DNA from: Eubacteriales bacterium
GTDB taxonomy: Bacteria > Bacillota > Clostridia > Oscillospirales > CAG-272
Reading direction: 5' to 3'
DNA length: 64,000 nt
Assembly: GCA_045588145.1 (NCBI GenBank)
Contig: JAZNDS010000038.1
Span: forward strand, 882 to 64,881
Numbering within the stretch: position 1 is the stretch's first letter; each line of letters opens with the position of its first letter. Below are positions 1-64,000 of the stretch, piece by piece. Under the pieces are notes generated by a model. That model was not told where the DNA came from. It worked only from the letters and a program-made list of their open reading frames with translations, and searched no databases. The position numbers were made by a program, and so were the translations under genes.

Positions 1-834
1 TTCACCTCGAAAAGGATCCTGAAGGCGGCGATCATCCTTCTCGGCGCCGGTCTTTCCTTCAGCACCATTCTTTCGGTCGGCAAAATGACCTTCTTCGTGA
101 TGATCTTCACCTTCCTTATGTGCTTTGGGGGCGGGTATTTCGTGCGCCGCCTTTTCGGGCTGAATTGGAAGCTTGGGAACCTCATCTCGGCAGGGACCGG
201 GATCTGCGGCGGCTCTGCCGTGGCGGCGATCGCGCCCGTGATCGATGCCGATGACAGGGATATTGCCTTCGCCCTTTCCTCTACCTTTTTATTCGATATG
301 GTGATGATCGCGCTTTACCCGCTTATGGGGCAGGCCCTCGGCATGAGTGATATCGCCTACGGCATCTGGGCGGGGACCTCGGTCAACGATACGGCGAGCG
401 TCGTGGCCTCGGGCTATGCCTTTTCCGAGGCGGCGGGGGATTTTGCCACCATGGTCAAGCTGACCCGCACCATCGCCATCATTCCGACGGTTCTCGTCTT
501 TGCCTTTGTCGGCACCCGCATGAAAAAAAGAGAGCTGCAAGCGGCAAGCGGCGGCACAAGGGTCGACCTTGTCAAGATCGTTCCCTGGTTCATCGGCGGC
601 TTTTTGCTTCTGGCCGCCCTCAACAGCCTTGGCCTTATTCCCGCCGTTGCCGCGGCCCCCATCAAGGGCACGAGCAAATTCCTGATGGTGACGGCCCTTG
701 CGGCGATCGGGCTCAATACCAGCCTTATCGATTTCAAAAAGGCAGGCTTAAGACCGATGTTTTACGGGGTCACGATCGACACGCTTGTGACACTTACCGC
801 CCTTGCCGTTATTTGGCTGATGGGGCTGATGTAG
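1..834 (+). CDS. YeiH/UPF0324-family putative sulfate-exporter membrane protein (5' end cut by window edge)
   Basis: Frame 1 is open from base 1 (FTSKRILKAAIILLGAGLSF...) and runs into listed ORF 85..834. The sequence is polytopic and hydrophobic, with SAGTGICGGSAVAA and GTSVNDTASV segments typical of the family. Confidence 0.75.
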   Translation, partial: FTSKRILKAAIILLGAGLSFSTILSVGKMTFFVMIFTFLMCFGGGYFVRRLFGLNWKLGNLISAGTGICGGSAVAAIAPVIDADDRDIAFALSSTFLFDMVMIALYPLMGQALGMSDIAYGIWAGTSVNDTASVVASGYAFSEAAGDFATMVKLTRTIAIIPTVLVFAFVGTRMKKRELQAASGGTRVDLVKIVPWFIGGFLLLAALNSLGLIPAVAAAPIKGTSKFLMVTALAAIGLNTSLIDFKKAGLRPMFYGVTIDTLVTLTALAVIWLMGLM

Positions 835-1099
835 GGAAGAAGGCATGCCGCAGAAAGAATGTCTTACGAAAAAAGAGATCGAGCTTGATATCAAAAAACC
901 TTATCACAAGAGAAAGCATAAAAGGGGATCTTCTTGAAGAGAACAAAAAGGCCCTTTTGGGCAAAGCCGCTGATCTACGAGCTGGCCGAAGCGGGCGATA
1001 AATTTTATATCGTCCGCTTCCCGAACAAAAAACAGATCGAAGGGGTCTATCCCCAAAGCACGTACGAATACAAAGAAAAATAAGGAAAGGTAAAAGCCT

Positions 1100-2203
1100 A
1101 TGGAGCTGACGGTCAAAAAGGAACGGAATTCCTCGATCGAGCTGCTTCGCATCGTTGCGATGCTGTTCATCATTTTATCGCATCTGTGCGTGCATAACGG
1201 GATCTCTTTATCCCAAATGCCGCTGTCCTTAAATAAAACGCTGATGCAATGGGGAACGCTTGGCAACCTCGGTGTCGATATCTTCGTTCTGATCTCGGGC
1301 TATTTTCTCAGCACGCTTACCTTTAAGCGGCGGCGCCTTATCGAGCTGTTGACCGAGGTCTGGCTTTATTCGGCTATCCTTGCCGCCCTTTCGTTCTTCG
1401 TTTTTGATATCGTGCCGGATCAGAAGGCCTTTCTTAAGATCTGCATGCCGACGGTCTTTGCGGAATATTGGTTTTTTTCCGCCTACGTCGTCCTGCTTTT
1501 GCTTTCCCCCTTCTTAAACCTTTTGATCGAGAGGATGTCGCGCGCCGATTTCAAACGGCTGCTTCTTATTCTTCTTTCGCTGTGGGTGCTTATCCCAACG
1601 GCGACTACCCAGCTGATGTACGGCAACGAGATCGCCCAGCTTATCCTGTTTTATCTCATCGGCGCCTACTTCCGAAAGCATCCCGACAACCTCTTTGAAA
1701 AAAAGCGGGTGCGGGTTCTCTGCACGGCGGTCTTTTGGGTCCTTCTTCTTTTCTCCTCGGTCTTTATCGATCATTTCGCCGCCAAGCATTTTCCCTCCCT
1801 CGTGGGGCAGGGGCTCCGCTTCTTTTCCAGAAATTCGCTGTTTGTTGTGGGGATCGCCGTCGGGATGTTTGCCTCGGCCGTTTACCGCAAGCCCTTTACG
1901 AACCGCTTTATCAACGCGGTGGCCGCCTGTACCTTCGGCGTTTATTTGCTTCATGACAATCACCTGTTTCGGCAGGCGCTGTGGACGCGCATCTTCCCGA
2001 TCAAGGCGATCTACGGATCCCCTCTTTTCCCGCTGTATGCCGTCCTTATCGTTTTCACCGTGTTTTCCACCTGTACCGTGATCGAGTGGATACGGCAAAA
2101 AACGGTGGCCGCCCCGATCAGCCGCGCCGTTGACCGTTTGGTCGAAAAGGCGGATCTCGGTATCCGCCGGCTCGCCCGTTGGCTTTTCGCCAAGGGGGGC
2201 TGA
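1100..2203 (+). CDS. Acyltransferase family 3 (OafA-like) integral membrane protein
   Basis: N-terminus NSSIELLRIVAMLFIILSH followed by about 10 hydrophobic segments. AGGAAAGG RBS lies upstream of the ATG. Confidence 0.8.
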   Translation: MELTVKKERNSSIELLRIVAMLFIILSHLCVHNGISLSQMPLSLNKTLMQWGTLGNLGVDIFVLISGYFLSTLTFKRRRLIELLTEVWLYSAILAALSFFVFDIVPDQKAFLKICMPTVFAEYWFFSAYVVLLLLSPFLNLLIERMSRADFKRLLLILLSLWVLIPTATTQLMYGNEIAQLILFYLIGAYFRKHPDNLFEKKRVRVLCTAVFWVLLLFSSVFIDHFAAKHFPSLVGQGLRFFSRNSLFVVGIAVGMFASAVYRKPFTNRFINAVAACTFGVYLLHDNHLFRQALWTRIFPIKAIYGSPLFPLYAVLIVFTVFSTCTVIEWIRQKTVAAPISRAVDRLVEKADLGIRRLARWLFAKGG

Positions 2204-2212
2204 CCGCCGCCT

Positions 2213-2250
2213 AAAAGAAAAAGCACCCGCATAGGTGCTTTTTCTTTTTT
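2213..2250. terminator. Bidirectional rho-independent terminator between convergent genes
   Basis: Stem AAGCACC (2221-2227) pairs with GGTGCTT (2234-2240). It is flanked by an A-run and a T-run. Confidence 0.7.
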
Positions 2251-3023
2251 TACAGGTCGAGAAGCCGCTTGGCGTTGCCCGAAAAGACGAGCTCTTTATC
2301 GGCGTCGGTGATCGGCTCGTATTCCACGGCCTTGACGTAGGCCAGCGGGTTGCAGATCGGGTAGTCGGTGCCGAACAAAAAGCGCTCGGCCCCAAGGGCG
2401 CGCACGCCCTCGCAAAGAAGGCCGTAGCGGAAGATGCCCGTGCCCGAAAGATCAAGATACAGGTTCGGACAGGCCTTCATCGCCTCGATATGCGCCATAA
2501 AGCGGGCCCTTTCGCCGGGATGCGCCGCGACGAAGGTGACCCCCGGATTTTCTTTTACCATCTGACTTTCACCCGCGACGTCGTCGGTGCTGTGATAGGA
2601 AACGACCATCGAAAGCTCGCCCGCCAGCGATAAGATCTCCCGAAGGGCGGGATTTCGGTAGCCCCCCTCCCACGCGTGGATATAGGGGACGATCTCGCCA
2701 ATGAGGCGGCAACCCGCCTTATGCATCTTCTGTAGCCACTCGCAGGATTCGCGGGGGGCGGCGGGGTGGATCACGGCGCCCGGGATATACGCGCCCCCGA
2801 AGCGCTCGGCAAGCGCAAGCGTTTCGGTGTTGGTTCTTTCAAGGAGAGACACGGGATCGCTGTCCTTCAGGATCACCGAGCCGCAGAAGCGGGAAATGCC
2901 CGCCCGCGCCATATCCGCAAGGGCCGTATCCTCGCTATTGCCCACCGTCTTCTTATAATGGCAGAGGTTCGCCTCGTTTCCGATCGGCGGATGGATGTGA
3001 AAATCAATGATCTCCATTTGCAA
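2250..3023 (-). CDS. Amidohydrolase-2 family metal-dependent hydrolase (TIM barrel)
   Basis: N-terminal IDFHIHPP metal-binding motif and about 257 aa length. Starts 18 nt downstream of asd on the same strand. Confidence 0.75.
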   Translation of the reverse strand: MQMEIIDFHIHPPIGNEANLCHYKKTVGNSEDTALADMARAGISRFCGSVILKDSDPVSLLERTNTETLALAERFGGAYIPGAVIHPAAPRESCEWLQKMHKAGCRLIGEIVPYIHAWEGGYRNPALREILSLAGELSMVVSYHSTDDVAGESQMVKENPGVTFVAAHPGERARFMAHIEAMKACPNLYLDLSGTGIFRYGLLCEGVRALGAERFLFGTDYPICNPLAYVKAVEYEPITDADKELVFSGNAKRLLDL

Positions 3024-3041
3024 GGTTTCCTTTACAAAGGT

Positions 3042-4121
3042 TTACTTTTTGGTGATATATCCCTCGCGATAAAGCAGCTCGGCGTTCAGGAGCGCGCCGC
3101 CCGCGGCACCGCGGAGCGTGTTGTGCGAAAGGCCAACGAACTTATAATCGAAGAGGGTGTCCTCGCGAAGCCGCCCGACCGAAACGCCCATGCCGCCGTA
3201 CAGATCACGGTCAAGCAGGGTCTGGGGGCGGTTGTCCTCCTCGAAATAGGTGATGAACTGCGCGGGCGCAGAGGGGAGGCCAAGCTCTTGGGGCTTGCCC
3301 TTGAAGCTACGCCAGGCTTCGAGAATAGCTTCCTTCTCGGGCTTCTTCTCAAAGGATACGAAGACGGCGGCCATGTGTCCGTCGATAACCGGTACGCGGA
3401 TGCACTGGGTGGTGATGATGGGCGACTCGGCCTTTACGATCACGCCCCCTTCGACCTTACCCCAGATGCGAAGCGGGTCTTGCTCGCTCTTTTCCTCCTC
3501 GCCGCCGATGTAGGGAATGACGTTGCCGACCATTTCGGGCCATTCGTTGAAGGTCTTGCCGGCGCCGCTGATCGCCTGGTAGGTGGTGGCGACGATCTTG
3601 GTGGGCTTATAGGCCAAAAGAGGCGTCAGGGCGGGGACGTAGCTCTGGATCGAGCAGTTGGGCTTGACCGCGATAAAGCCGCGGGTGGTGCCGAGGCGCT
3701 TCTTCTGGTATTCGATGACCGAGAGGTGGCTGTCGTTGATCTCGGGGATCATCATCGGGACGTCGGGCGTCCAACGGTTGGCGGAGTTATTCGAAACGAC
3801 CGGCAGCTCGGCCTTGGCGAGCCGCTCCTCAAGCAGCACGACCTCGCTCTTCGGCAGGTTGACGGCGCAGAAAACAAAATCACAAAGGTCGGCGATCGTC
3901 TTGGTGTCCTCGGACGAGATGACCACCATATCCTCCACCGACTTGGGCATCGGCGCGGTAAGCTTCCAGCGCGCGCCGACCGCCTCACGGTAGGTGCGCC
4001 CCGCGCTTCTTTCGCTGGCGATCAGGGCCGAGATCTCAAAATACGGATGCTCCGCCAGCAGGGTGACAAAGCGTTGGCCGACCATACCGGTGGCGCCAAC
4101 GATACCAACCTTCAATTTCAT
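3042..4121 (-). CDS. asd: Aspartate-semialdehyde dehydrogenase
   Basis: MKLKVGIVGATGMVGQ Rossmann N-terminus and a KPNCSIQ active-site Cys region. Start trimmed to ATG 4121, which has an AGGAGG RBS. The listed ORF start at 4193 lies upstream of the promoter -10. Confidence 0.92.
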   Translation of the reverse strand: MKLKVGIVGATGMVGQRFVTLLAEHPYFEISALIASERSAGRTYREAVGARWKLTAPMPKSVEDMVVISSEDTKTIADLCDFVFCAVNLPKSEVVLLEERLAKAELPVVSNNSANRWTPDVPMMIPEINDSHLSVIEYQKKRLGTTRGFIAVKPNCSIQSYVPALTPLLAYKPTKIVATTYQAISGAGKTFNEWPEMVGNVIPYIGGEEEKSEQDPLRIWGKVEGGVIVKAESPIITTQCIRVPVIDGHMAAVFVSFEKKPEKEAILEAWRSFKGKPQELGLPSAPAQFITYFEEDNRPQTLLDRDLYGGMGVSVGRLREDTLFDYKFVGLSHNTLRGAAGGALLNAELLYREGYITKK

Positions 4122-4164
4122 CACAAATCCTCCTGTATACAGAAAATATCTTTTACAATATCGC

Positions 4165-4193
4165 ATTATAGCACGAAGGGGCGTTTTTGTCAA
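4165..4193 (-). promoter_or_regulatory. Consensus sigma-A promoter for asd
   Basis: Minus strand reads TTGACA-N17-TATAAT exactly, with TGc giving an extended -10. Confidence 0.7.
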
Positions 4194-4367
4194 TCAAAAG
4201 CCGCCCTTTTTGCAAAAAACCCCTTTTCAAAACACAAATATACAGATATCATACCCTATTCTTTTGAACAAGTCACGCTTTTTTCCAAATAAACCTTTTG
4301 TTTTTCCAAATAGATTTGTTTATTTGGAAATCCAAAAACAGAAGCGACCGTGTTTTACCAACCGCTT

Positions 4368-4406
4368 TTTAAAAAAGGGAGCTTGCCGAATTTTGCAAGC
4401 CCCCCT
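4368..4406 (-). terminator. Rho-independent terminator of the GPH-GH2 operon
   Basis: Minus strand reads GGGGGCTTGC-aaaattcg-GCAAGCTCCC followed by TTTTTT, about 20 nt after the GH2 stop. Confidence 0.8.
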
Positions 4407-4425
4407 TTGGAGATTTAGCGAAGCC

Positions 4426-6678
4426 TTACGCTTCTTTTTTCTTTTTCTTTTTGCGAATTTTATTGAGCTTCTTGTTGATCGCCAACAGCTCTTCCTTCGT
4501 GAAGCTGACGTTCATCATGCCCATCAGCCCGAGAAGGCGAAGGACGGTGAAGCCCTGCATCATCTGCATCATATCGGCCGAAAGCTCAAAGCCCATGGCG
4601 GTTCCCTTTTCGCCCTTCTTCTTGCCGCCCATCAGGCGCTTGGCAAGCGAGAGGAAGAGAAGCTTGCCGCGCAAGGTTGCCAGCACCTCGCCCATCTTAT
4701 CGTTGAGCGAGAGGCGTCCTTCGGGCATATCGACCTCAAACCAGTTCAGCACCGCGTTCTTTTCGACAAGGCGGTACTTTTCGGGGAAGGTGTCGACCTT
4801 TTGCAGGCGGCTTTCGTCGCGGCACTCACCCGCGACGGCCAAAAGCTTTGTTTCCCCGACGTTCGGTACGTCGAAATAGAAGAAATGCTCGGGGCTTTGC
4901 TTCTTACCGAGCGACTGCCCGTTCGCGAACAGCTCGACCTCGGGAAGGTTCGAATAGACGGTGACACGCGCAACGTCCTCGCATCTCTCCTCGTAGCGCT
5001 TACCGCAGATATGCACGAAGGGATCGTCCGAGAGCCAGGCCTTGTAGGCGTAGAAGGCGTCCTTCTTATACTTGCGGTCAAAGGTCATAAGGCCCTTGTG
5101 ATTCTGTCCGTTCTCGCCGCCCTCGCTGCGTGCGTCGGCCCCGAAATCGAACATATTCCACACGTGGGTCGCCCACAGATACTTACGGGTAAAGAGCTGC
5201 TTGATCAGCTCCTCGTGGTAGTAGGCCTGGTATTCCTCGGTGTAGTCGCCCTGGCGGGGGTCCGAGGTATGCCAGTCGAGCGCCTCGCAGCCGTATTCGC
5301 TGACGCCGACGGGAAGACTCGGATGCATGGCGTGGAACTTATCGAACCAGGGGCCGTTCATATCGGTGTCGCCGCCGTACCAGCCGAAGTAGTGGTTGTA
5401 GGAGACAACGTCGGGGATCTCCAGATACGGGCTGTCCATCGGGCACATCGAGACCGCCGCCACCGTGGTAAGACGGGTCTTATCCATTGAATGGACGAGG
5501 TCGTTGAGCATGCGGTGATTATCCAGAAGATCGGGATCCTTGTCGCCGTTCATGGTGATCTCGTTCGAAAGGCCCCATACGACGATCGAGGGGTGATTGT
5601 AGTTCTGGCTGATCAGCTCGATCATCTGGGTGCGGGTGTTTTCGCGCCCACCCGGCATATGCTTGGAGATATAGGGGATCTCCGCCCAGATGACAAGCCC
5701 CTTTTCGTCGCAAAGATCATAGAAATACTGATCGTGCTGATAGTGCGCAAGACGAATGGTGGTAGCGCCGACCTCCAGGATCAGCTCAATATCCTCGCGG
5801 TGATGCTCGGGAAGCAGGGCGTTGCCGATGCCAAGGCGGTCCTGATGGCGCGAAACGCCGCGAAGCGGATATTCTTCTCCGTTGAGGATAAAGCCGCGCT
5901 CGGGGTCGATCGAGAAGCTGCGGCAGCCAAAGCGGGCCGACACCTCGTCAACGACCTCGCCGCCCATCAGCAGCTCGGCCTTCGCGGTATACAGATACGG
6001 ATTCTTGCGCCCGTGCCAGAGGGTAGGATCTTCAATAACGATCGTTTCCTCGTCCTTTTCGCTTTCAAGGCTTGCGACGACCGCCCCCTCTTTATCGGTG
6101 ACGGTGTAGCGGAAGGTGGCGCCTGCCGCGTTTGTTGTGTAAAGTTTCGTTGTCGCTTTCGCCGTGTTGCCCTCTACGATCGGGGTGACCTGGATACCGG
6201 GGGCCCCGTAATAGTCGAGGTCAAAGTGCGCCTCCTCGACCGAGATGAGGTTCACGTTGCGGTAAAGGCCGCCATAGAAGGTGAAGTCGGCCATCTGGGG
6301 ATAAACGCGGTCGTTCGGGGCGTTGTCGACGGCGACCGTGATCCGCTTGCTCTTTTTCAGGGCCTCGGTGATATCGACGCGATAGGTCGAATACCCACCG
6401 TCGTGGTGGAAAAGCTTTTCTTCTCCGACATAGACGTCGCTCGACGAGTTGGCGCCGCATATCTCCAGATACTGGCGGGCGCCGGTAAGAGGCTCCGAAA
6501 GCTCACGGCAGTAGTAGGCGGTGCCGCGGAAATAGTCGTTTCCGCCATCCTGACCGTCGGTGGCGTTCCAAGTGTGGGGCAGGGTAACGGACTCGGCCCC
6601 CTCGGGCAGCTGCCCGATCGCGGCGGGGGCGTTCTTCGAAAAGAGCCAGCCCTCGTTTAAGGAAATCTTGTTTCTCAT
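4426..6678 (-). CDS. Glycoside hydrolase family 2 (beta-galactosidase/beta-glucuronidase-like), cytoplasmic
   Basis: N-terminal LNEGWLF...LPHTWNA sugar-binding-domain signature. Acid/base VVWGLSNE and nucleophile VSEYG motifs are present. Start trimmed to ATG 6678 (AGGAG RBS), which removes the overlap with the upstream transporter gene. Confidence 0.9.
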   Translation of the reverse strand: MRNKISLNEGWLFSKNAPAAIGQLPEGAESVTLPHTWNATDGQDGGNDYFRGTAYYCRELSEPLTGARQYLEICGANSSSDVYVGEEKLFHHDGGYSTYRVDITEALKKSKRITVAVDNAPNDRVYPQMADFTFYGGLYRNVNLISVEEAHFDLDYYGAPGIQVTPIVEGNTAKATTKLYTTNAAGATFRYTVTDKEGAVVASLESEKDEETIVIEDPTLWHGRKNPYLYTAKAELLMGGEVVDEVSARFGCRSFSIDPERGFILNGEEYPLRGVSRHQDRLGIGNALLPEHHREDIELILEVGATTIRLAHYQHDQYFYDLCDEKGLVIWAEIPYISKHMPGGRENTRTQMIELISQNYNHPSIVVWGLSNEITMNGDKDPDLLDNHRMLNDLVHSMDKTRLTTVAAVSMCPMDSPYLEIPDVVSYNHYFGWYGGDTDMNGPWFDKFHAMHPSLPVGVSEYGCEALDWHTSDPRQGDYTEEYQAYYHEELIKQLFTRKYLWATHVWNMFDFGADARSEGGENGQNHKGLMTFDRKYKKDAFYAYKAWLSDDPFVHICGKRYEERCEDVARVTVYSNLPEVELFANGQSLGKKQSPEHFFYFDVPNVGETKLLAVAGECRDESRLQKVDTFPEKYRLVEKNAVLNWFEVDMPEGRLSLNDKMGEVLATLRGKLLFLSLAKRLMGGKKKGEKGTAMGFELSADMMQMMQGFTVLRLLGLMGMMNVSFTKEELLAINKKLNKIRKKKKKKEA

Positions 6679-6745
6679 TGTTTTCTCCTTTGGATCTATC
6701 GGTTTTGAAAGGAGCCCGACCAAGCGGTCGGGCATCCTTACGGAT

Positions 6746-8320
6746 TTATTCTTCGACCGAAGCGGCCTTTCTTTCCTCAAGCTCGGCGTTCATTTCGCCA
6801 AGCGTTTTCTTATCGAGGTTGTAGATCACGGCAATGCCGATGAACTGCAAAACGGCGCTGAAGAGGTAAAGGGCGGCGACCAGCCAGCACATGTTGTGCG
6901 CGGTCGTCATGCTCTGACCGATGGTGCCGTATTTGGCCTCGTAGCCGAGCCAGCCCATGATCAGCAGAACAGCCGAGGGACCAACGCCCTGCGCCAGCTT
7001 ACGGAAGAAGGAATGCAGCGAATAGACGGTGCCCTCCTCGCGGGTGCCGAACTTCCATTCGTTGTAGTCGATCGCATCCCCCATCATCGCCCAGGAAACG
7101 CAGGTGTAAACACCCATGCCGATGCCGAAGGCAACAAGGCCGAGGATAAAGACGACAAGCGCCACCGTGGTGTTCCCGATCAGGGGGAAGATCAGCATAA
7201 TAACGCCGCCCGCGATCGAGACCAGCGTACCGACGACCGAGGCCTCCTTTTTGCCGTACTTTTCCACGATCTTCGTGATAAAGGGCATAAAGAGGAACAT
7301 GGGAAGGAAGCCGATGACCTGCACGACACCCGAAAGAGAGGCCATATTAAAGTAGGTCGCAAACATGATAGTCGAGGCGGTGGTAGCGGCGTTCATGCCG
7401 AGGAACATACCCATGGCGGCGAGCGTCGCGCCGACGGCGGGGCGGTTCTTCATAAACTTGCCAAAGGCCTTGATGATGTTGAACTTTTCGGTCTTCTCCT
7501 GGGTCTTTACGGTATTTTCGTCCACACGGACCGTGATGTTTTTCAGCATAAAGAGGAAGGCGAGGAACCCGATAACGCCCATAATAAGCGCCGCGAGGAA
7601 CACACGCTCGCCAAGCAGGATCTCCAGACCCTTACCGGTCTGCGGGTTCAATACCGCCTCCCCGATCTCATAGGGGCGGGAGGGGTTGCCGGGCGTTGCG
7701 GGCGTGACCGTAAACTGATCGGGGGTAACACCCTCGGGCAGAACGATCTGATCGAGGAAGTTGGTGTTTCCCTCCCAGGTCACCTTGCGCCAGATCAGCA
7801 TCGGCAGAATGACGTTGGGAAGAATGTTACCGACCATCGAGCCGATCGAGCGCCAGGTCGAAAGCTGGGCACGCTCACCGGGATCGTCGGAAACGATCGA
7901 GAGCATCGAGCCGTAGGGAACGTTGGCGATGGTGTAGAAGGCATCCCAGACGATATACCCGACGATGAAGAGGATCGCCTTTAAGACGACGGGGGCATTC
8001 GGGAAGGGGAGGAAGACGGCGGCGCCGCCGACCAACAGCCCACAGGCCCCGATAAAGATATAGGTCTTGAATTTTCCGTGCTTATAGGATCTTCTGTCGT
8101 TGTCGATGAGTGTACCGATCAGGGGATCGTTTACGGCGTCCCAGATCTGGACCACGAGAAGCAGGGCCGAAAGAAGCCCGGTCTCCAGCATCATGTAGAC
8201 CAGCCAGAAGGTCTGTACGGTGGCCTTCAGCGCAAAGCTCATGTTGCAGCCAAGGTCACCGGCGGCATACGCCAGCTTATCGCGCATACCAAAGGGTCTT
8301 TTTGCCTTTTGATTTTCCAT
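6746..8320 (-). CDS. GPH-family glycoside-pentoside-hexuronide:cation symporter (MFS)
   Basis: N-terminus RDKLAYAAGDLGCNMSF and a 12-TM profile. Lies directly upstream of GH2 on the same strand. Confidence 0.88.
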   Translation of the reverse strand: MENQKAKRPFGMRDKLAYAAGDLGCNMSFALKATVQTFWLVYMMLETGLLSALLLVVQIWDAVNDPLIGTLIDNDRRSYKHGKFKTYIFIGACGLLVGGAAVFLPFPNAPVVLKAILFIVGYIVWDAFYTIANVPYGSMLSIVSDDPGERAQLSTWRSIGSMVGNILPNVILPMLIWRKVTWEGNTNFLDQIVLPEGVTPDQFTVTPATPGNPSRPYEIGEAVLNPQTGKGLEILLGERVFLAALIMGVIGFLAFLFMLKNITVRVDENTVKTQEKTEKFNIIKAFGKFMKNRPAVGATLAAMGMFLGMNAATTASTIMFATYFNMASLSGVVQVIGFLPMFLFMPFITKIVEKYGKKEASVVGTLVSIAGGVIMLIFPLIGNTTVALVVFILGLVAFGIGMGVYTCVSWAMMGDAIDYNEWKFGTREEGTVYSLHSFFRKLAQGVGPSAVLLIMGWLGYEAKYGTIGQSMTTAHNMCWLVAALYLFSAVLQFIGIAVIYNLDKKTLGEMNAELEERKAASVEE

Positions 8321-8486
8321 TTCGAAAGATTCCTTTCTAAAATTTTATATTGTACCGCCCCTTCATTATACCAAAAGAAAGGGAAAAGGTGTTTGTAGCA
8401 TTTTCCTGTAATTTGTATTTTTTTTATATTATTATAAAAAAATAGTTGAAATTTTCACAAAAATGAGGTAAACTTTAGGTAATTAT

Positions 8487-9761
8487 ATGGAAAAAACGAC
8501 TATGGGGGCGGATATGAACTACCAAAGGGAGCTGTTGTTCCTTCAGCGCGCGCTTACGAAGCTTTCTCTTCGCCTTTTCCTTTTTTCCGAAAAGGAGAAG
8601 GACGAAAAGGGCAAGCCCTTTGACGGCGGTCTTCGCCACATTCTCGGGATCCTTGAGGACCGATGCGCCGCCCTTTTGCCGCATTGCCGTGCCGCCAAGG
8701 AGGCGGGGATCTATACCTTTACCGACCGCTTTTTGTGCAGCTACAGCTTTTTGCGCCTGCCGGGGGAGGAGGAGCGCTTTCTTTTCATCGGCCCCTATCG
8801 GCGCGAGGGGGTGCGGCGCGAGGCCTTCCTTCAACGCCTTGAAACGGTTTTGCAGAAGGGAAAGATCCCTCCGTCGCTCGGCGGCTTTTTCGAATCGCTG
8901 ACCCCGATCGGAGACGGCCACGCGCTTTTCGCGCTGCTGGAGGCCTTCGGGGATCTTTTATGGGGGAAGGACGGTTACGTTTTCCACACCGTAAAGGAAA
9001 AATACGAGATCGACCTGCAAAGGGTGCTGGCAAGGCACACGGGAAAGGAGGAGCTTTCCCTCCCCGCGGAGCGGGAGCTGGAGCTGCGCTACGCCTACGA
9101 GAACGAGATGATGGAGATCATTTCGCACGGGCAGGCCCACCGCCTCTCCTTTCTGCGCGCCCTCTCCTCCGCCCCCGATCGGGTCATGGAAAAAAGAAGC
9201 GATAGCCCGCTTCGCAACCTGCAGAACTACGCCGTGATCTTCAACACCCTCTCCCGCAAGGCGGCCGAATCGGGCGGGGTGCATCCCATGCATCTGGACA
9301 GCCTCTCCCGCCATTTCGCCCTTCGGATCGAGGGCGCCGCCTCGGTAGCGGAGCTTTCCCCGCTTCTTGACGAGATGGCCTACGCCTACTGCCGCCTCGT
9401 GCAGAAGCATTCCTTAAAGTCTTATTCCCCGCCCGTGCAGAAGGCGATCGCCTATATCAACGCCAACCCCTCCGCCCCCTTCTCGCTTTCGGCGCTCTCA
9501 CACCGCCTCGGGCTTTCCGCCAGCTACCTTTCCGACCTTTTCAAGAGGGAAAGCGGCCGATGCCTTACCGAGTACGCAAACGAAAAGAAGATGGAGCTTG
9601 CGGCCTCGCTGCTGACCGGCACCGACGAGCGGGTCGGCGAGATCGCGGCAGCGGTCGGGATCCCCGATCTGCAATATTTTTCCAAGCTTTTCAAAAAAAG
9701 CAAGGGCGAAACGCCGACCGAATACCGAAAGCGGCGCATCGCCGCCCCGAAAATTCGGTGA
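8487..9761 (+). CDS. AraC-family transcriptional regulator
   Basis: C-terminal double HTH (LSALSHRLGLSASYLSDLFKRE...IAAAVGIPDLQYFSKLFKK). Divergent from the transporter-GH2 operon. The exact start is uncertain because in-frame ATGs also occur at 8505 and 8514. Confidence 0.85.
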   Translation: MEKTTMGADMNYQRELLFLQRALTKLSLRLFLFSEKEKDEKGKPFDGGLRHILGILEDRCAALLPHCRAAKEAGIYTFTDRFLCSYSFLRLPGEEERFLFIGPYRREGVRREAFLQRLETVLQKGKIPPSLGGFFESLTPIGDGHALFALLEAFGDLLWGKDGYVFHTVKEKYEIDLQRVLARHTGKEELSLPAERELELRYAYENEMMEIISHGQAHRLSFLRALSSAPDRVMEKRSDSPLRNLQNYAVIFNTLSRKAAESGGVHPMHLDSLSRHFALRIEGAASVAELSPLLDEMAYAYCRLVQKHSLKSYSPPVQKAIAYINANPSAPFSLSALSHRLGLSASYLSDLFKRESGRCLTEYANEKKMELAASLLTGTDERVGEIAAAVGIPDLQYFSKLFKKSKGETPTEYRKRRIAAPKIR

Positions 9762-9790
9762 TCTCTTGCAGCCGACGGACGATATCAAGA

Positions 9791-10024
9791 CGGACGAGCG
9801 ATGCTCGACCTGTCGGCGTCGTGTGTCGCGTTCTATCGCCTGCGCCTGCTCGGCTCTGCCCGCTCGCGCTTTGGCCGACACCGATTGAAAAAACGCCTTT
9901 GCCGTTTTTTCTGCACTAACCCTACAAAAGCCGCCTTTGCACAAAGGCGGTTTTTATCCAAGGCCTTGGTATATCATCACGGCACCGCCGTGCATGAGAA
10001 CGGACGAGCGATGCTCGCCCCTAC
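9791..10024 (+). repeat. Composite REP-like intergenic element, copy 1 (inverted partner at 25774..26010)
   Basis: Near-identical to the reverse complement of 25774..26010. Contains CGAGC-GAT-GCTCG hairpin modules at both ends, a CCGCCTTTG/CAAAGGCGG terminator-like hairpin and a CACGGC/GCCGTG hairpin. Confidence 0.85.
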
Positions 10025-10103
10025 TATTGTAATCCAAAAGGGGAAAAACATACGAAAAAAGCCAACGCATTCGGACGAAGCCGTTTGCCTTGGCTTTTCT
10101 TTT

Positions 10104-11441
10104 TTATTCGTCGCAAAGGACGGTGATCTCTTGGTAGCCGTAATAGCGGAAGGCCTCGATCGCTTCGGGGGTGATCCGCTCGCCCGGCATTAAGATCGGA
10201 ACCGCCGGCGGACAAGCGGTCGGCAGGCCGCCGAGGATCTTTCCCTCGGCCCATTCCAAGGGGACGGCGGTCGACGGGCGCATCAGCGCTTCGCGCGGGG
10301 AAAGGACGGCCTCTCCCGAAACGGCGGGGGGCGCGCTCTGCTCGATCGGACGGCCGCGCGGGATCGACAAAAGCACCCGCTCGACCCGCGAAAGTTCCCG
10401 CCCCGAAAGCCGGGGGGAGAGCATCAGGACTACGTGATCGGGGTCGGCGTGCTCCACAAGGATCCGCTTTCTTTCAAGCAGCGAAGCCAGCGTGCTTCCG
10501 CTGTATCCGAGGGGCTTGGTCAAAAGCGTCAGCTTCAGGGGCTCATCCCCCACAAGGCCGTAGCCGTGCGCCGTAAGGCTCTCTCGCAGCTCCTTCAGGC
10601 GGGGAAGGAGCGCCTCCAGCGCGCGGGGGAAGCGGCGGAAGAGATGCTCATTCAGCCGATCGAGCGAAGCAAGCGTCAGATACGAGGGGCTGGTCGAAGC
10701 AAAGAGTGCCATCGCCCCCTCGGCCTCCTGCGAGAGGAAGAGCGGCGCGTTCTGCCCGATATGCAGGTACGCCGCCCCCGTCAGGGCGGGCAGGGTCTTA
10801 TGCGCCGAATCGCAGCAGAGATCGCATCCCCCGTCCAAGGGGTGGCGCGAGGGGGAAAGAAAGCGCAGGTAGGCGCCGTGGGCGTTATCCACGAGAAGCA
10901 GGGTGCCGTAGCGATGGCAAAGCGACGCCAGCGCCCCGATATCCAGCGTATTCCCGAGATAATCGGGCGAGGTGACGAAAAGCGCGATCGGACGCTCTCT
11001 TTGCAGCTGCTCCTCCAGGGCGGAGGGGTCGGGGGTATAGGAAAGAAGCCCCCCCTCTCCAAGGAGCCAGGTGACCTTTATATCCACAAGCGCCGCCGCC
11101 GAAAGAAGCGCCTTGTGCGCGTTGCGGGCGCAAAGCAGGCGGGGCTCTCTTTTCTGGCTTGCGGCATACAGGCGCACAAGATAGAGCATCGCGCGGATGC
11201 AGTGAGAGGAGCCCTCGGTCGAATAGAGCGTCCTTTGCGAGCCGAAGAGGACCGAGGCGTAGCGCTCGCTTTGGCGGATCACGCCGTTTGCGTTGTAGAG
11301 CGTATCGGCCCCCGCGATCTCGGTGATATCCCATGGCTCGGGCCCCAGAAGGCGCTTCCCCTTATGCCCCGGCATATGCAGGCGGATCGGGCGGCGCTTG
11401 GCGTAGCGCTTGACGAAGGTATAGATCGGGGCGTTCTTCAT
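10104..11441 (-). CDS. PLP-dependent Orn/Lys/Arg decarboxylase-family protein
   Basis: LHMPGHKG N-terminal motif and an SAHKTLPALTG PLP-lysine motif. Its start overlaps the scfB stop as ATGA. Confidence 0.85.
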   Translation of the reverse strand: MKNAPIYTFVKRYAKRRPIRLHMPGHKGKRLLGPEPWDITEIAGADTLYNANGVIRQSERYASVLFGSQRTLYSTEGSSHCIRAMLYLVRLYAASQKREPRLLCARNAHKALLSAAALVDIKVTWLLGEGGLLSYTPDPSALEEQLQRERPIALFVTSPDYLGNTLDIGALASLCHRYGTLLLVDNAHGAYLRFLSPSRHPLDGGCDLCCDSAHKTLPALTGAAYLHIGQNAPLFLSQEAEGAMALFASTSPSYLTLASLDRLNEHLFRRFPRALEALLPRLKELRESLTAHGYGLVGDEPLKLTLLTKPLGYSGSTLASLLERKRILVEHADPDHVVLMLSPRLSGRELSRVERVLLSIPRGRPIEQSAPPAVSGEAVLSPREALMRPSTAVPLEWAEGKILGGLPTACPPAVPILMPGERITPEAIEAFRYYGYQEITVLCDE

Positions 11442-12820
11442 AGCGAAAGCTCCCGCTTGGCGATCTCAAGATAGATCGCGCATTCCATCCGCTTGCGGAA
11501 CAGGCGACAGCCGCTTTCGTAGATGCCGCGGATGCTGCCCGTGGCGTGGTAGGCGTTGGCGGCGCACCCGCCCGAGCAGTAGAGCTTGGCCCAGCAGTCG
11601 GCGCAAGCAGGGCGCGCGTAGACATTGCAGGCGCGGAATTCGTTTTGCATTTCGAAATTATCAAGCCCGTCCCACACGTTGCCGAGCTTGAATTTCTCGT
11701 CCCCGACGAACTGGTGGCAGGGGTAAAGATCGCCGGCGGGAGTCACGGCCATATATTCGGTGCCCGAGCCGCAGCCCGAGATGCGCTTATAGATGCAGGG
11801 ACCGCCCGTAAGGTCGATCATATAATGATAGAAGGTAAAGGGGTCGCCCTCCTTCTTCTTTTGCAGCATCAGCTCGGCCAGCTCCTCATACTGCTTCATA
11901 ACAATTGCAAGATCCTCCTCGGTAAGCGCCGAGGGGGAATCGGGAGGGGCGACCACCGGCTCCATGCTGATCTCGCGGAAGCCGAGCGAAAGCATTTCCT
12001 TGATATCGGCCAGAAAATCGGGGTTCTCATGCGTGAAGGTGCCGCGCATATAGTAATTTTTACCCTCGCGCGCCTTGACCATCTCCTGAAAGAGCGGCAC
12101 GATGCGGTCGTAGCTGCCGCGCCCCGCGTGATCGACGCGGTAACGGTCATGCACCCGCTTTCGCCCGTCAAGGCTTAAGACGACGTTGCTCATTTCCTTG
12201 TTGGCAAAGTCAATGACGTCACGGTCGATGAGCATGCCGTTGGTGGTCAGGGTGAAGCGGAAGTTTTTGTTATACTTCTTTTCGACCGAGCGGGCGTAGG
12301 CCACCAGCTGCTTGACGACCTCAAGGTTCATCAGCGGCTCCCCGCCGAAGAAATCGACCTCCAGGTTATGCCGCGTGCCCGAATGTTCGATCAGAAAATC
12401 CAGGGCGCGCTTACCGGTCTCAAAGGACATCACGGCGCTTTTTCCCTGATACTTCCCCTGCCCCGCAAAGCAGTAGGCGCAGGCAAGGTTGCAGGTATGC
12501 GCCACGTGCAGGCACAGCGCCTTCACGACCCCCGCGGTCTTTTCCTTTAAGTCCCCCGCCCGCGCTTCAAAGGTATCGGGCGCGAAGAGCTTTTTCTCTT
12601 CCTTTAAGGAAAGGATCTCCCCGTAGCAGGAAAGAAGCTCCTCCTCGGTAACGGCGGGGTTATCCTTGTATTTTTCAAGAAGCGAAGCGATCAGCGCATC
12701 CTTTTCGCTTTGCTCGAATTGCTCGATCATATCGAAGGCGACCTCGTCCACCACGTGAATGGCGCCCGAGTAGGTGTCCAGCACGATGTTGTAGCCGCCC
12801 TGCTTATAGCAATGTACCAT
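11438..12820 (-). CDS. scfB: SCIFF radical SAM/SPASM thioether-forming maturase
   Basis: CNLACAYC radical-SAM cluster motif and a Cys-rich SPASM C-terminus (CADCWAKLYCSGGCAANAY). Lies immediately downstream of a SCIFF precursor ORF. Confidence 0.9.
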   Translation of the reverse strand: MVHCYKQGGYNIVLDTYSGAIHVVDEVAFDMIEQFEQSEKDALIASLLEKYKDNPAVTEEELLSCYGEILSLKEEKKLFAPDTFEARAGDLKEKTAGVVKALCLHVAHTCNLACAYCFAGQGKYQGKSAVMSFETGKRALDFLIEHSGTRHNLEVDFFGGEPLMNLEVVKQLVAYARSVEKKYNKNFRFTLTTNGMLIDRDVIDFANKEMSNVVLSLDGRKRVHDRYRVDHAGRGSYDRIVPLFQEMVKAREGKNYYMRGTFTHENPDFLADIKEMLSLGFREISMEPVVAPPDSPSALTEEDLAIVMKQYEELAELMLQKKKEGDPFTFYHYMIDLTGGPCIYKRISGCGSGTEYMAVTPAGDLYPCHQFVGDEKFKLGNVWDGLDNFEMQNEFRACNVYARPACADCWAKLYCSGGCAANAYHATGSIRGIYESGCRLFRKRMECAIYLEIAKRELSL

Positions 12821-12852
12821 ATTTCCTCTCTTTTCTATGAAGATAAACCGAA

Positions 12853-12883
12853 GAAAAACGCCGCCTGCCGGCGGCGTTTTTTC
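12853..12883 (-). terminator. Intercistronic hairpin/partial terminator between scfA and scfB
   Basis: Stem CGCCGCC (12859-65) pairs with GGCGGCG (12870-76). A U-run follows on the minus-strand transcript directly after the scfA stop. Confidence 0.6.
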
Positions 12884-13030
12884 TTACTTATTGTTGTTTT
12901 CGCAGTTCTGATTGGCGATGCCGCAGCTGGTCTTGCAGGCGGACTGGCAAGAGGTCTGACACTCGCCGCAGCCACCGTTCTTTGCGCTCTTGCAAAGGTC
13001 ACGGGTCTCGATGGTCTTAATATGTTCCAT
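12884..13030 (-). CDS. scfA: SCIFF (six-cysteines-in-forty-five) ribosomal peptide precursor, 48 aa
   Basis: Hand translation of the minus strand gives MEHIKTIETRDLCKSAKNGGCGECQTSCQSACKTSCGIANQNCENNNK. GGAGG RBS lies 8 nt upstream. Not in the ORF track because it is under 60 aa. Confidence 0.9.
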   Translation of the reverse strand: MEHIKTIETRDLCKSAKNGGCGECQTSCQSACKTSCGIANQNCENNNK

Positions 13031-13062
13031 ACTGATATCCTCCGTATATTACGATTTTCTTT

Positions 13063-13091
13063 ATTATAGCACGCGTATAGCCGCTTGTCAA
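13063..13091 (-). promoter_or_regulatory. Consensus sigma-A promoter for scfA-scfB
   Basis: Minus strand reads TTGACA-N17-TATAAT exactly, with a TGc extended -10. Confidence 0.7.
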
Positions 13092-13116
13092 GAAGCGACA
13101 GGGGGATTTTTTGCGA

Positions 13117-14205
13117 TCAGAGGGTGTCGCTTTCGTGATGGCGGATGAAGTCCAAGAACACCGCCCAGTCGTGGCGCGAAAGGAAGTGCATCCCCGCGCG
13201 GCGGCGGTAGCCGATGCGCCCATCCATGTACCGCTCGTCGATCTCGGGCATTTTGTTCTTGTGGCAGAAGCCGACGCGCCCCAGCCGGGTATACGCGGGG
13301 GAGGCGGCGCAGCAGCAAAGGAACTCGGAATCGGGGTCGGCCCACTCATCCATTTGCGAGGAGGTGACGAAAACGAAGCGCGGCGCGATCGAGCCGAGCA
13401 AAAAATGCTGGTCGAAGCCTTCGGGAAGGTTGGCTTCGGCAAAGCTTTGGTACTTTTTCGAGAACCAATGCGGGAAGACGGAGGTGATGGCGCGAAGCGT
13501 TTCGCCCGTGTTCAGGTTCAGGGGGCCGCGCTTTTCCAGAAAGCCGATGTTGCCGCGGTGAAGAGCGGCGCCCGAGCAGCCCGAGTTGTTGGAAAGCACG
13601 TAGCGGAAGCGCTCGTCACACATGCCGGTGACAAGAGCGGTCTTTCCAAGGCGGCTGTGTCCGAGGATCGCCGCCTGCGAAAGGTCAAGCCCCGTAAGCG
13701 TTTCGGCGTAGTCGAGAAGGCGGGAGGCCGCAAAGCTCCAGACGCGGATCTTGCCTGCCGTATCCTCCCTTTCCTGCCCGTTCGGCAAAAGGACCTTGCA
13801 AAGGCCGTTCGTAAAATCGCCGTCATCACTCGTTACGTCCTTATAGCAGAAGGAGAGGACGGCAAAGCCGCGGTCGGCGATCTCCTCAAGCGGGAAATAC
13901 TTATCGGGCACGTTCGGGGAAAAGTTCATAAAAACGACAAGGGGGTGAAGCTTATCATCGTGATAGAGCAGGCGGTTGACCGTGAAGGTATGGCTGCCGT
14001 ATTCGGAGCTTACCGTCATCTCGACCGTCGAATGCTCGCCGGTATAGCAAAGATAGCGCTTTTCGATCGAGGTCGGCTTTGAGACCGACACCTCGTAGGG
14101 CACCTCGGGCAGGTAGCCGTATTCGTTATCCAGCAGAAGCTTTTTCATCTCCTCGCGCGGAAGAATGGAGGGAAGATCTCTTTCCTTCAGCAGCTGTTCG
14201 ATCAT
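13117..14205 (-). CDS. Alpha/beta hydrolase, CE15 glucuronoyl-esterase-like, no signal peptide
   Basis: GHSRLGKTAL nucleophile-elbow motif resembles the CE15 G-x-S-R-x-G signature. Start trimmed to ATG 14205 (AAGGAGAA RBS). Confidence 0.6.
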   Translation of the reverse strand: MIEQLLKERDLPSILPREEMKKLLLDNEYGYLPEVPYEVSVSKPTSIEKRYLCYTGEHSTVEMTVSSEYGSHTFTVNRLLYHDDKLHPLVVFMNFSPNVPDKYFPLEEIADRGFAVLSFCYKDVTSDDGDFTNGLCKVLLPNGQEREDTAGKIRVWSFAASRLLDYAETLTGLDLSQAAILGHSRLGKTALVTGMCDERFRYVLSNNSGCSGAALHRGNIGFLEKRGPLNLNTGETLRAITSVFPHWFSKKYQSFAEANLPEGFDQHFLLGSIAPRFVFVTSSQMDEWADPDSEFLCCCAASPAYTRLGRVGFCHKNKMPEIDERYMDGRIGYRRRAGMHFLSRHDWAVFLDFIRHHESDTL

Positions 14206-14371
14206 CTTTCTTCTCCTTTTCGGAAAAATTCGTTTTTTCACGCACAGTATATCACAGCAGGAGGGGATTTGCAAGCAGATACTTGATTATTTCTTAAAAA
14301 AATGTTATATTATGAGGGAGCGCCGAGCCCCCCCAAAAAAAGGCGCTGATTTTACAAGAAAAGGAATCCCT

Positions 14372-15811
14372 ATGGCTAAAAAAAGCATCAAAAAACGCCT
14401 TTCGGCTTACCGCGCCTCGCTTCATCATACCGACGGGGCCTCTCGCTATATTCGGCTTTACACCCTCTTCGTCAGCCTTTTTCTGCTTCTTGCCTCGCTT
14501 ATCGGGGCCCTTCTGACCGAGGAGACCGCCTTCTTCAAGCATTTTTTAACCCTGCAGATCACCCCCTCGCCACTGATCACCGACTATTTCGCCTTAGGCG
14601 GGCTTGGCAGCACCTTCTTTAACGCGGGGATCCTCGGCCTGCTTGTCAATCTTCTGATGCGCCTTTTCAGAACGCGCGCCAACGCCACAACGCTTGCCGC
14701 CTATTTCCTCGTGATCGCCCACGGCTTTTACGGGCTTTCGGTGCTTTCCTGCCTGCCGATCCTTCTCGGGGGCGCCGTTTATTGCCTTGTCCGCCGCCGA
14801 CCGATGGGAGAGCATTTGCCCACCGTCCTCTTTTCCACCGCCCTTGGCCCCTTTATCGGGGATTTCCTCTTCCGCTACCCGCCGACCCACGGGGGCGGCA
14901 CGGGGCTTTCTCTTGCGGGGGTGCTGCTCGCGCTTTTCTTCGGGATCCTTGTTGGCTTTGCGGTTCCCGCGCTGATTTCGGGCACCTCGGGCATGCACCG
15001 CGGCTACAGCCTGTATAAAGCGGGCCTGGCCATCGGGCTTCTCGGGGTCTTCTGCTACGCCCTTTTCTACCGCTGCCTCGGCCTTGTGGCCCCCCCGGCG
15101 CCCACAGCGCCGAGCGGCGGCTACGGAGAAGGCACCCTCGGCTATATGCTTTTCGTCAATCTCTTCCTTCTTTCGCTTTTCCTTATCACCCTGCTGTGGG
15201 GCTATTTTTCAAACAACAAAAGCCTTGAGGGCTTCGGCCCCCTGCTTCGCTCAACCGGCTACGGCACCGATTTCGTCGACCGCTTCGGCTTTCCCATTTG
15301 CCTTATCAACCTTGCGGTATACGGACTGTGCCTTTTGGCCCTTTTCGATCTTTTCGCCCTGCTTCCCTCGTTTATCCCAACCCTGCCCGAGGCGGCGGGC
15401 TTTACCGGCCCCACCCTTGGGGTGATCTTCGCGGCGCTCACCTTCTCGGCCGACGGACAGCAGATCCGCACCGTGTGGCCGATCGCCCTCGGGTACGCCC
15501 TGCTTTTTTGCCTGTGCTTCGGGGTAACGGCGGCGCTGGGGTGGTCGCTCCCCTGGACGCTTGGCAGCCAGGTGTATCTTGGCGGCCTTGCCTTCGCGAC
15601 CGGCCTTTGCCCCTTTGCGGGAAAGTACGGCGCCAAGGTGGGCGTTGCCGCGGGCTTTTTAAGCGCCACGATCTGCGCCGTCACCGCGCAGATGCACGGC
15701 GGCTTCGTGCTGTATAACGGCGGTTTCACGGCGGGCCTTGCCGCCCTTCTGCTTCTGCCGATCCTTGATTTTTATCACATTCAACCCAAGTTTGAGGACG
15801 ATACGCTTTGA
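14372..15811 (+). CDS. Polytopic integral membrane protein of unknown function
   Basis: About 12 hydrophobic segments. Start trimmed to MAKKSIKK at 14372, because the upstream part of listed ORF 14165.. overlaps the divergent promoter region. Confidence 0.7.
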   Translation: MAKKSIKKRLSAYRASLHHTDGASRYIRLYTLFVSLFLLLASLIGALLTEETAFFKHFLTLQITPSPLITDYFALGGLGSTFFNAGILGLLVNLLMRLFRTRANATTLAAYFLVIAHGFYGLSVLSCLPILLGGAVYCLVRRRPMGEHLPTVLFSTALGPFIGDFLFRYPPTHGGGTGLSLAGVLLALFFGILVGFAVPALISGTSGMHRGYSLYKAGLAIGLLGVFCYALFYRCLGLVAPPAPTAPSGGYGEGTLGYMLFVNLFLLSLFLITLLWGYFSNNKSLEGFGPLLRSTGYGTDFVDRFGFPICLINLAVYGLCLLALFDLFALLPSFIPTLPEAAGFTGPTLGVIFAALTFSADGQQIRTVWPIALGYALLFCLCFGVTAALGWSLPWTLGSQVYLGGLAFATGLCPFAGKYGAKVGVAAGFLSATICAVTAQMHGGFVLYNGGFTAGLAALLLLPILDFYHIQPKFEDDTL

Positions 15812-15844
15812 TTTTGTAAACACAACCTTACAAGGGAGATCGTT

Positions 15845-17032
15845 ATGTTTGACCTATTCGTGCGCCTTTTCATCAAGGACAGCCAAAACACCGAAAGCGA
15901 GGCGGTGCGTAGCGCCTACGGGCGACTGGCGAGCCTTTTCGGGATCGTGATGAACCTGCTGCTTTCGGGCGGAAAGATCCTTTTCGGCCTTTTGTCGGGT
16001 GCGATCTCGATCCTTTCGGACGGCCTTAACAACCTTTCGGACGCCGCCTCCTCGCTGATCACGCTCGTCGGATTCAAGCTTTCCGCGAAGAAGCCGGATC
16101 GGGAGCATCCCTTCGGCCATGGGCGGATCGAGTATCTTTCGGGGCTGCTCGTTTCGGCGATGATCCTGATCGTTGCCTTTCAGCTTTTCACCGATTCGCT
16201 TACCAAGGTGATAAGCGGAGAAAGCGCCTCACTGGAGCGGGGGGTCTTTGGCTACATCACGCTTGCCTTTCTCGTACTTTCGATCGCGATCAAACTGCTG
16301 ATGGCGGGCTTTAACCGCCATGTGGGGAAAAGGATCCGCTCGGCGGCGCTTTCGGCCACCGCGCTTGACTGTCTTTCCGACTGCATCTCGACCGCCGTCG
16401 TTCTCCTTTCGATGCTGCTGTCTCTCTTTATCCCCGATTTTCCGATCGACGGATGCGCGGGGCTCTTCGTTTCACTCTTTATCGCGTACACGGGCGTTCG
16501 GTCGGTAAAGGAGATCGTGGCCCTGCTTTTGGGGCAGGCACCCGATCGGGAGCTGGTGAAGAAAATCGAAAAATACGTTGAGGAATTCGATCCGCGCGTC
16601 GTGGGGCTGCATGACCTCGTCCTGCACGATTACGGCCCCGGGCGGAAGATCCTGATCTTGCACGTGGAGGTCCCCGCCGAAGGAAACATACTGGAGCTGC
16701 ACGACCTCGTCGACAACATCGAGGTGGGGCTTTCCGAGCGTTTTTCCTGCATCACGACCATTCATATGGACCCTGTTATCACCCAGTCCGAGCGGGTGCT
16801 GGAGCTGAAAAGGACCTGCCTTTCGATCGTTCAGGCGATCGACCCCGCCCTTTCCCTGCACGATTTCCGTATGAACGAGGGCTCGACCCACGCCAACCTG
16901 ATCTTCGACGTGGTGGTCCCCCACGAATGCCCCCTTGCGCTTGAGGAGATCGCCGCGCGCGTCGCCGCCGCCGTCAAGGAGCACGACCCGCGCCTCTCGG
17001 CCGTCGTCAAGGCCGAATATCCGTTCGTTTAA
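15845..17032 (+). CDS. Cation diffusion facilitator (CDF) family transporter
   Basis: LSDGLNNLSDAASS and HPFGHGRIEYL motifs, plus a C-terminal cytoplasmic domain. Confidence 0.88.
   Translation: MFDLFVRLFIKDSQNTESEAVRSAYGRLASLFGIVMNLLLSGGKILFGLLSGAISILSDGLNNLSDAASSLITLVGFKLSAKKPDREHPFGHGRIEYLSGLLVSAMILIVAFQLFTDSLTKVISGESASLERGVFGYITLAFLVLSIAIKLLMAGFNRHVGKRIRSAALSATALDCLSDCISTAVVLLSMLLSLFIPDFPIDGCAGLFVSLFIAYTGVRSVKEIVALLLGQAPDRELVKKIEKYVEEFDPRVVGLHDLVLHDYGPGRKILILHVEVPAEGNILELHDLVDNIEVGLSERFSCITTIHMDPVITQSERVLELKRTCLSIVQAIDPALSLHDFRMNEGSTHANLIFDVVVPHECPLALEEIAARVAAAVKEHDPRLSAVVKAEYPFV
17006..17032 (+). repeat. Left direct repeat (last 9 codons of CDF gene)
   Basis: GTCAAGGCCGAATATCCGTTCGTTTAA recurs at 17410..17436 with one synonymous change (GTT to GTC). 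Confidence 0.85.
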
Positions 17033-17080
17033 CGAAGCCTCCTCAAAAGGGGAGGGGCTTGCTCCTCCCGTCTTTGCAAA

Positions 17081-17110
17081 GAACGGACGACCGATGGTCG
17101 CCCCTACCGG
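17081..17110 (+). repeat. REP-like hairpin module (variant)
   Basis: GAACGGACGACCGATGGTCGCCCCTACCGG. The same module, with GAGCGATGCTC, occurs at 9998, 43573 and elsewhere. Confidence 0.7.
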
Positions 17111-17179
17111 CTACACACCAACCGGGATTGCCACTTAGAATACATCCGTCAAAATATATGGTTCAAAGGAAAGAGAAAA

Positions 17180-17386
17180 ATGGTACGGTTGACCTTAGAT
17201 AAGTATTTGGAAAAACGCGGTATCACGCGCTATGAATTAGCCAAACGGATCGACGTAAAATTCCAAACCGTAGACCGTTATTATAAAAACCGTATCGTGC
17301 GGTATGACAGTTATATTTTAGACCGTATCTGCACCGCCTTGGATTGCACCCTTGGCGATATCCTCGAATACGGTAAGGATGAATAA
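17180..17386 (+). CDS. Small XRE/Cro-type HTH transcriptional regulator (68 aa)
   Basis: RGITRYELAKRIDVKFQTVDRYY helix-turn-helix. The gene is visibly AT-richer than its flanks. Confidence 0.8.
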   Translation: MVRLTLDKYLEKRGITRYELAKRIDVKFQTVDRYYKNRIVRYDSYILDRICTALDCTLGDILEYGKDE

Positions 17387-17409
17387 TTTTGTCTTATCTT
17401 ATGCGGGCC

Positions 17410-17436
17410 GTCAAGGCCGAATATCCGTTCGTCTAA
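17410..17436 (+). repeat. Right direct repeat (copy of CDF 3' end)
   Basis: GTCAAGGCCGAATATCCGTTCGTCTAA, followed immediately by a terminator. Confidence 0.85.
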
Positions 17437-17449
17437 AATAAAAAAACAA

Positions 17450-17478
17450 AAAAGAGATGCGTGCGCATCTCTTTTTTC
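17450..17478 (+). terminator. Rho-independent terminator
   Basis: AGAGATGCG-tg-CGCATCTCT followed by TTTTT. Confidence 0.8.
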
Positions 17479-17570
17479 TTTGCGGTTATGTCCTCCCCGG
17501 TCGCATAGTCGAAATGCGCACTCATTCTCATTCGTTTCATTTCTCCTTGCTTTGCGGGGTATCACTTCAA

Positions 17571-17596
17571 TAAAAAGCCACAACGTGGCTTTTTAT
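17571..17596. terminator. Bidirectional terminator downstream of PPIase gene
   Basis: AAAGCCAC-aac-GTGGCTTT with flanking A and T runs. Confidence 0.7.
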
Positions 17597-17623
17597 CTCG
17601 TTCACCAAAAACTCCGTCCCGAC

Positions 17624-18367
17624 TTAGAACTTGTCGACGGGGAACATGATCTTCAGCTGATTGACCTTGCTCTGATAAGTGGCCTGCTGCTTGTCGGCGG
17701 TCAGCTTCTGATAGATGGTCTCCCTTGCCTCGTGGTAGGAGATGGGAGAGGCCTCGTTCTTGGCGTTGACGCGGATAAGGTGGAAGCCGAACTGGGTCTT
17801 GACGGGGTCGCTGACCTTGCCGATCTCGGCGCTAAAGGCGGCGTCCTCAAATTCCTTCACCATCTGGCCGCGGCCGAATTCCCCAAGGCTTCCGCCCGCC
17901 TCCTTCGAGGGGCAGGAGCTATACGCCTTGGCGGCCTCCTCAAAGGTCATCTCGCCCTTTTCGATCTTTTCCTTGACCGAAGCGGCCTCCTCCTCGGTGG
18001 CAACCAAGATATGCGCGGCGTTTACGGTTTCGCCCTGGTTGAATTTATCGAGGTTCTCGTCGTAGAACTTACGGACCTCCTCCTCCTTGACCGAAACGTT
18101 CCCAAGCGCCTTGCGGATGCCGTACTCGGCAAGCAGCGACTCCTTGGTCTTTTTCAGCTTCAGCTGGAAGGCGGGCTCGGCCTCAAAGAGGTTCTTCTGC
18201 GCTTCAAGCAGAAAGAGCTTCTGGTTGATCAGCTCGTCAAGCAGGGCGGCCATGCCCTCCTTGGTGCGATAGGCCTCGGCACGAGGCCCAAGGGCCACCA
18301 GCATGCCGTTCAGATCCTCCTCGGTGATCGGCAGTCCGCCGACACGCGCTAAAATTTTCTCGTTCAT
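17624..18367 (-). CDS. Parvulin-type peptidyl-prolyl cis-trans isomerase (SurA/PrsA-like, no signal peptide seen)
   Basis: HILV...GGSLGEFGRGQMVKEFEDAAF...FGFHLI rotamase motifs. Confidence 0.88.
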   Translation of the reverse strand: MNEKILARVGGLPITEEDLNGMLVALGPRAEAYRTKEGMAALLDELINQKLFLLEAQKNLFEAEPAFQLKLKKTKESLLAEYGIRKALGNVSVKEEEVRKFYDENLDKFNQGETVNAAHILVATEEEAASVKEKIEKGEMTFEEAAKAYSSCPSKEAGGSLGEFGRGQMVKEFEDAAFSAEIGKVSDPVKTQFGFHLIRVNAKNEASPISYHEARETIYQKLTADKQQATYQSKVNQLKIMFPVDKF

Positions 18368-18377
18368 ATTCTTCTCC

Positions 18378-21300
18378 TTACGAAAGGCGCTTGACCGACA
18401 GCGTAACGCTTTCGCCGTTCAGGTTCCAGGCCTTTCCGTTTTCATCCTGATAGTTTACCGCGTCGGCAAGCGTGGCCGAGGCGATCTCCGCCTGATTTTT
18501 TTCAAGGATCGCGCGGATCCTTTCGCTGCCGGAGAAGCCGATCTCGATATGGTCGGTCACCTCGAAGCCGCTATCCTTACGCATGGTCTGGATCTTGCTG
18601 ATCAGCTCACGCACGAACCCTTCCTCCAGAAGCGCCTCGGTCAGCTTGGTGTTCAGCACCACGGTAATGCCGCGGTCCCCGACCGATTCAAAGCCCTCGG
18701 CCTTGACCTGCTCGATAAGCAGATCCTCCTCAAGAAGCGCAAGCTCGGTGCCGTCGGGCGCCGTCAGCGTAAGCGCGCCCTTTTCGGTCAGCTCATCCAT
18801 CGCGTCGTTGCCCGAAAGAGAGGCGAGCGCCGTGCGGATAAAGCCAAGGTGCTTACCGAACTTCGGCCCCACGGTACGAAGCTGGGGCTTGAAGGTGTAG
18901 GTCGTGAAGTCGCGCACCGATTCGGTAAAGACGACCTCCTTGATATTCAGCTCCTCCTTGATGATATCGGCAAAGAAGGGCGGAAGAGCGGTTCCCTTGA
19001 CGTACATCTCGGCAAGCGGCTGGCGGTTTTTGACCGAGGCGGCGTTGCGGCAGGCACGCCCCAGGGTAACGACCGACAAAACCGCGTCCATATGCTTCTC
19101 AAGCTCTTCGTCGATAAGCGCTTCATCGACGGCCGGGAAGTCGCACAGGTGTACGCTTTCGGGCGCATCCTTATCAATCCCCGCCACAAGGTTACGGTAC
19201 ATATCCTCGGCCGTGAAGGGGATCATCGGGGCCGCGATCTTGGCCATCGTGACAAGGACGGTATAAAGCGTCATATACGCCGCGACCTTGTCGCCCTCCA
19301 TCCCCTTGGCCCAGAAGCGCTCGCGGCAGCGGCGGACGTACCAGTTGCTGAGGTCGCCGACAAAATCAAGCAGGGCGCGCGCCGTCTCGGGGATCTCGTA
19401 ATCGCCGAGGTGACGGTCGACCGCCGTCACGGTGTTTTGCAGGCGCGAGAGGATCCAGCGGTCCATGACCGTAAGGTTTTCTTTACAAAGGGTGTATTCC
19501 TTCGGGTTAAAGCCGTCAATGTTGGCGTAGAGAGTGAAGAACGCGTAGGTATTCCAAAGCGTGCCGATAAACTTGTTGCGCCCCTCCAAGACCGCGCCCT
19601 CGTGGTATTTGTTGGGGAGCCAGGGCGCGCTGTTCGAATAGAAGTACCAGCGCACGGCGTCGGCCCCGTATTTGGTCAGCTCCTCCATCGGGTCAACGGC
19701 GTTGCCCTTGGATTTGGACATCTTCTGTCCGTCCTTATCGAGCACGTGACCGAGAACGATAACGTTCTTGTAGGGGGCCTTGTTGAAGATAAGCGTTGAG
19801 ATCGCCATCAGGGAATAGAACCAGCCGCGGGTCTGGTCGATGGCCTCGCTGATAAAGTCGGCGGGGAAGTTCTTTTCAAAGATCTCCTTATTCTCAAAGG
19901 GGTAATGCCACTGGGCGAAGGGCATCGCGCCCGAATCGAACCAACAGTCGATGACCTCGGCAACACGCTTCATCTCCTTGCCGCAGTGAGGGCAGGGGAA
20001 GGTCACAGCGTCGATATAGGGGCGGTGAAGCTCGATCTTCTCGGGGCAGTTCAAGGAAAGGCTCTTCAGCTCCGCGATCGAGCCGATGCAATGCTTATGG
20101 CCGCATTCGCATTCCCAGATCGGCAGGGGGGTGCCCCAATAGCGGTTACGCGAGATGCCCCAGTCCTGCACGTTCTTCAGCCAGTCGCCAAAGCGCCCTT
20201 CACCGATATTCGCGGGGATCCAATTGACCGTCTTATTGTTGCGGATCAGATCCTCACGCACGGCGCTCATCTTGATGAACCAGGTGTCGCGGGCGTAATA
20301 GATCAGCGGGGTATCGCAGCGCCAGCAGAAGGGATACTCATGCTCGAATTTCGGGGCCGAGAAAAGAAGATCACGGCTCTCTAGATCCTTTAAGACCTCT
20401 TTATCGGCATCCTTGACGAAAAGACCACCAAAGGGGGTATCCTCGGTCATAAGTCCCTTGGCATCGACCTTCTGCACGAAGGGCAGATCGTATTTTTTGC
20501 CGATGCGGCTGTCGTCCTCCCCGAAGGCGGGGGCGATGTGAACGATACCGGTACCGTCCTCCATCGAAACGTAGCTGTCACAGGTGACGAAATGGGCGTT
20601 CTTCTTCTGCTTCTCGGCGTCGCGCTTCGCGCAGTCGAAAAGCGGGATATAGGCGCGGCCCTCCAAGACCTTCCCCTCAAAGCTTTCAAGGATCTCATAA
20701 GCCGCCTTGCCCTCCTCGGCAAGCGGAGAAAGCACCTTTTCAAGCAGGGGCTTCGCCATATAATAGGTCTTGCCGTCCGCGGCCGCGACACGGCAGTAGG
20801 TATCGGTGGGGTTCACGCAAAGGGCAACGTTCGAGGGCAGCGTCCAGGGCGTGGTCGTCCACGCGAGGAAATAGGCGTCCTCGTCGGCAAGCTTAAAGCG
20901 CACGATGGCCGAGCGCTCCTTGACCGTCTTATACCCCTGGGCGACCTCGTGGCTCGAAAGCGGGGTGCCGCAGCGCGGGCAGTAGGGAACGGTTTTGAAG
21001 CCCTTATACAAAAGATCCTTGTTGAAGATCTCCTTCAGGGCCCACCATTCGGATTCGATATAGTCGTCGTGGTAGGTGACATACGGATCATCCATATCGG
21101 CCCAGAAGCCGACCGTACCCGAAAATTCCTCCCACATGCCCTTATACTTCCAAACGCTTTCCTTGCATTCGTCGATAAAGGGGGCAAGGCCGTATTGCTC
21201 GATCTGCTCCTTGCCGTCAAGCCCCAGCTTCTTTTCGACCTCCAGCTCGACCGGCAGGCCGTGGGTATCCCAGCCCGCCTTACGAAGGATGTGCGCGCCC

Positions 21301-21527
21301 TTCATCGCGCGGTAGCGGGGGATCATATCCTTGATAACGCGCGTCAGGACGTGGCCGATGTGCGGCTTGCCGTTCGCGGTCGGGGGGCCGTCGTAAAAGG
21401 TGTAGTTTTCACCCTTTTTCCCCTCGATGCTTTTCTCAAAGATGCGGTTCTCTTGCCAGAAGCGCAAGACCTCCTTTTCCCGTTCGGGAAAGCTTACGTT
21501 GGTGGGAACCTTATTAAAATGCTGCAT
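18378..21527 (-). CDS. ileS: Isoleucine--tRNA ligase (long, about 1049 aa, type-2-like)
   Basis: HIGH motif (GKPHIGHV) and KMSKS motif (KMSKSKGN). The length fits the long IleRS class. Confidence 0.95.
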   Translation of the reverse strand: MQHFNKVPTNVSFPEREKEVLRFWQENRIFEKSIEGKKGENYTFYDGPPTANGKPHIGHVLTRVIKDMIPRYRAMKGAHILRKAGWDTHGLPVELEVEKKLGLDGKEQIEQYGLAPFIDECKESVWKYKGMWEEFSGTVGFWADMDDPYVTYHDDYIESEWWALKEIFNKDLLYKGFKTVPYCPRCGTPLSSHEVAQGYKTVKERSAIVRFKLADEDAYFLAWTTTPWTLPSNVALCVNPTDTYCRVAAADGKTYYMAKPLLEKVLSPLAEEGKAAYEILESFEGKVLEGRAYIPLFDCAKRDAEKQKKNAHFVTCDSYVSMEDGTGIVHIAPAFGEDDSRIGKKYDLPFVQKVDAKGLMTEDTPFGGLFVKDADKEVLKDLESRDLLFSAPKFEHEYPFCWRCDTPLIYYARDTWFIKMSAVREDLIRNNKTVNWIPANIGEGRFGDWLKNVQDWGISRNRYWGTPLPIWECECGHKHCIGSIAELKSLSLNCPEKIELHRPYIDAVTFPCPHCGKEMKRVAEVIDCWFDSGAMPFAQWHYPFENKEIFEKNFPADFISEAIDQTRGWFYSLMAISTLIFNKAPYKNVIVLGHVLDKDGQKMSKSKGNAVDPMEELTKYGADAVRWYFYSNSAPWLPNKYHEGAVLEGRNKFIGTLWNTYAFFTLYANIDGFNPKEYTLCKENLTVMDRWILSRLQNTVTAVDRHLGDYEIPETARALLDFVGDLSNWYVRRCRERFWAKGMEGDKVAAYMTLYTVLVTMAKIAAPMIPFTAEDMYRNLVAGIDKDAPESVHLCDFPAVDEALIDEELEKHMDAVLSVVTLGRACRNAASVKNRQPLAEMYVKGTALPPFFADIIKEELNIKEVVFTESVRDFTTYTFKPQLRTVGPKFGKHLGFIRTALASLSGNDAMDELTEKGALTLTAPDGTELALLEEDLLIEQVKAEGFESVGDRGITVVLNTKLTEALLEEGFVRELISKIQTMRKDSGFEVTDHIEIGFSGSERIRAILEKNQAEIASATLADAVNYQDENGKAWNLNGESVTLSVKRLS

Positions 21528-21582
21528 AACGCTTCCTCTCTTCCGCGGAGGCTGCCGCGCGGAAAATAATATAATTCATATA

Positions 21583-21612
21583 ATTATATATCATAAAAAG
21601 CCCCCTTGTCAA
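21583..21612 (-). promoter_or_regulatory. Candidate sigma-A promoter for ileS
   Basis: Minus strand reads TTGACA-N18-TATAAT. The leader is short, with a TTCCGCG/CGCGGAA hairpin and no T-box motif seen. Confidence 0.5.
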
Positions 21613-21792
21613 GATGCTTTTGCGCCTTCTTCCCCTCTCCTCTCTTTTCTTCGGTGACAAAAAAGAAGAAAGAGGGAAAAATCCATCTTTATTTCGTTTT
21701 TTTGTTTTCAATTTGTGAAACTTTCCTAAAAAACCTTGCTTTTTTCCCGATTTTTGATACAATAAAATAGATAACACGAAAGGAGTCTGACT

Positions 21793-24700
21793 ATGCGTCA
21801 CACAAAAACCCTTTGCGCGCTTTTCCTGATCGGCGCGATGATGCTTCTGGCCCTCGCTTCCTGCGGCGGTGATCCCGCCGACACGACGACGGTCCCCGGC
21901 ACGCCGCCCGAGGGCGCGCTCATTGATTACATCGATGAATACAAGATCTACTACCCCACCGACATGGAGAGCGACATGTTCGAGGCGGTCAAGGTCTTTG
22001 CCCGCACCGCCAAGGAAAAGACCGGGATCAACTTTATCTTTATGGAGGACCTTTCCTATAAGATTCCCGAGGGTACGCTTGAGATCTTGATCGGCGATAC
22101 CAACCGCCCCGAAAGCGCCAGCGTTCGCGTGGGTCTTAACGATTACGCGATCTATTTTGAGAACGACCGTCTTTGCATCAACGGCGGCAGTCCCGAGGCG
22201 CTTATGACGGCGGTTACGCTGTATTTCGAGCATTACGAAAGGGACGGGGCGCTTTATTACCCGAAGTCGACCCTTCTGTACCGCGCGGACTACCCCTACG
22301 ACAGCCTGACCCTTGACGGGGTGGATATTTCCGAATATTCGATCGTGTACGAAAGCTCGGAAAAGAATATGGCCCTGCTTCTGCGCGAGAAGATCGCCGA
22401 GGCCGTCGGCACTCGTCTGCCGTTGCTTTCGGCGAAGGATACCCCTGTCGACAAGGAGATCGTGGTCGGTATCTTTTCTTCGGGCGTGCGAAAGACGCCC
22501 GACGCGCAGAAGGATCGCTGCCACGTAAGCCGCGTCGGCTCCCGCGTTTTCCTGCACGGGGACGGAGAGGGCGGCACCTACTCGGCCGTTATGACCTTTG
22601 TGGAAGCCCTTGGGGGCAGCGGCACGCAGCTTTCTCTCTCCAGCGGCCAGACCGCTATGCTTTACAAGACCATCAATCAGCCGACCAACACGCCTGAGTT
22701 TGCCGACTTCCGCGGTGAATATTCGCTTGAGATGTCGGCCGAGACGGTCTTCGAGCGCTTTATGATGGCGAAGGAGGAGCTGCCCGACGAGATGACGGTC
22801 TACGACCGTATCAGCATCGACGATTTCCCGCTTTCAAGGTCGCGTGTGCTTTACGTCAGCCCGCAGGGCAACGACAACAACGCCGGCACCAAGGAAGCCC
22901 CGCTTGCCGGCCTTCAGAAGGCGATCGACAAGATCGGCAACCGCGGCGGCGTGATCTATATGATGGGCGGAACCTATTCGCTTTCTAAGACGGTGGAGCT
23001 TACCAAATCGCACGGCGGCTCCGCCACCGCCCCCCTCTTTATCAAGGCATATAACGACGAGGATGTCACCCTGACCTCCAACCTGCTTCTTGAAAACTAC
23101 GAGAGCGGCGCCTGGAGGGAGGTCGATTTTGACGAGGACGAGGTAGCCGCCCGCCTTTCCGACGAGGCAAAGAGCAGCGGTAAGATCTATTCCGCCACCC
23201 TCGAGGACCTCGGTCTTACCCCCGCCGATATGGCCGAGATCTCCCGCTCGACGGGTGAGGCCAACCTCTATGTCGGCGGCGAGAGCTACACGCTGGCCCG
23301 CTTCCCGAACGAGACCGGCAGCTCGCTGGATGAATTCTACTTTACCTATACCTACGATACGGGTACCGTATCCTCCTCGACCAGTGGGCATTTAGCCGAC
23401 TGGCTGGCCCGCTGCGCGGCGGCGGGGATCCCCACCAACACCCAGATCGGCTGGCAGATCCGCGTGATCAACGAAAAGGATAACGGCACGATGAAGAACT
23501 CCCGCGGCGAAACGAACGCCCAGGAGATGGCCGACGAGATCCTTTCCTGGGTCAACACCGGCAACATCTGGATCTACGGCAGCACCTACCAGGGCTGGGA
23601 GACCGGCTACTACAACCTCAGCCTGATGGAGGAGGAGATCGAAAACTTCCACTACGCGCCCGACGGGGAGACCATGCTGCTCGGCGGCTTCCGCGAGGAC
23701 TCGCAGGGAATTCCGACGATCGTTTACGACCGCCACGGGAACGCACAGAACCTGACCGGCTACTATTTCCTCAAGTCCAAGCATCCGAACTCGGCGGGCT
23801 GCGGCCCCTCCTCCAACTCGGCGGCGGGACGCAACACCTTCTATTTCTTCAACGCCATTGAGGCGATCGATATTCCCGGCGAATGGTTCTACGATATTGA
23901 GACCGGGATCATCTACCTCTATGCCACCGACGCGTTTTTGGCAGGCGAGGACGTGACCTATTCGGGCACCAAGAGCTTTACGCTGCTTTCGGCCTCGAAC
24001 CTTGACGGCCTTGTGATCGACGGCATTGACGTGGACGGCAGCGGAAACGCGGGCATGTCCTTCTCCGGCTGCGACGGGGTCATCATCCAGAACGTCAAGA
24101 TGAAGAACACCCGCAGCAACGCCATCTCCATGACGAACAGCGAAAACTTCCGCGTTCTGTATTCCGAATTCTCGCACGTGTACGCCAACCGTATCCTGGA
24201 TCTTGCGACCAACAGCTCCTCGGAGAAGACGGTGCACGATCTGCGTGTCACGAACAACGCCGTACAGAACTGCGTGTTCTACGACCCCGTCTTCGGGTGC
24301 GACACCGCTATCTTCCACGGCGGCAGCCGCATGGTCATCTCGCATAACTATTTCAAGGATACCGTCATCAAGTCGGGTAACTCGGCCGAGGTCGTCATCG
24401 AATACAACACCTTCGAGGGCGGCAGCAAGACCAAGACCGACGGCGGTATGATCTACTTCAGCACACTGACCACGCGCGGCGCGCACGTCCGCTACAACCT
24501 CTGCCACAAATTCAACGCCAGCCACCGCGCGGTTTACTTTGACACCCAGACGAGCGGCTGCTACGCCTACGGCAATATCATCTCGACCCTGGACGGCTTT
24601 ACCGAATCGGCCTACAACGCCTGGTATTCTTCGACCGGGAACGGCAACGTTTGCTACGGCAACATCTTTATGCTCCGCAACCCCTGGCAGCGCAAGCTGG

Positions 24701-25680
24701 CGGGCATGACGGGCGGTGACGAGCCCGGCGCCGAAAGCCAGGCGGGCACCGGCGACACCATTCTCCAATCCGCGCTCTTCTACTACTACTGGTCGGATAC
24801 CGGCTTCTCGCTTACCAACAACGCCCAGCGCTACGGCTACAGCTATAAGGACGTAAAGGCAGCGGGCCTGCTTGATTCCGACGACAGCGCCGCCTTCCGC
24901 GCGGCCAATCTGCCCGCGACCGGCTCCTTCAGGCAGGACGAGGCGGGCGGCTGGTGGCCGGATCACGCGCGCGCCGAGGTCCAGCGCTATCTCAGCACCT
25001 ACTCCGCCGAGGCCTGGGAGCGCCGCTTCCCCGACTATATCAATTCGCTGGAAAGCATGAAGCTGATCCTCGAGGCCTATGACAACACCGACTACCACGT
25101 CCGTTACTTCTATTTCCCCGCCGAGCTTTCGGAGGAGAGCTACACCTTCACGACCCGGGAGGGGGCCCTGTTCACCATCCCGACCTATCAGTATATGGAT
25201 GGCAACACGCTTAAAACCGTGGCCCAATCCACAAGGGAGCCCGAGCTCATCCTTGGCGAGAACGGGGAAGAAAAATGGGTGATCACCCTCACCTTTGAGG
25301 AGATCGCCGCCATCGAGAAAATGGAGCGCGCCCCCTGTAACGCCGTGATCAAGGATAACATCATCCTCGGCGGCACGCCCGCGACTGTCAGCGGCGGCTC
25401 GGCCATCGGAAACGCGGTCAGCGTGATCAATACCATCAAGACCGTTGATAAGGCCGGCTTCTCGACAAGAGACTCCATGCTGTTCGAGGGCAACTTCATG
25501 TACTTCACCTACAGCGATATCATTCCCGACGCTGACCTGCACGATTATACGATCAACGAAAGGACCTGGGATATGATCGAGGAATCGATGGGAGAGGGCT
25601 ATCGCGATATCTTCGCCCTTACCGATCAGTACAAATGCGGCGTCACCTACTCGGGCTTCGACCCATCGAAATACGAATAA
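21793..25680 (+). CDS. Large surface lipoprotein with right-handed parallel beta-helix (pectate-lyase-fold) region, paralog A
   Basis: Lipobox LALASC. VLYVSPQGNDNNAGTKEAPLAGLQKAI entry motif typical of beta-helix carbohydrate-active proteins. About 60% identity by eye over about 1000 aa to 29160..33128. Confidence 0.85.
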   Translation: MRHTKTLCALFLIGAMMLLALASCGGDPADTTTVPGTPPEGALIDYIDEYKIYYPTDMESDMFEAVKVFARTAKEKTGINFIFMEDLSYKIPEGTLEILIGDTNRPESASVRVGLNDYAIYFENDRLCINGGSPEALMTAVTLYFEHYERDGALYYPKSTLLYRADYPYDSLTLDGVDISEYSIVYESSEKNMALLLREKIAEAVGTRLPLLSAKDTPVDKEIVVGIFSSGVRKTPDAQKDRCHVSRVGSRVFLHGDGEGGTYSAVMTFVEALGGSGTQLSLSSGQTAMLYKTINQPTNTPEFADFRGEYSLEMSAETVFERFMMAKEELPDEMTVYDRISIDDFPLSRSRVLYVSPQGNDNNAGTKEAPLAGLQKAIDKIGNRGGVIYMMGGTYSLSKTVELTKSHGGSATAPLFIKAYNDEDVTLTSNLLLENYESGAWREVDFDEDEVAARLSDEAKSSGKIYSATLEDLGLTPADMAEISRSTGEANLYVGGESYTLARFPNETGSSLDEFYFTYTYDTGTVSSSTSGHLADWLARCAAAGIPTNTQIGWQIRVINEKDNGTMKNSRGETNAQEMADEILSWVNTGNIWIYGSTYQGWETGYYNLSLMEEEIENFHYAPDGETMLLGGFREDSQGIPTIVYDRHGNAQNLTGYYFLKSKHPNSAGCGPSSNSAAGRNTFYFFNAIEAIDIPGEWFYDIETGIIYLYATDAFLAGEDVTYSGTKSFTLLSASNLDGLVIDGIDVDGSGNAGMSFSGCDGVIIQNVKMKNTRSNAISMTNSENFRVLYSEFSHVYANRILDLATNSSSEKTVHDLRVTNNAVQNCVFYDPVFGCDTAIFHGGSRMVISHNYFKDTVIKSGNSAEVVIEYNTFEGGSKTKTDGGMIYFSTLTTRGAHVRYNLCHKFNASHRAVYFDTQTSGCYAYGNIISTLDGFTESAYNAWYSSTGNGNVCYGNIFMLRNPWQRKLAGMTGGDEPGAESQAGTGDTILQSALFYYYWSDTGFSLTNNAQRYGYSYKDVKAAGLLDSDDSAAFRAANLPATGSFRQDEAGGWWPDHARAEVQRYLSTYSAEAWERRFPDYINSLESMKLILEAYDNTDYHVRYFYFPAELSEESYTFTTREGALFTIPTYQYMDGNTLKTVAQSTREPELILGENGEEKWVITLTFEEIAAIEKMERAPCNAVIKDNIILGGTPATVSGGSAIGNAVSVINTIKTVDKAGFSTRDSMLFEGNFMYFTYSDIIPDADLHDYTINERTWDMIEESMGEGYRDIFALTDQYKCGVTYSGFDPSKYE

Positions 25681-25694
25681 GTAAACCCTACATA

Positions 25695-25758
25695 AAAAGC
25701 CCCGAGGCATTAGCGTGATACTCTTAACGGAGTATCACGCTAATGCCTCGCGGCTTTT
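25695..25758. terminator. Very long bidirectional hairpin terminator
   Basis: 21-bp perfect stem (25703-25723 pairs with 25730-25750) plus 3 outer pairs and a 6-nt loop. AAAAA lies upstream and TTTTT downstream. Confidence 0.75.
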
Positions 25759-25773
25759 TATAGGAGCGCATAA

Positions 25774-26010
25774 CGTAGGCGGCCATCGGTCGCCCGTTTT
25801 TTACACGGCGTTGCCGTGATGATATACCAAGGCAAGGCCTTGGATAAAAACCGCCTTTGTGCAAAGGCGGTTTTTGTAGGGTTAGTGCAGAAAAAACGGC
25901 AAAGGCGTTTTTTCAATCGGTGTCGGCCAAAGCGCGAGCGGGCAGAGCCGAGCAGGCGCAGGCGATAGAACGCGACACACGACGCCGACAGATCGACCAT
26001 CGCTCGTCCG
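25774..26010 (-). repeat. Composite REP-like intergenic element, copy 2 (inverted partner of 9791..10024)
   Basis: Its reverse complement aligns almost base-for-base with 9791..10024. Confidence 0.85.
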
Positions 26011-26117
26011 CGCAAAACGATCCCCCACCCGCCGTTGGCGGGACCCCCTTTACACAAAGGGGCCTTCCGCGAGAGAAAGAGAAGAGCGAAGAAAGAAAAA
26101 CAAACGAAGCGCTTATG

Positions 26118-26151
26118 AAAAAGCAAAACAGCCGCCCGAATGGGCGACTGT
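26118..26151 (-). terminator. Terminator of the 919-aa gene
   Basis: Minus strand reads ACAGTCGCCC-attc-GGGCGGCTGT followed by a T-rich run. Confidence 0.65.
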
Positions 26152-26175
26152 TCTGTAAAGAAAACTTTTCTTTTC

Positions 26176-28935
26176 TTATTTTTTCTTCTCGGGCACGAAG
26201 GGGAAGCTTTCTCCCTCTTCATACCGCACCCAGCCGAAGCAACCGGGGGTCAGGTAGCTCTTGCCGAGGTGATACATGGGATGCGGCTCGTACTCCCACA
26301 TGTGGGGCGCCCAGGAGCGGACCTGCAGCTTGAAGGGACGGCGGACCTTGATGCCGAAATCCTTCTTCTTCAGCGTCAGGCGGACGCGGCGGACGTCTCC
26401 CTCCTCCCACGGAAGATCGGTGATCTTCCACTTGGCAAGCTCCTTCGCCTTTTCCTCGGGCGGGTAGCAGGACCAATGCTCGCTGATATGATAGCCATTG
26501 ACCGAGGATCTGACCTTTTTACCATCCCCGAAGACGACACAGACGCCGGGGCCCGTGACCTTAAAGAGCTCAAACTCCGGCCAGACGGTGATGCGCTGCC
26601 CATCGGGCGAGCGAAGGTCGATATACAGATTTTTCTCGTCCTCGGCAATGCGGAAGCCGGTGGTGTTATCGTCAAGATACTCCCATTCGGCGTCCTCTAT
26701 ACCACCCTTTTTGATGGTATAGGTATGATTGCAGTCGGGCTCAACACCCAGGTAGTATTCAAGCGGCGGCAGTCCCTGCTCGACGCGCGCTTCGACCTCG
26801 ACGAACTCGGTTTGAAGCAGGGTCTTCAGCGTGCCGATGCGGTGGCGCAGCTTTTCGGGGAAGAACTTGAAGCCCTCGGCCTCCGAATGGTACCCAAGGC
26901 GCAGGTCGTTCTCGCACAGGGCGATCATGGTCTCGCTTTGCTTGATCTCGTCCTCGCAAAGCGTGCGCATTTTGGCCAGCAGCTTCTTGGGATCGCCTTC
27001 GCCAATGCCCAGCTTGTCGCGCAGGTGATAGAATTCCATAATATTCTTCGTGCTGCGGCAAAGCGTTAAGAAGGCGCCCGAGACCGACAGAAGATCGGTC
27101 AGCTTGTCGCCGGCGCTCCCCGCGATCACGCCAAGCTCGGCCATCGCCTTGCTGTAATAATTCTCCATGCGGGTAAGAAGCGTTAAGATCTCCTCCATCG
27201 TATGACCGATAAGGAAGGAATCGCACACGCGGTCCCCGTCGGGCTTATCGAGCAGCTGCCAGGAGCGGGAGGGGGCGAAGTTCTTCGGCTTCAAGGCAAG
27301 CTCCCACACCACGGCGTCGTGCGCCGGGGAATAGTAGCTGAACATAATGTTCAGGGGATACAGACGGTAGCCCTTTTCAAAGAACTTCCAGGCCCGCACG
27401 ACCGAGTCGGCGACCCCGCGCCCGAAGGAGATCGAGGCCAGGCGACGGAGGAAGGCGTCCTCGTCCCGATACTCGTCGATGAAGGAAAGCTCGCCCGCCG
27501 CCTTACTCATAAAGCAGGGGTAGTTGCCGAAGTACCAGCACTCCATCAAGCCCTCGACGCCCCATTCATAAGCGCCCTTCATCTTCTGGTAGACGCTGCC
27601 GGGGGAGGGCACGTAGGGAAGGGTCGCCACCTCGTGCGAGCAGCAGATCTGCATCTTGGCCCAGAGGTGCTTATTGTTCTTTTTCACCGCCTTGGCGGTC
27701 ATTTCAAACATCTGGCTGGGGCCGGCGTAGGAGAGCCAGTAGTCCATCGCCTGGCGCACCTTGCCCAGCTGCTTTTCGTAGCCCTTGTCGTCAAAGTTCT
27801 GCATCAGCATCACGTCCGAGGGCGCGGTCTCGATATAGCGAAGGATCTCCTTTTCGTCCCAGAGGCGATGACCGTAGGTCCAGCTGACGCAATAGGCATC
27901 GGGCTTGACCGAGCGGATGCCCGCGCGCAGGTTTTCCACGTTCTGCGAAAGCACCTCGCCCTTGGTCATCTTGGCGCAACGGGGGCAAAGGGTATGGTCG
28001 ATCGAGGCGCAGGAGGTCATTCTCTCGCCCGCCGTGATGCTGATAAAGCCGCCAAGATCGGGGCAAAGGGTAAAGAGGTTACGGCCCGATTCGTAGGCGT
28101 ATTGCTTGCCTCTTTCCGAGTGCGGACAGATGGTAGCCACACCGTTTCCGGGGAAGCGGTGGCCGATCATATCGGGGTAATTTTCGGAAACGTCGGCCCA
28201 CATCATCGGCTCGATCGCGAAAACATAGACCTTCACGCCGTATTTTTGGCATTTGGCGATCACACGGTTTAATTTTTCGATGCGCTTTTCGGAATCCACG
28301 CCGTATTCCTTGATGATCGAGGATTTAAGCAGCTGGCGGAAGCTGGTGTAGATCCAAAGGCCGTTGGTGCCGTCGTGCATCAGGCGGTTCAAGTATTCGT
28401 CGGGATAATAATCAATATCGTCCGAAAGCTCGTCGCCGTTCTTCGGGGGGCGGTTGGTGGGGCTGAAGAAGCCGCGGGTGATCCGCTCCTTCATCCAGGG
28501 CTTACGGCTGACAGAGCCAAGCGGAAGCAGCGGCCCCTCGCGGGCGATGATCTCATCCTCGAGATAGATCAGCGCGCGGCGGATGCCCTCGGTATCGTTG
28601 GCGGAAAGGGTACACCCCTCCTCTCCGACCGTAACGGTATACGCCTCAAAGCACGCGGAGGGTGCCTTTTGGAAGCGAATGGGATAGCGCTTTCCCGCGA
28701 TGCCGCACACCGAAAGAAAGCGGTTGAAATCCTCATAGGATTTTTCAAGCAAGCCGTGCCCGTCGGGAAATTCCCCGTCAAGATACAGCCCCGCGACCGA
28801 AACCTCGCCCGCCTCGGGCTCGGTACGGCCAAAGCGCCCCGGCTTATGAGAATGCACGGGGGCCTTTAAGTATTCCACAAAGGCAAGGGGCGGTTGCTTA
28901 CTGAAAAACTCATCCTGGACGATCTGTCTTTTCAT
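26176..28935 (-). CDS. Uncharacterised 919-aa cytoplasmic protein, glycoside-hydrolase-like (N-terminal GH20b/GH67-N-like module, putative barrel, CBM9/DOMON-like C-terminus)
   Basis: No signal peptide. TEGIRRALIYLEDE module. Cys cluster CPHS...CPDL...SCAS...CPRC. C-terminal FRIAEDEKNLYIDL resembles the CBM9-like signature. AAGGAG RBS is present. Confidence 0.8.
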   Translation of the reverse strand: MKRQIVQDEFFSKQPPLAFVEYLKAPVHSHKPGRFGRTEPEAGEVSVAGLYLDGEFPDGHGLLEKSYEDFNRFLSVCGIAGKRYPIRFQKAPSACFEAYTVTVGEEGCTLSANDTEGIRRALIYLEDEIIAREGPLLPLGSVSRKPWMKERITRGFFSPTNRPPKNGDELSDDIDYYPDEYLNRLMHDGTNGLWIYTSFRQLLKSSIIKEYGVDSEKRIEKLNRVIAKCQKYGVKVYVFAIEPMMWADVSENYPDMIGHRFPGNGVATICPHSERGKQYAYESGRNLFTLCPDLGGFISITAGERMTSCASIDHTLCPRCAKMTKGEVLSQNVENLRAGIRSVKPDAYCVSWTYGHRLWDEKEILRYIETAPSDVMLMQNFDDKGYEKQLGKVRQAMDYWLSYAGPSQMFEMTAKAVKKNNKHLWAKMQICCSHEVATLPYVPSPGSVYQKMKGAYEWGVEGLMECWYFGNYPCFMSKAAGELSFIDEYRDEDAFLRRLASISFGRGVADSVVRAWKFFEKGYRLYPLNIMFSYYSPAHDAVVWELALKPKNFAPSRSWQLLDKPDGDRVCDSFLIGHTMEEILTLLTRMENYYSKAMAELGVIAGSAGDKLTDLLSVSGAFLTLCRSTKNIMEFYHLRDKLGIGEGDPKKLLAKMRTLCEDEIKQSETMIALCENDLRLGYHSEAEGFKFFPEKLRHRIGTLKTLLQTEFVEVEARVEQGLPPLEYYLGVEPDCNHTYTIKKGGIEDAEWEYLDDNTTGFRIAEDEKNLYIDLRSPDGQRITVWPEFELFKVTGPGVCVVFGDGKKVRSSVNGYHISEHWSCYPPEEKAKELAKWKITDLPWEEGDVRRVRLTLKKKDFGIKVRRPFKLQVRSWAPHMWEYEPHPMYHLGKSYLTPGCFGWVRYEEGESFPFVPEKKK

Positions 28936-28976
28936 ACGAAGTCTCCTTTTGCTTTTTTCATAAGGCTATCATTAAA

Positions 28977-29005
28977 ATTATACACTTTTTCTTCTTGTAA
29001 ATCAA
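28977..29005 (-). promoter_or_regulatory. Candidate sigma-A promoter for the 919-aa gene
   Basis: Minus strand reads TTGATT-N17-TATAAT. Confidence 0.55.
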
Positions 29006-29094
29006 GGAAAAAGCAAAAAGTGTCTTTGTTAAAAAGGTAGAAAAAGAACGCGATTTTTGGTGATATCGCCGACAAGCAAAAGGTGCGAAATTCC

Positions 29095-29123
29095 TTGACG
29101 GCGCAACCGCTTTTTGCTATAAT
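29095..29123 (+). promoter_or_regulatory. Candidate sigma-A promoter for lipoprotein paralog B
   Basis: TTGACG-N17-TATAAT with a TGc extended -10. Confidence 0.6.
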
Positions 29124-29159
29124 TAAAGCAGTAGAATTATAACCCGAAAGGATTTTGAT

Positions 29160-32100
29160 ATGAAAAAAGCTCTTTTTCGCCTTTTGGCCCTTGCCTTAAC
29201 GCTTGGCATGCTCTTGCCGCTTGCGGCCTGCACGCCTTCAACACCACCCGATGCAACGACCACCACGCCACCCCCGACGACAACGGGGCCGCTTGTGACG
29301 ACCGACCCGCACCGCACCGACCCCGGTGTGCTTTCCTTCGCGGCGATCGGTGACCTTGCCGATTACAGCATCGTGATCGCGGAAAGCGCCGAGGACGGGG
29401 TGATCGAGGCTGCCCAAGCCCTTTCGGCCCTTCTTCTGGAAAAGACGGGGGTCTCGGTGGCGGTAAAGAGTGACGCCGTTGCCTACGGCGAAAGCGTTCC
29501 CACCGACACGAAGGAGATCCTTTTCGGCGCGACCAACCGCGCGGAAAGCTTTGATACGCTTCGCTGCAACGACTTCCGCATCGAAAAGCGCGGCGGGCGC
29601 ATCGTGATGGCGGGCGGCAGCAAGGAGGCCCTCTCCGCCCTTGTCGAGGAGCTTTCGGGGGTGGACGCCTTCTTCCAAAACGGCGTTCTGATGGCCCCCC
29701 TGGCCGCCTACGATTTTTGCGACGCATACGCGATCGAGACCCTGCTTCTCGGCGGCACCGATGTTTCAAAATACACCATCGTGCGGGACAGCGGGCACGC
29801 CGATACCGCCCGTCACCTGCAGGAAAAGATCCGCGAGTGGACCGGCCACGTGCTTCCCATTGTGACCGAGCATGGGAAGGAAACCGTCTACGAGATCCTT
29901 ATCGGATACATTGAGCGGGACGGAGCCACCTACCCGACCGACGAATCCTTTTCGGTCAAGCAGGTGGGCACCAAGCTGCTGCTTGGGGGAACGGCGGAAT
30001 ACGCCGGGTATTTTGCCACCCTGCATTTCTTGAACACCTATATCCTTTCGGCCCCCACCGCCTCGACCCTTTCGGTCGCGGTCCGCGAGGAAGTAAAGCG
30101 CTTCTCTCCCGATCTTACGGGGGTCACGAATATGCCCGCGTTTACCGATTTCCGCGGCGACTACTCCCTGGAGGTCTCGGCCGAGACGGTCTTTGAGCGC
30201 TTCCTGCTCGCGAAGGCGGAGCTGCCCGACGAGATGACGGTCCTTGAGCGGGTCGATATCAAAAACTATCCCTTCAGCGAGAAGAAGGCGGTCTACGTCA
30301 ACGCGAGCAAGGGGGATGACGCAAACGACGGGCTTTCCCCCGAAACCGCCTTTGAGACGATCGCCCGGGCGCTGAAATACATGGAAGAAAAGAAGGGCGG
30401 CGTTATCTACGTCATGGGCGGCGTTTACGAGCTGGAGGCCCCGCTCTCCATCCTCGGCGGACACGCCGGCACGCCGACCTGCCCCCTCTTTATCAAGGCA
30501 TACGGTGACAAGGAGGCCACCCTGACCTCCAACAAGCAATGGGCGGATTATGACAGCGGCGCCTGGCAGGTGGTCGATTACGAGACCGACCCCGTAGCCG
30601 CCCGCATTCCCGAGCGCGTGAAGGAAAGCGGCGACGACATCTATTATTCGACGCTTGCGGACCTTGGCCTTACCAAGAGCGATATCGCCGAGATCTCCAA
30701 AAGCAGCCCGAATCCCCGCCTTTCGGTCGGGGGCGCCGCCTACACGCTGGCGCAGTTCCCGAACAATACCGACAACACGCTCGACTGGTTCTATTTCACC
30801 CATACCTACGAGATGGGCTCGGTCACCAATATCCAAAGCCCGCTTTATCACCAGTGGCTCTCGTACTGCGGAACGGCCGGGATCTCCCCCTCGCAGACCA
30901 TCGGCTGGCAGATCCGCGTGATCAACGAAAAGGACGATGCCAAGTATAAGAACTCCGAAGGGGAATGCACCGCCCAGGAGATGGCCGACGAGCTTACCTC
31001 GTGGGTCAACACGGGGAACATCTGGTGCTACGGAAACCTGTACGCCGGCTGGGAGAACGGATACTACAACCTTTCCGTGAACGAGGAGGGGATCCAGAAC
31101 TGGCACTACGGCCCGAACGGCGAGCGCCTGCTGGGTGGCTGGCGGAACGACGCGAACGGCATCACGAAAACCGTCTATACCCGCAACGGCACGGCCAGCG
31201 AGCAGACGGGGTACTATTTCCTGAAATCGAAGCAGCCCTGCAGCTACGGCTGCGCCCCCGGCTCCAACTCGGCCGCCGGGCGGAACACGCTGTATTTCTA
31301 CAACGCGATCGAGGCGCTGGACATCCCCGGCGAATGGTTCTATGACATAGAGACCGGCATCGTCTACCTCTACCCGACCGACGAATTCTTCGGCGGCGCG
31401 ATCGAGTACGCGGGCGCCGGCAGCTTCCCCCTGATCGAGGCCGCGCAGACCTCGTACGTGGTGGTCGACGGGCTGACCTTTAACGGAAGCAACTCCCACG
31501 GGGCCAGCTTCACCAAGTGCGATCACATCACCGTGCAGAACTGTACCTTCTCCAACACGAAAAGCAACAACCTGTATCAGACGAACTGCACAAATTTCTC
31601 GCTGATCTACAACGATTTCTCGCTTTCCCAGGGGGCGATGGTCTCCTTCGGCGCCTCGAACTACGATACCTCCCGCCCCAACCTTTCGGTGACCAATAAC
31701 TACGTCCAGAATAACGTCTTCCACGATTCGGCCCCCTTCCGGGATACAGGGCTCACCTTCGGCGGCAGCCACGTGGTCGTTTCGCACAATTTCTTCCATA
31801 ACACCACGATCCACACGGGCTACGCCATCGAATCGATCGTGGAATACAACCGCTTTGACGGCGGAAGCAAAACGACGACCGACGGCGGTATGATCTACTT
31901 CTCGACCTACGGCACGCGCGGCAACCACGTGCGAAACAACCTGATGCACCGCTTTAACGCGTCGGGTAAGGGGGTCTACTTCGACACCGAGACCAGCGGC
32001 TGCTACGCCTATAACAACATCATCTCCACCATGGAGGGAAAGACCCAATCGATCATGCGCCCCTGGTATTCTTCAACCGGGAACGGCAACGTCTGCTTTG

Positions 32101-33128
32101 AGAACATCATCATCATGCGCAACCCGAACGAATGCGCGAACGCGGGTCTTTCGGGAGGAGACGAGGCACTCAACGAATCCTTCTCCGGCGCCTCGGACCG
32201 TATCCATCAGTCCGCCCTCTTCTATTACGCCTGGTCGGATAACGGCTATATCCAGGGCAACAACCCGCGCCGCTATATCTTCAGCTATAACGAGGCGAAG
32301 GAGGCAGGGCTGCTTGGAGAGGACGATATGCAGAAGTTCGTGGACGCCATCGGGATCAACGGCCGAGCCTCCTTCTATCAGGCCGAGCACGGCGGCGAAA
32401 GCTGGATGAACGAATGCCGCAAGCAGATCAGCATGTACCTGGAAAGCTACGACCGCGAGGCCTACACAAGCCGCTTCCCGGGGTATATCAACTCGCTTTA
32501 CAGCCTGAAGATGATCGTCGAGATGTACGAAACGACCGAGGATTATCACATCCGCTACTTCTACATGCCCGCCGAGCTTTCGAACATGACCCACACCTTC
32601 AAGCTCCCCGAAGGGACGCTTGTGACCATTCCTACTTATCAATATAAGGAAAACAACGTCATAAAGACCGTGCCGCAGCGCACCGTCACCCCCGAAGAGG
32701 TGGGCAGCGAATGGGTGCTTACCCTCACCTACGAGGAGATCGCCTCGATCGAGCGGATGGAGCGTGCCCCCTGCAACAGCGTGATCTCGAACAACGTGAT
32801 CCTCGGCGGCACCCCGGCCGAGCTGAATAAGGACGGCCAGCCGGTCGGCACCGACGTAGACGAAAGCAAGACCATCGTCGTTGCCGAAACGAAGGGCTTT
32901 GACATTCAGGCCTCCACCATACAGGAGAACAACTTCCTCTACTTCGTTCCCTCCGATATCGTGGCCTCTCTTGAGGATTACGACTATACGATCGACGACG
33001 GCACATGGGATTGGATCGAGCGGACGATGAACATGGGAGAGGGCTTCCGTGACGGCTTTATGCCGATGTTCGAAGCGACCTTCGGTCTTTCCGACAAAAA
33101 ATTCGACTATTTCCAATACGACGACTGA
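29160..33128 (+). CDS. Large surface lipoprotein with right-handed parallel beta-helix region, paralog B
   Basis: Lipobox LPLAAC followed by a Thr/Pro-rich linker. Long colinear identity blocks with paralog A, for example GWQIRVINEKD, NSAAGRNT, IPGEWFYDIETGI and EKMERAPCN/ERMERAPCN. Confidence 0.85.
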   Translation: MKKALFRLLALALTLGMLLPLAACTPSTPPDATTTTPPPTTTGPLVTTDPHRTDPGVLSFAAIGDLADYSIVIAESAEDGVIEAAQALSALLLEKTGVSVAVKSDAVAYGESVPTDTKEILFGATNRAESFDTLRCNDFRIEKRGGRIVMAGGSKEALSALVEELSGVDAFFQNGVLMAPLAAYDFCDAYAIETLLLGGTDVSKYTIVRDSGHADTARHLQEKIREWTGHVLPIVTEHGKETVYEILIGYIERDGATYPTDESFSVKQVGTKLLLGGTAEYAGYFATLHFLNTYILSAPTASTLSVAVREEVKRFSPDLTGVTNMPAFTDFRGDYSLEVSAETVFERFLLAKAELPDEMTVLERVDIKNYPFSEKKAVYVNASKGDDANDGLSPETAFETIARALKYMEEKKGGVIYVMGGVYELEAPLSILGGHAGTPTCPLFIKAYGDKEATLTSNKQWADYDSGAWQVVDYETDPVAARIPERVKESGDDIYYSTLADLGLTKSDIAEISKSSPNPRLSVGGAAYTLAQFPNNTDNTLDWFYFTHTYEMGSVTNIQSPLYHQWLSYCGTAGISPSQTIGWQIRVINEKDDAKYKNSEGECTAQEMADELTSWVNTGNIWCYGNLYAGWENGYYNLSVNEEGIQNWHYGPNGERLLGGWRNDANGITKTVYTRNGTASEQTGYYFLKSKQPCSYGCAPGSNSAAGRNTLYFYNAIEALDIPGEWFYDIETGIVYLYPTDEFFGGAIEYAGAGSFPLIEAAQTSYVVVDGLTFNGSNSHGASFTKCDHITVQNCTFSNTKSNNLYQTNCTNFSLIYNDFSLSQGAMVSFGASNYDTSRPNLSVTNNYVQNNVFHDSAPFRDTGLTFGGSHVVVSHNFFHNTTIHTGYAIESIVEYNRFDGGSKTTTDGGMIYFSTYGTRGNHVRNNLMHRFNASGKGVYFDTETSGCYAYNNIISTMEGKTQSIMRPWYSSTGNGNVCFENIIIMRNPNECANAGLSGGDEALNESFSGASDRIHQSALFYYAWSDNGYIQGNNPRRYIFSYNEAKEAGLLGEDDMQKFVDAIGINGRASFYQAEHGGESWMNECRKQISMYLESYDREAYTSRFPGYINSLYSLKMIVEMYETTEDYHIRYFYMPAELSNMTHTFKLPEGTLVTIPTYQYKENNVIKTVPQRTVTPEEVGSEWVLTLTYEEIASIERMERAPCNSVISNNVILGGTPAELNKDGQPVGTDVDESKTIVVAETKGFDIQASTIQENNFLYFVPSDIVASLEDYDYTIDDGTWDWIERTMNMGEGFRDGFMPMFEATFGLSDKKFDYFQYDD

Positions 33129-33138
33129 CAAAAAGCAA

Positions 33139-33170
33139 AAAAGAGCAGAACCGCGGTTCTGCTCTTTTTT
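33139..33170 (+). terminator. Rho-independent terminator
   Basis: AGAGCAGAACC-gc-GGTTCTGCTCT followed by TTTTTT. Confidence 0.8.
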
Positions 33171-33237
33171 CTTGCTTTTCGGATAAGGAATGCCGAGGAA
33201 TATTCAAAGAGGAAACAATCCCCCCGCCCGCCTTTTT

Positions 33238-33266
33238 ATGCACGGCCTTGCCGTGATGATATCCGG
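33238..33266 (-). repeat. REP-family C-module (CACGGC/GCCGTG hairpin plus GATGATAT)
   Basis: TATGCACGGCCTTGCCGTGATGATATCC. Homologous to 9971-9997, 25798-25830 and 43545-43572. Confidence 0.65.
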
Positions 33267-33530
33267 CCCCATCGGGGCTGATGATATGCATCTTCGGGCA
33301 ATGAAACGGTCGAAGAGTAAGCCTTCCCCAGCAGGGGAAGGTGGCGGCGGAGCCGACGGATGAGGTGTGACGAAGCAAAGAAGCGTTGCATGTAGCGAGG
33401 ATATATACGAGGAACCTATGCAAGGATACAGCGGCGATCACCCTCTGCACGGCTATCACAGGAACGCCTCATCCACCGCAAGCGGTCCCCCTTCTCCTTC
33501 CGGAGAAGGCCTCGCTTCGAAGGTTTCTTT

Positions 33531-34195
33531 ACCGTAGGGGCGAGCTTTGCTCGTCCGTTTTAAACGGTAAGCGACACACGACGCCGACAGGTTAGCAAGC
33601 AAAAGCGGCAACGCCGTAGAACCCTACGGCGATTTGAGCGAGTCGAACGACAACCGTAGGGGCGAGCATTGCTCGTCCGTTTTAAACGGTAAGCGACACA
33701 CGACGCCGACAGGTTAGCAAGCGAGGGGGGGATGGCATAGATGACCTATGTCAAGCCCCCTCGTCGCAGCTTTAACGAAGATCTCGAATAAAAGAAATTT
33801 CTGTAAGACGAGGCGTAAGGGTGCAAAAGAGGCGACGACGTAGAAGCCTACGGCGATTTGAGTGAACCGAGCGACAACGAAGTACTTGAGTAGAAGAAAT
33901 TTTGCCGGGCGAGGCAAAGCAAGCGAGGGGGGCGATGGCATAGATGACCTATGTCAAGCCCCCCTCGTCAAAGCCTTAACGAAGATCTCGAATAAAAGAA
34001 ATTTCTGTAAGACGAGGCGTAAGGGTGCAAAAGCGGCAACGCCGTAGAACCCTACGGCGATTTGAGTGAACCGAGCGACAACGAAGTACTTGAGTAGAAG
34101 AAATTTTGCCGGGCGAGACAAAGCGAGCGCGGGTGGTGAAGGCATAGATGACCTATGTCAAGCCCCCCTCGTCGCAGCTTTAACGAAGCATCGCG
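33531..34195. repeat. Mosaic/tandem repeat block: 68-bp unit repeated twice, then about 2.3 copies of a ~204-bp unit
   Basis: GGCATAGATGACCTATGTCAAGCC recurs at 33734, 33937 and 34141. The block 33531-33600 is near-identical to 33653-33722. AAAAGCGGCAACGCCGTAGAACCCTACGGCGATTTGAG occurs at 33601 and 34030. Confidence 0.85.
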
Positions 34196-34203
34196 GAATT
34201 TAT

Positions 34204-36099
34204 TCACTCGAGCTCGAAAGCGCCGGTGTAGAGGCGATAATATATCCCCTTTTCGGCAAGGAGATGCTCGTGGGTACCGCGCTCAATGATGCGGCCGTGG
34301 TCAAGGACCATGATCACGTCGGAGTTGCGGATGGTGGAAAGGCGGTGGGCGATAACGAAGACCGTGCGGCCCTCCATCAATTTATCCATACCCCTTTGCA
34401 CGATCGCCTCGGTGCGGGTGTCGATCGAGGAGGTCGCCTCGTCCATGATCATCACGGGCGGGTCGGCCACCGCGGCACGGGCAATGGCGATCAGCTGGCG
34501 CTGGCCGCCCGAAAGGTTGGCGCCGTTGTTCGAAAGCTCGGTGCGGTAGCCCTTCGGCAGGCGGGTAATGAAATCGTCGGCCCCCGCCAGGCGCGCGGCG
34601 GCGATGCATTCTTCGTCGGTTGCCGACAGGTTGCCGTAGCGGATGTTCTCCAGCACCGTCCCCGTAAAGAGGTTGGTATCCTGCAGAACAAGCCCCAAAG
34701 AGCGGCGAAGATCCGCCTTTTTGATCTTGTTGATGTTGATGCCGTCGTAACGGATCTTGCCGTCGGCAATGTCGTAATAGCGGTTGATCAGGTTGGTGAT
34801 GGTGGTCTTGCCCGCGCCCGTCGCGCCCACGAAGGCGACCTTTTGCCCGGGCTCGGCGTATACCGAAACGTTATGCAGGACCTCCTTTCCCTCCTCGTAC
34901 CCGAAGTCGATATCGAGAAGCCGCACATCCCCCCGCAGGCGGGTGTAGCTGACGGTTCCGTCCCCGTGCGGATGACGCCAGGCCCAGATCCCGGTCCTTT
35001 CCTCGGTAGGAACAAGCGTGCCGTTCTCGATCGCGGCGTTGCAAAGGGTGACGTAGCCGTCATCCACCTCCGGCTCCTCGTCCATTAAGGAGAAGATGCG
35101 CGTGGCGCCCGCAAGGCCCATCACGATCGAGCTGATCTGCTGGGAAAAGCTGTTGACGTTCCCCGTGAACTGCTTGGTCATATTCAGGAAGGGAACGAGA
35201 ATGCTGATCGAGAGCGGCAGGCCCGAAAGGCCAAGGTTCGGGAAGCCGACCGAAAGAAGGACGCCCCCAAGCGTCGCGATAAAGACGTACAGCACGTTGC
35301 CAATATTCCCGATGATCGGCCCCAGGGTGTTGGCATAGGCGTGGGCGCGGTAGGAATCCTCATACAGGGCCCCGTTATATGCCTCAAAATCCGAAAGCAC
35401 GGCCTCCTCGTGGCAGAAGACCTTGATGACCTTCTGGCCGTTCATCATCTCCTGCACGAAGCCCTCGGCCGAGGCCATCGACTTCTGCTGGCGCAGGAAG
35501 AAGCGCGCGCTGCCGCCGCCGACCTTCTTCGAAACAAAGATCATCGCTACCACCCCCAGCAGCACGATAAGCGTTAAGGGGATGCTGTAATAGATCATAA
35601 TGAAGAAGACCGACAAAAGAATGGTGCAGGACTGCAAAAGCTGGGGCAGGCTGCGCGAGATAAGCTCACGGAGCGAGTCGATATCGTTGGTATAATAGCT
35701 CATGATCTCGCCGTGCTTATGGGTATCGAAATACTTAATGGGGAGGTTTTGCATCCCGTCAAACATACGGCGGCGAAGCTTGCAAAGGAAGCCCTGGGTG
35801 ATATAGGCCATCAATTGGTTATAAAGCGTAATGGCGCAGAAGGAAACGATATAAAGGGCAAGCAGCAGCATGACCTTCGGCACGATCTCCTCGGAGGCCG
35901 CGGCCCAATCGCCGCTTTCCTGCCATTTCCCGATCAGCTCAAAGATATTCTGCATAAAGAGCGCGGGGATCGAGGCGGTGAAGGCCGAAAAGAGGATGCA
36001 GACCGCCGTTAAGGGCACAAGCACGGGGTAGGAGGAATACAAAAGACGGACGATCCGCAGGAATACGCCCTTTTTGGGGGTGGGACGGTTATTCTTCAT
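34204..36099 (-). CDS. ABC exporter, fused permease/ATPase subunit (heterodimer partner 2)
   Basis: Six-TM N-terminal half, Walker A GATGAGKTT, signature LSGGQRQ. Start trimmed to MKNNRPTPKK at 36099, which overlaps the upstream gene's stop by 11 nt. Confidence 0.9.
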   Translation of the reverse strand: MKNNRPTPKKGVFLRIVRLLYSSYPVLVPLTAVCILFSAFTASIPALFMQNIFELIGKWQESGDWAAASEEIVPKVMLLLALYIVSFCAITLYNQLMAYITQGFLCKLRRRMFDGMQNLPIKYFDTHKHGEIMSYYTNDIDSLRELISRSLPQLLQSCTILLSVFFIMIYYSIPLTLIVLLGVVAMIFVSKKVGGGSARFFLRQQKSMASAEGFVQEMMNGQKVIKVFCHEEAVLSDFEAYNGALYEDSYRAHAYANTLGPIIGNIGNVLYVFIATLGGVLLSVGFPNLGLSGLPLSISILVPFLNMTKQFTGNVNSFSQQISSIVMGLAGATRIFSLMDEEPEVDDGYVTLCNAAIENGTLVPTEERTGIWAWRHPHGDGTVSYTRLRGDVRLLDIDFGYEEGKEVLHNVSVYAEPGQKVAFVGATGAGKTTITNLINRYYDIADGKIRYDGININKIKKADLRRSLGLVLQDTNLFTGTVLENIRYGNLSATDEECIAAARLAGADDFITRLPKGYRTELSNNGANLSGGQRQLIAIARAAVADPPVMIMDEATSSIDTRTEAIVQRGMDKLMEGRTVFVIAHRLSTIRNSDVIMVLDHGRIIERGTHEHLLAEKGIYYRLYTGAFELE

Positions 36100-37834
36100 C
36101 GCTTTTCCCCCCTTCGGTCTGTTGCTCGTAGATCTCGCGGTAGATCGGGCAGGAGGAAAGCAGCTCCTCATGCTTGCCAAGGGCCGCGATACGGCCGTTC
36201 TCCATCACCGCGATAAGGTCGGCGTCCATGACCGAGCTGACCCTTTGGGCAATGATGATCTTGGTGGTATCGGCAAGGTAGGTAGAGAGCCCCTTGCGGA
36301 TCTTGGCGTCGGTGCGGGTATCGACGGCGCTCGTCGAATCGTCAAGGATCAGGATCTTCGGCTTCTTAAGCAGGGCGCGGGCGATCGAAAGGCGCTGCTT
36401 CTGCCCGCCCGAAACGTTGGTGCCCCCCTGCTCGATCCTCGTTTCGTACCCATCGGGGAAGCTGTCAATGAATTCATCGGCGGCCGAAAGGCGGCAGGCC
36501 TCCTTCATTTCCTCCTCGGTGGCGTTGGGGTTCCCCCAGCGGAGATTTTCCTTGATCGTGCCCGAGAAAAGCAGGTTCTTCTGCAGCACCATGGCGACCG
36601 AATCCCGCAGGACGGTAAGGTCGTATTCGCGCACATCGTGCCCACCAACGAGAAGCCTTCCCTCGCTGACGTCATACAGGCGGGGGATCAGCTGCACCAG
36701 CGAGGATTTCCCCGCCCCCGTGCCGCCAAGGATCCCGAGCGTCGCGCCCGAGGGGATATGCAGCTCGATATCCGAAAGGGCGTATTTTTCGGCCTCCCTC
36801 GCGTACTTGAAGCGGACGTCGCAAAAGTCGATCTGCCCGTTTTCAACCTTCGTTAAGGCGTTCTTTGGCGAGGTGAGCGCGGGCTCCTCGCCCAGCACCT
36901 CGGAGATGCGCTTCATGGATTCAAGCGAGATGGTAAGAATAACGTAGACCATCGAAAGCATCATCAGGGACATTAAGATCTGCATGCCGTAGGTGAGCAT
37001 CGCGGAGATCTGCCCGACATCGATCCCCTCGCCCCTTCCCGTGATCGCCATGCGCGAGCCGATCAGAAGGACGCAGACCATATTTGTGTAAAGGAAGATT
37101 TGCATAATCGGGGCGTTAAGCGCTACAATACGCTCCGCCTTTGTGAAATCGCGGCGGATGTTCTCGGAGGCCGTGCCGAATTTCTCCTTCTCGTGCTCCT
37201 CGCGCGAGAAGCCCTTTACGACACGCATCCCGCGCACATTCTCCTCGATCGACTCGTTCAGGCGGTCGTATTTGCGGAAGACACGGCGGAAGGCGGGCAT
37301 CGCGAAGCGCGCCACCATAAAAAGACCGACGGCGAGAAAGGGTATGATCACGATGAAGGCCGTGGCAAGGGCGCCGCCCATCACATAGGCCATCACGATC
37401 GAAAAGACAAACATCAGGGGGCTTCTTATCGCCGTGCGGATGACGGTCATAAAGGACATCTGCACATTGGATACGTCGGTCGTCATACGGGTGACGAGCG
37501 AGGAGGCGGAGAAGCGGTCGATGTTCTCGAAGCTGTACCCCTCGATCCTTTTCATCATATCGCTTCGAAGGTTTCTGGCAAAGCCCGAGGAGGCCTTGGC
37601 CGCGGTGAAGCCCGCCATACCCCCAAGGCTTAAGGAGAGGGCCGCCATCACGATAAGAAGGATCCCGGTCGAAAGGATATCCGAGGGGGTCGCCCCAGCC
37701 TTGATGCGGTTGACAAGGCTTGCCGTGATGAAGGGGATAAAGGTCTCGATCACCGCTTCACACACGATGAAAATAAAGGTAAGAAGCGTCGGCTTTTTAT
37801 ATTCCCGCACGCTTCCCAACAGGCGTTTGATCAT
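36089..37834 (-). CDS. ABC exporter, fused permease/ATPase subunit (heterodimer partner 1)
   Basis: Walker A GGTGAGKSS, signature VSGGQKQRLSIA, Walker B ILILDD. Confidence 0.9.
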   Translation of the reverse strand: MIKRLLGSVREYKKPTLLTFIFIVCEAVIETFIPFITASLVNRIKAGATPSDILSTGILLIVMAALSLSLGGMAGFTAAKASSGFARNLRSDMMKRIEGYSFENIDRFSASSLVTRMTTDVSNVQMSFMTVIRTAIRSPLMFVFSIVMAYVMGGALATAFIVIIPFLAVGLFMVARFAMPAFRRVFRKYDRLNESIEENVRGMRVVKGFSREEHEKEKFGTASENIRRDFTKAERIVALNAPIMQIFLYTNMVCVLLIGSRMAITGRGEGIDVGQISAMLTYGMQILMSLMMLSMVYVILTISLESMKRISEVLGEEPALTSPKNALTKVENGQIDFCDVRFKYAREAEKYALSDIELHIPSGATLGILGGTGAGKSSLVQLIPRLYDVSEGRLLVGGHDVREYDLTVLRDSVAMVLQKNLLFSGTIKENLRWGNPNATEEEMKEACRLSAADEFIDSFPDGYETRIEQGGTNVSGGQKQRLSIARALLKKPKILILDDSTSAVDTRTDAKIRKGLSTYLADTTKIIIAQRVSSVMDADLIAVMENGRIAALGKHEELLSSCPIYREIYEQQTEGGKSDEE

Positions 37835-38017
37835 ACTGCTTCCTTTCCTTAACTGATTAAGAATTCTTTTTTACAGAGATAATTATACCCCTTTTTTCCC
37901 GAATTGCAAGGGGCAAGCGGGGGTTCGGGAAAAAGTTTACAAAATAGGGGGCCCCGCCCACCCTTTACAAGCGGCCGCCTTTATGCTACAATAAGAAAGA
38001 ATGATGGGGTGACAGCT

Positions 38018-39562
38018 ATGGTTAAAAGAGTATACGGCGCGGGTCTTATCGGGATAGACGGCTTTCTCGTTACGCTGGAATGCAGCGTGCGGGGCGGCCC
38101 CTTTTCCTTTGATATCGTCGGTCTTCCCGATGCCGCGATCAAGGAGGCGAAGGATCGGGTGCGTTGCGCCGCAGAAAGCAGCGGTGTGCGCTTTCCTCAG
38201 AAGAGGATCCTCGTCAACCTTGCCCCCGCGGACCGAAAGAAGGAGGGCACGGCCTTTGATCTGCCGCTTCTGATCGCCCTGCTGCTTGCCGACGGGGGGC
38301 TGCCCGAGGGCTCGGTCGGGGAGGAGGACTGCTTTATCGGAGAGCTTTCGCTTTCAGGGCAGGTGCTTCCCCAGGTCGGGGTGCTTTCACGCGCGCTCGC
38401 CGCGAAGGAGGCGGGCTGCCGCCGCCTTTTCGTGCCGATCGACAACGCCGAGGAGGCCGCGGTCGTAGAAGGGCTTACGGTGTACGGGGTCCCAACGCTT
38501 TCCTCGCTTCTTCTGCATCTTCTGGAAAAGCGGGCGCTTACCCCCACCGTGTTTGATAAGGAGGAATGCTTCCGCCGCCAGCGGGAGCGGGTGATCCCAA
38601 GCTTTGCCGAGATCCGCGGCCAGGTGCAGGCGCGCCGCGCCTTTGAGGTGGCGGCCGCCGGGGAGCATAACGTGCTGCTGATCGGGCCGCCGGGCGCCGG
38701 GAAAACGATGCTGGCCAAGCGCCTTCCCTCGATCCTGCCGCCGCTCACCTTCCCCGAGGCGGTGGAAACGACACGGATCCATTCGGCGGCGGGTACCCCC
38801 TTTGAGGGGGGACTGATGGCGGGGCGGCCCTTCCGCGCGCCGCACCATACGGTCAGCGCCGCGGGGCTTGTCGGGGGCGGGACCAACCCGCGCCCCGGGG
38901 AGATCTCGCTGGCCAACAACGGTGTTCTGTTTCTGGACGAGCTGCCCGAGTTCGCGCCCTCGCTGCTCGAGACCCTGCGCCAGCCCCTGGAGGACGGGGA
39001 GATCACGGTCACGCGCGCCAACGCCAAGGTCACCTATCCCACCCATTTTATGCTGATCGCCGCCATGAACCCCTGTCGGTGCGGCTATTTCGGGGATCGG
39101 CGCATTCCCTGCACCTGCCGCCCCGAGGACGCGCGGCGCTATCGCTCCCGCATCAGCGGTCCGTTGCTTGACCGATTGGATATCCAGATCGAGCTGCCGC
39201 CGCTTTGCTACGAGGATATTGTCCGCTATAAGAAGGCCGAGCCCTCCTCCGTGGTGGCCGAGCGGGTACAGGCGGCGCGCGAGTTTGCCGCCCGCCGCTT
39301 TATACGGGCGGGTGACGCCCCCAAAAGCAACGCCCGCATGAGTGACGACGAGATGCGCCGCCACTGCGTTCTGGATGAGGCGGGTGAGGCGCTTTTGCGC
39401 CAGGCCTTTGAGAAAATGAATCTGACGGCGCGGGGACACGCGCGCCTTCTGCGGGTCAGCCGCACGGTAGCCGACCTTGCCGAGAGCGAGCGGATCGAGA
39501 TGAAGCATATCGCCGAGGCCATTCAGTACCGTAATTTAGATAGAAAATATTGGAGCCGATAA
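38018..39562 (+). CDS. YifB/ComM-family Mg-chelatase-like AAA+ protein
   Basis: Lon-protease-like N-terminal domain and GPPGAGKTMLAKRLPSILPPL Walker A. Start trimmed to MVKRVYGAG. Confidence 0.9.
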   Translation: MVKRVYGAGLIGIDGFLVTLECSVRGGPFSFDIVGLPDAAIKEAKDRVRCAAESSGVRFPQKRILVNLAPADRKKEGTAFDLPLLIALLLADGGLPEGSVGEEDCFIGELSLSGQVLPQVGVLSRALAAKEAGCRRLFVPIDNAEEAAVVEGLTVYGVPTLSSLLLHLLEKRALTPTVFDKEECFRRQRERVIPSFAEIRGQVQARRAFEVAAAGEHNVLLIGPPGAGKTMLAKRLPSILPPLTFPEAVETTRIHSAAGTPFEGGLMAGRPFRAPHHTVSAAGLVGGGTNPRPGEISLANNGVLFLDELPEFAPSLLETLRQPLEDGEITVTRANAKVTYPTHFMLIAAMNPCRCGYFGDRRIPCTCRPEDARRYRSRISGPLLDRLDIQIELPPLCYEDIVRYKKAEPSSVVAERVQAAREFAARRFIRAGDAPKSNARMSDDEMRRHCVLDEAGEALLRQAFEKMNLTARGHARLLRVSRTVADLAESERIEMKHIAEAIQYRNLDRKYWSR

Positions 39563-39563
39563 T

Positions 39564-40223
39564 ATGAAAACGAATTTTTGTCAAACCCTTGTCCGCCTTG
39601 TAAGCCTTCTTTTGCTTGCCTCTCTTCTTTGCCTTTCGCTCGTTTCCTGCGGCGACGGGCCCGACCCCACGCTCGATCCCAACGACTGCTCGTACTACGC
39701 GACCCACCGCGATATTACGGGCCACAAGGTCCACCGCGTCGTGATCACCGTGAAGGATTACGGAAAGATCTTGGTTCTTCTTGACGAAACGGCCGCCCCC
39801 AAAACGGTTCAGAACTTTTTGTCGCTTTGCGAGGACGGCTTTTACGACGGGCTGACCTTTCACCGCATCATTCCCGATTTTATGATGCAGGGGGGAGACC
39901 CGAAGGGCAACGGAACGGGTAATCCCGGCTATTCGATCGACGGGGAATTTTCCGCGAACGGCTGGACGGGGAACGAGGATATCAAGCATCTGCGGGGCGT
40001 TATTTCCATGGCGCGCGGCGATGATTTCAACAGCGCGGGCTGCCAATTCTTTATCATGCACAAGAATTATCCGTCGCTTGACGGGCAATACGCCGCCTTC
40101 GGATACGTCGAAGCGGGGATGGAGGTCGTGGACCGCATCTGCAACGAGACCCCCTACGGGCAGAACGGGGCGGTAAAGCCCGCCAATCAGCCCGTCATCA
40201 AAAGCATCCGCGTGGTTAAATAA
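39564..40223 (+). CDS. Cyclophilin-type peptidyl-prolyl isomerase, lipoprotein
   Basis: Lipobox LVSCGD and the FHRIIPDFMMQGGDP cyclophilin motif. Confidence 0.9.
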   Translation: MKTNFCQTLVRLVSLLLLASLLCLSLVSCGDGPDPTLDPNDCSYYATHRDITGHKVHRVVITVKDYGKILVLLDETAAPKTVQNFLSLCEDGFYDGLTFHRIIPDFMMQGGDPKGNGTGNPGYSIDGEFSANGWTGNEDIKHLRGVISMARGDDFNSAGCQFFIMHKNYPSLDGQYAAFGYVEAGMEVVDRICNETPYGQNGAVKPANQPVIKSIRVVK

Positions 40224-40265
40224 GAAAAAAAGACAGAGAATGCTTCATTCTCTGTCTTTTTCTTT
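40224..40265. terminator. Bidirectional terminator
   Basis: 12-bp stem AGACAGAGAATG pairs with CATTCTCTGTCT. A-run upstream and T-run downstream. Confidence 0.8.
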
Positions 40266-40305
40266 TCGGTGGGTAAAGCCCCGCCCCTTTCTCTCTTTTT
40301 CTTTT

Positions 40306-40716
40306 TCAGAAGAAGCGGAAGAGCGACAAAAGCTCGCCGCCCTCTTTTAGGATCTGTTCGATGATCGCGTAAAGGCTGCCGAGCACGATGATCGAATAGA
40401 CGGTAGAGATGAGCCCCATCACGATGGAAATGATCCCGAGGATAAAGCCCGCAAGCGACATTCCCTCCAGCTTGCCGTGACGGCTTCGGTCAACGAGGGC
40501 GCAAACAAGGGCGGCGATCCCGGTCGGCCAGCCGCAGCACAAAAGGCCGAGGATCCCCAGGGTAAGCGAGACGATCGCGAGGGTATCGGTCCTCTTTTCG
40601 GGGCTCGGCGGGGTGCTTTCCCCAAAGCTTCCGTCGTTCTGACGGCTGTAATAATAGGTCTTTTTTTCTTCCTTCTCCCGCTCTTCCTCGGGCGGGCGGT
40701 TCTCAAATTCCGACAT
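40306..40716 (-). CDS. Small DUF4190-like two-TM membrane protein with acidic/Pro-rich N-terminus
   Basis: GILGLLCCGWPTGIAALVCALVDRSR core. Paralog of the adjacent gene. Confidence 0.75.
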   Translation of the reverse strand: MSEFENRPPEEEREKEEKKTYYYSRQNDGSFGESTPPSPEKRTDTLAIVSLTLGILGLLCCGWPTGIAALVCALVDRSRHGKLEGMSLAGFILGIISIVMGLISTVYSIIVLGSLYAIIEQILKEGGELLSLFRFF

Positions 40717-40752
40717 ATCCTTCTCCTTTATTTAAAAAGTGACCGCTCTTTT

Positions 40753-41049
40753 TCAGAAAAAGCGGAAGGTAAAGAGCATCTCCATCTCCATTTCGGTAAG
40801 GATCTTTTCGAGATCGGGAAGGATCGTGCCGTAAACGACCAGCGAAAAGATGTAGGCGGCGATGGTCATCACGCAGGCGATGATGCCAAGGATAAAGCCC
40901 GCAAGGCCCAATCCCTCAAAGCCACAGCGGCGGCTTCGGTCAACGAGGGCGCAGATGATCGCGGCGATCCCGAAGGGAAGACCGCAGCAGCAAAGAGCCA
41001 AAATGCCAAGCACCAGAGCGGTGATCGCAAGCCCGTTATTATTTTCCAT
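40753..41049 (-). CDS. Small DUF4190-like two-TM membrane protein (short paralog)
   Basis: GILALCCCGLPFGIAAIICALVDRSR core. Start trimmed to MENNNGL at 41049 (AAAGGAG RBS). Confidence 0.7.
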   Translation of the reverse strand: MENNNGLAITALVLGILALCCCGLPFGIAAIICALVDRSRRCGFEGLGLAGFILGIIACVMTIAAYIFSLVVYGTILPDLEKILTEMEMEMLFTFRFF

Positions 41050-41171
41050 AAAAGCTCCTTTCCCCCTTGCTTGACGAAGGGGCAAAAATATGATAAAATT
41101 CAAGAAAGGCGTGGGCTTTCTCTATTCAAAGTATAGCATACGCGCGAAAAAAATGCAAGAGGAGAGAAGAA

Positions 41172-41600
41172 ATGAAGGACATTCGGTTTTCCGTTTTTCG
41201 GCGCCGCTTTCTTTTGCTTACCCTCGGGGCCGCTTTTTTCTCACTTCTTTTCCTTTACCTTGACCGCTTTGACCTTTTCGATCGTCTTTTGATCTGCCCC
41301 TTTCACGTTTTCGGGCTCTATTGTCCCACCTGCGGTATGACCCGCGCCGCCCACGCCCTGCTTTCCTTTGACCTTTTGCGTGCCACAGCGGCAAACCCCT
41401 GCCTTTTTCTTCTCCTTTTCGTTCTTTTGTGGTATTTTTCCTTTGGGCTTTACGCCCTTCTTACCAAGGACCCCGCCCGCTTCGCCCGCGCGGGGCGGTG
41501 GCCTCTTTTTTTCCTGCTCGGCGCGCTTATTTTGTGGTTCCTTATCCGAAATATCCTTCTCCTTTTCTTTCATATCGACCCGCTTGGCGATTTTTACTGA
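41172..41600 (+). CDS. DUF2752-family membrane protein
   Basis: CPFHVFGLYCPTCGMTRA motif. Confidence 0.8.
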   Translation: MKDIRFSVFRRRFLLLTLGAAFFSLLFLYLDRFDLFDRLLICPFHVFGLYCPTCGMTRAAHALLSFDLLRATAANPCLFLLLFVLLWYFSFGLYALLTKDPARFARAGRWPLFFLLGALILWFLIRNILLLFFHIDPLGDFY

Positions 41601-41618
41601 AATACGGTCTTCTCCCTT

Positions 41619-41644
41619 TTGCCGCCCAAATGGGCGGCTTTTTG
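41619..41644 (+). terminator. Rho-independent terminator
   Basis: GCCGCCCA-aa-TGGGCGGC followed by TTTTT. Confidence 0.75.
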
Positions 41645-41672
41645 TATGCTTTTTTTCTTTTCGGGCATACTT
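41644..41672 (+). promoter_or_regulatory. Candidate forespore (sigma-G/sigma-F type) promoter for the spoVA genes
   Basis: GTATG-N17-CATACTT compared with the sigma-G consensus GHATR-N17/18-CATXHTA. Lies about 30 nt upstream of spoVAC. Confidence 0.4.
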
Positions 41673-41701
41673 TCCGTAAATAAAAGAAGAAGGAGAAACA
41701 C

Positions 41702-42145
41702 GTGAAAAACAAAGAAGCCTACGGGCGGCTGGTCAAGAAGCGGGCGGCCTGCTCCCCGGTTCTGAAAAACGGCCTTGCCGCCTTCTCTGTCGGGGGCTTG
41801 ATCTGCCTTTTCGGCGCCCTTTTGAAATCGCTGTACACGGCCCTTGGGGCAGAGGAGGAGATCGCGGGGATCCTTGTGAGCGTTTCGCTGATCTTTCTCT
41901 CGGCGCTCCTGACCGCGCTGGATCTTTACGACGGGATCGCCCGTTACGCGGGGGGCGGCACGCTCGTGCCCGTGACGGGCTTTGCCAACGCGGTCGTTTC
42001 CCCCGCCTTGGATACCAAAAGCGAGGGGCTTTTGTTCGGCGTCGGCACCAAGATCTTTACGGTGGCGGGCCCTGTGATCCTTTTCGGGATCCTTTCGGGG
42101 GCGATCTACGGGGTGCTGTATTTCCTTTCGGGGGTAACGCTATGA
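41702..42145 (+). CDS. spoVAC: Stage V sporulation protein AC
   Basis: VPVTGFANAV...KSEGLLFGVGTKIF matches the conserved SpoVAC core. GTG start with an AAGGAGA RBS. Confidence 0.9.
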   Translation: MKNKEAYGRLVKKRAACSPVLKNGLAAFSVGGLICLFGALLKSLYTALGAEEEIAGILVSVSLIFLSALLTALDLYDGIARYAGGGTLVPVTGFANAVVSPALDTKSEGLLFGVGTKIFTVAGPVILFGILSGAIYGVLYFLSGVTL

Positions 42146-43149
42146 AGCGGCTGCTTTCGCTTTCCTCTCCCGCCTTTTTTCATTCCTTCGCCGCCGTTGG
42201 GGGGAAGGAGGAAAGAAGGGGTCGCTTTGGGGAATGCTTTGATTTTTGCGCCGCGGACGACCGCTTCGGCGCCGAAACCTTTGAAAAGGCCGAGGGGCAG
42301 ATGGAGGCGCAATGCCTTTCCTTTGCCCTGAAAAAGGGGGGACTTACCGAAAGAGAGCTTTCGCTTCTTCTGGCGGGGGATCTTCAAAACCAGTGCGAGG
42401 CCACCTCGCATGGACTCTCCCCCTTTTCTCTCCCGTATCTTGGGCTGTACGGTGCCTGCTCCACCGCCATAGAGGGGCTGGGCCTTGGTGCCCTTTTGCT
42501 GCAAGCGGAGCCCTCTCTTTCACGGCTGGCCGTGGTAAGCGGCAGCCACAACTCGGCGGCCGAGCGGCAGTTCCGCACCCCGCTTGAATACGGCGGTCAG
42601 CGTACCCCCACCGCCCAATGGACGGCAACCGCCGCGGGGGCTTTTATCCTTTCCCACCGGGGAGAGGGGCCGCGGATCGGCGCCGCCCTTTTCGGGCGAT
42701 GCGTCGACGGGGGGATCCGCGACGCCTCCAACATGGGGGCCGCCATGGCCCCCCCCGCCGCCGATACCCTGCTTGCCTATTTTCGGGAAAGCGGCGACAG
42801 CCCCACCGATTACGACGCGATCGTGACGGGGGACCTCGGGCAGGAGGGCTCCTCGCTTCTTTCGATCCTTCTTGAAAGAGAGGGGCTTTCGCTTGGCGGG
42901 CGGCATCTCGACTGCGGGTGCCTGCTTTACGACGAAAGCATACAGGACGTGCATGCGGGGGCCTCGGGCTGCGGGTGCATTGCCTCGCTTCTTGCCTGTC
43001 ACTTTCTGCCCGCGCTGCAAGCGGGAGAGCTGCGGCGGATCCTGGCTATCGGGACGGGGGCAATGATGAACCCCGCGGCGCTTTTGCAGGGCGACACCAT
43101 TCTGGGGGTCGCGCATCTTATACGGCTGGAGGGTGCTTATGCTGACTGA
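42142..43149 (+). CDS. spoVAD: Stage V sporulation protein AD
   Basis: 335 aa, thiolase-like, with LGLYGACST. Overlaps spoVAC by 4 nt. Confidence 0.88.
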   Translation: MKRLLSLSSPAFFHSFAAVGGKEERRGRFGECFDFCAADDRFGAETFEKAEGQMEAQCLSFALKKGGLTERELSLLLAGDLQNQCEATSHGLSPFSLPYLGLYGACSTAIEGLGLGALLLQAEPSLSRLAVVSGSHNSAAERQFRTPLEYGGQRTPTAQWTATAAGAFILSHRGEGPRIGAALFGRCVDGGIRDASNMGAAMAPPAADTLLAYFRESGDSPTDYDAIVTGDLGQEGSSLLSILLEREGLSLGGRHLDCGCLLYDESIQDVHAGASGCGCIASLLACHFLPALQAGELRRILAIGTGAMMNPAALLQGDTILGVAHLIRLEGAYAD

Positions 43150-43513
43150 TCTTCTTCCCTATCTTCTCGCGTTTTTGATGGGCGGGCTTCTTTGCTTTTT
43201 TGCCCAGCTGCTTCTGGATCTTACCTCGATCACCCCCGCGGGGATATTGGTCTCTTACGTTGTTTTGGGGGTCGTTTTGGGGGCGGTCGGTCTTTTTGCC
43301 CCCTTAAAGGAGATCTTCGGCACGGGCATCACGGTCCCTATCGTCGGCTTTGGCGGCGCGATCGCCGAGGGGGTAAGAAGGGCGGTCGGCGAGGTGGGGC
43401 TCCTCGGCGCCCTGACGGGGGGCTTTACCGCCGCCTCGGCGGGCTGCGCCGCCGCCCTTTGCTTCGGGTTTTTGTTCGCCGTTTTCTTCTCGGGGCGGCC
43501 GAAAAAGCTTTGA
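43133..43513 (+). CDS. spoVAEB: Stage V sporulation protein AE (AEB-type)
   Basis: About 120-aa membrane protein with GTGITVPIVGFGG, third gene of the spoVA cluster. Confidence 0.85.
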   Translation: MLMLTDLLPYLLAFLMGGLLCFFAQLLLDLTSITPAGILVSYVVLGVVLGAVGLFAPLKEIFGTGITVPIVGFGGAIAEGVRRAVGEVGLLGALTGGFTAASAGCAAALCFGFLFAVFFSGRPKKL

Positions 43514-43544
43514 TTGAAAAAAACAACGCCTTTTTTTGGCATGG

Positions 43545-43600
43545 CACGGCATCACGGCAAGGCCGTGTATGAGAACGGACGAGCGATGCTCGCCCCTACG
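43545..43600 (+). repeat. REP-family C+A modules
   Basis: GGCACGGCATCACGGCAAGGCCGTGTATGAGAACGGACGAGCGATGCTCGCCCCTACGG. The 3' half is identical to 9998-10024. Confidence 0.75.
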
Positions 43601-43609
43601 GAAAACAAA

Positions 43610-43642
43610 CAAAAGAGCAGAATAAAAATTCTGCTCTTTTGT
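43610..43642. terminator. Bidirectional terminator (spoVA operon / GT2 gene)
   Basis: AGAGCAGAAT-aaaa-ATTCTGCTCT with flanking A and T runs. Confidence 0.8.
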
Positions 43643-43652
43643 ATTGTTTTCT

Positions 43653-44381
43653 TTACTTAATCGGCTTAATATTCTCTTTTTTGATGCGTTTTTTCATTTT
43701 AAAGAGGTCCTTCAGCATACGGACGGTATCGCGGAAGAGGTGGATGCTGCTTTTGCGGTGATTGACGATGCAGACCGGGATCTCACAAAAGGAGGCACCC
43801 GCCCTTTGCCCGACGAGGATCGCCTCGTAATCAAAGGCAAAGCGGTCGATCCGACAGTGGGGGAAGATGGCGTCGGCCGCCCTTTTACGGAAGGCCTTGC
43901 AGCCGCATTGCGAATCCGAAAGCGTCAGCCCGAAGAAAAGGCGAAGCAGAAGGCGGTAGGCCTTGCTGGCAAGCTTACGGATAAAGGAGTATCCCTCGTA
44001 TCCCCGCGGGTGGATCTTGCGGGAGCCGACCGCCACATCAAGGGTGGGGTCGCTTTCAAGCGCCCTGTAAAATTCTTCGATCACCTCGGTGCCGTACGCG
44101 AGATCGCAGTCGGTGAACATCACGATCTCTCCCTTGGCCTCGGCGATCCCCGCCCGCACGGCGTAACCCTTGCCGCGGTTCGGGGTATAGCTGATCAGGC
44201 GGACGCCCTCGCCTTCCTTCCCCTTGGCCAGCCCTTCGGTCCCGTCGCTTGAGCCGTCGTTGATCAGAAGGATCTCATAATCCTCCTTAAATACTTTTTT
44301 CATATACGCTTGCAGGATATCGACCGTTTCGCAAACGATCGCCTCCTCGTTATACATGGGGATACAAAGCGAGATCTTCAT
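43653..44381 (-). CDS. Family 2 glycosyltransferase (polyprenyl-phosphate glycosyltransferase-like)
   Basis: IPMYNEE, NDGSSDGT and DCD motifs. Confidence 0.88.
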   Translation of the reverse strand: MKISLCIPMYNEEAIVCETVDILQAYMKKVFKEDYEILLINDGSSDGTEGLAKGKEGEGVRLISYTPNRGKGYAVRAGIAEAKGEIVMFTDCDLAYGTEVIEEFYRALESDPTLDVAVGSRKIHPRGYEGYSFIRKLASKAYRLLLRLFFGLTLSDSQCGCKAFRKRAADAIFPHCRIDRFAFDYEAILVGQRAGASFCEIPVCIVNHRKSSIHLFRDTVRMLKDLFKMKKRIKKENIKPIK

Positions 44382-44558
44382 TTTTTCTTCCCTTATTTTT
44401 TTCTTTTTTTCAGTATAACAGACTTTTTTTCCTTTTTCAATCCCGCGGGGGCCTTCTTTTTAAATTTTTTTGTTGCATTTTTTGTAAATAGTTCTTGCCA
44501 TTTTTATATTACTATGATATAATATAAAGCATAGAGTTATTTTAAAGGGGAAAGACGT

Positions 44559-45956
44559 ATGAAAAACGAATTACAGGAAATGACCGATGCGCTGCTTGGC
44601 CTTTTGCGTCAAAAGCGTACCGAAAGCATTTTTTCGGTCTGGTTCCGCGATCTTCGCCTTGAATCCCTGACAGGAAGCCGCGCGATCATCTCGATCCCCT
44701 CCGAATTCAAGCTTCCTCTTTTAGAGCTTCATTACCGCACGGTGATCACCGAATGTCTGGAGGCGGTGCTGGGCTTTCCCCTTTCGGTCAGCTTTATCGC
44801 GCGCGAGGAGGAAAGCGGGCAGGTCTATATCGCGCCCGAGCCCCGCGTTCATACCTTTACCGAAAACGACGAGCCCGAGGAGAAAAACGAGGTCAATATC
44901 AAGGATCTTGAAAACCCAAAGACCATCGTTGAAAAATATACCTTCGATAACTTTCTGGTAGCCGATTCCAACCGCTTCGCGCACGCGGCGTGCCTGGCGG
45001 TCGCGCATACCGCCTGCGCCGAGGGGGACGATGAGGAGAACCTTTACAATCCTCTCTTCATCTACGGGCGAAGCGGCCTTGGAAAGACCCATCTGCTTTA
45101 CGCCATCACCAACGAGATCAAGAAGAAGAACCCCAACGTAAAGATTATTTATAAAAAGGGAGAGGACTTCACGAACGAGCTGATCAGCGCGATGCGCGAC
45201 AAGAAGAACGAGCAGTTCAGGTCCTATTACCGCACGGCCGACGTTCTTCTGATCGACGATATCCAGTTTATCGCCGGGAAGGTGCAAACGCAGGAGGAAT
45301 TCTTCCACACCTTCTCCGCCCTTTACGAGGGGGGAAAGCAGATCATTCTGACATCGGACCGACCGCCGCGTGAGATCCAGCCGCTGCAGGACCGACTTCT
45401 GACCCGCTTTGAATGGGGACAGCTGGCCGATATCCAGCCCCCTTCGGCCGAGCTTCGGACCGCGATCATTTTAAAAAAATCCGCCGACGAAGGGGTGGTA
45501 TTCCCCGAGGATGCGGTGAAATTCCTTTCGGATTCCTTAACCGAGAACATCCGTCAGATCGAAGGGGCCATCCACCGTATCAAGGGAATCTCGATGATCT
45601 CCTCGACCCCAATCACCCTCGATATGTGCCGCCGCGCGATCGCCGATTTTCTGAAAAAGAAGAATTCGGCCACCGATACCGTCGAAAAGATCATCGCAGC
45701 GGTCTCCGCCAAATATAAGGTATCCAAGGAGGAGATCTGCGGAAAGAAGCGCAGCGCCGGCATTATGATGGCGCGCCACGTCTGCATCTATATGATCCGT
45801 GAGCTGACAGACCTTTCTCAATCCGCCATCGGCAATTATTTTGACCGTGACCATACGACAGTCCTGAATTCGATCCGTTATATTGAAAACGAACTGAAGA
45901 TCACCCCCTCTCTTGAATACGAGATCGAGGAAATGATCCGTAAGGTCAAGGAATAA
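44559..45956 (+). CDS. dnaA: Chromosomal replication initiator protein DnaA
   Basis: AAA+ GRSGLGKTHLL, LLIDDIQF, and the C-terminal DnaA-box binding domain DHTTVLNSIRYI. Confidence 0.97.
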   Translation: MKNELQEMTDALLGLLRQKRTESIFSVWFRDLRLESLTGSRAIISIPSEFKLPLLELHYRTVITECLEAVLGFPLSVSFIAREEESGQVYIAPEPRVHTFTENDEPEEKNEVNIKDLENPKTIVEKYTFDNFLVADSNRFAHAACLAVAHTACAEGDDEENLYNPLFIYGRSGLGKTHLLYAITNEIKKKNPNVKIIYKKGEDFTNELISAMRDKKNEQFRSYYRTADVLLIDDIQFIAGKVQTQEEFFHTFSALYEGGKQIILTSDRPPREIQPLQDRLLTRFEWGQLADIQPPSAELRTAIILKKSADEGVVFPEDAVKFLSDSLTENIRQIEGAIHRIKGISMISSTPITLDMCRRAIADFLKKKNSATDTVEKIIAAVSAKYKVSKEEICGKKRSAGIMMARHVCIYMIRELTDLSQSAIGNYFDRDHTTVLNSIRYIENELKITPSLEYEIEEMIRKVKE

Positions 45957-46218
45957 GTTTTCCACCTTTTTGTGTATTTTTCGGTTGATATCACGGTGGA
46001 AAATTCAAGAGAAAAAAGAAAGAATTTTTTTACACCTCTTTCCCTCTTTTTTATCCACCGATTGTTCACCGATAAAAGGGACAGCATCCCCCAAAAAAAA
46101 CCTTGTAAGACAAGCCCCTTCGGGTTTTCTACCTTTTCAACCGCCTCTACTGCTTCTACTGCTAATCCTCTTATTTTATTTTATTTTGTTTTGGTTTGAC
46201 CGACAGAAAGGAACCGCC
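45957..46218 (+). other. oriC-like region in the dnaA-dnaN spacer (DnaA boxes plus AT-rich unwinding candidate)
   Basis: TTTTCCACC at 45958, its inverted copy GGTGGAAAA at 45995, and TTATCCACC at 46051. AT-rich run TTATTTTATTTTATTTTGTTTTGGTTT at 46171-46197. Confidence 0.6.
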
Positions 46219-47370
46219 ATGAAAATCACCTTCTCCAAATCGCTTTTTCTCGATAAGCTTGCCCCCGCGATGGGGACTGTTTCCAACAAAAACACCATCT
46301 CCTCGATCGAAGGGGTGCTGATCGAAACCGTGGAGAACCGCCAGCTGAAGCTTACCACCTACGATATGAAAAAGGGAATGGTCTCGCTGCTTGACGCCGA
46401 GACGGTCGAGCGGGGCGGCAGCTATATCATCAACGCCTCCCGCCTTTTGCAGATCTTAAAGGTCATGCCCGAGGATATCGTATCCTTGGAGGTAGACGAT
46501 AAGCTGAACGTATCCATTTCGGCTGGGCAAAGCAATTTCTCTCTTTTTGCCCTGCGCGGCAGTGAATTTCCCAATATTCCTCTCTTAAGCGGAGAAAAGG
46601 GATTTGAGATCGAATCGGGTACGCTTCGCTCCATGATCAGCCGCGTGTTCCATTCGATCGCCGATCAGGATTCGCGCCAGGTCCTTTGCGGCGCCTACTT
46701 CAAGCTTTTTGACGGTCTTTTTGAGATCGTTTCCTGCGATAGCTTCACGCTTTCTCTTTGCCGTAAAAAATGCGATATCAAGGATATCGGGGTGGTGGAG
46801 AGCCAGGGCTTTGACTTCATCGTTCCCGGCCACGCGCTTTCCGAGCTTTTGCGTATCCTGCCCGAGGGAGAGGAAAAGATAAACGTGTATCTTACCCGTA
46901 AGCACGCGATCTTCCGCCTTGATGAGATGACCTTCTTTACCCGTCTTATCGACGAGGATTACATCGATTATAACCGCATCATTCCCAAGCAGCAGACCAT
47001 TTTCGCGACGCTTGACCGTGAAAGGATCTTAAAGGGGCTTGAGCGGGCGAACCTTGTGGCTGAGGAAAAGAGCCAAGGGAACCGCACGAGCTACGTGAAG
47101 CTGATCCTTTCGGGGGACAGCTTAACGCTGACCTCCTCCTCGATCTCGGGGAAGGTATTCGATGAAATGGAATGCACGCACGAGGGTGAGGATATTGAGA
47201 TCGGCTTTAACTGCCGGTATCTGACCAACAGCATCAAGGCGGCCGAGGGCGAAAGGATCAAAATGACCTTGAAGAGCCCCCGCCAGAGCATCACGATCGA
47301 GCCGATCGAGGAAAAGGAAGAGGAAATCTTCTTTTATATGGTCCTGCCGGTCCGTATGGCGGAAGAATGA
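46219..47370 (+). CDS. dnaN: DNA polymerase III beta sliding clamp
   Basis: MKITFSKSLFLDKL...SSIEGVLIE, 383 aa. Start trimmed from listed ORF 45970. Confidence 0.95.
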   Translation: MKITFSKSLFLDKLAPAMGTVSNKNTISSIEGVLIETVENRQLKLTTYDMKKGMVSLLDAETVERGGSYIINASRLLQILKVMPEDIVSLEVDDKLNVSISAGQSNFSLFALRGSEFPNIPLLSGEKGFEIESGTLRSMISRVFHSIADQDSRQVLCGAYFKLFDGLFEIVSCDSFTLSLCRKKCDIKDIGVVESQGFDFIVPGHALSELLRILPEGEEKINVYLTRKHAIFRLDEMTFFTRLIDEDYIDYNRIIPKQQTIFATLDRERILKGLERANLVAEEKSQGNRTSYVKLILSGDSLTLTSSSISGKVFDEMECTHEGEDIEIGFNCRYLTNSIKAAEGERIKMTLKSPRQSITIEPIEEKEEEIFFYMVLPVRMAEE

Positions 47371-48447
47371 CCGTAAAAAAGATAAAGGCGGTCGATTTTC
47401 GGAATATAGAGAGCTGCGAGGTCAGCTTTTCCGAGGGGGCCAACCTTTTGCTTGGCAACAACGCCGAGGGAAAGACCAATCTTTTGGAGGCGATCTATTA
47501 TTTTGCAAGGGGAAAAAGCTTTCGCGGCGCCACCGATCGTGAGCTTTGCCGCTTCGGCACCAAGGGCTATTTTATTGAGCTTACCTTTGTAGGCGGCGGG
47601 CGAGAGCAAACGCTTACCTACCGCTTTTACGAGGGAAGCAAGCAAAAGAAAAGAAACGGCGCGCCGATGGAAAAGATTTCCGAAATGCTGGGGCATTTCC
47701 GCGCGGTCCTTTTCTATCCCGAGCATTTGCAGCTGGTAAAGGGAAGCCCCGCGCTTCGGCGGGAGTTTCTGAATATCGCCATCTCGCAGATCGAGCCCTC
47801 GTACATTCCCTTATACGCCTCTTATCAGAAAATTCTGGATAACCGTAACGCGCTTTTGAAGATCGCCGGAAAGGGTGGATTTTTTGAGGAGGAGGAATAT
47901 AGGGTATGGAGCGAAAGGCTGGCAGACGCCGCTTCCTCAATCACGCTTTTCCGCTATCGCTATGTGGATAAGATCAAGGAAGAAGCCAAAAGCATTCTTT
48001 ATGAGCTTTCGGGAAAAAAAGAGGATTTATCTGTCTCTTATATTTCCGAAGCCCCCTTCGTAAGCAAGGAAGAAATAAAGAATTTTTACAAGGATCTGTT
48101 TTTATCGGATATAAGACGGGAGATCGCGGCGGGATTTACGGTTTTTGGCCCCCATCACGATGATCTTTCGCTTATAATAAACGGAAAAGGGGCCCGCGAG
48201 TTTGCCTCGCAGGGGCAGCAGCGCTCGATCTCGCTTGCCTTGAAGCTTGCCGAGGGGGAGGTCTCAAAAAAGGAATGCGGGGAATATCCCGTCTTCCTCT
48301 TTGACGACGTGATGAGCGAGCTGGATCCCTCCCGCCGTAATTTTCTTCTCTCTAAATTAGAGGATAGACAGCTGATCCTTACCGCGTGTGAGGACGGCGG
48401 CTTCCGTGAAAACGGCGCCTGCGTTATCAAGACCGAGGGGGGAAGCT

Positions 48448-48467
<20 letters not shown>
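47367..48467 (+). CDS. recF: DNA replication/repair protein RecF
   Basis: Walker A GNNAEGKTNLLEAI and signature SQGQQRS. ATGA overlap with dnaN. Confidence 0.95.
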
Positions 48468-50662
<2,195 letters not shown>

Positions 50663-50676
50663 GAAAGGAGAAGATC

Positions 50677-53229
50677 ATGGAGCATCATAAGATAGGTGAA
50701 GACATTTCCTTTCCCAATCAGAAGATCGAAAGCCGCTACATGGAAAAAGAGGTAAAGACCGCGTTCCTTGAATATTCGATGAGCGTTATTACCTCGCGCG
50801 CGCTTCCCGATGTAAGAGACGGTATGAAGCCCGGCCAGCGCCGCATCATGTACGCGATGTACGAGGATGGGCTGACCTACGATAAGCCCTTCCGCAAATC
50901 GGCAACGACGGTCGGTAACGTGCTTGGCCGTTACCATCCGCACGGAGACGCCGCGGTCTACGATACCATGGTACGCTTAGCGCAGGATTTCTCGCTTCGC
51001 TATCCGCTGGTGGACGGACACGGAAACTTCGGTAACGTAGACGGAGACGGCGCCGCCGCCTACCGTTACACCGAGGCCAGAATGTCGAAGATCGCCGATT
51101 ATATGATGAACGATATCGAGAAGAACGTCGTCGATTTCGTTCCCAACTACGATAACCGCTTAAAGGAGCCTACCGTCCTGCCCTCCCGCTTCCCGAACCT
51201 GCTTGTCAACGGCTCGGTGGGGATCGCCGTCGGTATGGCGACCAACATTCCCCCGCATAATCTGACCGAGGTCATCGACGGGACCATCTACCGTATGGAG
51301 AACCCCGATTGCTCGGTAGCCGATCTGATGAATTACATCAAGGGACCCGACTTCCCGACCAAGGGTATTATCTACGGAAGCCGCGGTATGTACGACGCCT
51401 ATACCACCGGTAAGGGGCGCGTGATCGTGCGTGCCCGCGCACGGGTAGAAGAGGAAAATCGGCGCATCGTTGTTACCGAAATCCCCTATATGGTAAACAA
51501 GAGTATGCTTGTTGCCGCCATGGCGGACCTTGTTAAGGACAAGAAGATCGAGGGGATCACCGATATCCGCGACGAGTCGGGACGCGCCGGGATGCGTATC
51601 GTCATCGAGTATAAGCGTGACGCCAACGGCGAGGTCATCTTAAATCAGCTGTATAAATACAGCCAGCTGCAAAGCACCTGCGCTGTCAATATGCTGGCGC
51701 TTGTTAACGGTGAGCCGAAAACGCTTTCGCTCCCCGCGATCCTTGATTCCTACATCGCCCACCAGGAGGATGTCATCACAAGGCGCTGCCGCTTCGAGCT
51801 GGAGAAGGCGCTTTCCGAGATGCATATCTACGAGGGGTATAAGACCGCCATCGACCATATCGACGAGGTGATCGAGATCATCCGCGCGAGCGCCTCGATC
51901 CCCGACGCGAAGGAAAAGCTTTCGGCCTCCTTCGGTCTTACCGACGCGCAGGCCCAGGCGATCGTCGAGATGACGCTCGGTAAGCTTTCGGGACTGGAAA
52001 GACAGAAGATCGAGGACCGCATCGAAAAGCTTTCGGCGAAGGTCAACGAGCTTACAGCGATCCTTGCCGACGAAGGAAAGGTCAAGGAGATCATCAAGGA
52101 GGAGCTGGAGGTCATTCGCGATAAGTTCGGCGACGAAAGAAGGACCGAGCTGATCGAGGCGACCGACGAGATCGACATTGAGGATCTGATCGAGCGGCAC
52201 ACCTGCGTGATCACGCTTTCGCACGGCGGCTACATCAAGCGCCAGCCCGCCTCGACCTATTCCGCCCAGCACAGAGGCGGCAAGGGCATCACGGGCATGA
52301 CCACCAAGGAAGAGGATTTTGTCGAGAACGTGCTTGTGGCGAACAGCCATGAGAACCTGCTCTTCTTCACCAACCTTGGGAAGGTCTATATGAAAAAGGC
52401 CTACCGCCTGCCCGAGGCCTCGCGTACCGCTAAGGGAAGCAACATCGTCAATATTCTGGAGATCGAGGAAGGGGAAAAGATCACCGCCATTATCCCGATC
52501 GCCGATTTTGAAGGAGAAGAGTTCCTGACGATGGTCACCCGCCGCGGCGTTATCAAGCGTACCCCCATTGCGGAATACGCCTACCAGCGTAAGGGCGGTA
52601 AGCGCGCCTTAACGCTGGACGAGGGAGACGAATTGCTGTATGTACGCCGCACGGTCGGTGAAGAGGAGCTGATGCTCGCCACGAGATCGGGTCTTGCGGT
52701 CCGCTTCTCGGAGGAGAACGCCCGCTCGATGGGACGTACCGCCCGCGGTGTCCGCGGCATCCGCCTCTCGGGAGACGATGAGGTCGTCGGGGTCGTGGTG
52801 GTAGACGAAAGCAAGCAGCTGCTTACCATCACCGAGAACGGCTTCGGCAAGCGGTGTCTCTTTGAGGATTTCCGCCTGATGAAGAACCGCGGCGGCCACG
52901 GCGTCACCTGCCATAAGATCAGCGAGAAGACGGGTGGCCTTGCCTCGATCGCCACGGTCAGTGAGGATGACGACTGCATGCTGATCACCGACGCGGGTGT
53001 CATTATCCGTACCCCCGTTTCGGGTATTCCGATCTATTCCCGCACGGCGGGCGGCGTGATCGTGATGCGCCTTAACGAGGGTGTGAAGGTCGTGACCTTC
53101 GCGCGCCTTGAGAAGGAAGAGGAGATCGAAAAGGAGGCCGCGGCCGCCGAGGAGGCGCAGGCCGGCGCCCCGAAGGCCGAGGAAGGCCCCGTCCCGCTGT
53201 CCGAAGAAAACGGAACCCTTGCCGAATAA
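50677..53229 (+). CDS. gyrA: DNA gyrase subunit A
   Basis: [24 protein letters not shown] and [10 protein letters not shown] (active-site Tyr region), with a C-terminal beta-pinwheel. Start at ATG 50677, which has an AAGGAG RBS. Confidence 0.96.
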
Positions 53230-53311
53230 GGGTTAAATCGGGAAAAAACAGCAACACTAACCTTGTATAATTTAAATTTTAATAAATCTATGATGAGAAA
53301 GGTTTTCGGTC

Positions 53312-53749
53312 ATGATGAAGTACAATGAAAAAATCGTTGCCCTGCGTAAGGCGAACGGCTTCACCCAGGAGGCTTTTGCCAAGGCGGTCGGTGTTACCCG
53401 CCAGGCGGTCTACAAATGGGAGGTAGGCGATTCTTATCCCGAGGCGGAAAAGCTGATCGCTATCAAGATGCTGTTCGGTATCAGCATCGACGACCTGCTT
53501 GACGACAACTACGAGGTGGTTGTAGAGCGTGTGAAGAAGCCGAGAAAGCGCCGCGCCGCCGCTGCCCCTGTTGAGGAAGCGCCCGCCGAATTCTCGGTGG
53601 TCGAGGCTACGGCAGAGGAAGAGGTCGCCGTTGAGGAGGCGATCGTTGCCGAGGCCCCCGTTGAGGCAGACGAATTCGACTTTACGGTTACCGCGGTCGG
53701 AAGCACCGAAAGAAGCGGGAACCTGTTTGACCTGTTCCGTAAGGGGTAA
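53312..53749 (+). CDS. XRE-family HTH regulator with Ala/Glu-rich low-complexity tail
   Basis: NGFTQEAFAKAVGVTRQAVYKWE helix-turn-helix. Confidence 0.8.
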   Translation: MMKYNEKIVALRKANGFTQEAFAKAVGVTRQAVYKWEVGDSYPEAEKLIAIKMLFGISIDDLLDDNYEVVVERVKKPRKRRAAAAPVEEAPAEFSVVEATAEEEVAVEEAIVAEAPVEADEFDFTVTAVGSTERSGNLFDLFRKG

Positions 53750-53953
53750 GACCGAAGGACCGATCGGGGGGAGCCTTCCCCCCGCTTCACCCCTTATCCG
53801 AAAAAGGAAAGGGACTTTTCGCCCTTTCCGCCATAAAGCCTTTCCCGCGCTGCGTGCGTGCGGGAATTTTCGCGCATACGGATTTTCTCTTTTGCATAAA
53901 ATTGGAAAAGAGGGGAATACTGTCCTATAAGACCCGAAAAAAGGAGAGATAGG

Positions 53954-54220
53954 ATGGTAAAGGGATACGAAAAAAGAATGGTGCGGCTGCAAAACGTCAG
54001 CAGCCGTTATTTTGAAGAGGTCTGCTTTATTTTGAGGGATGACCCCCGCTTGGGCACCCCCCGTGGGGCGGATCTTTTGGAGGAGGCGAACCGCATCCTC
54101 GACGAAAATCGGTGGGAGGCCCCGAAGGGGGGTCCCGAAAAGCGACGGCAGCCCCTTTCCTTTTTGCTGGGAATGGTTACCGCCGCCTCTCTTTTATTGC
54201 CGCTGATCTTCGTTTTGTAA
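53954..54220 (+). CDS. Small C-terminally membrane-anchored protein, unknown function
   Basis: AGGAGA RBS and a single C-terminal TM segment (LLGMVTAASLLLPLIFVL). Confidence 0.55.
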   Translation: MVKGYEKRMVRLQNVSSRYFEEVCFILRDDPRLGTPRGADLLEEANRILDENRWEAPKGGPEKRRQPLSFLLGMVTAASLLLPLIFVL

Positions 54221-54257
54221 GGGGAATTTTTCCCCTATTTAAAGGAAAGGAAGAAGA

Positions 54258-56144
54258 ATGACCGAAGAAAAAAAGAAAAACAAGGGGGAAAGGCGCCTTA
54301 TAAAGGCGAAAAAAGACCCCGAAAGAAGGGAGAAAAAGCCCTTGAAGCCTGAAAAAAGGACGGGGGACGGGGCGCACTTTGCGACACCCGATCCCAAACG
54401 GGCGGCCGCGAAGCGAAAGAGCATCGCCAAAAAAGAGGCGCCCATCCCCGAAAAGCCGAATAAAAGAAGCCCCGACACGCAAAAAAGAAAGCTGCGCGTC
54501 TTTTTCCTCGGGGGTCTTGAGGAGATCGGGAAGAATATGTGCGTTCTCGAATACGGGGACGACCTTGTGATCATCGACAGCGGGATCGCCTTCCCCGACG
54601 AGGAGATGCCGGGGGTGGACCTGGTGATCCCCGATATTACTTATATCGAAGAAAATGCCCATAAGGTAAAGGGGATCCTTCTTACCCACGGGCACGAGGA
54701 CCATATCGGCGGCGTGCCGTATGTCCTGAAAAAGCTGTCGGTCCCCGTATACGGCACCGCCCTGACGCTGGGGATCCTGAAAAACAAGCTGAATGAGTTC
54801 CGCCTGCCGAAAAAGCCCGACCTTCGCACGGTCACGGCGGGAACGACGCTTTCGCTCGGGGCCTTTACGGCCGAGTTCGTTCGGGTCAATCACTCGATCC
54901 CCGACGCCTGCGCCATCGCGGTCACGACCCCTGTCGGCACCGTTTTCCATACGGGTGATTTCAAGCTGGACGTATCGCCGATCGGCGGGAAAATGATGGA
55001 TATCGGCCGCATTGCCGCGATCGGGGAAAGGGGCGTCCTTCTGATGCTGGGCGAATCGACCAACGCCGAGCGGGAGGGCTATACCCCCTCGGAAAGAAGG
55101 GTCGGCAATTCGCTTGAGCATCTCTTTAACAAATACCCCGACAGGCGGCTCTTGGTGGCCACCTTCTCCTCCAACGTCCATCGGGTCCAACAGATCATCG
55201 ACGCCAGCGTGCGGCATAACCGCCGCGTGGTGGTCTTTGGCCGCAGCATGACGGCGGTGGTCCGCGCCGCCCTGGAGCTTGGCTATATCGAGGCGCCCGA
55301 GGGCACGATCATCGAGCCGCAGGATATGCGCCGCTTCCGCCCCGAGGACCTGACGCTTCTGACGACGGGGAGCCAGGGAGAGCCGATGTCGGCGCTCTAC
55401 CGCATGGCCTTTGGAGAGCATGACCGCGTGAAGCTTTCCCCGCGCGATGTGGTGGTGCTGTCCTCCAGCGCCATTCCCGGCAACGAAAAGCTGATCGGCA
55501 AGATCGTCAACGCGCTCGTTAAAAACGGGATCCGCGTGGAAAACGACGGCTCGATCGAGGGGATCCACGTGTCGGGCCACGCCTGCTCGGAGGAGCTGAA
55601 GCTGATGCTCGGCCTCGTAAGGCCCACCTACTTTATGCCGATCCACGGCGAGCCCCGCCATCTTTCTGCCCATCGGGAGATCGTCGAGATGATGGGGATC
55701 GAGCCGAAGAATATCTTCGTCGGCGCGAACGGCGACGTGCTGGAGCTGGATAAAAAAAGCTGTCGTTGGGGTAAGCCTGTGGCGGCCGGCCGTATATTGG
55801 TGGACGGCAGCGGGATCGGGGACGTTGGCTCCGCCGTTCTGCGCGACCGCCTCCTGCTTGCCGAGGATGGGATCATCGCCGTCGTCGCGACGGTTGCCGT
55901 GCGTGACGGGCTTGTGTTCGCGGGCCCCGAGATCATCTCGCGCGGGTTCGTGTACGTCAAGGAGGCCGAAAGGCTGATGGGCGAGATACGCTCGCTTGCC
56001 GAGCAAACGCTTTCCGAGGCGCTTGACCTTGGGGTAAAGGATCTTGGCGAGCTGAAGGGCCGCGTGAAAGACGAGCTTTCGCACTTCCTCTTCAAAAAGA
56101 CCCGCCGCCGCCCGATGATCCTTCCGATCCTTCTGACGGTATGA
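54258..56144 (+). CDS. rnj: Ribonuclease J with about 70-aa Lys-rich N-terminal extension
   Basis: FLGGLEEIGKNM and HGHEDHIGG metallo-beta-lactamase motifs, plus beta-CASP and C-terminal domains. Confidence 0.93.
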   Translation: MTEEKKKNKGERRLIKAKKDPERREKKPLKPEKRTGDGAHFATPDPKRAAAKRKSIAKKEAPIPEKPNKRSPDTQKRKLRVFFLGGLEEIGKNMCVLEYGDDLVIIDSGIAFPDEEMPGVDLVIPDITYIEENAHKVKGILLTHGHEDHIGGVPYVLKKLSVPVYGTALTLGILKNKLNEFRLPKKPDLRTVTAGTTLSLGAFTAEFVRVNHSIPDACAIAVTTPVGTVFHTGDFKLDVSPIGGKMMDIGRIAAIGERGVLLMLGESTNAEREGYTPSERRVGNSLEHLFNKYPDRRLLVATFSSNVHRVQQIIDASVRHNRRVVVFGRSMTAVVRAALELGYIEAPEGTIIEPQDMRRFRPEDLTLLTTGSQGEPMSALYRMAFGEHDRVKLSPRDVVVLSSSAIPGNEKLIGKIVNALVKNGIRVENDGSIEGIHVSGHACSEELKLMLGLVRPTYFMPIHGEPRHLSAHREIVEMMGIEPKNIFVGANGDVLELDKKSCRWGKPVAAGRILVDGSGIGDVGSAVLRDRLLLAEDGIIAVVATVAVRDGLVFAGPEIISRGFVYVKEAERLMGEIRSLAEQTLSEALDLGVKDLGELKGRVKDELSHFLFKKTRRRPMILPILLTV

Positions 56145-56731
56145 TCGGCTATCGGTATATGGACGCCTCCCTTTATGGGGAGGAGGCCGATTTTCGCTGT
56201 GGGCTTTCGCTTCTTCCCGAGGCGCTTCACGCCTATGCCCTTGCCCCGAAGGAGAAAAACGCGCGCGCGCTTCGCTTGGCGGGCCTTGTGCTGCTGACCG
56301 TTCTTTATAACACCGAATGCGGCCACGCGCCGCTGCCCCCGATCGGCTTTTTTGAAAAGGGAAAGCCGTATTTTACCGAGGGCGAGCTTCATTTCAATAT
56401 TTCGCACAGCAAAGGGCTGGCCCTTTGCGCGCTTTCCGACCGCCCGATCGGGGTGGATATCGAGCCGATCAAGCAAGAATTTACCGAGAAGGAGGAGGGC
56501 ATCGCCCGCCGCTTTTTCACCGAGGGTGAGCGCCGCCTTTTGACTGCCGCCCCCGATAAGGGGGAGGCCTTCACCAAGATCTGGGTGCGGAAGGAAGCCC
56601 TCGCGAAGCAGAGCGGAGCGGGGGCGGCCGCCTTCTCCTCGACCGATACGACGGCGGCCCTTTTTTCGCACGAGGAGATCGTGACCGATAACGAAGGGGT
56701 GCGCTATTTCCTCGCGATTGCGGACAAATAA
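56141..56731 (+). CDS. Sfp-type 4'-phosphopantetheinyl transferase
   Basis: GKPYF...FNISHS...GVDIE...WVRKEALAK motifs. Confidence 0.88.
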   Translation: MIGYRYMDASLYGEEADFRCGLSLLPEALHAYALAPKEKNARALRLAGLVLLTVLYNTECGHAPLPPIGFFEKGKPYFTEGELHFNISHSKGLALCALSDRPIGVDIEPIKQEFTEKEEGIARRFFTEGERRLLTAAPDKGEAFTKIWVRKEALAKQSGAGAAAFSSTDTTAALFSHEEIVTDNEGVRYFLAIADK

Positions 56732-56796
56732 GCCAATAATGTAAAAGAAACTATATAAAAAGAGCAGAACCAAGGTTCTGCTCTTTTTGTGCTCGC
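56649..56796 (+). repeat. Left 148-bp direct repeat (PPTase last 27 codons, spacer and terminator)
   Basis: Aligns with 59805..59952 with 5 mismatches and no gaps. Confidence 0.9.
56757..56790. terminator. Terminator (PPTase on +, TasA-like gene on -)
   Basis: AGAGCAGAAC-caag-GTTCTGCTCT followed by TTTTT, with an A-run upstream. Confidence 0.8.
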
Positions 56797-56807
56797 ATGG
56801 AATAAGC

Positions 56808-58703
56808 TTACTTATTTGCGTTATATTTAACAGTAACGCCGTCATGTGCAGGGTTGCCGTAAACACCCTGTCCGCCGCCGTAAAGCTGGTCAAACGGACA
56901 AGGCACGAAGTGGTCTTCGCCTTCGTTATGAACGTGATTGTCGTCTACCACCTCATACCCTTCGGCATCGGTGGGGTGGCCGTATCTCGGATTAGAATAG
57001 GCAGAGTTGCTTATACCCGCCTGAACCCTTACGTAAGGCCAGCTCTTGCCCGCAAATTCGCAATACGTATAATTTGCCCAATCACCGTAAAGAACAGTCA
57101 CGTTCTCACAGGAAAGCTGCGGCGCATCGGCAAATGTGGTTCCGTCGATGTTGACCGTTTTACCCGTGTTGCCGATAAGCATGCCCGCGCGGCGGTATGC
57201 ATGCCACTGATAGCTTGAGGTTATGTCGTTATAAGCGTCAATTCTGCATGCGACAACGCAATCCTTGAGTAAGATCTCCGCGCTTTCACTGACACCGCCG
57301 ATAACGCCGCCGATGGCGTTATCGAAGTCGCCCCACTGCGCGGCAATATTGGTAGATTCGTCTATAACGCAGTTGCTGTATACGTGGTTACCCGAAGCCC
57401 AACCGACGATACCGCCCGCATAATACTGATAATCGGCTACGTTCGCGTTCTTAACCGTGATGTTCTCAAAGTGGCAGTTGCCGGATGCAACCGCTGCGAT
57501 CGTTCCGCAGATGGCACTTTCTCCGGAGATATCGGCACCGTCTATCGTAAGATTTTTTATCGTTGCGTTCTCAATCGCGCCGAAGAGCCCAAGCCCGAGA
57601 TCCCCGTAGTAATAGCCGTTATCAAGAGCCCAGGTATTCTGACTGAGGTTGTAGATCGTATGACCGTTCCCGTCAAACGTACCCGTAAACGCCCTGTCGT
57701 GTCTGTACGAGCCTATGGGATCGAAGCAGTTGCCTTCGTTATAGAGGTTTACGTCCGCATCGAGGATAACGGTCTTCGGGCTTTCATCATCAAAAAAGAA
57801 GCTGTTAAGCTGATCTGCGGTTATCGTCGAACGAGCAGAAGACAGGTCGCTGTCTTCAACGCTGCCGTCTATCATTTTGGAAAAAGCGGCAAAGGCCTCT
57901 GCGGAAGCTATGTTGACCTCGGTCGCGTTCGGGTCTACCCATGAGAAGTCAAGCGTGCCGTCCCATGCGTCGGGAATCGTCGGAGCCTCGGGAAATTCGG
58001 AATTTATGTCGTAAATAAAACCGTCGCCGTCATTTTCATAGGACATCTGCGTTGCCAAAAGCGACACAGCGAAGTCTATGGACAGTCCGCCGTCAACGTT
58101 GAATTCGTTATCGTTTTCGGTAGGAATCCAGCAAAGACCGATTTCATACGTTATGGATTCACCGGGAAGAAGGAAGGCTTCAACCGTAAATCCATCACCG
58201 AAGGAAGGCATATTGGCAGGGTCATAAGCAGGAATGGCGGAGTCAATTTGCTGATTTTCAAGCGTTTCGTCCTCCATGACCGTATCGGTGCCGGTGTTTT
58301 TGTTGCGCGCGATAGCATAGACGGATAAAGCGTCTGCAAGCGTTTTGCCCGACGGAGTCTCGGTTGCGTTTGCGTAAATGATACTCAATTGATATTTAAG
58401 CGCAAGCATACCGTTATTGACTACCTCAAAGCGGCCGCCGGCAAAGGCGCCGGGCTCCCAAACAATGGGGTCACCGTTGATATCCATAAAGATTTTGGTA
58501 TCCTCGTTAACCTCTTCGGGGGTGCCGTTATAGGAGTTGGTATAAATCAAATCAACGTCCAAATCTCCCGACTGGATTTGGTTTATTCCGCTTGAAGAAG
58601 AATCGGTAAACCAAGCAAAGGTCGTGCCAACAAGCATAGTAAAGCAAACGGCGATTGCAATTACGCTGCTAAAAAGGGGGATATTCCTGTTTCTGAATTT
58701 CAT
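56808..58703 (-). CDS. Secreted TasA/camelysin-like (Peptidase_M73-like) N-domain fused to a GLUG/beta-helix-like C-terminal region
   Basis: SipW-class signal region LVGTTFAWFTDSS, then SGDLDVDL...WEPGAFAGGRFEVVNNGMLALKY...FAVSLLATQ (compare TasA GTLDL and FEATQ). The C-terminal half has repeats GLFGAIENATIKNLTI, AGGIVGW and IGGVIGG. Confidence 0.8.
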   Translation of the reverse strand: MKFRNRNIPLFSSVIAIAVCFTMLVGTTFAWFTDSSSSGINQIQSGDLDVDLIYTNSYNGTPEEVNEDTKIFMDINGDPIVWEPGAFAGGRFEVVNNGMLALKYQLSIIYANATETPSGKTLADALSVYAIARNKNTGTDTVMEDETLENQQIDSAIPAYDPANMPSFGDGFTVEAFLLPGESITYEIGLCWIPTENDNEFNVDGGLSIDFAVSLLATQMSYENDGDGFIYDINSEFPEAPTIPDAWDGTLDFSWVDPNATEVNIASAEAFAAFSKMIDGSVEDSDLSSARSTITADQLNSFFFDDESPKTVILDADVNLYNEGNCFDPIGSYRHDRAFTGTFDGNGHTIYNLSQNTWALDNGYYYGDLGLGLFGAIENATIKNLTIDGADISGESAICGTIAAVASGNCHFENITVKNANVADYQYYAGGIVGWASGNHVYSNCVIDESTNIAAQWGDFDNAIGGVIGGVSESAEILLKDCVVACRIDAYNDITSSYQWHAYRRAGMLIGNTGKTVNIDGTTFADAPQLSCENVTVLYGDWANYTYCEFAGKSWPYVRVQAGISNSAYSNPRYGHPTDAEGYEVVDDNHVHNEGEDHFVPCPFDQLYGGGQGVYGNPAHDGVTVKYNANK

Positions 58704-58767
58704 TTTTTTACCTCTTTTAAATATTTTTTGTTTTTTAATAATTTCTTGCTGATTTTGGCGATAATCC

Positions 58768-59346
58768 TTATTTGCCCAACGCTTTTCCGATCTGCATGCT
58801 GAAAAACATGAGCATCAACACGGTAGGGATCAAAATACTGATAAAGTAACCGCGCGGGGTCTTTAAAAACGCAAAAAGACTGCCAACGTCGGGTATTTTA
58901 AAGAGATACTTGCCCATAATGTTCTCGGGCTTAACCGGTGTCGTGTCGTTGACGCCCGTGTTTATTCCGTAGGTAACGAAGCCGATGATGTTTCCGTCAT
59001 GACCGTATCTTATTTCTCTTATCTTGTGCGTTACGGTTTTTCCGTAGCTATCGGGATTATAAGAAAAGAAGGTTATAACATCGCCTGCTTTAAGCGCGGT
59101 AGCATCTTCAACCCTTCTTATTATTATAAGGTCACCCGCATCGAAAAAGATCGGTTCGTTTTCGCTTGATGAAGATTGGCTCATAGAGTCGCTTGCCACG
59201 ATTAAGAGCTGAAACCCCAAAACCTCCCTGCTGTTCTTCTCTCCGCTTAAAGAGGCAAAAATCATGATCAGCGCCATAGCAACCGAGAAAAAGCAGCATA
59301 GCCAAGCAAAAAAGGATATTATTTGTTCAAAAAATGTTCTCTTCAA
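58768..59346 (-). CDS. Signal peptidase I, SipW (ER/archaeal) type
   Basis: N-terminal TM, catalytic SDSM motif, GDVITF, TVTHKI, and a C-terminal TM. TTG start with a GAAGGA RBS. Confidence 0.8.
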   Translation of the reverse strand: MKRTFFEQIISFFAWLCCFFSVAMALIMIFASLSGEKNSREVLGFQLLIVASDSMSQSSSSENEPIFFDAGDLIIIRRVEDATALKAGDVITFFSYNPDSYGKTVTHKIREIRYGHDGNIIGFVTYGINTGVNDTTPVKPENIMGKYLFKIPDVGSLFAFLKTPRGYFISILIPTVLMLMFFSMQIGKALGK

Positions 59347-59441
59347 CGTTTATTCCTTCTCAACCCCCTGCCAAAAGTAACAAGCAAAAAAAGCATGCAC
59401 GTTGAGTTACAAATTAACTCATAGCACAAATGATAGCACGA

Positions 59442-59473
59442 TTTTAACTAAAAGTCAACACGTTTAGTTAAAA
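59442..59473. promoter_or_regulatory. Candidate operator: 11-bp perfect inverted repeat overlapping the XRE promoter
   Basis: TTTTAACTAAA-N10-TTTAGTTAAAA. TATAAT at 59478-59483. A second inverted repeat GAGTTA-N5-TAACTC lies at 59404-59420. Confidence 0.5.
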
Positions 59474-59520
59474 CCGCTATAATATTGTTGTAATTGTTTA
59501 AAGGAAAAGAGTGATGCGGA

Positions 59521-59799
59521 ATGGATTTTGGTGAAAAGATACGAAATGCAAGAGAAGATATGGACTTATCCCAACGAGATATGGCGAGTCTTATTCCAAT
59601 GAATCAATCGAATTACTCTAAAATAGAGCGCAATGTTCAGGAGCCTAACCTTGAACAGCTTCGCCGCATTTGCCAAATACTCAACATAGATCCCCGCTAC
59701 CTTTTAAACCTCGGTGATTACGTATCTATTACCGAGGCCGATATGAAGCTTTTGAAGGAAACAAAAGCTTTTATTCAGGCGCATAAAAACGAAAAATAG
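59521..59799 (+). CDS. XRE-family HTH regulator with short helical C-terminal tail (SinR-like architecture)
   Basis: LSQRDMASLIPMNQSNYSKIERN helix-turn-helix. 92 aa. Divergent from the sipW and TasA-like genes. Confidence 0.8.
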   Translation: MDFGEKIRNAREDMDLSQRDMASLIPMNQSNYSKIERNVQEPNLEQLRRICQILNIDPRYLLNLGDYVSITEADMKLLKETKAFIQAHKNEK

Positions 59800-59804
59800 C
59801 AGAG

Positions 59805-59952
59805 CGACGGCGGCCCTTTTTTCGCACGAGGAGATTGTGACCGATAACGAAGGGATGCGCTATTTTCTCGCGATTGCGGATAAATAAGCCAATAATGTAA
59901 AAGAAACTATATAAAAAGAGCAGAACCAAGGTTCTGCTCTTTTTGTGTTCGC
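59805..59952 (+). repeat. Right 148-bp direct repeat (orphan copy of PPTase 3' end plus terminator)
   Basis: Same as 56649..56796 with 5 transitions, all toward A/T. Confidence 0.9.
59913..59946 (+). terminator. Duplicated terminator copy
   Basis: AGAGCAGAAC-caag-GTTCTGCTCT followed by TTTTT. Confidence 0.75.
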
Positions 59953-60039
59953 GCGCGGCTTCGCCGCCTTTTCGTAAGGGGGCGGCTTCCCCAAAGGGGC
60001 GCCGCGGGGCGGAAAAGAGGCAAAAATCGGCGGTCACCC

Positions 60040-60068
60040 TTGACAAATCGGCCCCTTTATTATATAAT
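60040..60068 (+). promoter_or_regulatory. Consensus sigma-A promoter for alaS
   Basis: TTGACA-N17-TATAAT exactly. The leader is about 50 nt and has no T-box motif. Confidence 0.65.
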
Positions 60069-60119
60069 CATTTAGAATAAATAAAGATATAATAGCCGAT
60101 AGGCTTTGGAGGAAAAAGG

Positions 60120-62723
60120 ATGAAATGGACGTCTCTTAACGATCTGCGCGAGGCCTTTCTTTCGTTTTTCGAAAGCAAGGGGCATTTGCGCCTTCCCAGC
60201 TTTTCGCTGGTCCCGCAGGGGGATAGATCCCTGCTTCTCATCAATTCGGGCATGGCGCCGATGAAGAAGTATTTTACGGGGGAGGTCACGCCCCCCTCGA
60301 CCCGTGTCGCCACCTGCCAGAAGTGCATCCGCACGCCTGACCTTGACCGTGTCGGCCACACCGCGCGCCACGGCACCTTCTTCGAGATGCTCGGCAACTT
60401 CTCCTTCGGCGACTACTTTAAGGAGGAGGCCATCCCCTTCGCGTGGGAATTCTTAACCGAATGCCTTGCGATCCCCGGCTCTCTTTTGTGGCCCTCGATC
60501 TACGAAAATGACGAGGAGGCCTATAAGATCTGGACCGAGAAGATCGGCGTCGATCCCAAGAAGGTCGTGCGCCTCGGCAAGGCCGATAACTTCTGGGAGC
60601 ATGGCGAAGGCCCCTGCGGTCCCTGCTCCGAGATCTATTTTGACCGCGGCGAAAAATACGGCTGCGGCTCGCCCGATTGCCGCCCGGGGTGCGATTGCGA
60701 CCGCTATATGGAGATCTGGAACAACGTATTCTCCCAGTTCAACAACGACGGCAAGGGCAATTATACCGAGCTTGCCCAGAAGAATATCGATACGGGCATG
60801 GGGCTTGAGCGTCTGGCCTGCGTTCTGCAGGGGGTCGACAACCTCTTTGAGGTCGACTCGGTGCGTAAGATCCTCGATTCGGTGTGCGCCGTTGCCGGGA
60901 AGACCTACGGCGTCGATAAGGAGGACGATATTTCGATCCGCGTGGTGACCGACCACGTTAGAAGCGCCACCTTTATGATCGCGGACGGGGTCATTCCCTC
61001 GAACGAGGGCAGGGGGTACGTTCTGCGCCGTATCCTTCGCCGCGCCGCCCGCCACGGCAAGCTGTTGGGCATTGACCGTATGTTCCTTTGCGAGATGTGC
61101 GAGGTCGCCATCGGCGAGAGCCGTGACGCCTATCCCGAGCTTTCGACCAAGCATGACTATATTTTGGCGGTCGTTGAAAAGGAAGAGGAGCGCTTCCACG
61201 CGACGCTTGACAGCGGCCTGCGTATGCTCTCCGAGATGATGGAGAAGGCCGAAGAAAAGGCGCTTTCGGGCGAGGACTGCTTTAAGCTGTACGATACCTA
61301 CGGCTTTCCCTTTGATCTGACGCGCGAGATCGCCGAGGAGCGAGGCTTCAGCACCGATGAGGAGGCCTTCCGCGCGCTGATGAACGAGCAGCGTGCCCGC
61401 GCCCGCGCCGCCCGCAACACGGCGGGGGGCTGGAGCGAATCCTCGAAAACCGCCCTTTCGGGCCTTCCGAAGACCGAATTCCTCGGCTATACCGAAAACG
61501 AGTGCGAGGCGAAGCTTCTCGCCATTCTGGTGGAGGGCGAAAGCGTTTCGGCCGTTTCCGAGGGAGAGGCGACCCTGATCTTTGACCGCACCGTCTTTTA
61601 CGGAGAGGGCGGCGGCCAGGTGGGCGACACCGGCCTTATCAAAAAGGGCGAGCTTTCCTTCCGTGTTTCGGATACCAAAAAGAGCGACGGCGTATACCTG
61701 CATGAGCTTAGCGATATTTCGGGGCTGATCGAGGTAGGGGACACGCTCTCGCTTTCGATCGACGAAGCACGCCGCGCGGCCATTCGCCGCAACCATTCCT
61801 CGGCGCACCTGTTGCAGGCCGCGCTCCGCTCGGTGCTTGGCACGCACGTTGAGCAGGCGGGCTCGTACGTCGATGAAAAGGAAATGCGCTTTGACTTTAC
61901 CCACTTCTCGGCCATGACGAAGGAAGAGATCGCCGCGGTCGAAGCGCTCGTGAACCGATATATTCTCGCGGCCGAGGAGGCCGAAACCGTGGAGACTGAC
62001 CCCGAAAGCGCGAAAAAGATGGGCGCTATGGCTCTCTTTAACGAGAAGTACGGGGACCGTGTCCGCGTGGTGAAGATCGGCAGCCACTCGGTCGAGCTTT
62101 GCGGCGGCACGCACGTGCATAACAGCGGCGCCATCGGCCTTTTCCGCATCCTGTCCGAAAGCTCGGTCGCGGCGGGGGTCCGCCGTATCACCGCCTTGAC
62201 CGGCGCGAACGTCCTTGCCTATCTTGATAAGAAGGAAGAGACCGTGGCGGCCGTCGCCAAGGAATTGAAGGCCAATAACGTATCCGATCTTCTCCATCGG
62301 GCCGAGGCTGTCAGCGCCGAGCTGAAGGAGACCCGCCGCCGCCTGGAGAGCGCCGAGGCGAAGCTTTCCGAGGCGAAGCTTTCCACGCTTCTTTCCGAGG
62401 CAAGGACGGTAGGCACCCTTCGCCTGCTTACGGCAAGGCTGGATATGAGCGCCGATGCCGCCCGCAGCCTTTGCGACGGCATCAAGGAAAAATACGCCGA
62501 TATGGTGGCGGTCTTTGCCGCCGTCAACGGCGATAAGCTCAATTTCGTTGCCTGCTGCGGCAAGGACGCTGTGAAGGCGGGCGCGCACGCGGGAAAGATC
62601 CTTTCCGCGGTCAGCGCGATCTGCGGCGGCAAGGGAGGCGGTCGGCCCGACAGCGCCATGAGCGGCGGCCGTGACCTTTCCAAAATAGAGGAAGCTCTGG
62701 CGGCAGTCGAGGGGCTTTTGTAA
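60120..62723 (+). CDS. alaS: Alanine--tRNA ligase
   Basis: RHGTFFEMLGNFSFGDYFK, the editing-domain HSSAHLL...CGGTHV Zn motif, and a C-terminal DHHA1-like GGKGGGRPD. Confidence 0.96.
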   Translation: MKWTSLNDLREAFLSFFESKGHLRLPSFSLVPQGDRSLLLINSGMAPMKKYFTGEVTPPSTRVATCQKCIRTPDLDRVGHTARHGTFFEMLGNFSFGDYFKEEAIPFAWEFLTECLAIPGSLLWPSIYENDEEAYKIWTEKIGVDPKKVVRLGKADNFWEHGEGPCGPCSEIYFDRGEKYGCGSPDCRPGCDCDRYMEIWNNVFSQFNNDGKGNYTELAQKNIDTGMGLERLACVLQGVDNLFEVDSVRKILDSVCAVAGKTYGVDKEDDISIRVVTDHVRSATFMIADGVIPSNEGRGYVLRRILRRAARHGKLLGIDRMFLCEMCEVAIGESRDAYPELSTKHDYILAVVEKEEERFHATLDSGLRMLSEMMEKAEEKALSGEDCFKLYDTYGFPFDLTREIAEERGFSTDEEAFRALMNEQRARARAARNTAGGWSESSKTALSGLPKTEFLGYTENECEAKLLAILVEGESVSAVSEGEATLIFDRTVFYGEGGGQVGDTGLIKKGELSFRVSDTKKSDGVYLHELSDISGLIEVGDTLSLSIDEARRAAIRRNHSSAHLLQAALRSVLGTHVEQAGSYVDEKEMRFDFTHFSAMTKEEIAAVEALVNRYILAAEEAETVETDPESAKKMGAMALFNEKYGDRVRVVKIGSHSVELCGGTHVHNSGAIGLFRILSESSVAAGVRRITALTGANVLAYLDKKEETVAAVAKELKANNVSDLLHRAEAVSAELKETRRRLESAEAKLSEAKLSTLLSEARTVGTLRLLTARLDMSADAARSLCDGIKEKYADMVAVFAAVNGDKLNFVACCGKDAVKAGAHAGKILSAVSAICGGKGGGRPDSAMSGGRDLSKIEEALAAVEGLL

Positions 62724-62735
62724 AGAAAACTGTGC

Positions 62736-62766
62736 TAAAAAGCCTCCTCTTGCAGGAGGCTTTTCC
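62736..62766 (+). terminator. Rho-independent terminator of alaS
   Basis: AAGCCTCCT-cttgc-AGGAGGCTT followed by TTT. Confidence 0.7.
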
Positions 62767-62797
62767 GCCTTATTTCAGGAAAGAAAGGAAGAAAAAC

Positions 62798-63277
62798 ATG
62801 AAATACGAAGCATTACCGAAAAGGGTTTTATATCTGTGGCTCCTGCGCGGTGCCCTGGGGGCGATCCCGACGCTTGCGGGCTTTCTTGTCGCGCTTTTTC
62901 TTTGCGAGGGGAGGGCGCGCCTTTGTGTTGCCATCTTCGGCGGGGCGGCTCTTCTTATCGCGCTGTTCTTTATGCTGGCCTTTCCCGCTTTGCGCTTTGC
63001 GCGCTATCAGTACGCCTACGACGAAAAGCGCATCGCCGTTCGCCGCGGCGTCATCTTCCGTGAAAGCGTTATCATCCCGCTCTATCAGATCCAGGATCTG
63101 CATAAGACCGAGGGGCCGCTGATGATGCTTCTTTCGCTTGCGGGCGTCAGCCTTTCAACGGCGGGCTCCTCCTTTTCGCTGGCGACCCTTGAAAAGGACG
63201 CTGTGGACCGTATGATAAGCGAGCTGGAGAGCCTTGCCGCTGTTCGCTTTGAGGAGAACCGAAATGAAGCGCTTTGA
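62798..63277 (+). CDS. YdbS-like bacterial PH-domain (bPH_2) membrane protein
   Basis: Two N-terminal TM segments, then YAYDEKRIAVRRGVIFRESVIIPLYQIQDL. Start trimmed to MKYEALPK. Confidence 0.75.
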   Translation: MKYEALPKRVLYLWLLRGALGAIPTLAGFLVALFLCEGRARLCVAIFGGAALLIALFFMLAFPALRFARYQYAYDEKRIAVRRGVIFRESVIIPLYQIQDLHKTEGPLMMLLSLAGVSLSTAGSSFSLATLEKDAVDRMISELESLAAVRFEENRNEAL

Positions 63278-64000
63278 TAAGGGGTATTTTTTCTATCACC
63301 TGCTGACCGACCTTTTTCTTTCGATCATTTTCGCCTTTGCCTTTCTTGACGAGCTGCTGCTTGTCGGCGAAGAGGGGGAGATCCTTGGGATCCAAGGCGA
63401 AGCGATCCTTCCGTTTTGCGTGATCGCTGTGGCGATCTATCTGGTCCTTTGCGGCTACCGCGCGCTCTACCTCTACCGCTCGGGCTATGAGCTTACCGGA
63501 AACGAGATCCTTTGCCGGCGCGGGGCATTCTTCAGTAAGCGCTCGCATCTCGAATATCGGCGTGCCAACGCGATCAACAAACGGCAGAACCTTTTTCAGC
63601 GCCTTTTCGGGATCGCGGTCCTGACGGTCGACAGCGGCGCGACGACGCAGGCCGCCACCGCCGAGATCACGGTGGTTGAAAAAAGCGAGGTCGTCGATGC
63701 GCTTATGCGCGAAATAAAGGCGCGCCAGAGCGGCGTGGCCGCTTCTTCCTCCGAGGAGGAGGGCGCGGCGGAGGTCAAGCTTTCGGAGGGGGAGGGGCTT
63801 TACGCCTTCCCGAAGGCCAAAAAGCTGCTTTACGCGCTGGTAAGCCTTGCTTCGGCCGCCTTTTACACCCTGATCTTCGCGCTTTTGGCGGTTGGCGCCG
63901 TGGCGCTTTTCACGGGGCTCCTTTCGCGGGCGGGGACCCCCTCGGCGGTGCTTGCCCCCGTGGCGCTTTTGGCGGTGATCGTGCTGCTTGCGATCGCGCT
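63264..64000 (+). CDS. YdbT-like multi-bPH_2 membrane protein (3' end beyond window)
   Basis: Not in the ORF track because there is no stop in the window. Hand translation gives MKRFDKGYFFYHLL...YELTGNEILCRRGAFFSKRSHLEYRRANAINKRQNLFQRLFGIAVLTVDSG, open to base 64000. It overlaps the upstream stop, matching the typical ydbS-ydbT arrangement. Confidence 0.7.
   Translation, partial: MKRFDKGYFFYHLLTDLFLSIIFAFAFLDELLLVGEEGEILGIQGEAILPFCVIAVAIYLVLCGYRALYLYRSGYELTGNEILCRRGAFFSKRSHLEYRRANAINKRQNLFQRLFGIAVLTVDSGATTQAATAEITVVEKSEVVDALMREIKARQSGVAASSSEEEGAAEVKLSEGEGLYAFPKAKKLLYALVSLASAAFYTLIFALLAVGAVALFTGLLSRAGTPSAVLAPVALLAVIVLLAIA

Follow-up and report, generated by a model that had tools for sequence, protein, structure and literature searches.

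In Bacillus subtilis, tapA-sipW-tasA places the gene of a SipW-type signal peptidase beside that of its substrate, with the XRE-family regulators sinR and slrR adjacent, and TasA is the fibre of the biofilm matrix (PMC9674648). The locus studied here, a cassette between a 4'-phosphopantetheinyl transferase (PPTase) gene and alaS in a 64-kb window (the whole stretch of DNA analysed), has a comparable content: the gene of a SipW-type signal peptidase neighbours that of a secreted protein with a SipW-dependent signal peptide (…GTTFAWFTD…) and a TasA-like fold match (8aur), and the XRE-family gene is divergent, with palindromic putative operators. Unlike TasA, the substrate is 631 aa long, with a large beta-helix (GLUG / M26_N-like) as its C-terminal part; no TapA-like gene is present, the 92-aa regulator matches the SlrR model weakly (E 0.0056), and the fibre nature is, in contrast to that of TasA, a prediction from the genes and a fold model. 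The surroundings of the cassette recall other systems. Integrase-mediated islands at the 3' end of a gene or tRNA have direct repeats that duplicate this end, enclose cargo of foreign composition and leave the gene intact, all of which is seen here. Accessory "islets" between core genes are exchanged among related species by homologous recombination, in tracts bounded by conserved sequence. Finally, one-sided homology produces an order of gene end, insert, gene end with no dedicated recombinase in homology-facilitated illegitimate recombination (HFIR) and in Campbell-type single-crossover insertion; PMC6382021 (citing de Vries & Wackernagel 2002; Prudhomme et al. 2002) presents HFIR as well established in bacteria capable of natural transformation, and these processes are described there and in the references therein for Acinetobacter, Streptococcus pneumoniae and Pseudomonas stutzeri.

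Table 1. Features of the PPTase-alaS region, in window coordinates; mismatches are given at the left repeat copy as left/right base.
Feature	Position	Strand	Remarks
PPTase gene, core flank	56141..56731	+	Pfam ACPS 5.9e-15
Left repeat copy	56649..56796	+	Functional PPTase 3' end: last 83 nt including stop, plus 65 nt with terminator
Repeat mismatch	56680		C/T; ATC/ATT, synonymous
Repeat mismatch	56699		G/A; GTG/ATG, V to M, conservative
Repeat mismatch	56710		C/T; TTC/TTT, synonymous
Repeat mismatch	56725		C/T; GAC/GAT, synonymous
Repeat mismatch	56792		C/T; non-coding
Bidirectional intrinsic terminator hairpin	56757..56788	.	AAAAAGAGCAGAACCAAGGTTCTGCTCTTTTT; shared by the convergent PPTase and 631-aa genes
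Cargo gene 1: 631-aa secreted protein, SipW-dependent (TasA/camelysin-type) signal peptide	56808..58703	-	TIGR04088
Cargo gene 2: SipW/archaeal-type signal peptidase I	58768..59346	-	TIGR02228
Divergent promoter region	59404..59483	.	Two conserved palindromes, 59404-59420 and 59442-59473
Cargo gene 3: 92-aa XRE/Cro-C1-type HTH regulator	59521..59799	+	Pfam HTH_19 6.1e-13, HTH_3 7.3e-12
Candidate illegitimate junction	59800..59805	.	HTH stop codon is the end of sister-cassette homology; PPTase-derived sequence from 59805
Right repeat copy	59805..59952	+	Orphan PPTase 3' end; terminator copy 59913-59944
GC-rich 59-nt filler	59953..60011	.	In place of the 6.3-kb aro operon of relatives, some of which also have a DUF559 element here
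alaS promoter and alaS, core flank	60040..62723	+	Promoter 60040-60068 matches consensus 12/12; gene 60120-62723

The cassette is an accessory, self-regulated secretion module composed of an XRE repressor, a SipW-type signal peptidase and a predicted TasA-like/beta-helix surface or matrix protein. The latter scores 25.2 bits against NCBIfam TIGR04088 (cut-off 19) over residues 16-48, matches Pfam M26_N and M73 weakly (M73 below cut-off) and has >2,500 homologues, none of its sequence-level matches being to a solved structure in the PDB. Its AlphaFold model (pLDDT 81) combines a beta-sandwich N-domain with a C-terminal beta-helix, and Foldseek ranks 3n6z and the TasA fibre 8aur first among PDB folds, each with a probability of 1.0 (for 8aur, E 4.5e-4 and TM(target) 0.38). 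The signal peptidase reaches 70 bits against NCBIfam TIGR02228 (cut-off 51.85) and E 2.9e-23 against the Bacillus SipW equivalog, yet stays under that model's own cut-off; its start is a TTG at 59346, and while the database gene call begins at an ATG 69 nt downstream, the longer ORF is backed by full-length alignment with the 199-aa orthologue of the related genome L002. The HTH regulator is 83-86% identical (aa) in L002, L006 and L008. Between the divergent genes, where promoter-like sites are found on each strand, both palindromes (the second reads TTTTAACTAAAA-N9-TTTAGTTAAAA) overlap both -35 boxes and are invariant in four genomes of differing context; judging from the sequence, they are presumed to be operators of the regulator. 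The sequence-only reading of this locus had described the cargo as AT-richer than its flanks and free of integrase, transposase and relaxase genes, and both points are borne out: its GC content of 0.37-0.52 contrasts with 0.58-0.62 for the flanks, its GC3 of 0.41-0.57 with 0.73-0.78, and Pfam/NCBIfam profile searches found none of the three gene types among the three cargo ORFs.

The repeat search likewise recovered the ungapped 148-nt direct repeats that had been reported, with 5 mismatches (96.6%, or ~97%, identity), a start-to-start spacing of 3156 nt and 3,008 bp of AT-richer DNA enclosed. They form the single repeat family found and lie far above chance, no other direct repeat in the surrounding 10 kb exceeding 35 nt at 74%. 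That the left copy is the real PPTase end and the right one an orphan is also correct, since the right copy lacks a start codon and is out of frame with the HTH gene, its first base lying 5 nt past the HTH stop codon and its last 8 nt past the hairpin; no inverted-repeat or core-type structure was found at the repeat boundaries. The terminator copy that it carries now serves as terminator of the HTH gene and as insulation for alaS; in the sister genomes the HTH gene is followed by a different terminator of their own. The PPTase hairpin itself counts as core sequence, since the cassette-free L003 site has it too; members of the same hairpin family recur at 33140 and 43612. The mismatch listing agrees with the three synonymous changes and one conservative change described for the coding part, and with a G/C on the left and an A/T on the right at 5/5 positions. 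However, the proposal that this pattern betrays a functional homologous donor gene or selection does not hold up: 43% of the possible G/C-to-A/T transitions in the coding part (n=46) are synonymous, and under AT-biased decay at least three of four would be synonymous with P = 0.22, which is not significant. That all five changes in the orphan run AT-ward is what is expected if a dead copy simply decays. These differences fit copies that were initially identical, and so an in-cis duplication equally.

Among the relatives compared, which are metagenome-assembled genomes, the cassette is patchily distributed and the 148-nt PPTase-end repeat is found in the window only. Two sister genomes, L002 and L005+L010, share the cassette and its location with the window; in them it starts after the complete PPTase terminator and not within the gene, and has no PPTase-end repeat. 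An empty-site allele, which had been anticipated, exists in L003, where the intact PPTase terminator leads directly to the next core gene (the pheA stop codon lies ~25 nt on); L004 is likewise cassette-free. The PPTase orthologues of L002-L004 are 74-79% identical (aa) and the gyrA-rnj-PPTase synteny is kept. In the lower-GC genomes L006-L009, which belong to other genera, the module lies in unrelated contexts without repeats or a recombinase; in L006 and L008, flanking repeats of at least 30 nt were searched for around the cassette and none was found. Movement of the cassette from species to species is shown by L002 and L005, whose nt identity is 96.9% over its 3157 bp but 83-86% in the flanks (0.91-1.0 against 0.58-0.72 at 4-fold sites), and the high-identity tract ends at homologous flanking sequence. 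This difference between sister species means that the cassette moves by homologous recombination in the conserved flanks, much as the islets do, and within this genus it spreads by such ordinary recombination, the conserved sequence being the PPTase terminator at the left boundary and the 3' end of pheA at the right one. Compared with the core, the window cassette is mosaic, its 4-fold identity with L002 being 0.78 in the 631-aa gene, 0.58 in sipW and 0.46 in the HTH gene against 0.64-0.71 in the core, so cassette alleles do not follow the core tree. The repeat copies, 96.6% identical where neutral sites of the window and L002 have diverged by ~30-35%, must be much younger than the residence of the cassette in the genus, an appearance of youth that gene conversion between the copies could falsely give.

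The right-hand side of the locus differs as well. A six-gene aromatic-amino-acid (aro) operon lies between PPTase and alaS in 4/4 genus-level relatives and has been lost only in the window, whose 64 kb hold no aro gene; the repeat coincides with this loss. The 59-nt filler at its place has no significant match and no detectable homologue in the relatives, and homology to L003/L004 picks up again at 60012-60019. With the aro operon, the right-hand homology used in L002/L005 is gone, and because the window cassette, unlike the islets, has one flank missing, its present structure is not the product of the usual double crossover. In L002 and L004, a DUF559 gene bracketed by hairpins at the pheA 3' end also shows the order of gene end, insert, gene end.

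We tentatively favour, with somewhat less than even confidence, the view that the 148-nt repeats are a young secondary recombination scar, most likely left by one-sided homologous import into an aro-less genome. The order of events that we infer is that the window lineage would first have lost the aro operon together with the right-hand homology, leaving PPTase, terminator and alaS. Cassette DNA from a very close relative may then have entered in trans: homology within PPTase or upstream of it would have anchored one side, and the opposite end would have been joined illegitimately within the resident PPTase 3' end, either by HFIR or, equivalently, by single-crossover insertion of a circularised fragment made of a PPTase end and the cassette. 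A single non-homologous join between base pairs just past the regulator stop codon and PPTase codon ~170 would suffice; the L002 blastn alignment of the cassette does stop at 59798. The product would read gene, donor end, cassette, displaced native end, alaS, and the native PPTase end, now dead, would since have decayed by five G/C-to-A/T transitions. The preferred but unproven part is that a PPTase end arrived with the incoming DNA and took the place of the native one. HFIR joints typically show 3-10 nt of microhomology; against this in-trans route, 1 nt is visible at the junction (C at 56649/59805), as counted in the recombined product, and no conspecific genome was found in which an aro-less empty recipient or a donor allele could be seen. 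The comparison with HFIR is drawn from one natural product, and unlike the experimental cases, where recipient DNA is usually deleted, it involves a 148-nt duplication.

The same junction could have arisen in cis, the main rival route, which we consider unlikely although it deserves serious weight. An ancestor with PPTase, cassette, its own terminator, aro and alaS would have duplicated 56649-59804 in tandem, and a deletion of ~10 kb would then have taken the second cassette copy and the aro operon, leaving the 148-nt start of the second unit. A tandem duplication of this 3156-bp unit creates exactly the observed join between regulator end and PPTase codon ~170, its copies are identical at the start so that all five differences become AT-ward decay of the dead one, the cassette is collinear with L002 as far as the HTH stop codon, and one deletion accounts for the missing aro operon. 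But only 148/3156 nt are present twice, so the duplication requires this further deletion: two rare events and an unstable intermediate are needed, and the left end of the deletion must land by chance within ~10 nt past the terminator. Nor does it explain why sipW-HTH is more and the 631-aa gene less diverged than the core, and the cassette is demonstrably exchanged among lineages. We give little credence to a broader process, in which the order of gene end, insert, gene end would reflect recurrent, lineage-wide mobility independent of a recombinase, the unrelated DUF559 insert being another instance: the 148-nt repeats would loop the cassette out as a circle with one PPTase end, and circles or tandem-junction fragments would be passed on, a single homologous crossover bringing each into a naive genome. 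An assembly artefact, that is, a contig chimera of co-occurring strains in which the second PPTase end does not truly adjoin the cassette, is scarcely credible. The window comes from one 74-kb NCBI contig for which the database has no conspecific counterpart, the relatives are metagenome-assembled and their contigs do break at the PPTase terminator; yet 59804/59805 joins sequences that share no k-mer, for which a graph assembler needs reads containing the junction, and the copies, differing at five positions, were resolved separately.

It is also very improbable that the repeats are attL and attR of an integrative element with its att site in the PPTase 3' end and a tyrosine or serine recombinase acting in trans or since lost, even though they duplicate a gene 3' end around AT-rich cargo and a cassette-free allele exists in L003. 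The suggested check for a recombinase linked to the cargo came out negative, none adjoining the module in nine related loci (including L002, L005 and L006-L009), and no recombinase family was found among the 30 Pfam-scanned long ORFs upstream of gyrB in the window; viral contigs, plasmids and phages gave only distant domain matches. Targeting of the PPTase 3' end, proposed at the same time, is contradicted by the sister species, which have this cassette in the identical position but not the repeat, and cassettes in other contexts lack repeats too. Unlike an integrase island, the module has its natural boundary in intergenic sequence past the terminator, and the 148-nt repeat runs from an arbitrary codon to just beyond the terminator, its ends lacking inverted-repeat or core-type structure. 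A transposon or insertion sequence was considered and rejected: there is no transposase, the duplication has 148 nt where target-site duplications are short (2-14 bp), and no inverted repeats were found at 56797/59804 besides the two terminator copies.

The mobile-element reading stands in so far as the module is accessory, of foreign composition and has moved between species, but fails in taking the repeats for attachment sites. The cassette in the window is a horizontally exchanged three-gene secretion operon, and the repeats around it are not the trace of a mobile element that integrates itself.

On comparative evidence, the 148-nt repeats that bracket the cassette are a secondary recombination scar. 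Synteny of gyrA, rnj and the PPTase gene is common to four genus-level genomes, and what follows PPTase differs among the sister loci: the aro operon (pheA, aroC, aroA, aroB, tyrA, aroF) and alaS in L003; a small insert in the terminator loop, a DUF559 gene, aro and alaS in L004; the cassette, DUF559 and aro in L002; the cassette and aro in L005+L010. In L003, the pheA stop codon lies ~25 nt past the PPTase terminator, and this locus is therefore a cassette-free site. Judged from the compared loci, the terminator hairpin is core sequence, and the natural left boundary of the cassette falls after it. Both cassette-bearing relatives (L002 and L005+L010) lack a PPTase-end copy to the right of the cassette, and their HTH gene has its own terminator, unlike that of the window. 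Only in the window is the aro operon missing between PPTase and alaS (no aro gene occurs anywhere in the 64 kb), and the repeat is confined to this sole genome that also lacks the right-hand flank. Homology of the window to L002 reaches the HTH stop codon (59798) and goes no further, and homology to L003 and L004 restarts at 60012-60019. Just before this point lies a GC-rich filler of 59 nt, which has no homologue in relatives; nothing else in the window, or in any compared locus, matches it significantly. Within the filler are a short hairpin (59955-59967) and motifs of GGGGCG type that recall REP-like elements, and it is probably a scar left when the aro operon was deleted.

These comparisons are made at genus level: the collections searched held no conspecific genome, the best PPTase relatives being 74-79% identical. 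Exact-protein look-ups with the window PPTase, the 631-aa protein and the SipW gene call returned no other contig, and a genome-collection scan with the window PPTase returned only a 33% relative. In cluster look-ups, the alaS and SipW proteins of the window each stand alone, and the gyrB cluster has one other member only, 98% identical, that is, at genus level. JGI metagenome scans found nothing for the genus-level terminator pattern, nor for the window-specific filler, the expected marker of an empty allele that lacks aro.

Features of the window and of compared loci (positions in the window unless a locus is named)
Feature	Position	Strand	Remarks
Long ORF, 1295 aa	21793-25680	+	
Long ORF, 919 aa	26176-28935	-	
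Long ORF, 1322 aa	29160-33128	+	
spoVAC/spoVAD	41702-43149		
dnaA-dnaN-recF-gyrB-gyrA cluster	44559-53229		
Left repeat copy	56649-56796		true end of the 196-aa PPTase (Pfam ACPS) plus 65 nt
Bidirectional terminator hairpin	56757-56788		perfect; within the 65 nt ending the left copy
Enclosed block	56797-59804		3,008 bp
631-aa protein gene	56808-58703	-	N-terminus matches SipW-dependent signal-peptide model TIGR04088 above cut-off
SipW/archaeal-type signal peptidase I gene	58768-59346	-	TIGR02228, above cut-off
Palindromes, divergent promoter region	59404-59420, 59442-59473		invariant in four genomes
XRE-type HTH gene, 92 aa	59521-59799	+	profile match
Right repeat copy	59805-59952		
Filler	59953-60011		between right repeat and alaS promoter
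Terminator stem copies	33140-33167, 43612-43639, 56759-56786, 59915-59942		AAAGAGCAGAA-N6-TTCTGCTCTTT
REP-like motifs	33533, 33655, 43588		CGTAGGGGCGAGC; near dispersed stems
DUF559 (endonuclease-like) gene	L002 13782-14494; L004 3650-4312		remnant L011 ~11000-11160
MITE-like repeat, hairpin ends	L004 3407-~3620; L010 4470-4517; L005 9075-9239; L012 1-90		…GTTCTCCGCTAAGGAGAAC…, …GAGAACAAATCGGTTTTA…GAAATGTCCTCTC…
Long SipW genes, other genera	L006 7863-9014; L008 7453-8817		383-454 aa

The repeat itself is as first described: a repeat search recovered it as the sole family, 148 nt, ungapped and 97% (96.6%) identical with five mismatches, while the remaining direct repeats in the surrounding 10 kb are at most 35 nt at 74%. 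At every mismatch (56680, 56699, 56710, 56725 and 56792) the left copy has G/C and the right A/T, confirming the AT-ward direction, and four of the five are coding (ATC/ATT, GTG/ATG, TTC/TTT, GAC/GAT). The right copy starts 5 nt past the HTH stop codon, has no start codon and is in a different frame from the HTH gene. The copies are 96.6% identical (3.4% divergence), against a neutral-site divergence of ~30-35% between the window and L002; barring gene conversion, the repeat is therefore much younger than the residence of the cassette at this site in the genus. The terminator stem occurs four times in the window against a chance expectation of none, and therefore forms a dispersed terminator-hairpin family; gene conversion seeded by this family was considered as the source of the repeat and rejected, as it leaves 83 nt of PPTase coding sequence unexplained.

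The preponderance of synonymous changes had been read as a sign that the orphan right copy came from a functional homologous gene. That argument does not carry: 20 of the 46 possible G/C-to-A/T transitions in the coding stretch are synonymous, and the probability of at least three synonymous changes in four is 0.22 if the orphan simply decays by such transitions, so the pattern does not demonstrate that the orphan evolved under purifying selection in a functional gene elsewhere. In a GC3-rich genome, a dead copy should change uniformly in the AT-ward direction, as it does here. Polarising the mismatches with L002-L004 favours the left copy as ancestral at two sites and the right copy at one (one ambiguous, one unalignable), these outgroups being, at ~75% identity, too distant for the purpose.

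The enclosed block is indeed AT-richer than its surroundings, both in GC (0.37-0.52 vs 0.58-0.62 in the flanks) and in GC3 (0.41-0.57 vs 0.73-0.78), and its three genes, for a secreted protein, a peptidase and an HTH regulator, include no recombinase, in line with the reported lack of integrase, transposase and relaxase. The middle part of the 631-aa protein gives weak GLUG and M26_N-type matches; its AlphaFold model (46 homologues, pLDDT 81) combines an N-domain of beta-sandwich type with a long beta-helix, and has two significant PDB fold matches, 3n6z (a putative IgA1-protease domain) and the TasA fibre 8aur (PMC9674648). No PDB match was obtained at the sequence level. The two palindromes overlap both predicted -35 boxes. 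The block is a self-contained secretion module, probably self-repressed, and has the appearance of a portable system for surface or matrix fibres that brings its own repressor-operator switch. In Bacillus, sinR plus sipW-tasA resembles this arrangement, and the window cargo would work like that SipW/TasA/SinR system. The substrate here far exceeds TasA in size and has a beta-helix in addition, the module has no TapA, part of the Bacillus system, and fibre formation is putative. The large-protein family has >2,500 database members; viral contigs yielded no relative of the 631-aa protein, and plasmids and phages only distant GLUG-domain matches.

The cassette itself moves between species. Between L002 and L005 it is 96.9% identical over 3157 bp, compared with 83.3% for the aro operon and 85.8% for the upstream core, and four-fold degenerate sites are 0.91-1.0 identical in cassette genes vs 0.58-0.72 in core genes. 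The high-identity tract ends with flanking homology; on the right it stops where a 75-nt segment from the pheA 3' end stops. Relative to L002, the window cassette is a mosaic: four-fold identity is 0.64-0.71 in the core, 0.78 in the 631-aa gene, and as low as 0.58 in sipW and 0.46 in the HTH gene. The nearest SipW allele (71%) is on L012, a contig of 1.9 kb with just 91 nt beyond the HTH gene, a stretch holding only MITE-like repeat. In four lower-GC loci of other genera (L006-L009), the same three genes lie between unrelated genes with no flanking repeats or recombinase (protein identities: HTH 83-85%, SipW domain 59-63%, large protein 77-79%); the long SipW proteins of L006 and L008 have the SipW domain N-terminally, followed by a long C-terminal extension. 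Given the cross-species identity, the tract ends and these unrelated contexts, the module is mobile on evolutionary time scales and, within the genus, moves by plain homologous recombination in conserved flanks.

How, then, did the window acquire its repeats? Every scenario requires one illegitimate join (regulator end to PPTase codon ~170) and one aro-region deletion; scenarios differ in event order and in whether one or two genomes were involved. We prefer, with a little less than even confidence, an import in trans: cassette DNA from a close relative would have entered an aro-less, cassette-free chromosome (PPTase-terminator-alaS), and with homology on the left only, its right end would have undergone an illegitimate join within the PPTase end already present there, by homology-facilitated illegitimate recombination (summarised in PMC6382021) or by Campbell-type insertion of a circularised fragment. 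This route is preferred because the process acts on this very cassette, the illegitimate join is explained and the mosaic divergence fits. A tandem duplication in cis of 56649-59804 and a subsequent 10-kb deletion would account for the junction just as well, and also for copies identical at the start; this is a possible, if less probable, course of events. The event order and the donor, like the cargo function, are what we infer.

The sequence-only reading had seen at the PPTase 3' end the signature of an integrating element. A site-specific integrase now seems very unlikely: sister loci with the same cassette lack the repeat, no recombinase is present, and of four features that define an integrase-type island the structure lacks three. 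Nor is this a tRNA-type integration site, as the 64-kb window contains no tRNA gene and no Rfam family. A transposon was also rejected (no terminal inverted repeats, no transposase, too long a duplication), and an assembly artefact is the least credible source of a repeat confined to this genome. The structure around the cassette is of the kind left by homologous recombination on one side only, or by a duplication that has collapsed.

It is doubtful that this lineage repeatedly uses units of gene end, insert and gene end as a vehicle that needs no recombinase, although a second example, the hairpin-bracketed DUF559 gene of L002 and L004, supports the idea. That gene, absent from the window, is bracketed by inverted hairpins CTCCCTTGTG(T/C)AAAGGGAG and flanked on either side by a direct copy of the final ~75 nt of pheA. 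The two copies are 87% identical in L002, and in L004 they match at 96% over 47 nt with a 10-nt gap; the orphan-hairpin junction is identical in both loci, and L011 retains the hairpins but has lost the gene. Since its layout is the same as that of the window repeat, the insert may be a small selfish element. Separately, the PPTase terminator hairpin loop holds the MITE-like repeat in two sister genomes, where it breaks the contigs, and part of this repeat is also found 3' of the HTH gene in a more distant cassette.

The locus is in a highly conserved region ~11 kb from dnaA, near the replication origin: after the dnaA-dnaN-recF-gyrB-gyrA cluster come a small HTH gene, an ORF of 88 aa, the RNase J and PPTase genes, the cassette and alaS. 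Elsewhere in the window, spoVAC and spoVAD suggest a spore-forming, Clostridia-type organism, and three very long ORFs of core-like GC3 (0.78-0.81) have no Pfam match at E <= 1e-5.

In island prediction, AT-rich cargo between long direct repeats of a gene 3' end can pass for an integrase footprint. The cargo belongs to an uncharacterised family of modules of uncultured Clostridia, in which SipW is combined with an XRE regulator and a TasA-like/beta-helix protein. Clean deletion of the cassette could occur through the 148-nt repeats, and because such deletion-prone repeats have lasted to 3.4% divergence, their persistence suggests that the cargo is kept by selection.

Follow-up and report, generated by a model that had tools for sequence, protein, structure and literature searches.

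A SipW-type signal peptidase cassette encoding a TasA-like protein with a beta-helix domain in the ruminant gut

Introduction

The SipW-dependent fibres of TasA and BsaA are the main protein scaffolds of the biofilms of Bacillus and Clostridium perfringens and, to our knowledge, they have been studied only as small single-domain subunits. In Bacillus subtilis, the tapA-sipW-tasA locus encodes an ER-type signal peptidase beside a substrate that carries the corresponding class of signal peptide and a TasA-family beta-sandwich, and it lies adjacent to sinI-sinR, which provides an XRE-family regulator; sinR is convergent with tasA. The BsaA family is widespread in Clostridia, and the sipW-bsaABCRSD locus of C. 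perfringens starts with sipW followed by the gene for a TasA-like secreted protein, BsaA, which is small (~23 kDa, single-domain) and is accompanied by the accessory proteins BsaB and BsaC (PMC7395162; PMC11580942). SipW has been shown to be required for both secretion and polymerisation of the clostridial TasA-like protein (PMC7395162). In Bacillus cereus, the sipW-tasA-calY locus, in which the accessory protein BC1280/CapP and sinI/sinR are also encoded, encodes camelysin, a SipW-linked single-domain fibre protein of the Pfam family PF12389 (Peptidase_M73). Donor-strand-complemented TasA-fold proteins have also been described in archaea, where AbpA and AbpX form fibres as bundling pili and matrix proteins (PMC9245690; bioRxiv 10.64898/2026.01.04.697558).

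Here we describe a three-gene cassette that is an uncharacterised variant of this biofilm-fibre system. It was found in a 64-kb window, by which we mean the whole stretch of DNA that was analysed, from the genome of an uncultured member of the Clostridia; its relatives are all metagenome-assembled genomes (MAGs), and the habitat is the ruminant gut.

Results

Gene arrangement and signal peptidase

ORF calling on the window recovered the three ORFs that an earlier note on this DNA had read as a SipW-type peptidase, its putative substrate and a divergently transcribed XRE regulator, with coordinates and orientation as claimed there (Table 1). The XRE gene is separated by a 174-nt spacer from the divergent pair formed by sipW and the gene for a 631-aa protein. 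A survey of homologous neighbourhoods, which the note had proposed as a check, showed the same order (divergent XRE, SipW, big protein) in 13 of the 15 related loci, that is, loci with a SipW at least 49% identical, so that the trio is no chance juxtaposition; in those 13 loci SipW usually adjoins no family member other than the big protein. The claim that equivalents of tapA and sinI are missing was also borne out: no sinI-like or tapA-like ORF was found in the spacer, no plausible small ORF for a SinI-type antirepressor anywhere in the cassette, no second TasA-like gene or TapA-like nucleator within it, and no other TasA-like or SipW gene across the 64-kb window. The locus differs from that of B. 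subtilis in having no tapA, in its order (sipW and then the substrate) and in a substrate extended by a 387-aa beta-helix, while it resembles the C. perfringens locus in being clostridial and in starting with sipW.

Table 1. Features of the cassette and its borders, with positions counted from the first nucleotide of the window
Feature	Position	Strand	Basis or remark
Direct repeat, left copy, 148 nt	56649..56796	.	97% identity to right copy
Putative bidirectional terminator, perfect hairpin with 15-bp arms between A and T runs	56757..56788	.	Inverted-repeat search
Gene for 631-aa secreted two-domain protein (substrate + payload)	56808..58703	-	ORF; AF2 model pLDDT 87.9
GLUG-type right-handed beta-helix, residues 245-631	56811..57971	-	Domain model + Foldseek
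TasA/camelysin-family beta-sandwich, residues ~31-240	57984..58613	-	Fold match + PF12389 matches of homologues
SipW-cognate signal peptide, residues 1-30	58614..58703	-	TIGR04088
Gene for SipW-type signal peptidase I, 192 aa, TTG start	58768..59346	-	ORF; TIGR02228
Second, weaker inverted repeat, GAGTTA-N5-TAACTC, with the TAACT half-site common to the operator	59404..59420	.	Conservation
Promoter-like site of sipW + 631-aa gene, TTGACT-17-TATCAT, extended TG	59430..59458	-	Consensus match
Candidate XRE operator, perfect inverted repeat TTTTAACTAAA-N10-TTTAGTTAAAA	59442..59473	.	Conservation
Promoter-like site of XRE gene, TCAACA-17-TATAAT	59455..59483	+	Consensus match
Gene for XRE-family HTH regulator, 92 aa, 26-aa C-terminal tail	59521..59799	+	HTH_19, HTH_3
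Direct repeat, right copy, 148 nt	59805..59952	.	Begins 5 nt past XRE stop codon

The sequence of the 192-aa protein identifies it as a signal peptidase I of the ER/archaeal (SipW) type. With 70 bits it passes the TIGR02228 model for archaeal/ER-type enzymes (cut-off 51.85), and it remains below the cut-off of NF046067, the Bacillus SipW equivalog (82.4 bits, cut-off 190), which makes it an enzyme of the same type as Bacillus SipW and not an orthologue. There was no Pfam match to Peptidase_S26/S24 even at E<=10 and no match to a bacterial SPase I model in NCBIfam at E<=0.01, so the earlier assignment to the SipW type, and not to the general P-type, stands. The alignment of 44 family members showed S54 to be invariant and H107 and D134 to be nearly invariant, a conserved Ser/His (+ Asp) set instead of the Ser-Lys dyad of P-type enzymes. 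From the motif contexts SDSM and THKI, we take these residues to correspond to Ser47, His87 and Asp106 of SipW. Two transmembrane segments are predicted (hydrophobic residues 5-36 and 165-190), and a PDB sequence search gave chance matches only. The database gene call starts at an internal ATG and yields 169 aa; we prefer the TTG start because the homologues align from residue 1. The pairing of a TasA-like protein with an archaeal/ER-type signal peptidase recalls AbpA and AbpX, which differ in belonging to another domain of life and in having no beta-helix payload.

A TasA-like N-domain followed by a beta-helix

The 631-aa protein has more than 2,500 homologues, all of them unnamed or 'hypothetical'. 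Its residues 16-48 match TIGR04088, the model of SipW-cognate signal peptides (25.2 bits, cut-off 19), in line with the earlier proposal that this neighbour protein would be the substrate of the peptidase. By analogy with TasA, cleavage is predicted after T28-F29-A30 and before W31-F32-T33-D34; in the family alignments A30 is invariant and T28, W31, F32, T33 and D34 are nearly so. The protein has a single hydrophobic segment (residues 6-33) and no LPxTG motif.

As a PDB sequence search with the family profile gave no match at E<=1 and such searches were uninformative, the assignment of the mature protein needed fold searches. With the AF2 model as query, the TasA fibre ranked first among PDB structures (8aur_A, E 1e-4, prob 1.00, TMt 0.39); the Foldseek TM-scores are low (TMt 0.39-0.40), and the fold assignments depend on probability and rank. 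PF12389, the Pfam family of camelysin, was matched at E<=1e-3 by 68 of 78 homologues. The window protein itself reaches 17.1 bits over residues 13-52 only (gathering cut-off 22.5), and a paralogue in locus L008, with an N-domain 70% identical, passes with 24.1 bits. A putative N-terminal donor strand spans residues ~31-48, and residues 27-40 have pLDDT <50 in the monomer model. The best-conserved parts of the otherwise variable N-domain are A30, W31, F32, T33, D34, N41, I43, G46 and L48, and N41, E83 and K103, which are candidate N-E-K positions, are nearly invariant in the family. The description of the substrate as TasA-like therefore holds for its N-terminal third and does not extend to residues 245-631, a GLUG beta-helix that is absent from TasA and brings the protein to 631 aa, compared with ~200-260 aa for a typical single-domain TasA/camelysin fibre subunit.

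The domain model of this C-terminal region (pLDDT 83, pTM 0.86) matched BACOVA_03286 (3n6z, E 5.6e-5, prob 1.0) and, also with prob 1.0, the N-domains of the IgA1 proteases 7uvl, 7uvk and 6xja. Besides this common beta-helix fold, the similarity to M26 IgA1 metalloproteases and to GLUG-motif proteins is weak, Peptidase_M26_N reaching a sub-threshold 20-21 bits. There is no HExxH motif in the 631-aa protein; it is thus not an M26 IgA1 metalloprotease, only the non-catalytic beta-helix region of these enzymes being matched, and it also differs from them in that the beta-helix is joined to a TasA-like domain. No CAZyme or peptidase family was matched by the protein. The beta-helix is the most conserved part of the family: C486, D489, D493, R504 and H598 are invariant, H590 and E596 are nearly invariant, and H592 is one or the other depending on the alignment. 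It is found, 55-70% identical, behind different N-termini in many Clostridia MAGs, and payloads are also swapped on the same N-domain, which carries a BspA-type LRR in L008 and a different C-terminal domain in L064. In L008, L012, L014, L031, L037, L064 and L072, one operon encodes two or three TasA-like paralogues that differ in their C-termini.

The XRE regulator and the divergent spacer

HTH domains of the HTH_3/HTH_19 type are generic and are found in thousands of XRE regulators. The 92-aa protein scores 48.9 bits with HTH_19 and 45.6 bits with HTH_3 and, by its sequence features, is a generic XRE repressor, with orthologues 80-86% identical at the same position in L001-L003. The earlier note had considered it SinR-like in size and layout, a reading that we could not sustain. 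SinR (1b0n) aligns to it only over the HTH (residues 3-63, E=0.019) and ranks after ImmR, P22 C2 and C.AhdI among its PDB relatives, while the SlrR model gives 16.8 bits for a cut-off of 250. Past the HTH no Pfam family was found in the regulator, and neither was a SinR/SinI oligomerisation domain; its C-terminal tail is absent from the regulator in 10 of 13 related trios. In contrast to the convergent arrangement of sinR and tasA, its gene is divergent from sipW, with which it shares the promoter region.

When the spacer is compared between the window, L001, L002 and L003, no block other than the candidate operator is strongly conserved. The -35 box of the promoter-like site for sipW and the 631-aa gene sits inside this operator and is overlapped by the XRE -35 box, and the XRE TATAAT is invariant in the four loci. 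These promoter and operator calls are consensus matches, with 6 promoter-like sites against 4.6 expected in shuffles. Such a palindromic operator over divergent promoters would imply autoregulation. The weaker inverted repeat lies downstream of the -10 box of sipW and may be an auxiliary operator; it is kept in L002, and L001 and L003 retain only part of it.

Cassette boundaries and mobility

The three genes occupy ~3 kb (56797-59804) of the intergenic site between the genes for a phosphopantetheinyl transferase (PPTase) and alaS, with a GC content of 46% compared to 58-59% in the flanks. The left copy of the direct repeat that borders them includes the true 3' end of the PPTase gene (stop 56729-56731) and a terminator, whereas the right copy repeats the final 83 nt of this gene, in non-functional form, together with the terminator hairpin (59913-59944). 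The left hairpin is, from its sequence, the probable terminator of both the PPTase gene (+) and the 631-aa gene (-), and the same hairpin is also found at 33139-33168. The two copies differ at five positions, all of them C/G to T/A in the right copy, and a contig with the empty site carries the left-copy allele at four of the five. Since all changes go from GC to AT in the non-coding copy and the empty site has left alleles, decay of the redundant copy fits these differences better than their origin as donor and recipient alleles.

The empty site was detected in a 401-nt bovine-gut contig (run X2) that fuses the PPTase 3' end straight to the alaS leader. Two metagenome scans, with the terminator-junction pattern and with the PPTase protein, gave no match, and the empty site is thus represented by this single Logan contig. 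The similarity to the closest relative, L002, ends at the XRE stop codon. Together, the deviant GC content, the 148-nt repeats, the end of the L002 homology and the empty site sustain the earlier view of an acquired cassette and define its borders with precision, and the repeats, the empty site, the GC content and the varied contexts are in line with its being portable. It could be argued that the repeat and the cassette are artefacts of a metagenome-assembled contig, as the source is uncultured, all the relatives are MAGs and repeats close to the assembler k-mer length can produce mis-joins. However, the five differences mean that the assembler neither collapsed nor duplicated the copies, L002 independently shows the same junction between PPTase and the big gene, a contig in run X3 spans the left junction and run X2 shows the empty site, all of which make an artefact very improbable.

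No integrase, recombinase or transposase was found among the three genes between the repeats. Plasmid and phage collections contained no close relatives, only fragments 27-41% identical, of which one has a GLUG-motif annotation, and thus give no sign that a known plasmid or phage carries the module. An Rfam search of 55.5-60.6 kb gave no match, and another around a 96-nt repeat of L001 gave only sub-threshold chance matches. None of the RNA-seq runs searched contained the locus.

Discussion

We favour, with modest confidence, the reading of the cassette as a portable module, under its own regulation, for a fibre or adhesin that is processed by SipW and bears a beta-helix payload. The 631-aa protein would be exported by Sec and retained in the membrane by its signal peptide until the dedicated peptidase cleaves it after Ala30, which would free an N-terminal strand (~W31-L48). 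This strand, whose counterpart in TasA comprises residues 28-38 (PMC9674648), could then insert, by the kind of donor-strand exchange known from TasA and BsaA, into the beta-sandwich of the following subunit. Subunits linked in this way would form a fibre at the surface or in the matrix, each of them showing a beta-helix domain of ~40 kDa, and the binding of a protein or glycan ligand by the displayed beta-helix would make this a decorated adhesive fibre. The cassette itself could have entered the PPTase-alaS site, or could leave it, by recombination that leaves the 148-nt duplication and for which it has no recombinase of its own, and it would borrow the duplicated host terminator at both ends.

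Other functions have to be considered for the 631-aa protein. It could be a monomeric adhesin or enzyme, secreted or membrane-proximal, with the TasA-like domain as no more than a stalk or an export tag for recognition by the dedicated peptidase, and no fibre at all. The large and highly conserved C-domain dominates the protein and the cassette has neither a TapA-like nucleator nor a second subunit; moreover, the C-terminus of TasA contributes to the subunit interface (PMC9674648), and a 387-aa C-domain might therefore sterically block a TasA-like packing. Against this, conservation within the otherwise variable N-domain is highest in the TasA-family motifs and around the putative donor strand, and C-terminal fusions are tolerated both by BsaA (BsaA-FAST; PMC11580942) and by TasA (fused antigens; PMC6258259), which still assemble, so that we regard a monomer as rather unlikely. 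A minor role analogous to that of TapA, in which the protein would cap or decorate, as tip, anchor or nucleator, a fibre whose major TasA-like subunit is encoded elsewhere in the genome, is less likely still. The seven loci with several paralogues in one operon would fit such a role, heteropolymers have been proposed for this protein family (PMC11580942) and TapA donates a strand to TasA (PMC9674648; PMC10151520), but the window encodes no other family member or SipW, and in the trio loci the big protein usually stands alone beside SipW. A catalytic beta-helix, for example a polysaccharide lyase or hydrolase, with the module exporting an enzyme or an enzyme-displaying fibre, appears the least probable of these functions. 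The ruminant-gut habitat, the set of invariant and near-invariant residues in the helix and a weak similarity in fold (prob 0.4-0.6) to pectate lyases, fucoidan lyases and pectin methylesterases would agree with it, but the high-probability matches are only to non-catalytic beta-helices (IgA1 proteases and 3n6z) and the family searches returned no enzyme.

If the 631-aa family, with its >2,500 uncharacterised members in gut Clostridia, does polymerise into the fibre that we favour, then nature already displays large functional domains on TasA-type fibres, which is what synthetic biologists do by engineered TasA fusions, and the cassette would point to how abundant uncultured bacteria of the ruminant gut, among them Christensenellaceae, are likely to adhere. 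As a broader and tentative idea, which is unlikely to hold as a whole, the TasA-like domain of ruminant-gut Clostridia could be a universal SipW-activated polymerisation handle with interchangeable payloads (GLUG beta-helix, BspA-type LRR and other beta-helices). The fibres would then be modular scaffolds for adhesin or enzyme display, perhaps locked by intermolecular N41-E83-K103 isopeptide bonds as in BsaA, and the minimal unit of regulator, peptidase and subunit would spread as a 3-kb cassette that has no recombinase and inserts behind host terminators, duplicating a long target. The three-gene cassette, which includes a repressor and a candidate operator, is small enough for direct testing in a heterologous host.

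Regarding its regulation, an XRE dimer bound to the palindrome would repress its own promoter and that of sipW until some signal relieves repression, in this case without a SinI-type antirepressor. The closest sequence matches of the regulator are repressors of mobile elements (the N-domain of ICEBs1 ImmR, 7t8i, P22 C2, C.AhdI and RstR), which also have palindromic operators over divergent promoters, although none of its matches reaches the family cut-off (RstR, 47 bits for a cut-off of 80). It differs from these repressors in its 26-aa C-terminal tail and in that its predicted target is an export operon instead of genes for lysogeny or restriction. A role in toxin-antitoxin or phage-immunity systems was considered and rejected, as the conserved partner of the regulator is the sipW operon and a toxin-like ORF is absent.

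Gene organization

An earlier note on this DNA had read three genes as a SipW-type peptidase, its putative TasA-like substrate and a SinR-like regulator on an acquired cassette. We have confirmed the observation, and the interpretation is partly supported. The module is of a known kind, a SipW plus TasA-family matrix/fibre operon; it is an uncharacterised variant in that its substrate has a beta-helix payload fused to it, its control is of XRE type and it forms a minimal cassette that is mobile.

All three ORFs were found where they had been placed. The 192-aa and 631-aa genes are separated by 64 nt with no terminator-like site on the minus strand, and the XRE gene points away from this pair across a 174-nt spacer. 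Its divergent linkage to sipW is borne out by 13 of 15 related loci (SipW at least 49% identical), in which a divergent XRE gene lies directly 5' of sipW. The reported lack of tapA and sinI equivalents also holds, as no sinI-sized or tapA-like ORF occurs within or between the trio genes, and Rfam gave no family match across this region.

Features of the module and its spacer (window coordinates)
Feature	Position	Strand	Sequence	Basis or remark
631-aa ORF	56808-58703	-		ORF calling
192-aa ORF	58768-59346	-		ORF calling
92-aa XRE ORF	59521-59799	+		ORF calling
Perfect palindrome	59442-59473		TTTTAACTAAA-N10-TTTAGTTAAAA	Single conserved spacer block
Promoter-like site, sipW		-	TTGACT-17-TATCAT	Consensus scan
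Promoter-like site, XRE gene		+	TCAACA-17-TATAAT	Consensus scan
Terminator hairpin	56757-56788, 59913-59944, 33139-33168		AAAAGAGCAGAACC-NN-GGTTCTGCTCTTTT	3 copies in window vs 0 expected

The SipW-type peptidase

The 192-aa protein, which has no Pfam match, passes the NCBIfam model TIGR02228 for archaeal/ER-type signal peptidase I (70 bits, cut-off 51.85), stays below the cut-off of the Bacillus SipW equivalog model (82 bits against 190) and gave no match to the S24/S26 (P-type) families in searches to E<=10. The scores do not place it with general signal peptidase I, the outcome that would have refuted the note, so it is SipW-type, as proposed, yet not an orthologue of Bacillus SipW. A Ser/His/Asp pattern is expected in SipW and Sec11-type enzymes; across 44 aligned relatives S54 (motif SDSM) does not vary and H107 (motif THKI) and D134 hardly do, and these residues fit that pattern. 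Hydrophobic segments (residues 5-36 and 165-190) flank the catalytic domain. The public gene call (169 aa) uses an internal ATG that cuts short the first transmembrane segment; because homologues align from residue 1 onward, the TTG start at 59346, preceded by a GAAGGA ribosome-binding site, is the better choice.

In most relatives the protein continues into a cytoplasmic extension at its C-terminus; the window peptidase has none and stops directly after its second transmembrane segment. The longest relative, of 564 aa in total (locus L003, 3285-4979), has an extension of two tandem repeat units with a period of 573 nt, and that of locus L007 (3496-4743) has three units with a period of 474 nt; Pfam gave no family for either repeat.

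The 631-aa protein

The N-terminus of the 631-aa protein passes TIGR04088, the SipW-cognate signal-peptide model (25.2 bits over residues 16-48, cut-off 19), in agreement with its proposed role as the cognate substrate. It has more than 2,500 homologues, the best 90% identical, none named beyond 'hypothetical protein'. AlphaFold2, with 93 homologues as input, gave a confident model (pLDDT 87.9). Its PDB matches are headed by the TasA fibre (8aur_A, E 1e-4, prob 1.00), and the Bacteroides protein 3n6z, labelled 'putative IgA1 protease', comes third. PF12389 (camelysin/TasA) is matched by 68 of 78 family members (E<=1e-3), the window protein itself scoring 17.1 bits, below the cut-off of 22.5, and the N-domain shows the TasA-family motifs GTTFA|WFTD, SGxLDV, EPG and NxGxLAxK. 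The TasA-like description thus fits the first third only, while the remainder, residues 245-631, is a GLUG beta-helix.

Modelled on its own (pLDDT 83, pTM 0.86), this remainder matches 3n6z in fold (E 5.6e-5, 328 columns, probability 1.0), and also the beta-helix at the N-terminus of two M26 IgA1 proteases, from Gemella and from pneumococcus (probability 1.0). The sequence evidence agrees with the fold match, since Peptidase_M26_N and GLUG gave sub-threshold matches for the protein or its family and the sole plasmid match is labelled 'GLUG motif-containing protein'. The beta-helix is the best-conserved portion of the family, and numerous Clostridia MAGs encode it downstream of a different N-terminus (55-70% identity); furthermore, an N-domain 70% identical to that of the window is joined to a BspA-type LRR in locus L008, and another PF12389 N-domain has a differing C-terminal region in L064. 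The architecture is thus one shared TasA-like handle to which differing payloads can be joined. We also found a homologue of the beta-helix (57% identity) in L046, a sheep colon contig binned as a Candidatus Methanomethylophilaceae archaeon (a methanogen), which reflects misbinning or else gene transfer between domains of life.

The XRE regulator and the shared spacer

The 92-aa regulator belongs to the XRE HTH proteins (Pfam HTH_19 48.9 bits, HTH_3 45.6 bits). Among NCBIfam models, that of the RstR subfamily of phage repressors comes closest (47 bits, below the cut-off of 80), and its nearest relatives among PDB sequences are 9sf2, the ICEBs1 ImmR N-domain, P22 C2 and C.AhdI. SinR matches residues 3-63 only (E=0.019), and the SlrR model is far from passed (16.8 bits, cut-off 250). 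The 26-aa C-terminal tail, with no match among PDB sequences, is kept in the three closest loci (L001-L003); in ten more loci the regulator in this position is 67-69 aa long and lacks it. Apart from the HTH, which is generic, the SinR likeness is therefore unsupported.

Conservation within the spacer is poor apart from the palindrome block and an invariant TATAAT that follows it. The -35 boxes of the two promoter-like sites overlap each other, both inside the palindrome, a layout suggesting an autoregulated repressor that would also shut the export operon. A second XRE-family gene (145 aa, acidic/low-complexity tail) lies with an 88-aa ORF between gyrA and RNase J (53312-54220); neither is related to the cassette, and both are kept, at 84-86% nucleotide identity, in the related locus L002.

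Proposed mechanism

For processing, polymerisation, ligand and regulation alike we infer the following as the most likely course. Sec would export the 631-aa protein, and the dedicated peptidase of ER type would cut it behind A30. The strand released at its N-terminus would then make subunits polymerise by donor-strand exchange, as TasA and BsaA do, into a surface or matrix fibre showing a beta-helix binding domain on each subunit; expression would be kept off by the XRE repressor through the operator that both promoters share. Every step has a precedent: secretion and polymerisation of C. perfringens BsaA are SipW-dependent (PMC7395162), the TasA donor strand comprises residues 28-38 (PMC9674648), the BsaA/TasA family is wide and its operons encode signal peptidases too (PMC11580942), and C-terminal fusions are tolerated, as in BsaA-FAST (PMC11580942) and TasA-antigen fusions (PMC6258259).

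Residues 27-40, which include the predicted cut, have no structure in the monomer model, and a segment within them would be the counterpart of the TasA donor strand; N41, E83 and K103 are nearly invariant in the family alignments and could correspond to the BsaA isopeptide triad N35-E56-K74. Rival readings are a secreted adhesin that does not polymerise, a minor subunit comparable to TapA whose fibre has its genes elsewhere, and a catalytic beta-helix; pectate and fucoidan lyase fold matches of the beta-helix are weak, and neither HExxH nor LPxTG is present in the protein.

Cassette borders and mobility

The description of the trio as a portable, acquired cassette is borne out by its composition, its borders, an empty site and its varied contexts. 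GC is 46% at 56797-59804 against 58-59% in the flanks, and a 148-nt direct repeat (97% identity between copies) encloses exactly the three genes, the left copy ending 11 nt from the stop of the 631-aa gene and the right one beginning 5 nt past the XRE stop. Of these, the left one comprises the genuine 3' end of the phosphopantetheinyl transferase (PPTase) gene and a terminator hairpin that is perfect and bidirectional. Its duplicate on the right is dead, and all five differences between the copies are C/G to T/A in this right one. A 401-nt contig (depth 7) from the bovine gut metagenome run X2 matches both sides of the cassette (positions 55-228 to window 56623-56796, 81-401 to 59805-60125), so that it carries one repeat copy only and passes directly from the PPTase 3' end to the leader of alaS: this is the empty site. 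A contig of another run, X3, spans the filled left junction.

The nearest relative, L002 (a Eubacteriales MAG), is 83% identical in nucleotides across 8 kb and shares the gene order gyrA-RNase J-PPTase-631-aa gene-sipW-XRE. Homology ends at the XRE stop codon, beyond which L002 has aroA, aroC and pheA and the window alaS; divergence is comparable in the cassette (74-90%) and the flanks (80-89%). In L001, another MAG, the trio is also enclosed by a direct repeat (96 nt, 71% identity, 4121-4216 and 7930-8025), without significant Rfam match, and in other loci the genes 5' of the XRE gene vary (GAPDH, rsmE-like, GroEL and others). No recombinase is found among the cassette genes, nor any close relative of the cassette in known plasmid and phage collections. 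The cassette could have used homology to the PPTase gene to anchor its insertion, its XRE end being joined illegitimately, or the X2 strain could have lost it through recombination between the two repeat copies.

In L002 (3078-3790) a DUF559 (restriction-endonuclease-like) gene (3324-3692) lies between two direct-repeat copies, 75 nt long and 87% identical, of the pheA-like gene's 3' end; it resembles the window cassette in its place behind a gene 3' end and its long duplication, which hints at a common insertion mechanism. The terminator hairpin also occurs in many unrelated bovine-gut contigs (depth 80-200) and could represent an element, REP-like or a terminator, that is dispersed in these bacteria. 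Finally, GC falls to 50-51% at 44000-49000, against about 57%, and this may be a second acquired region.
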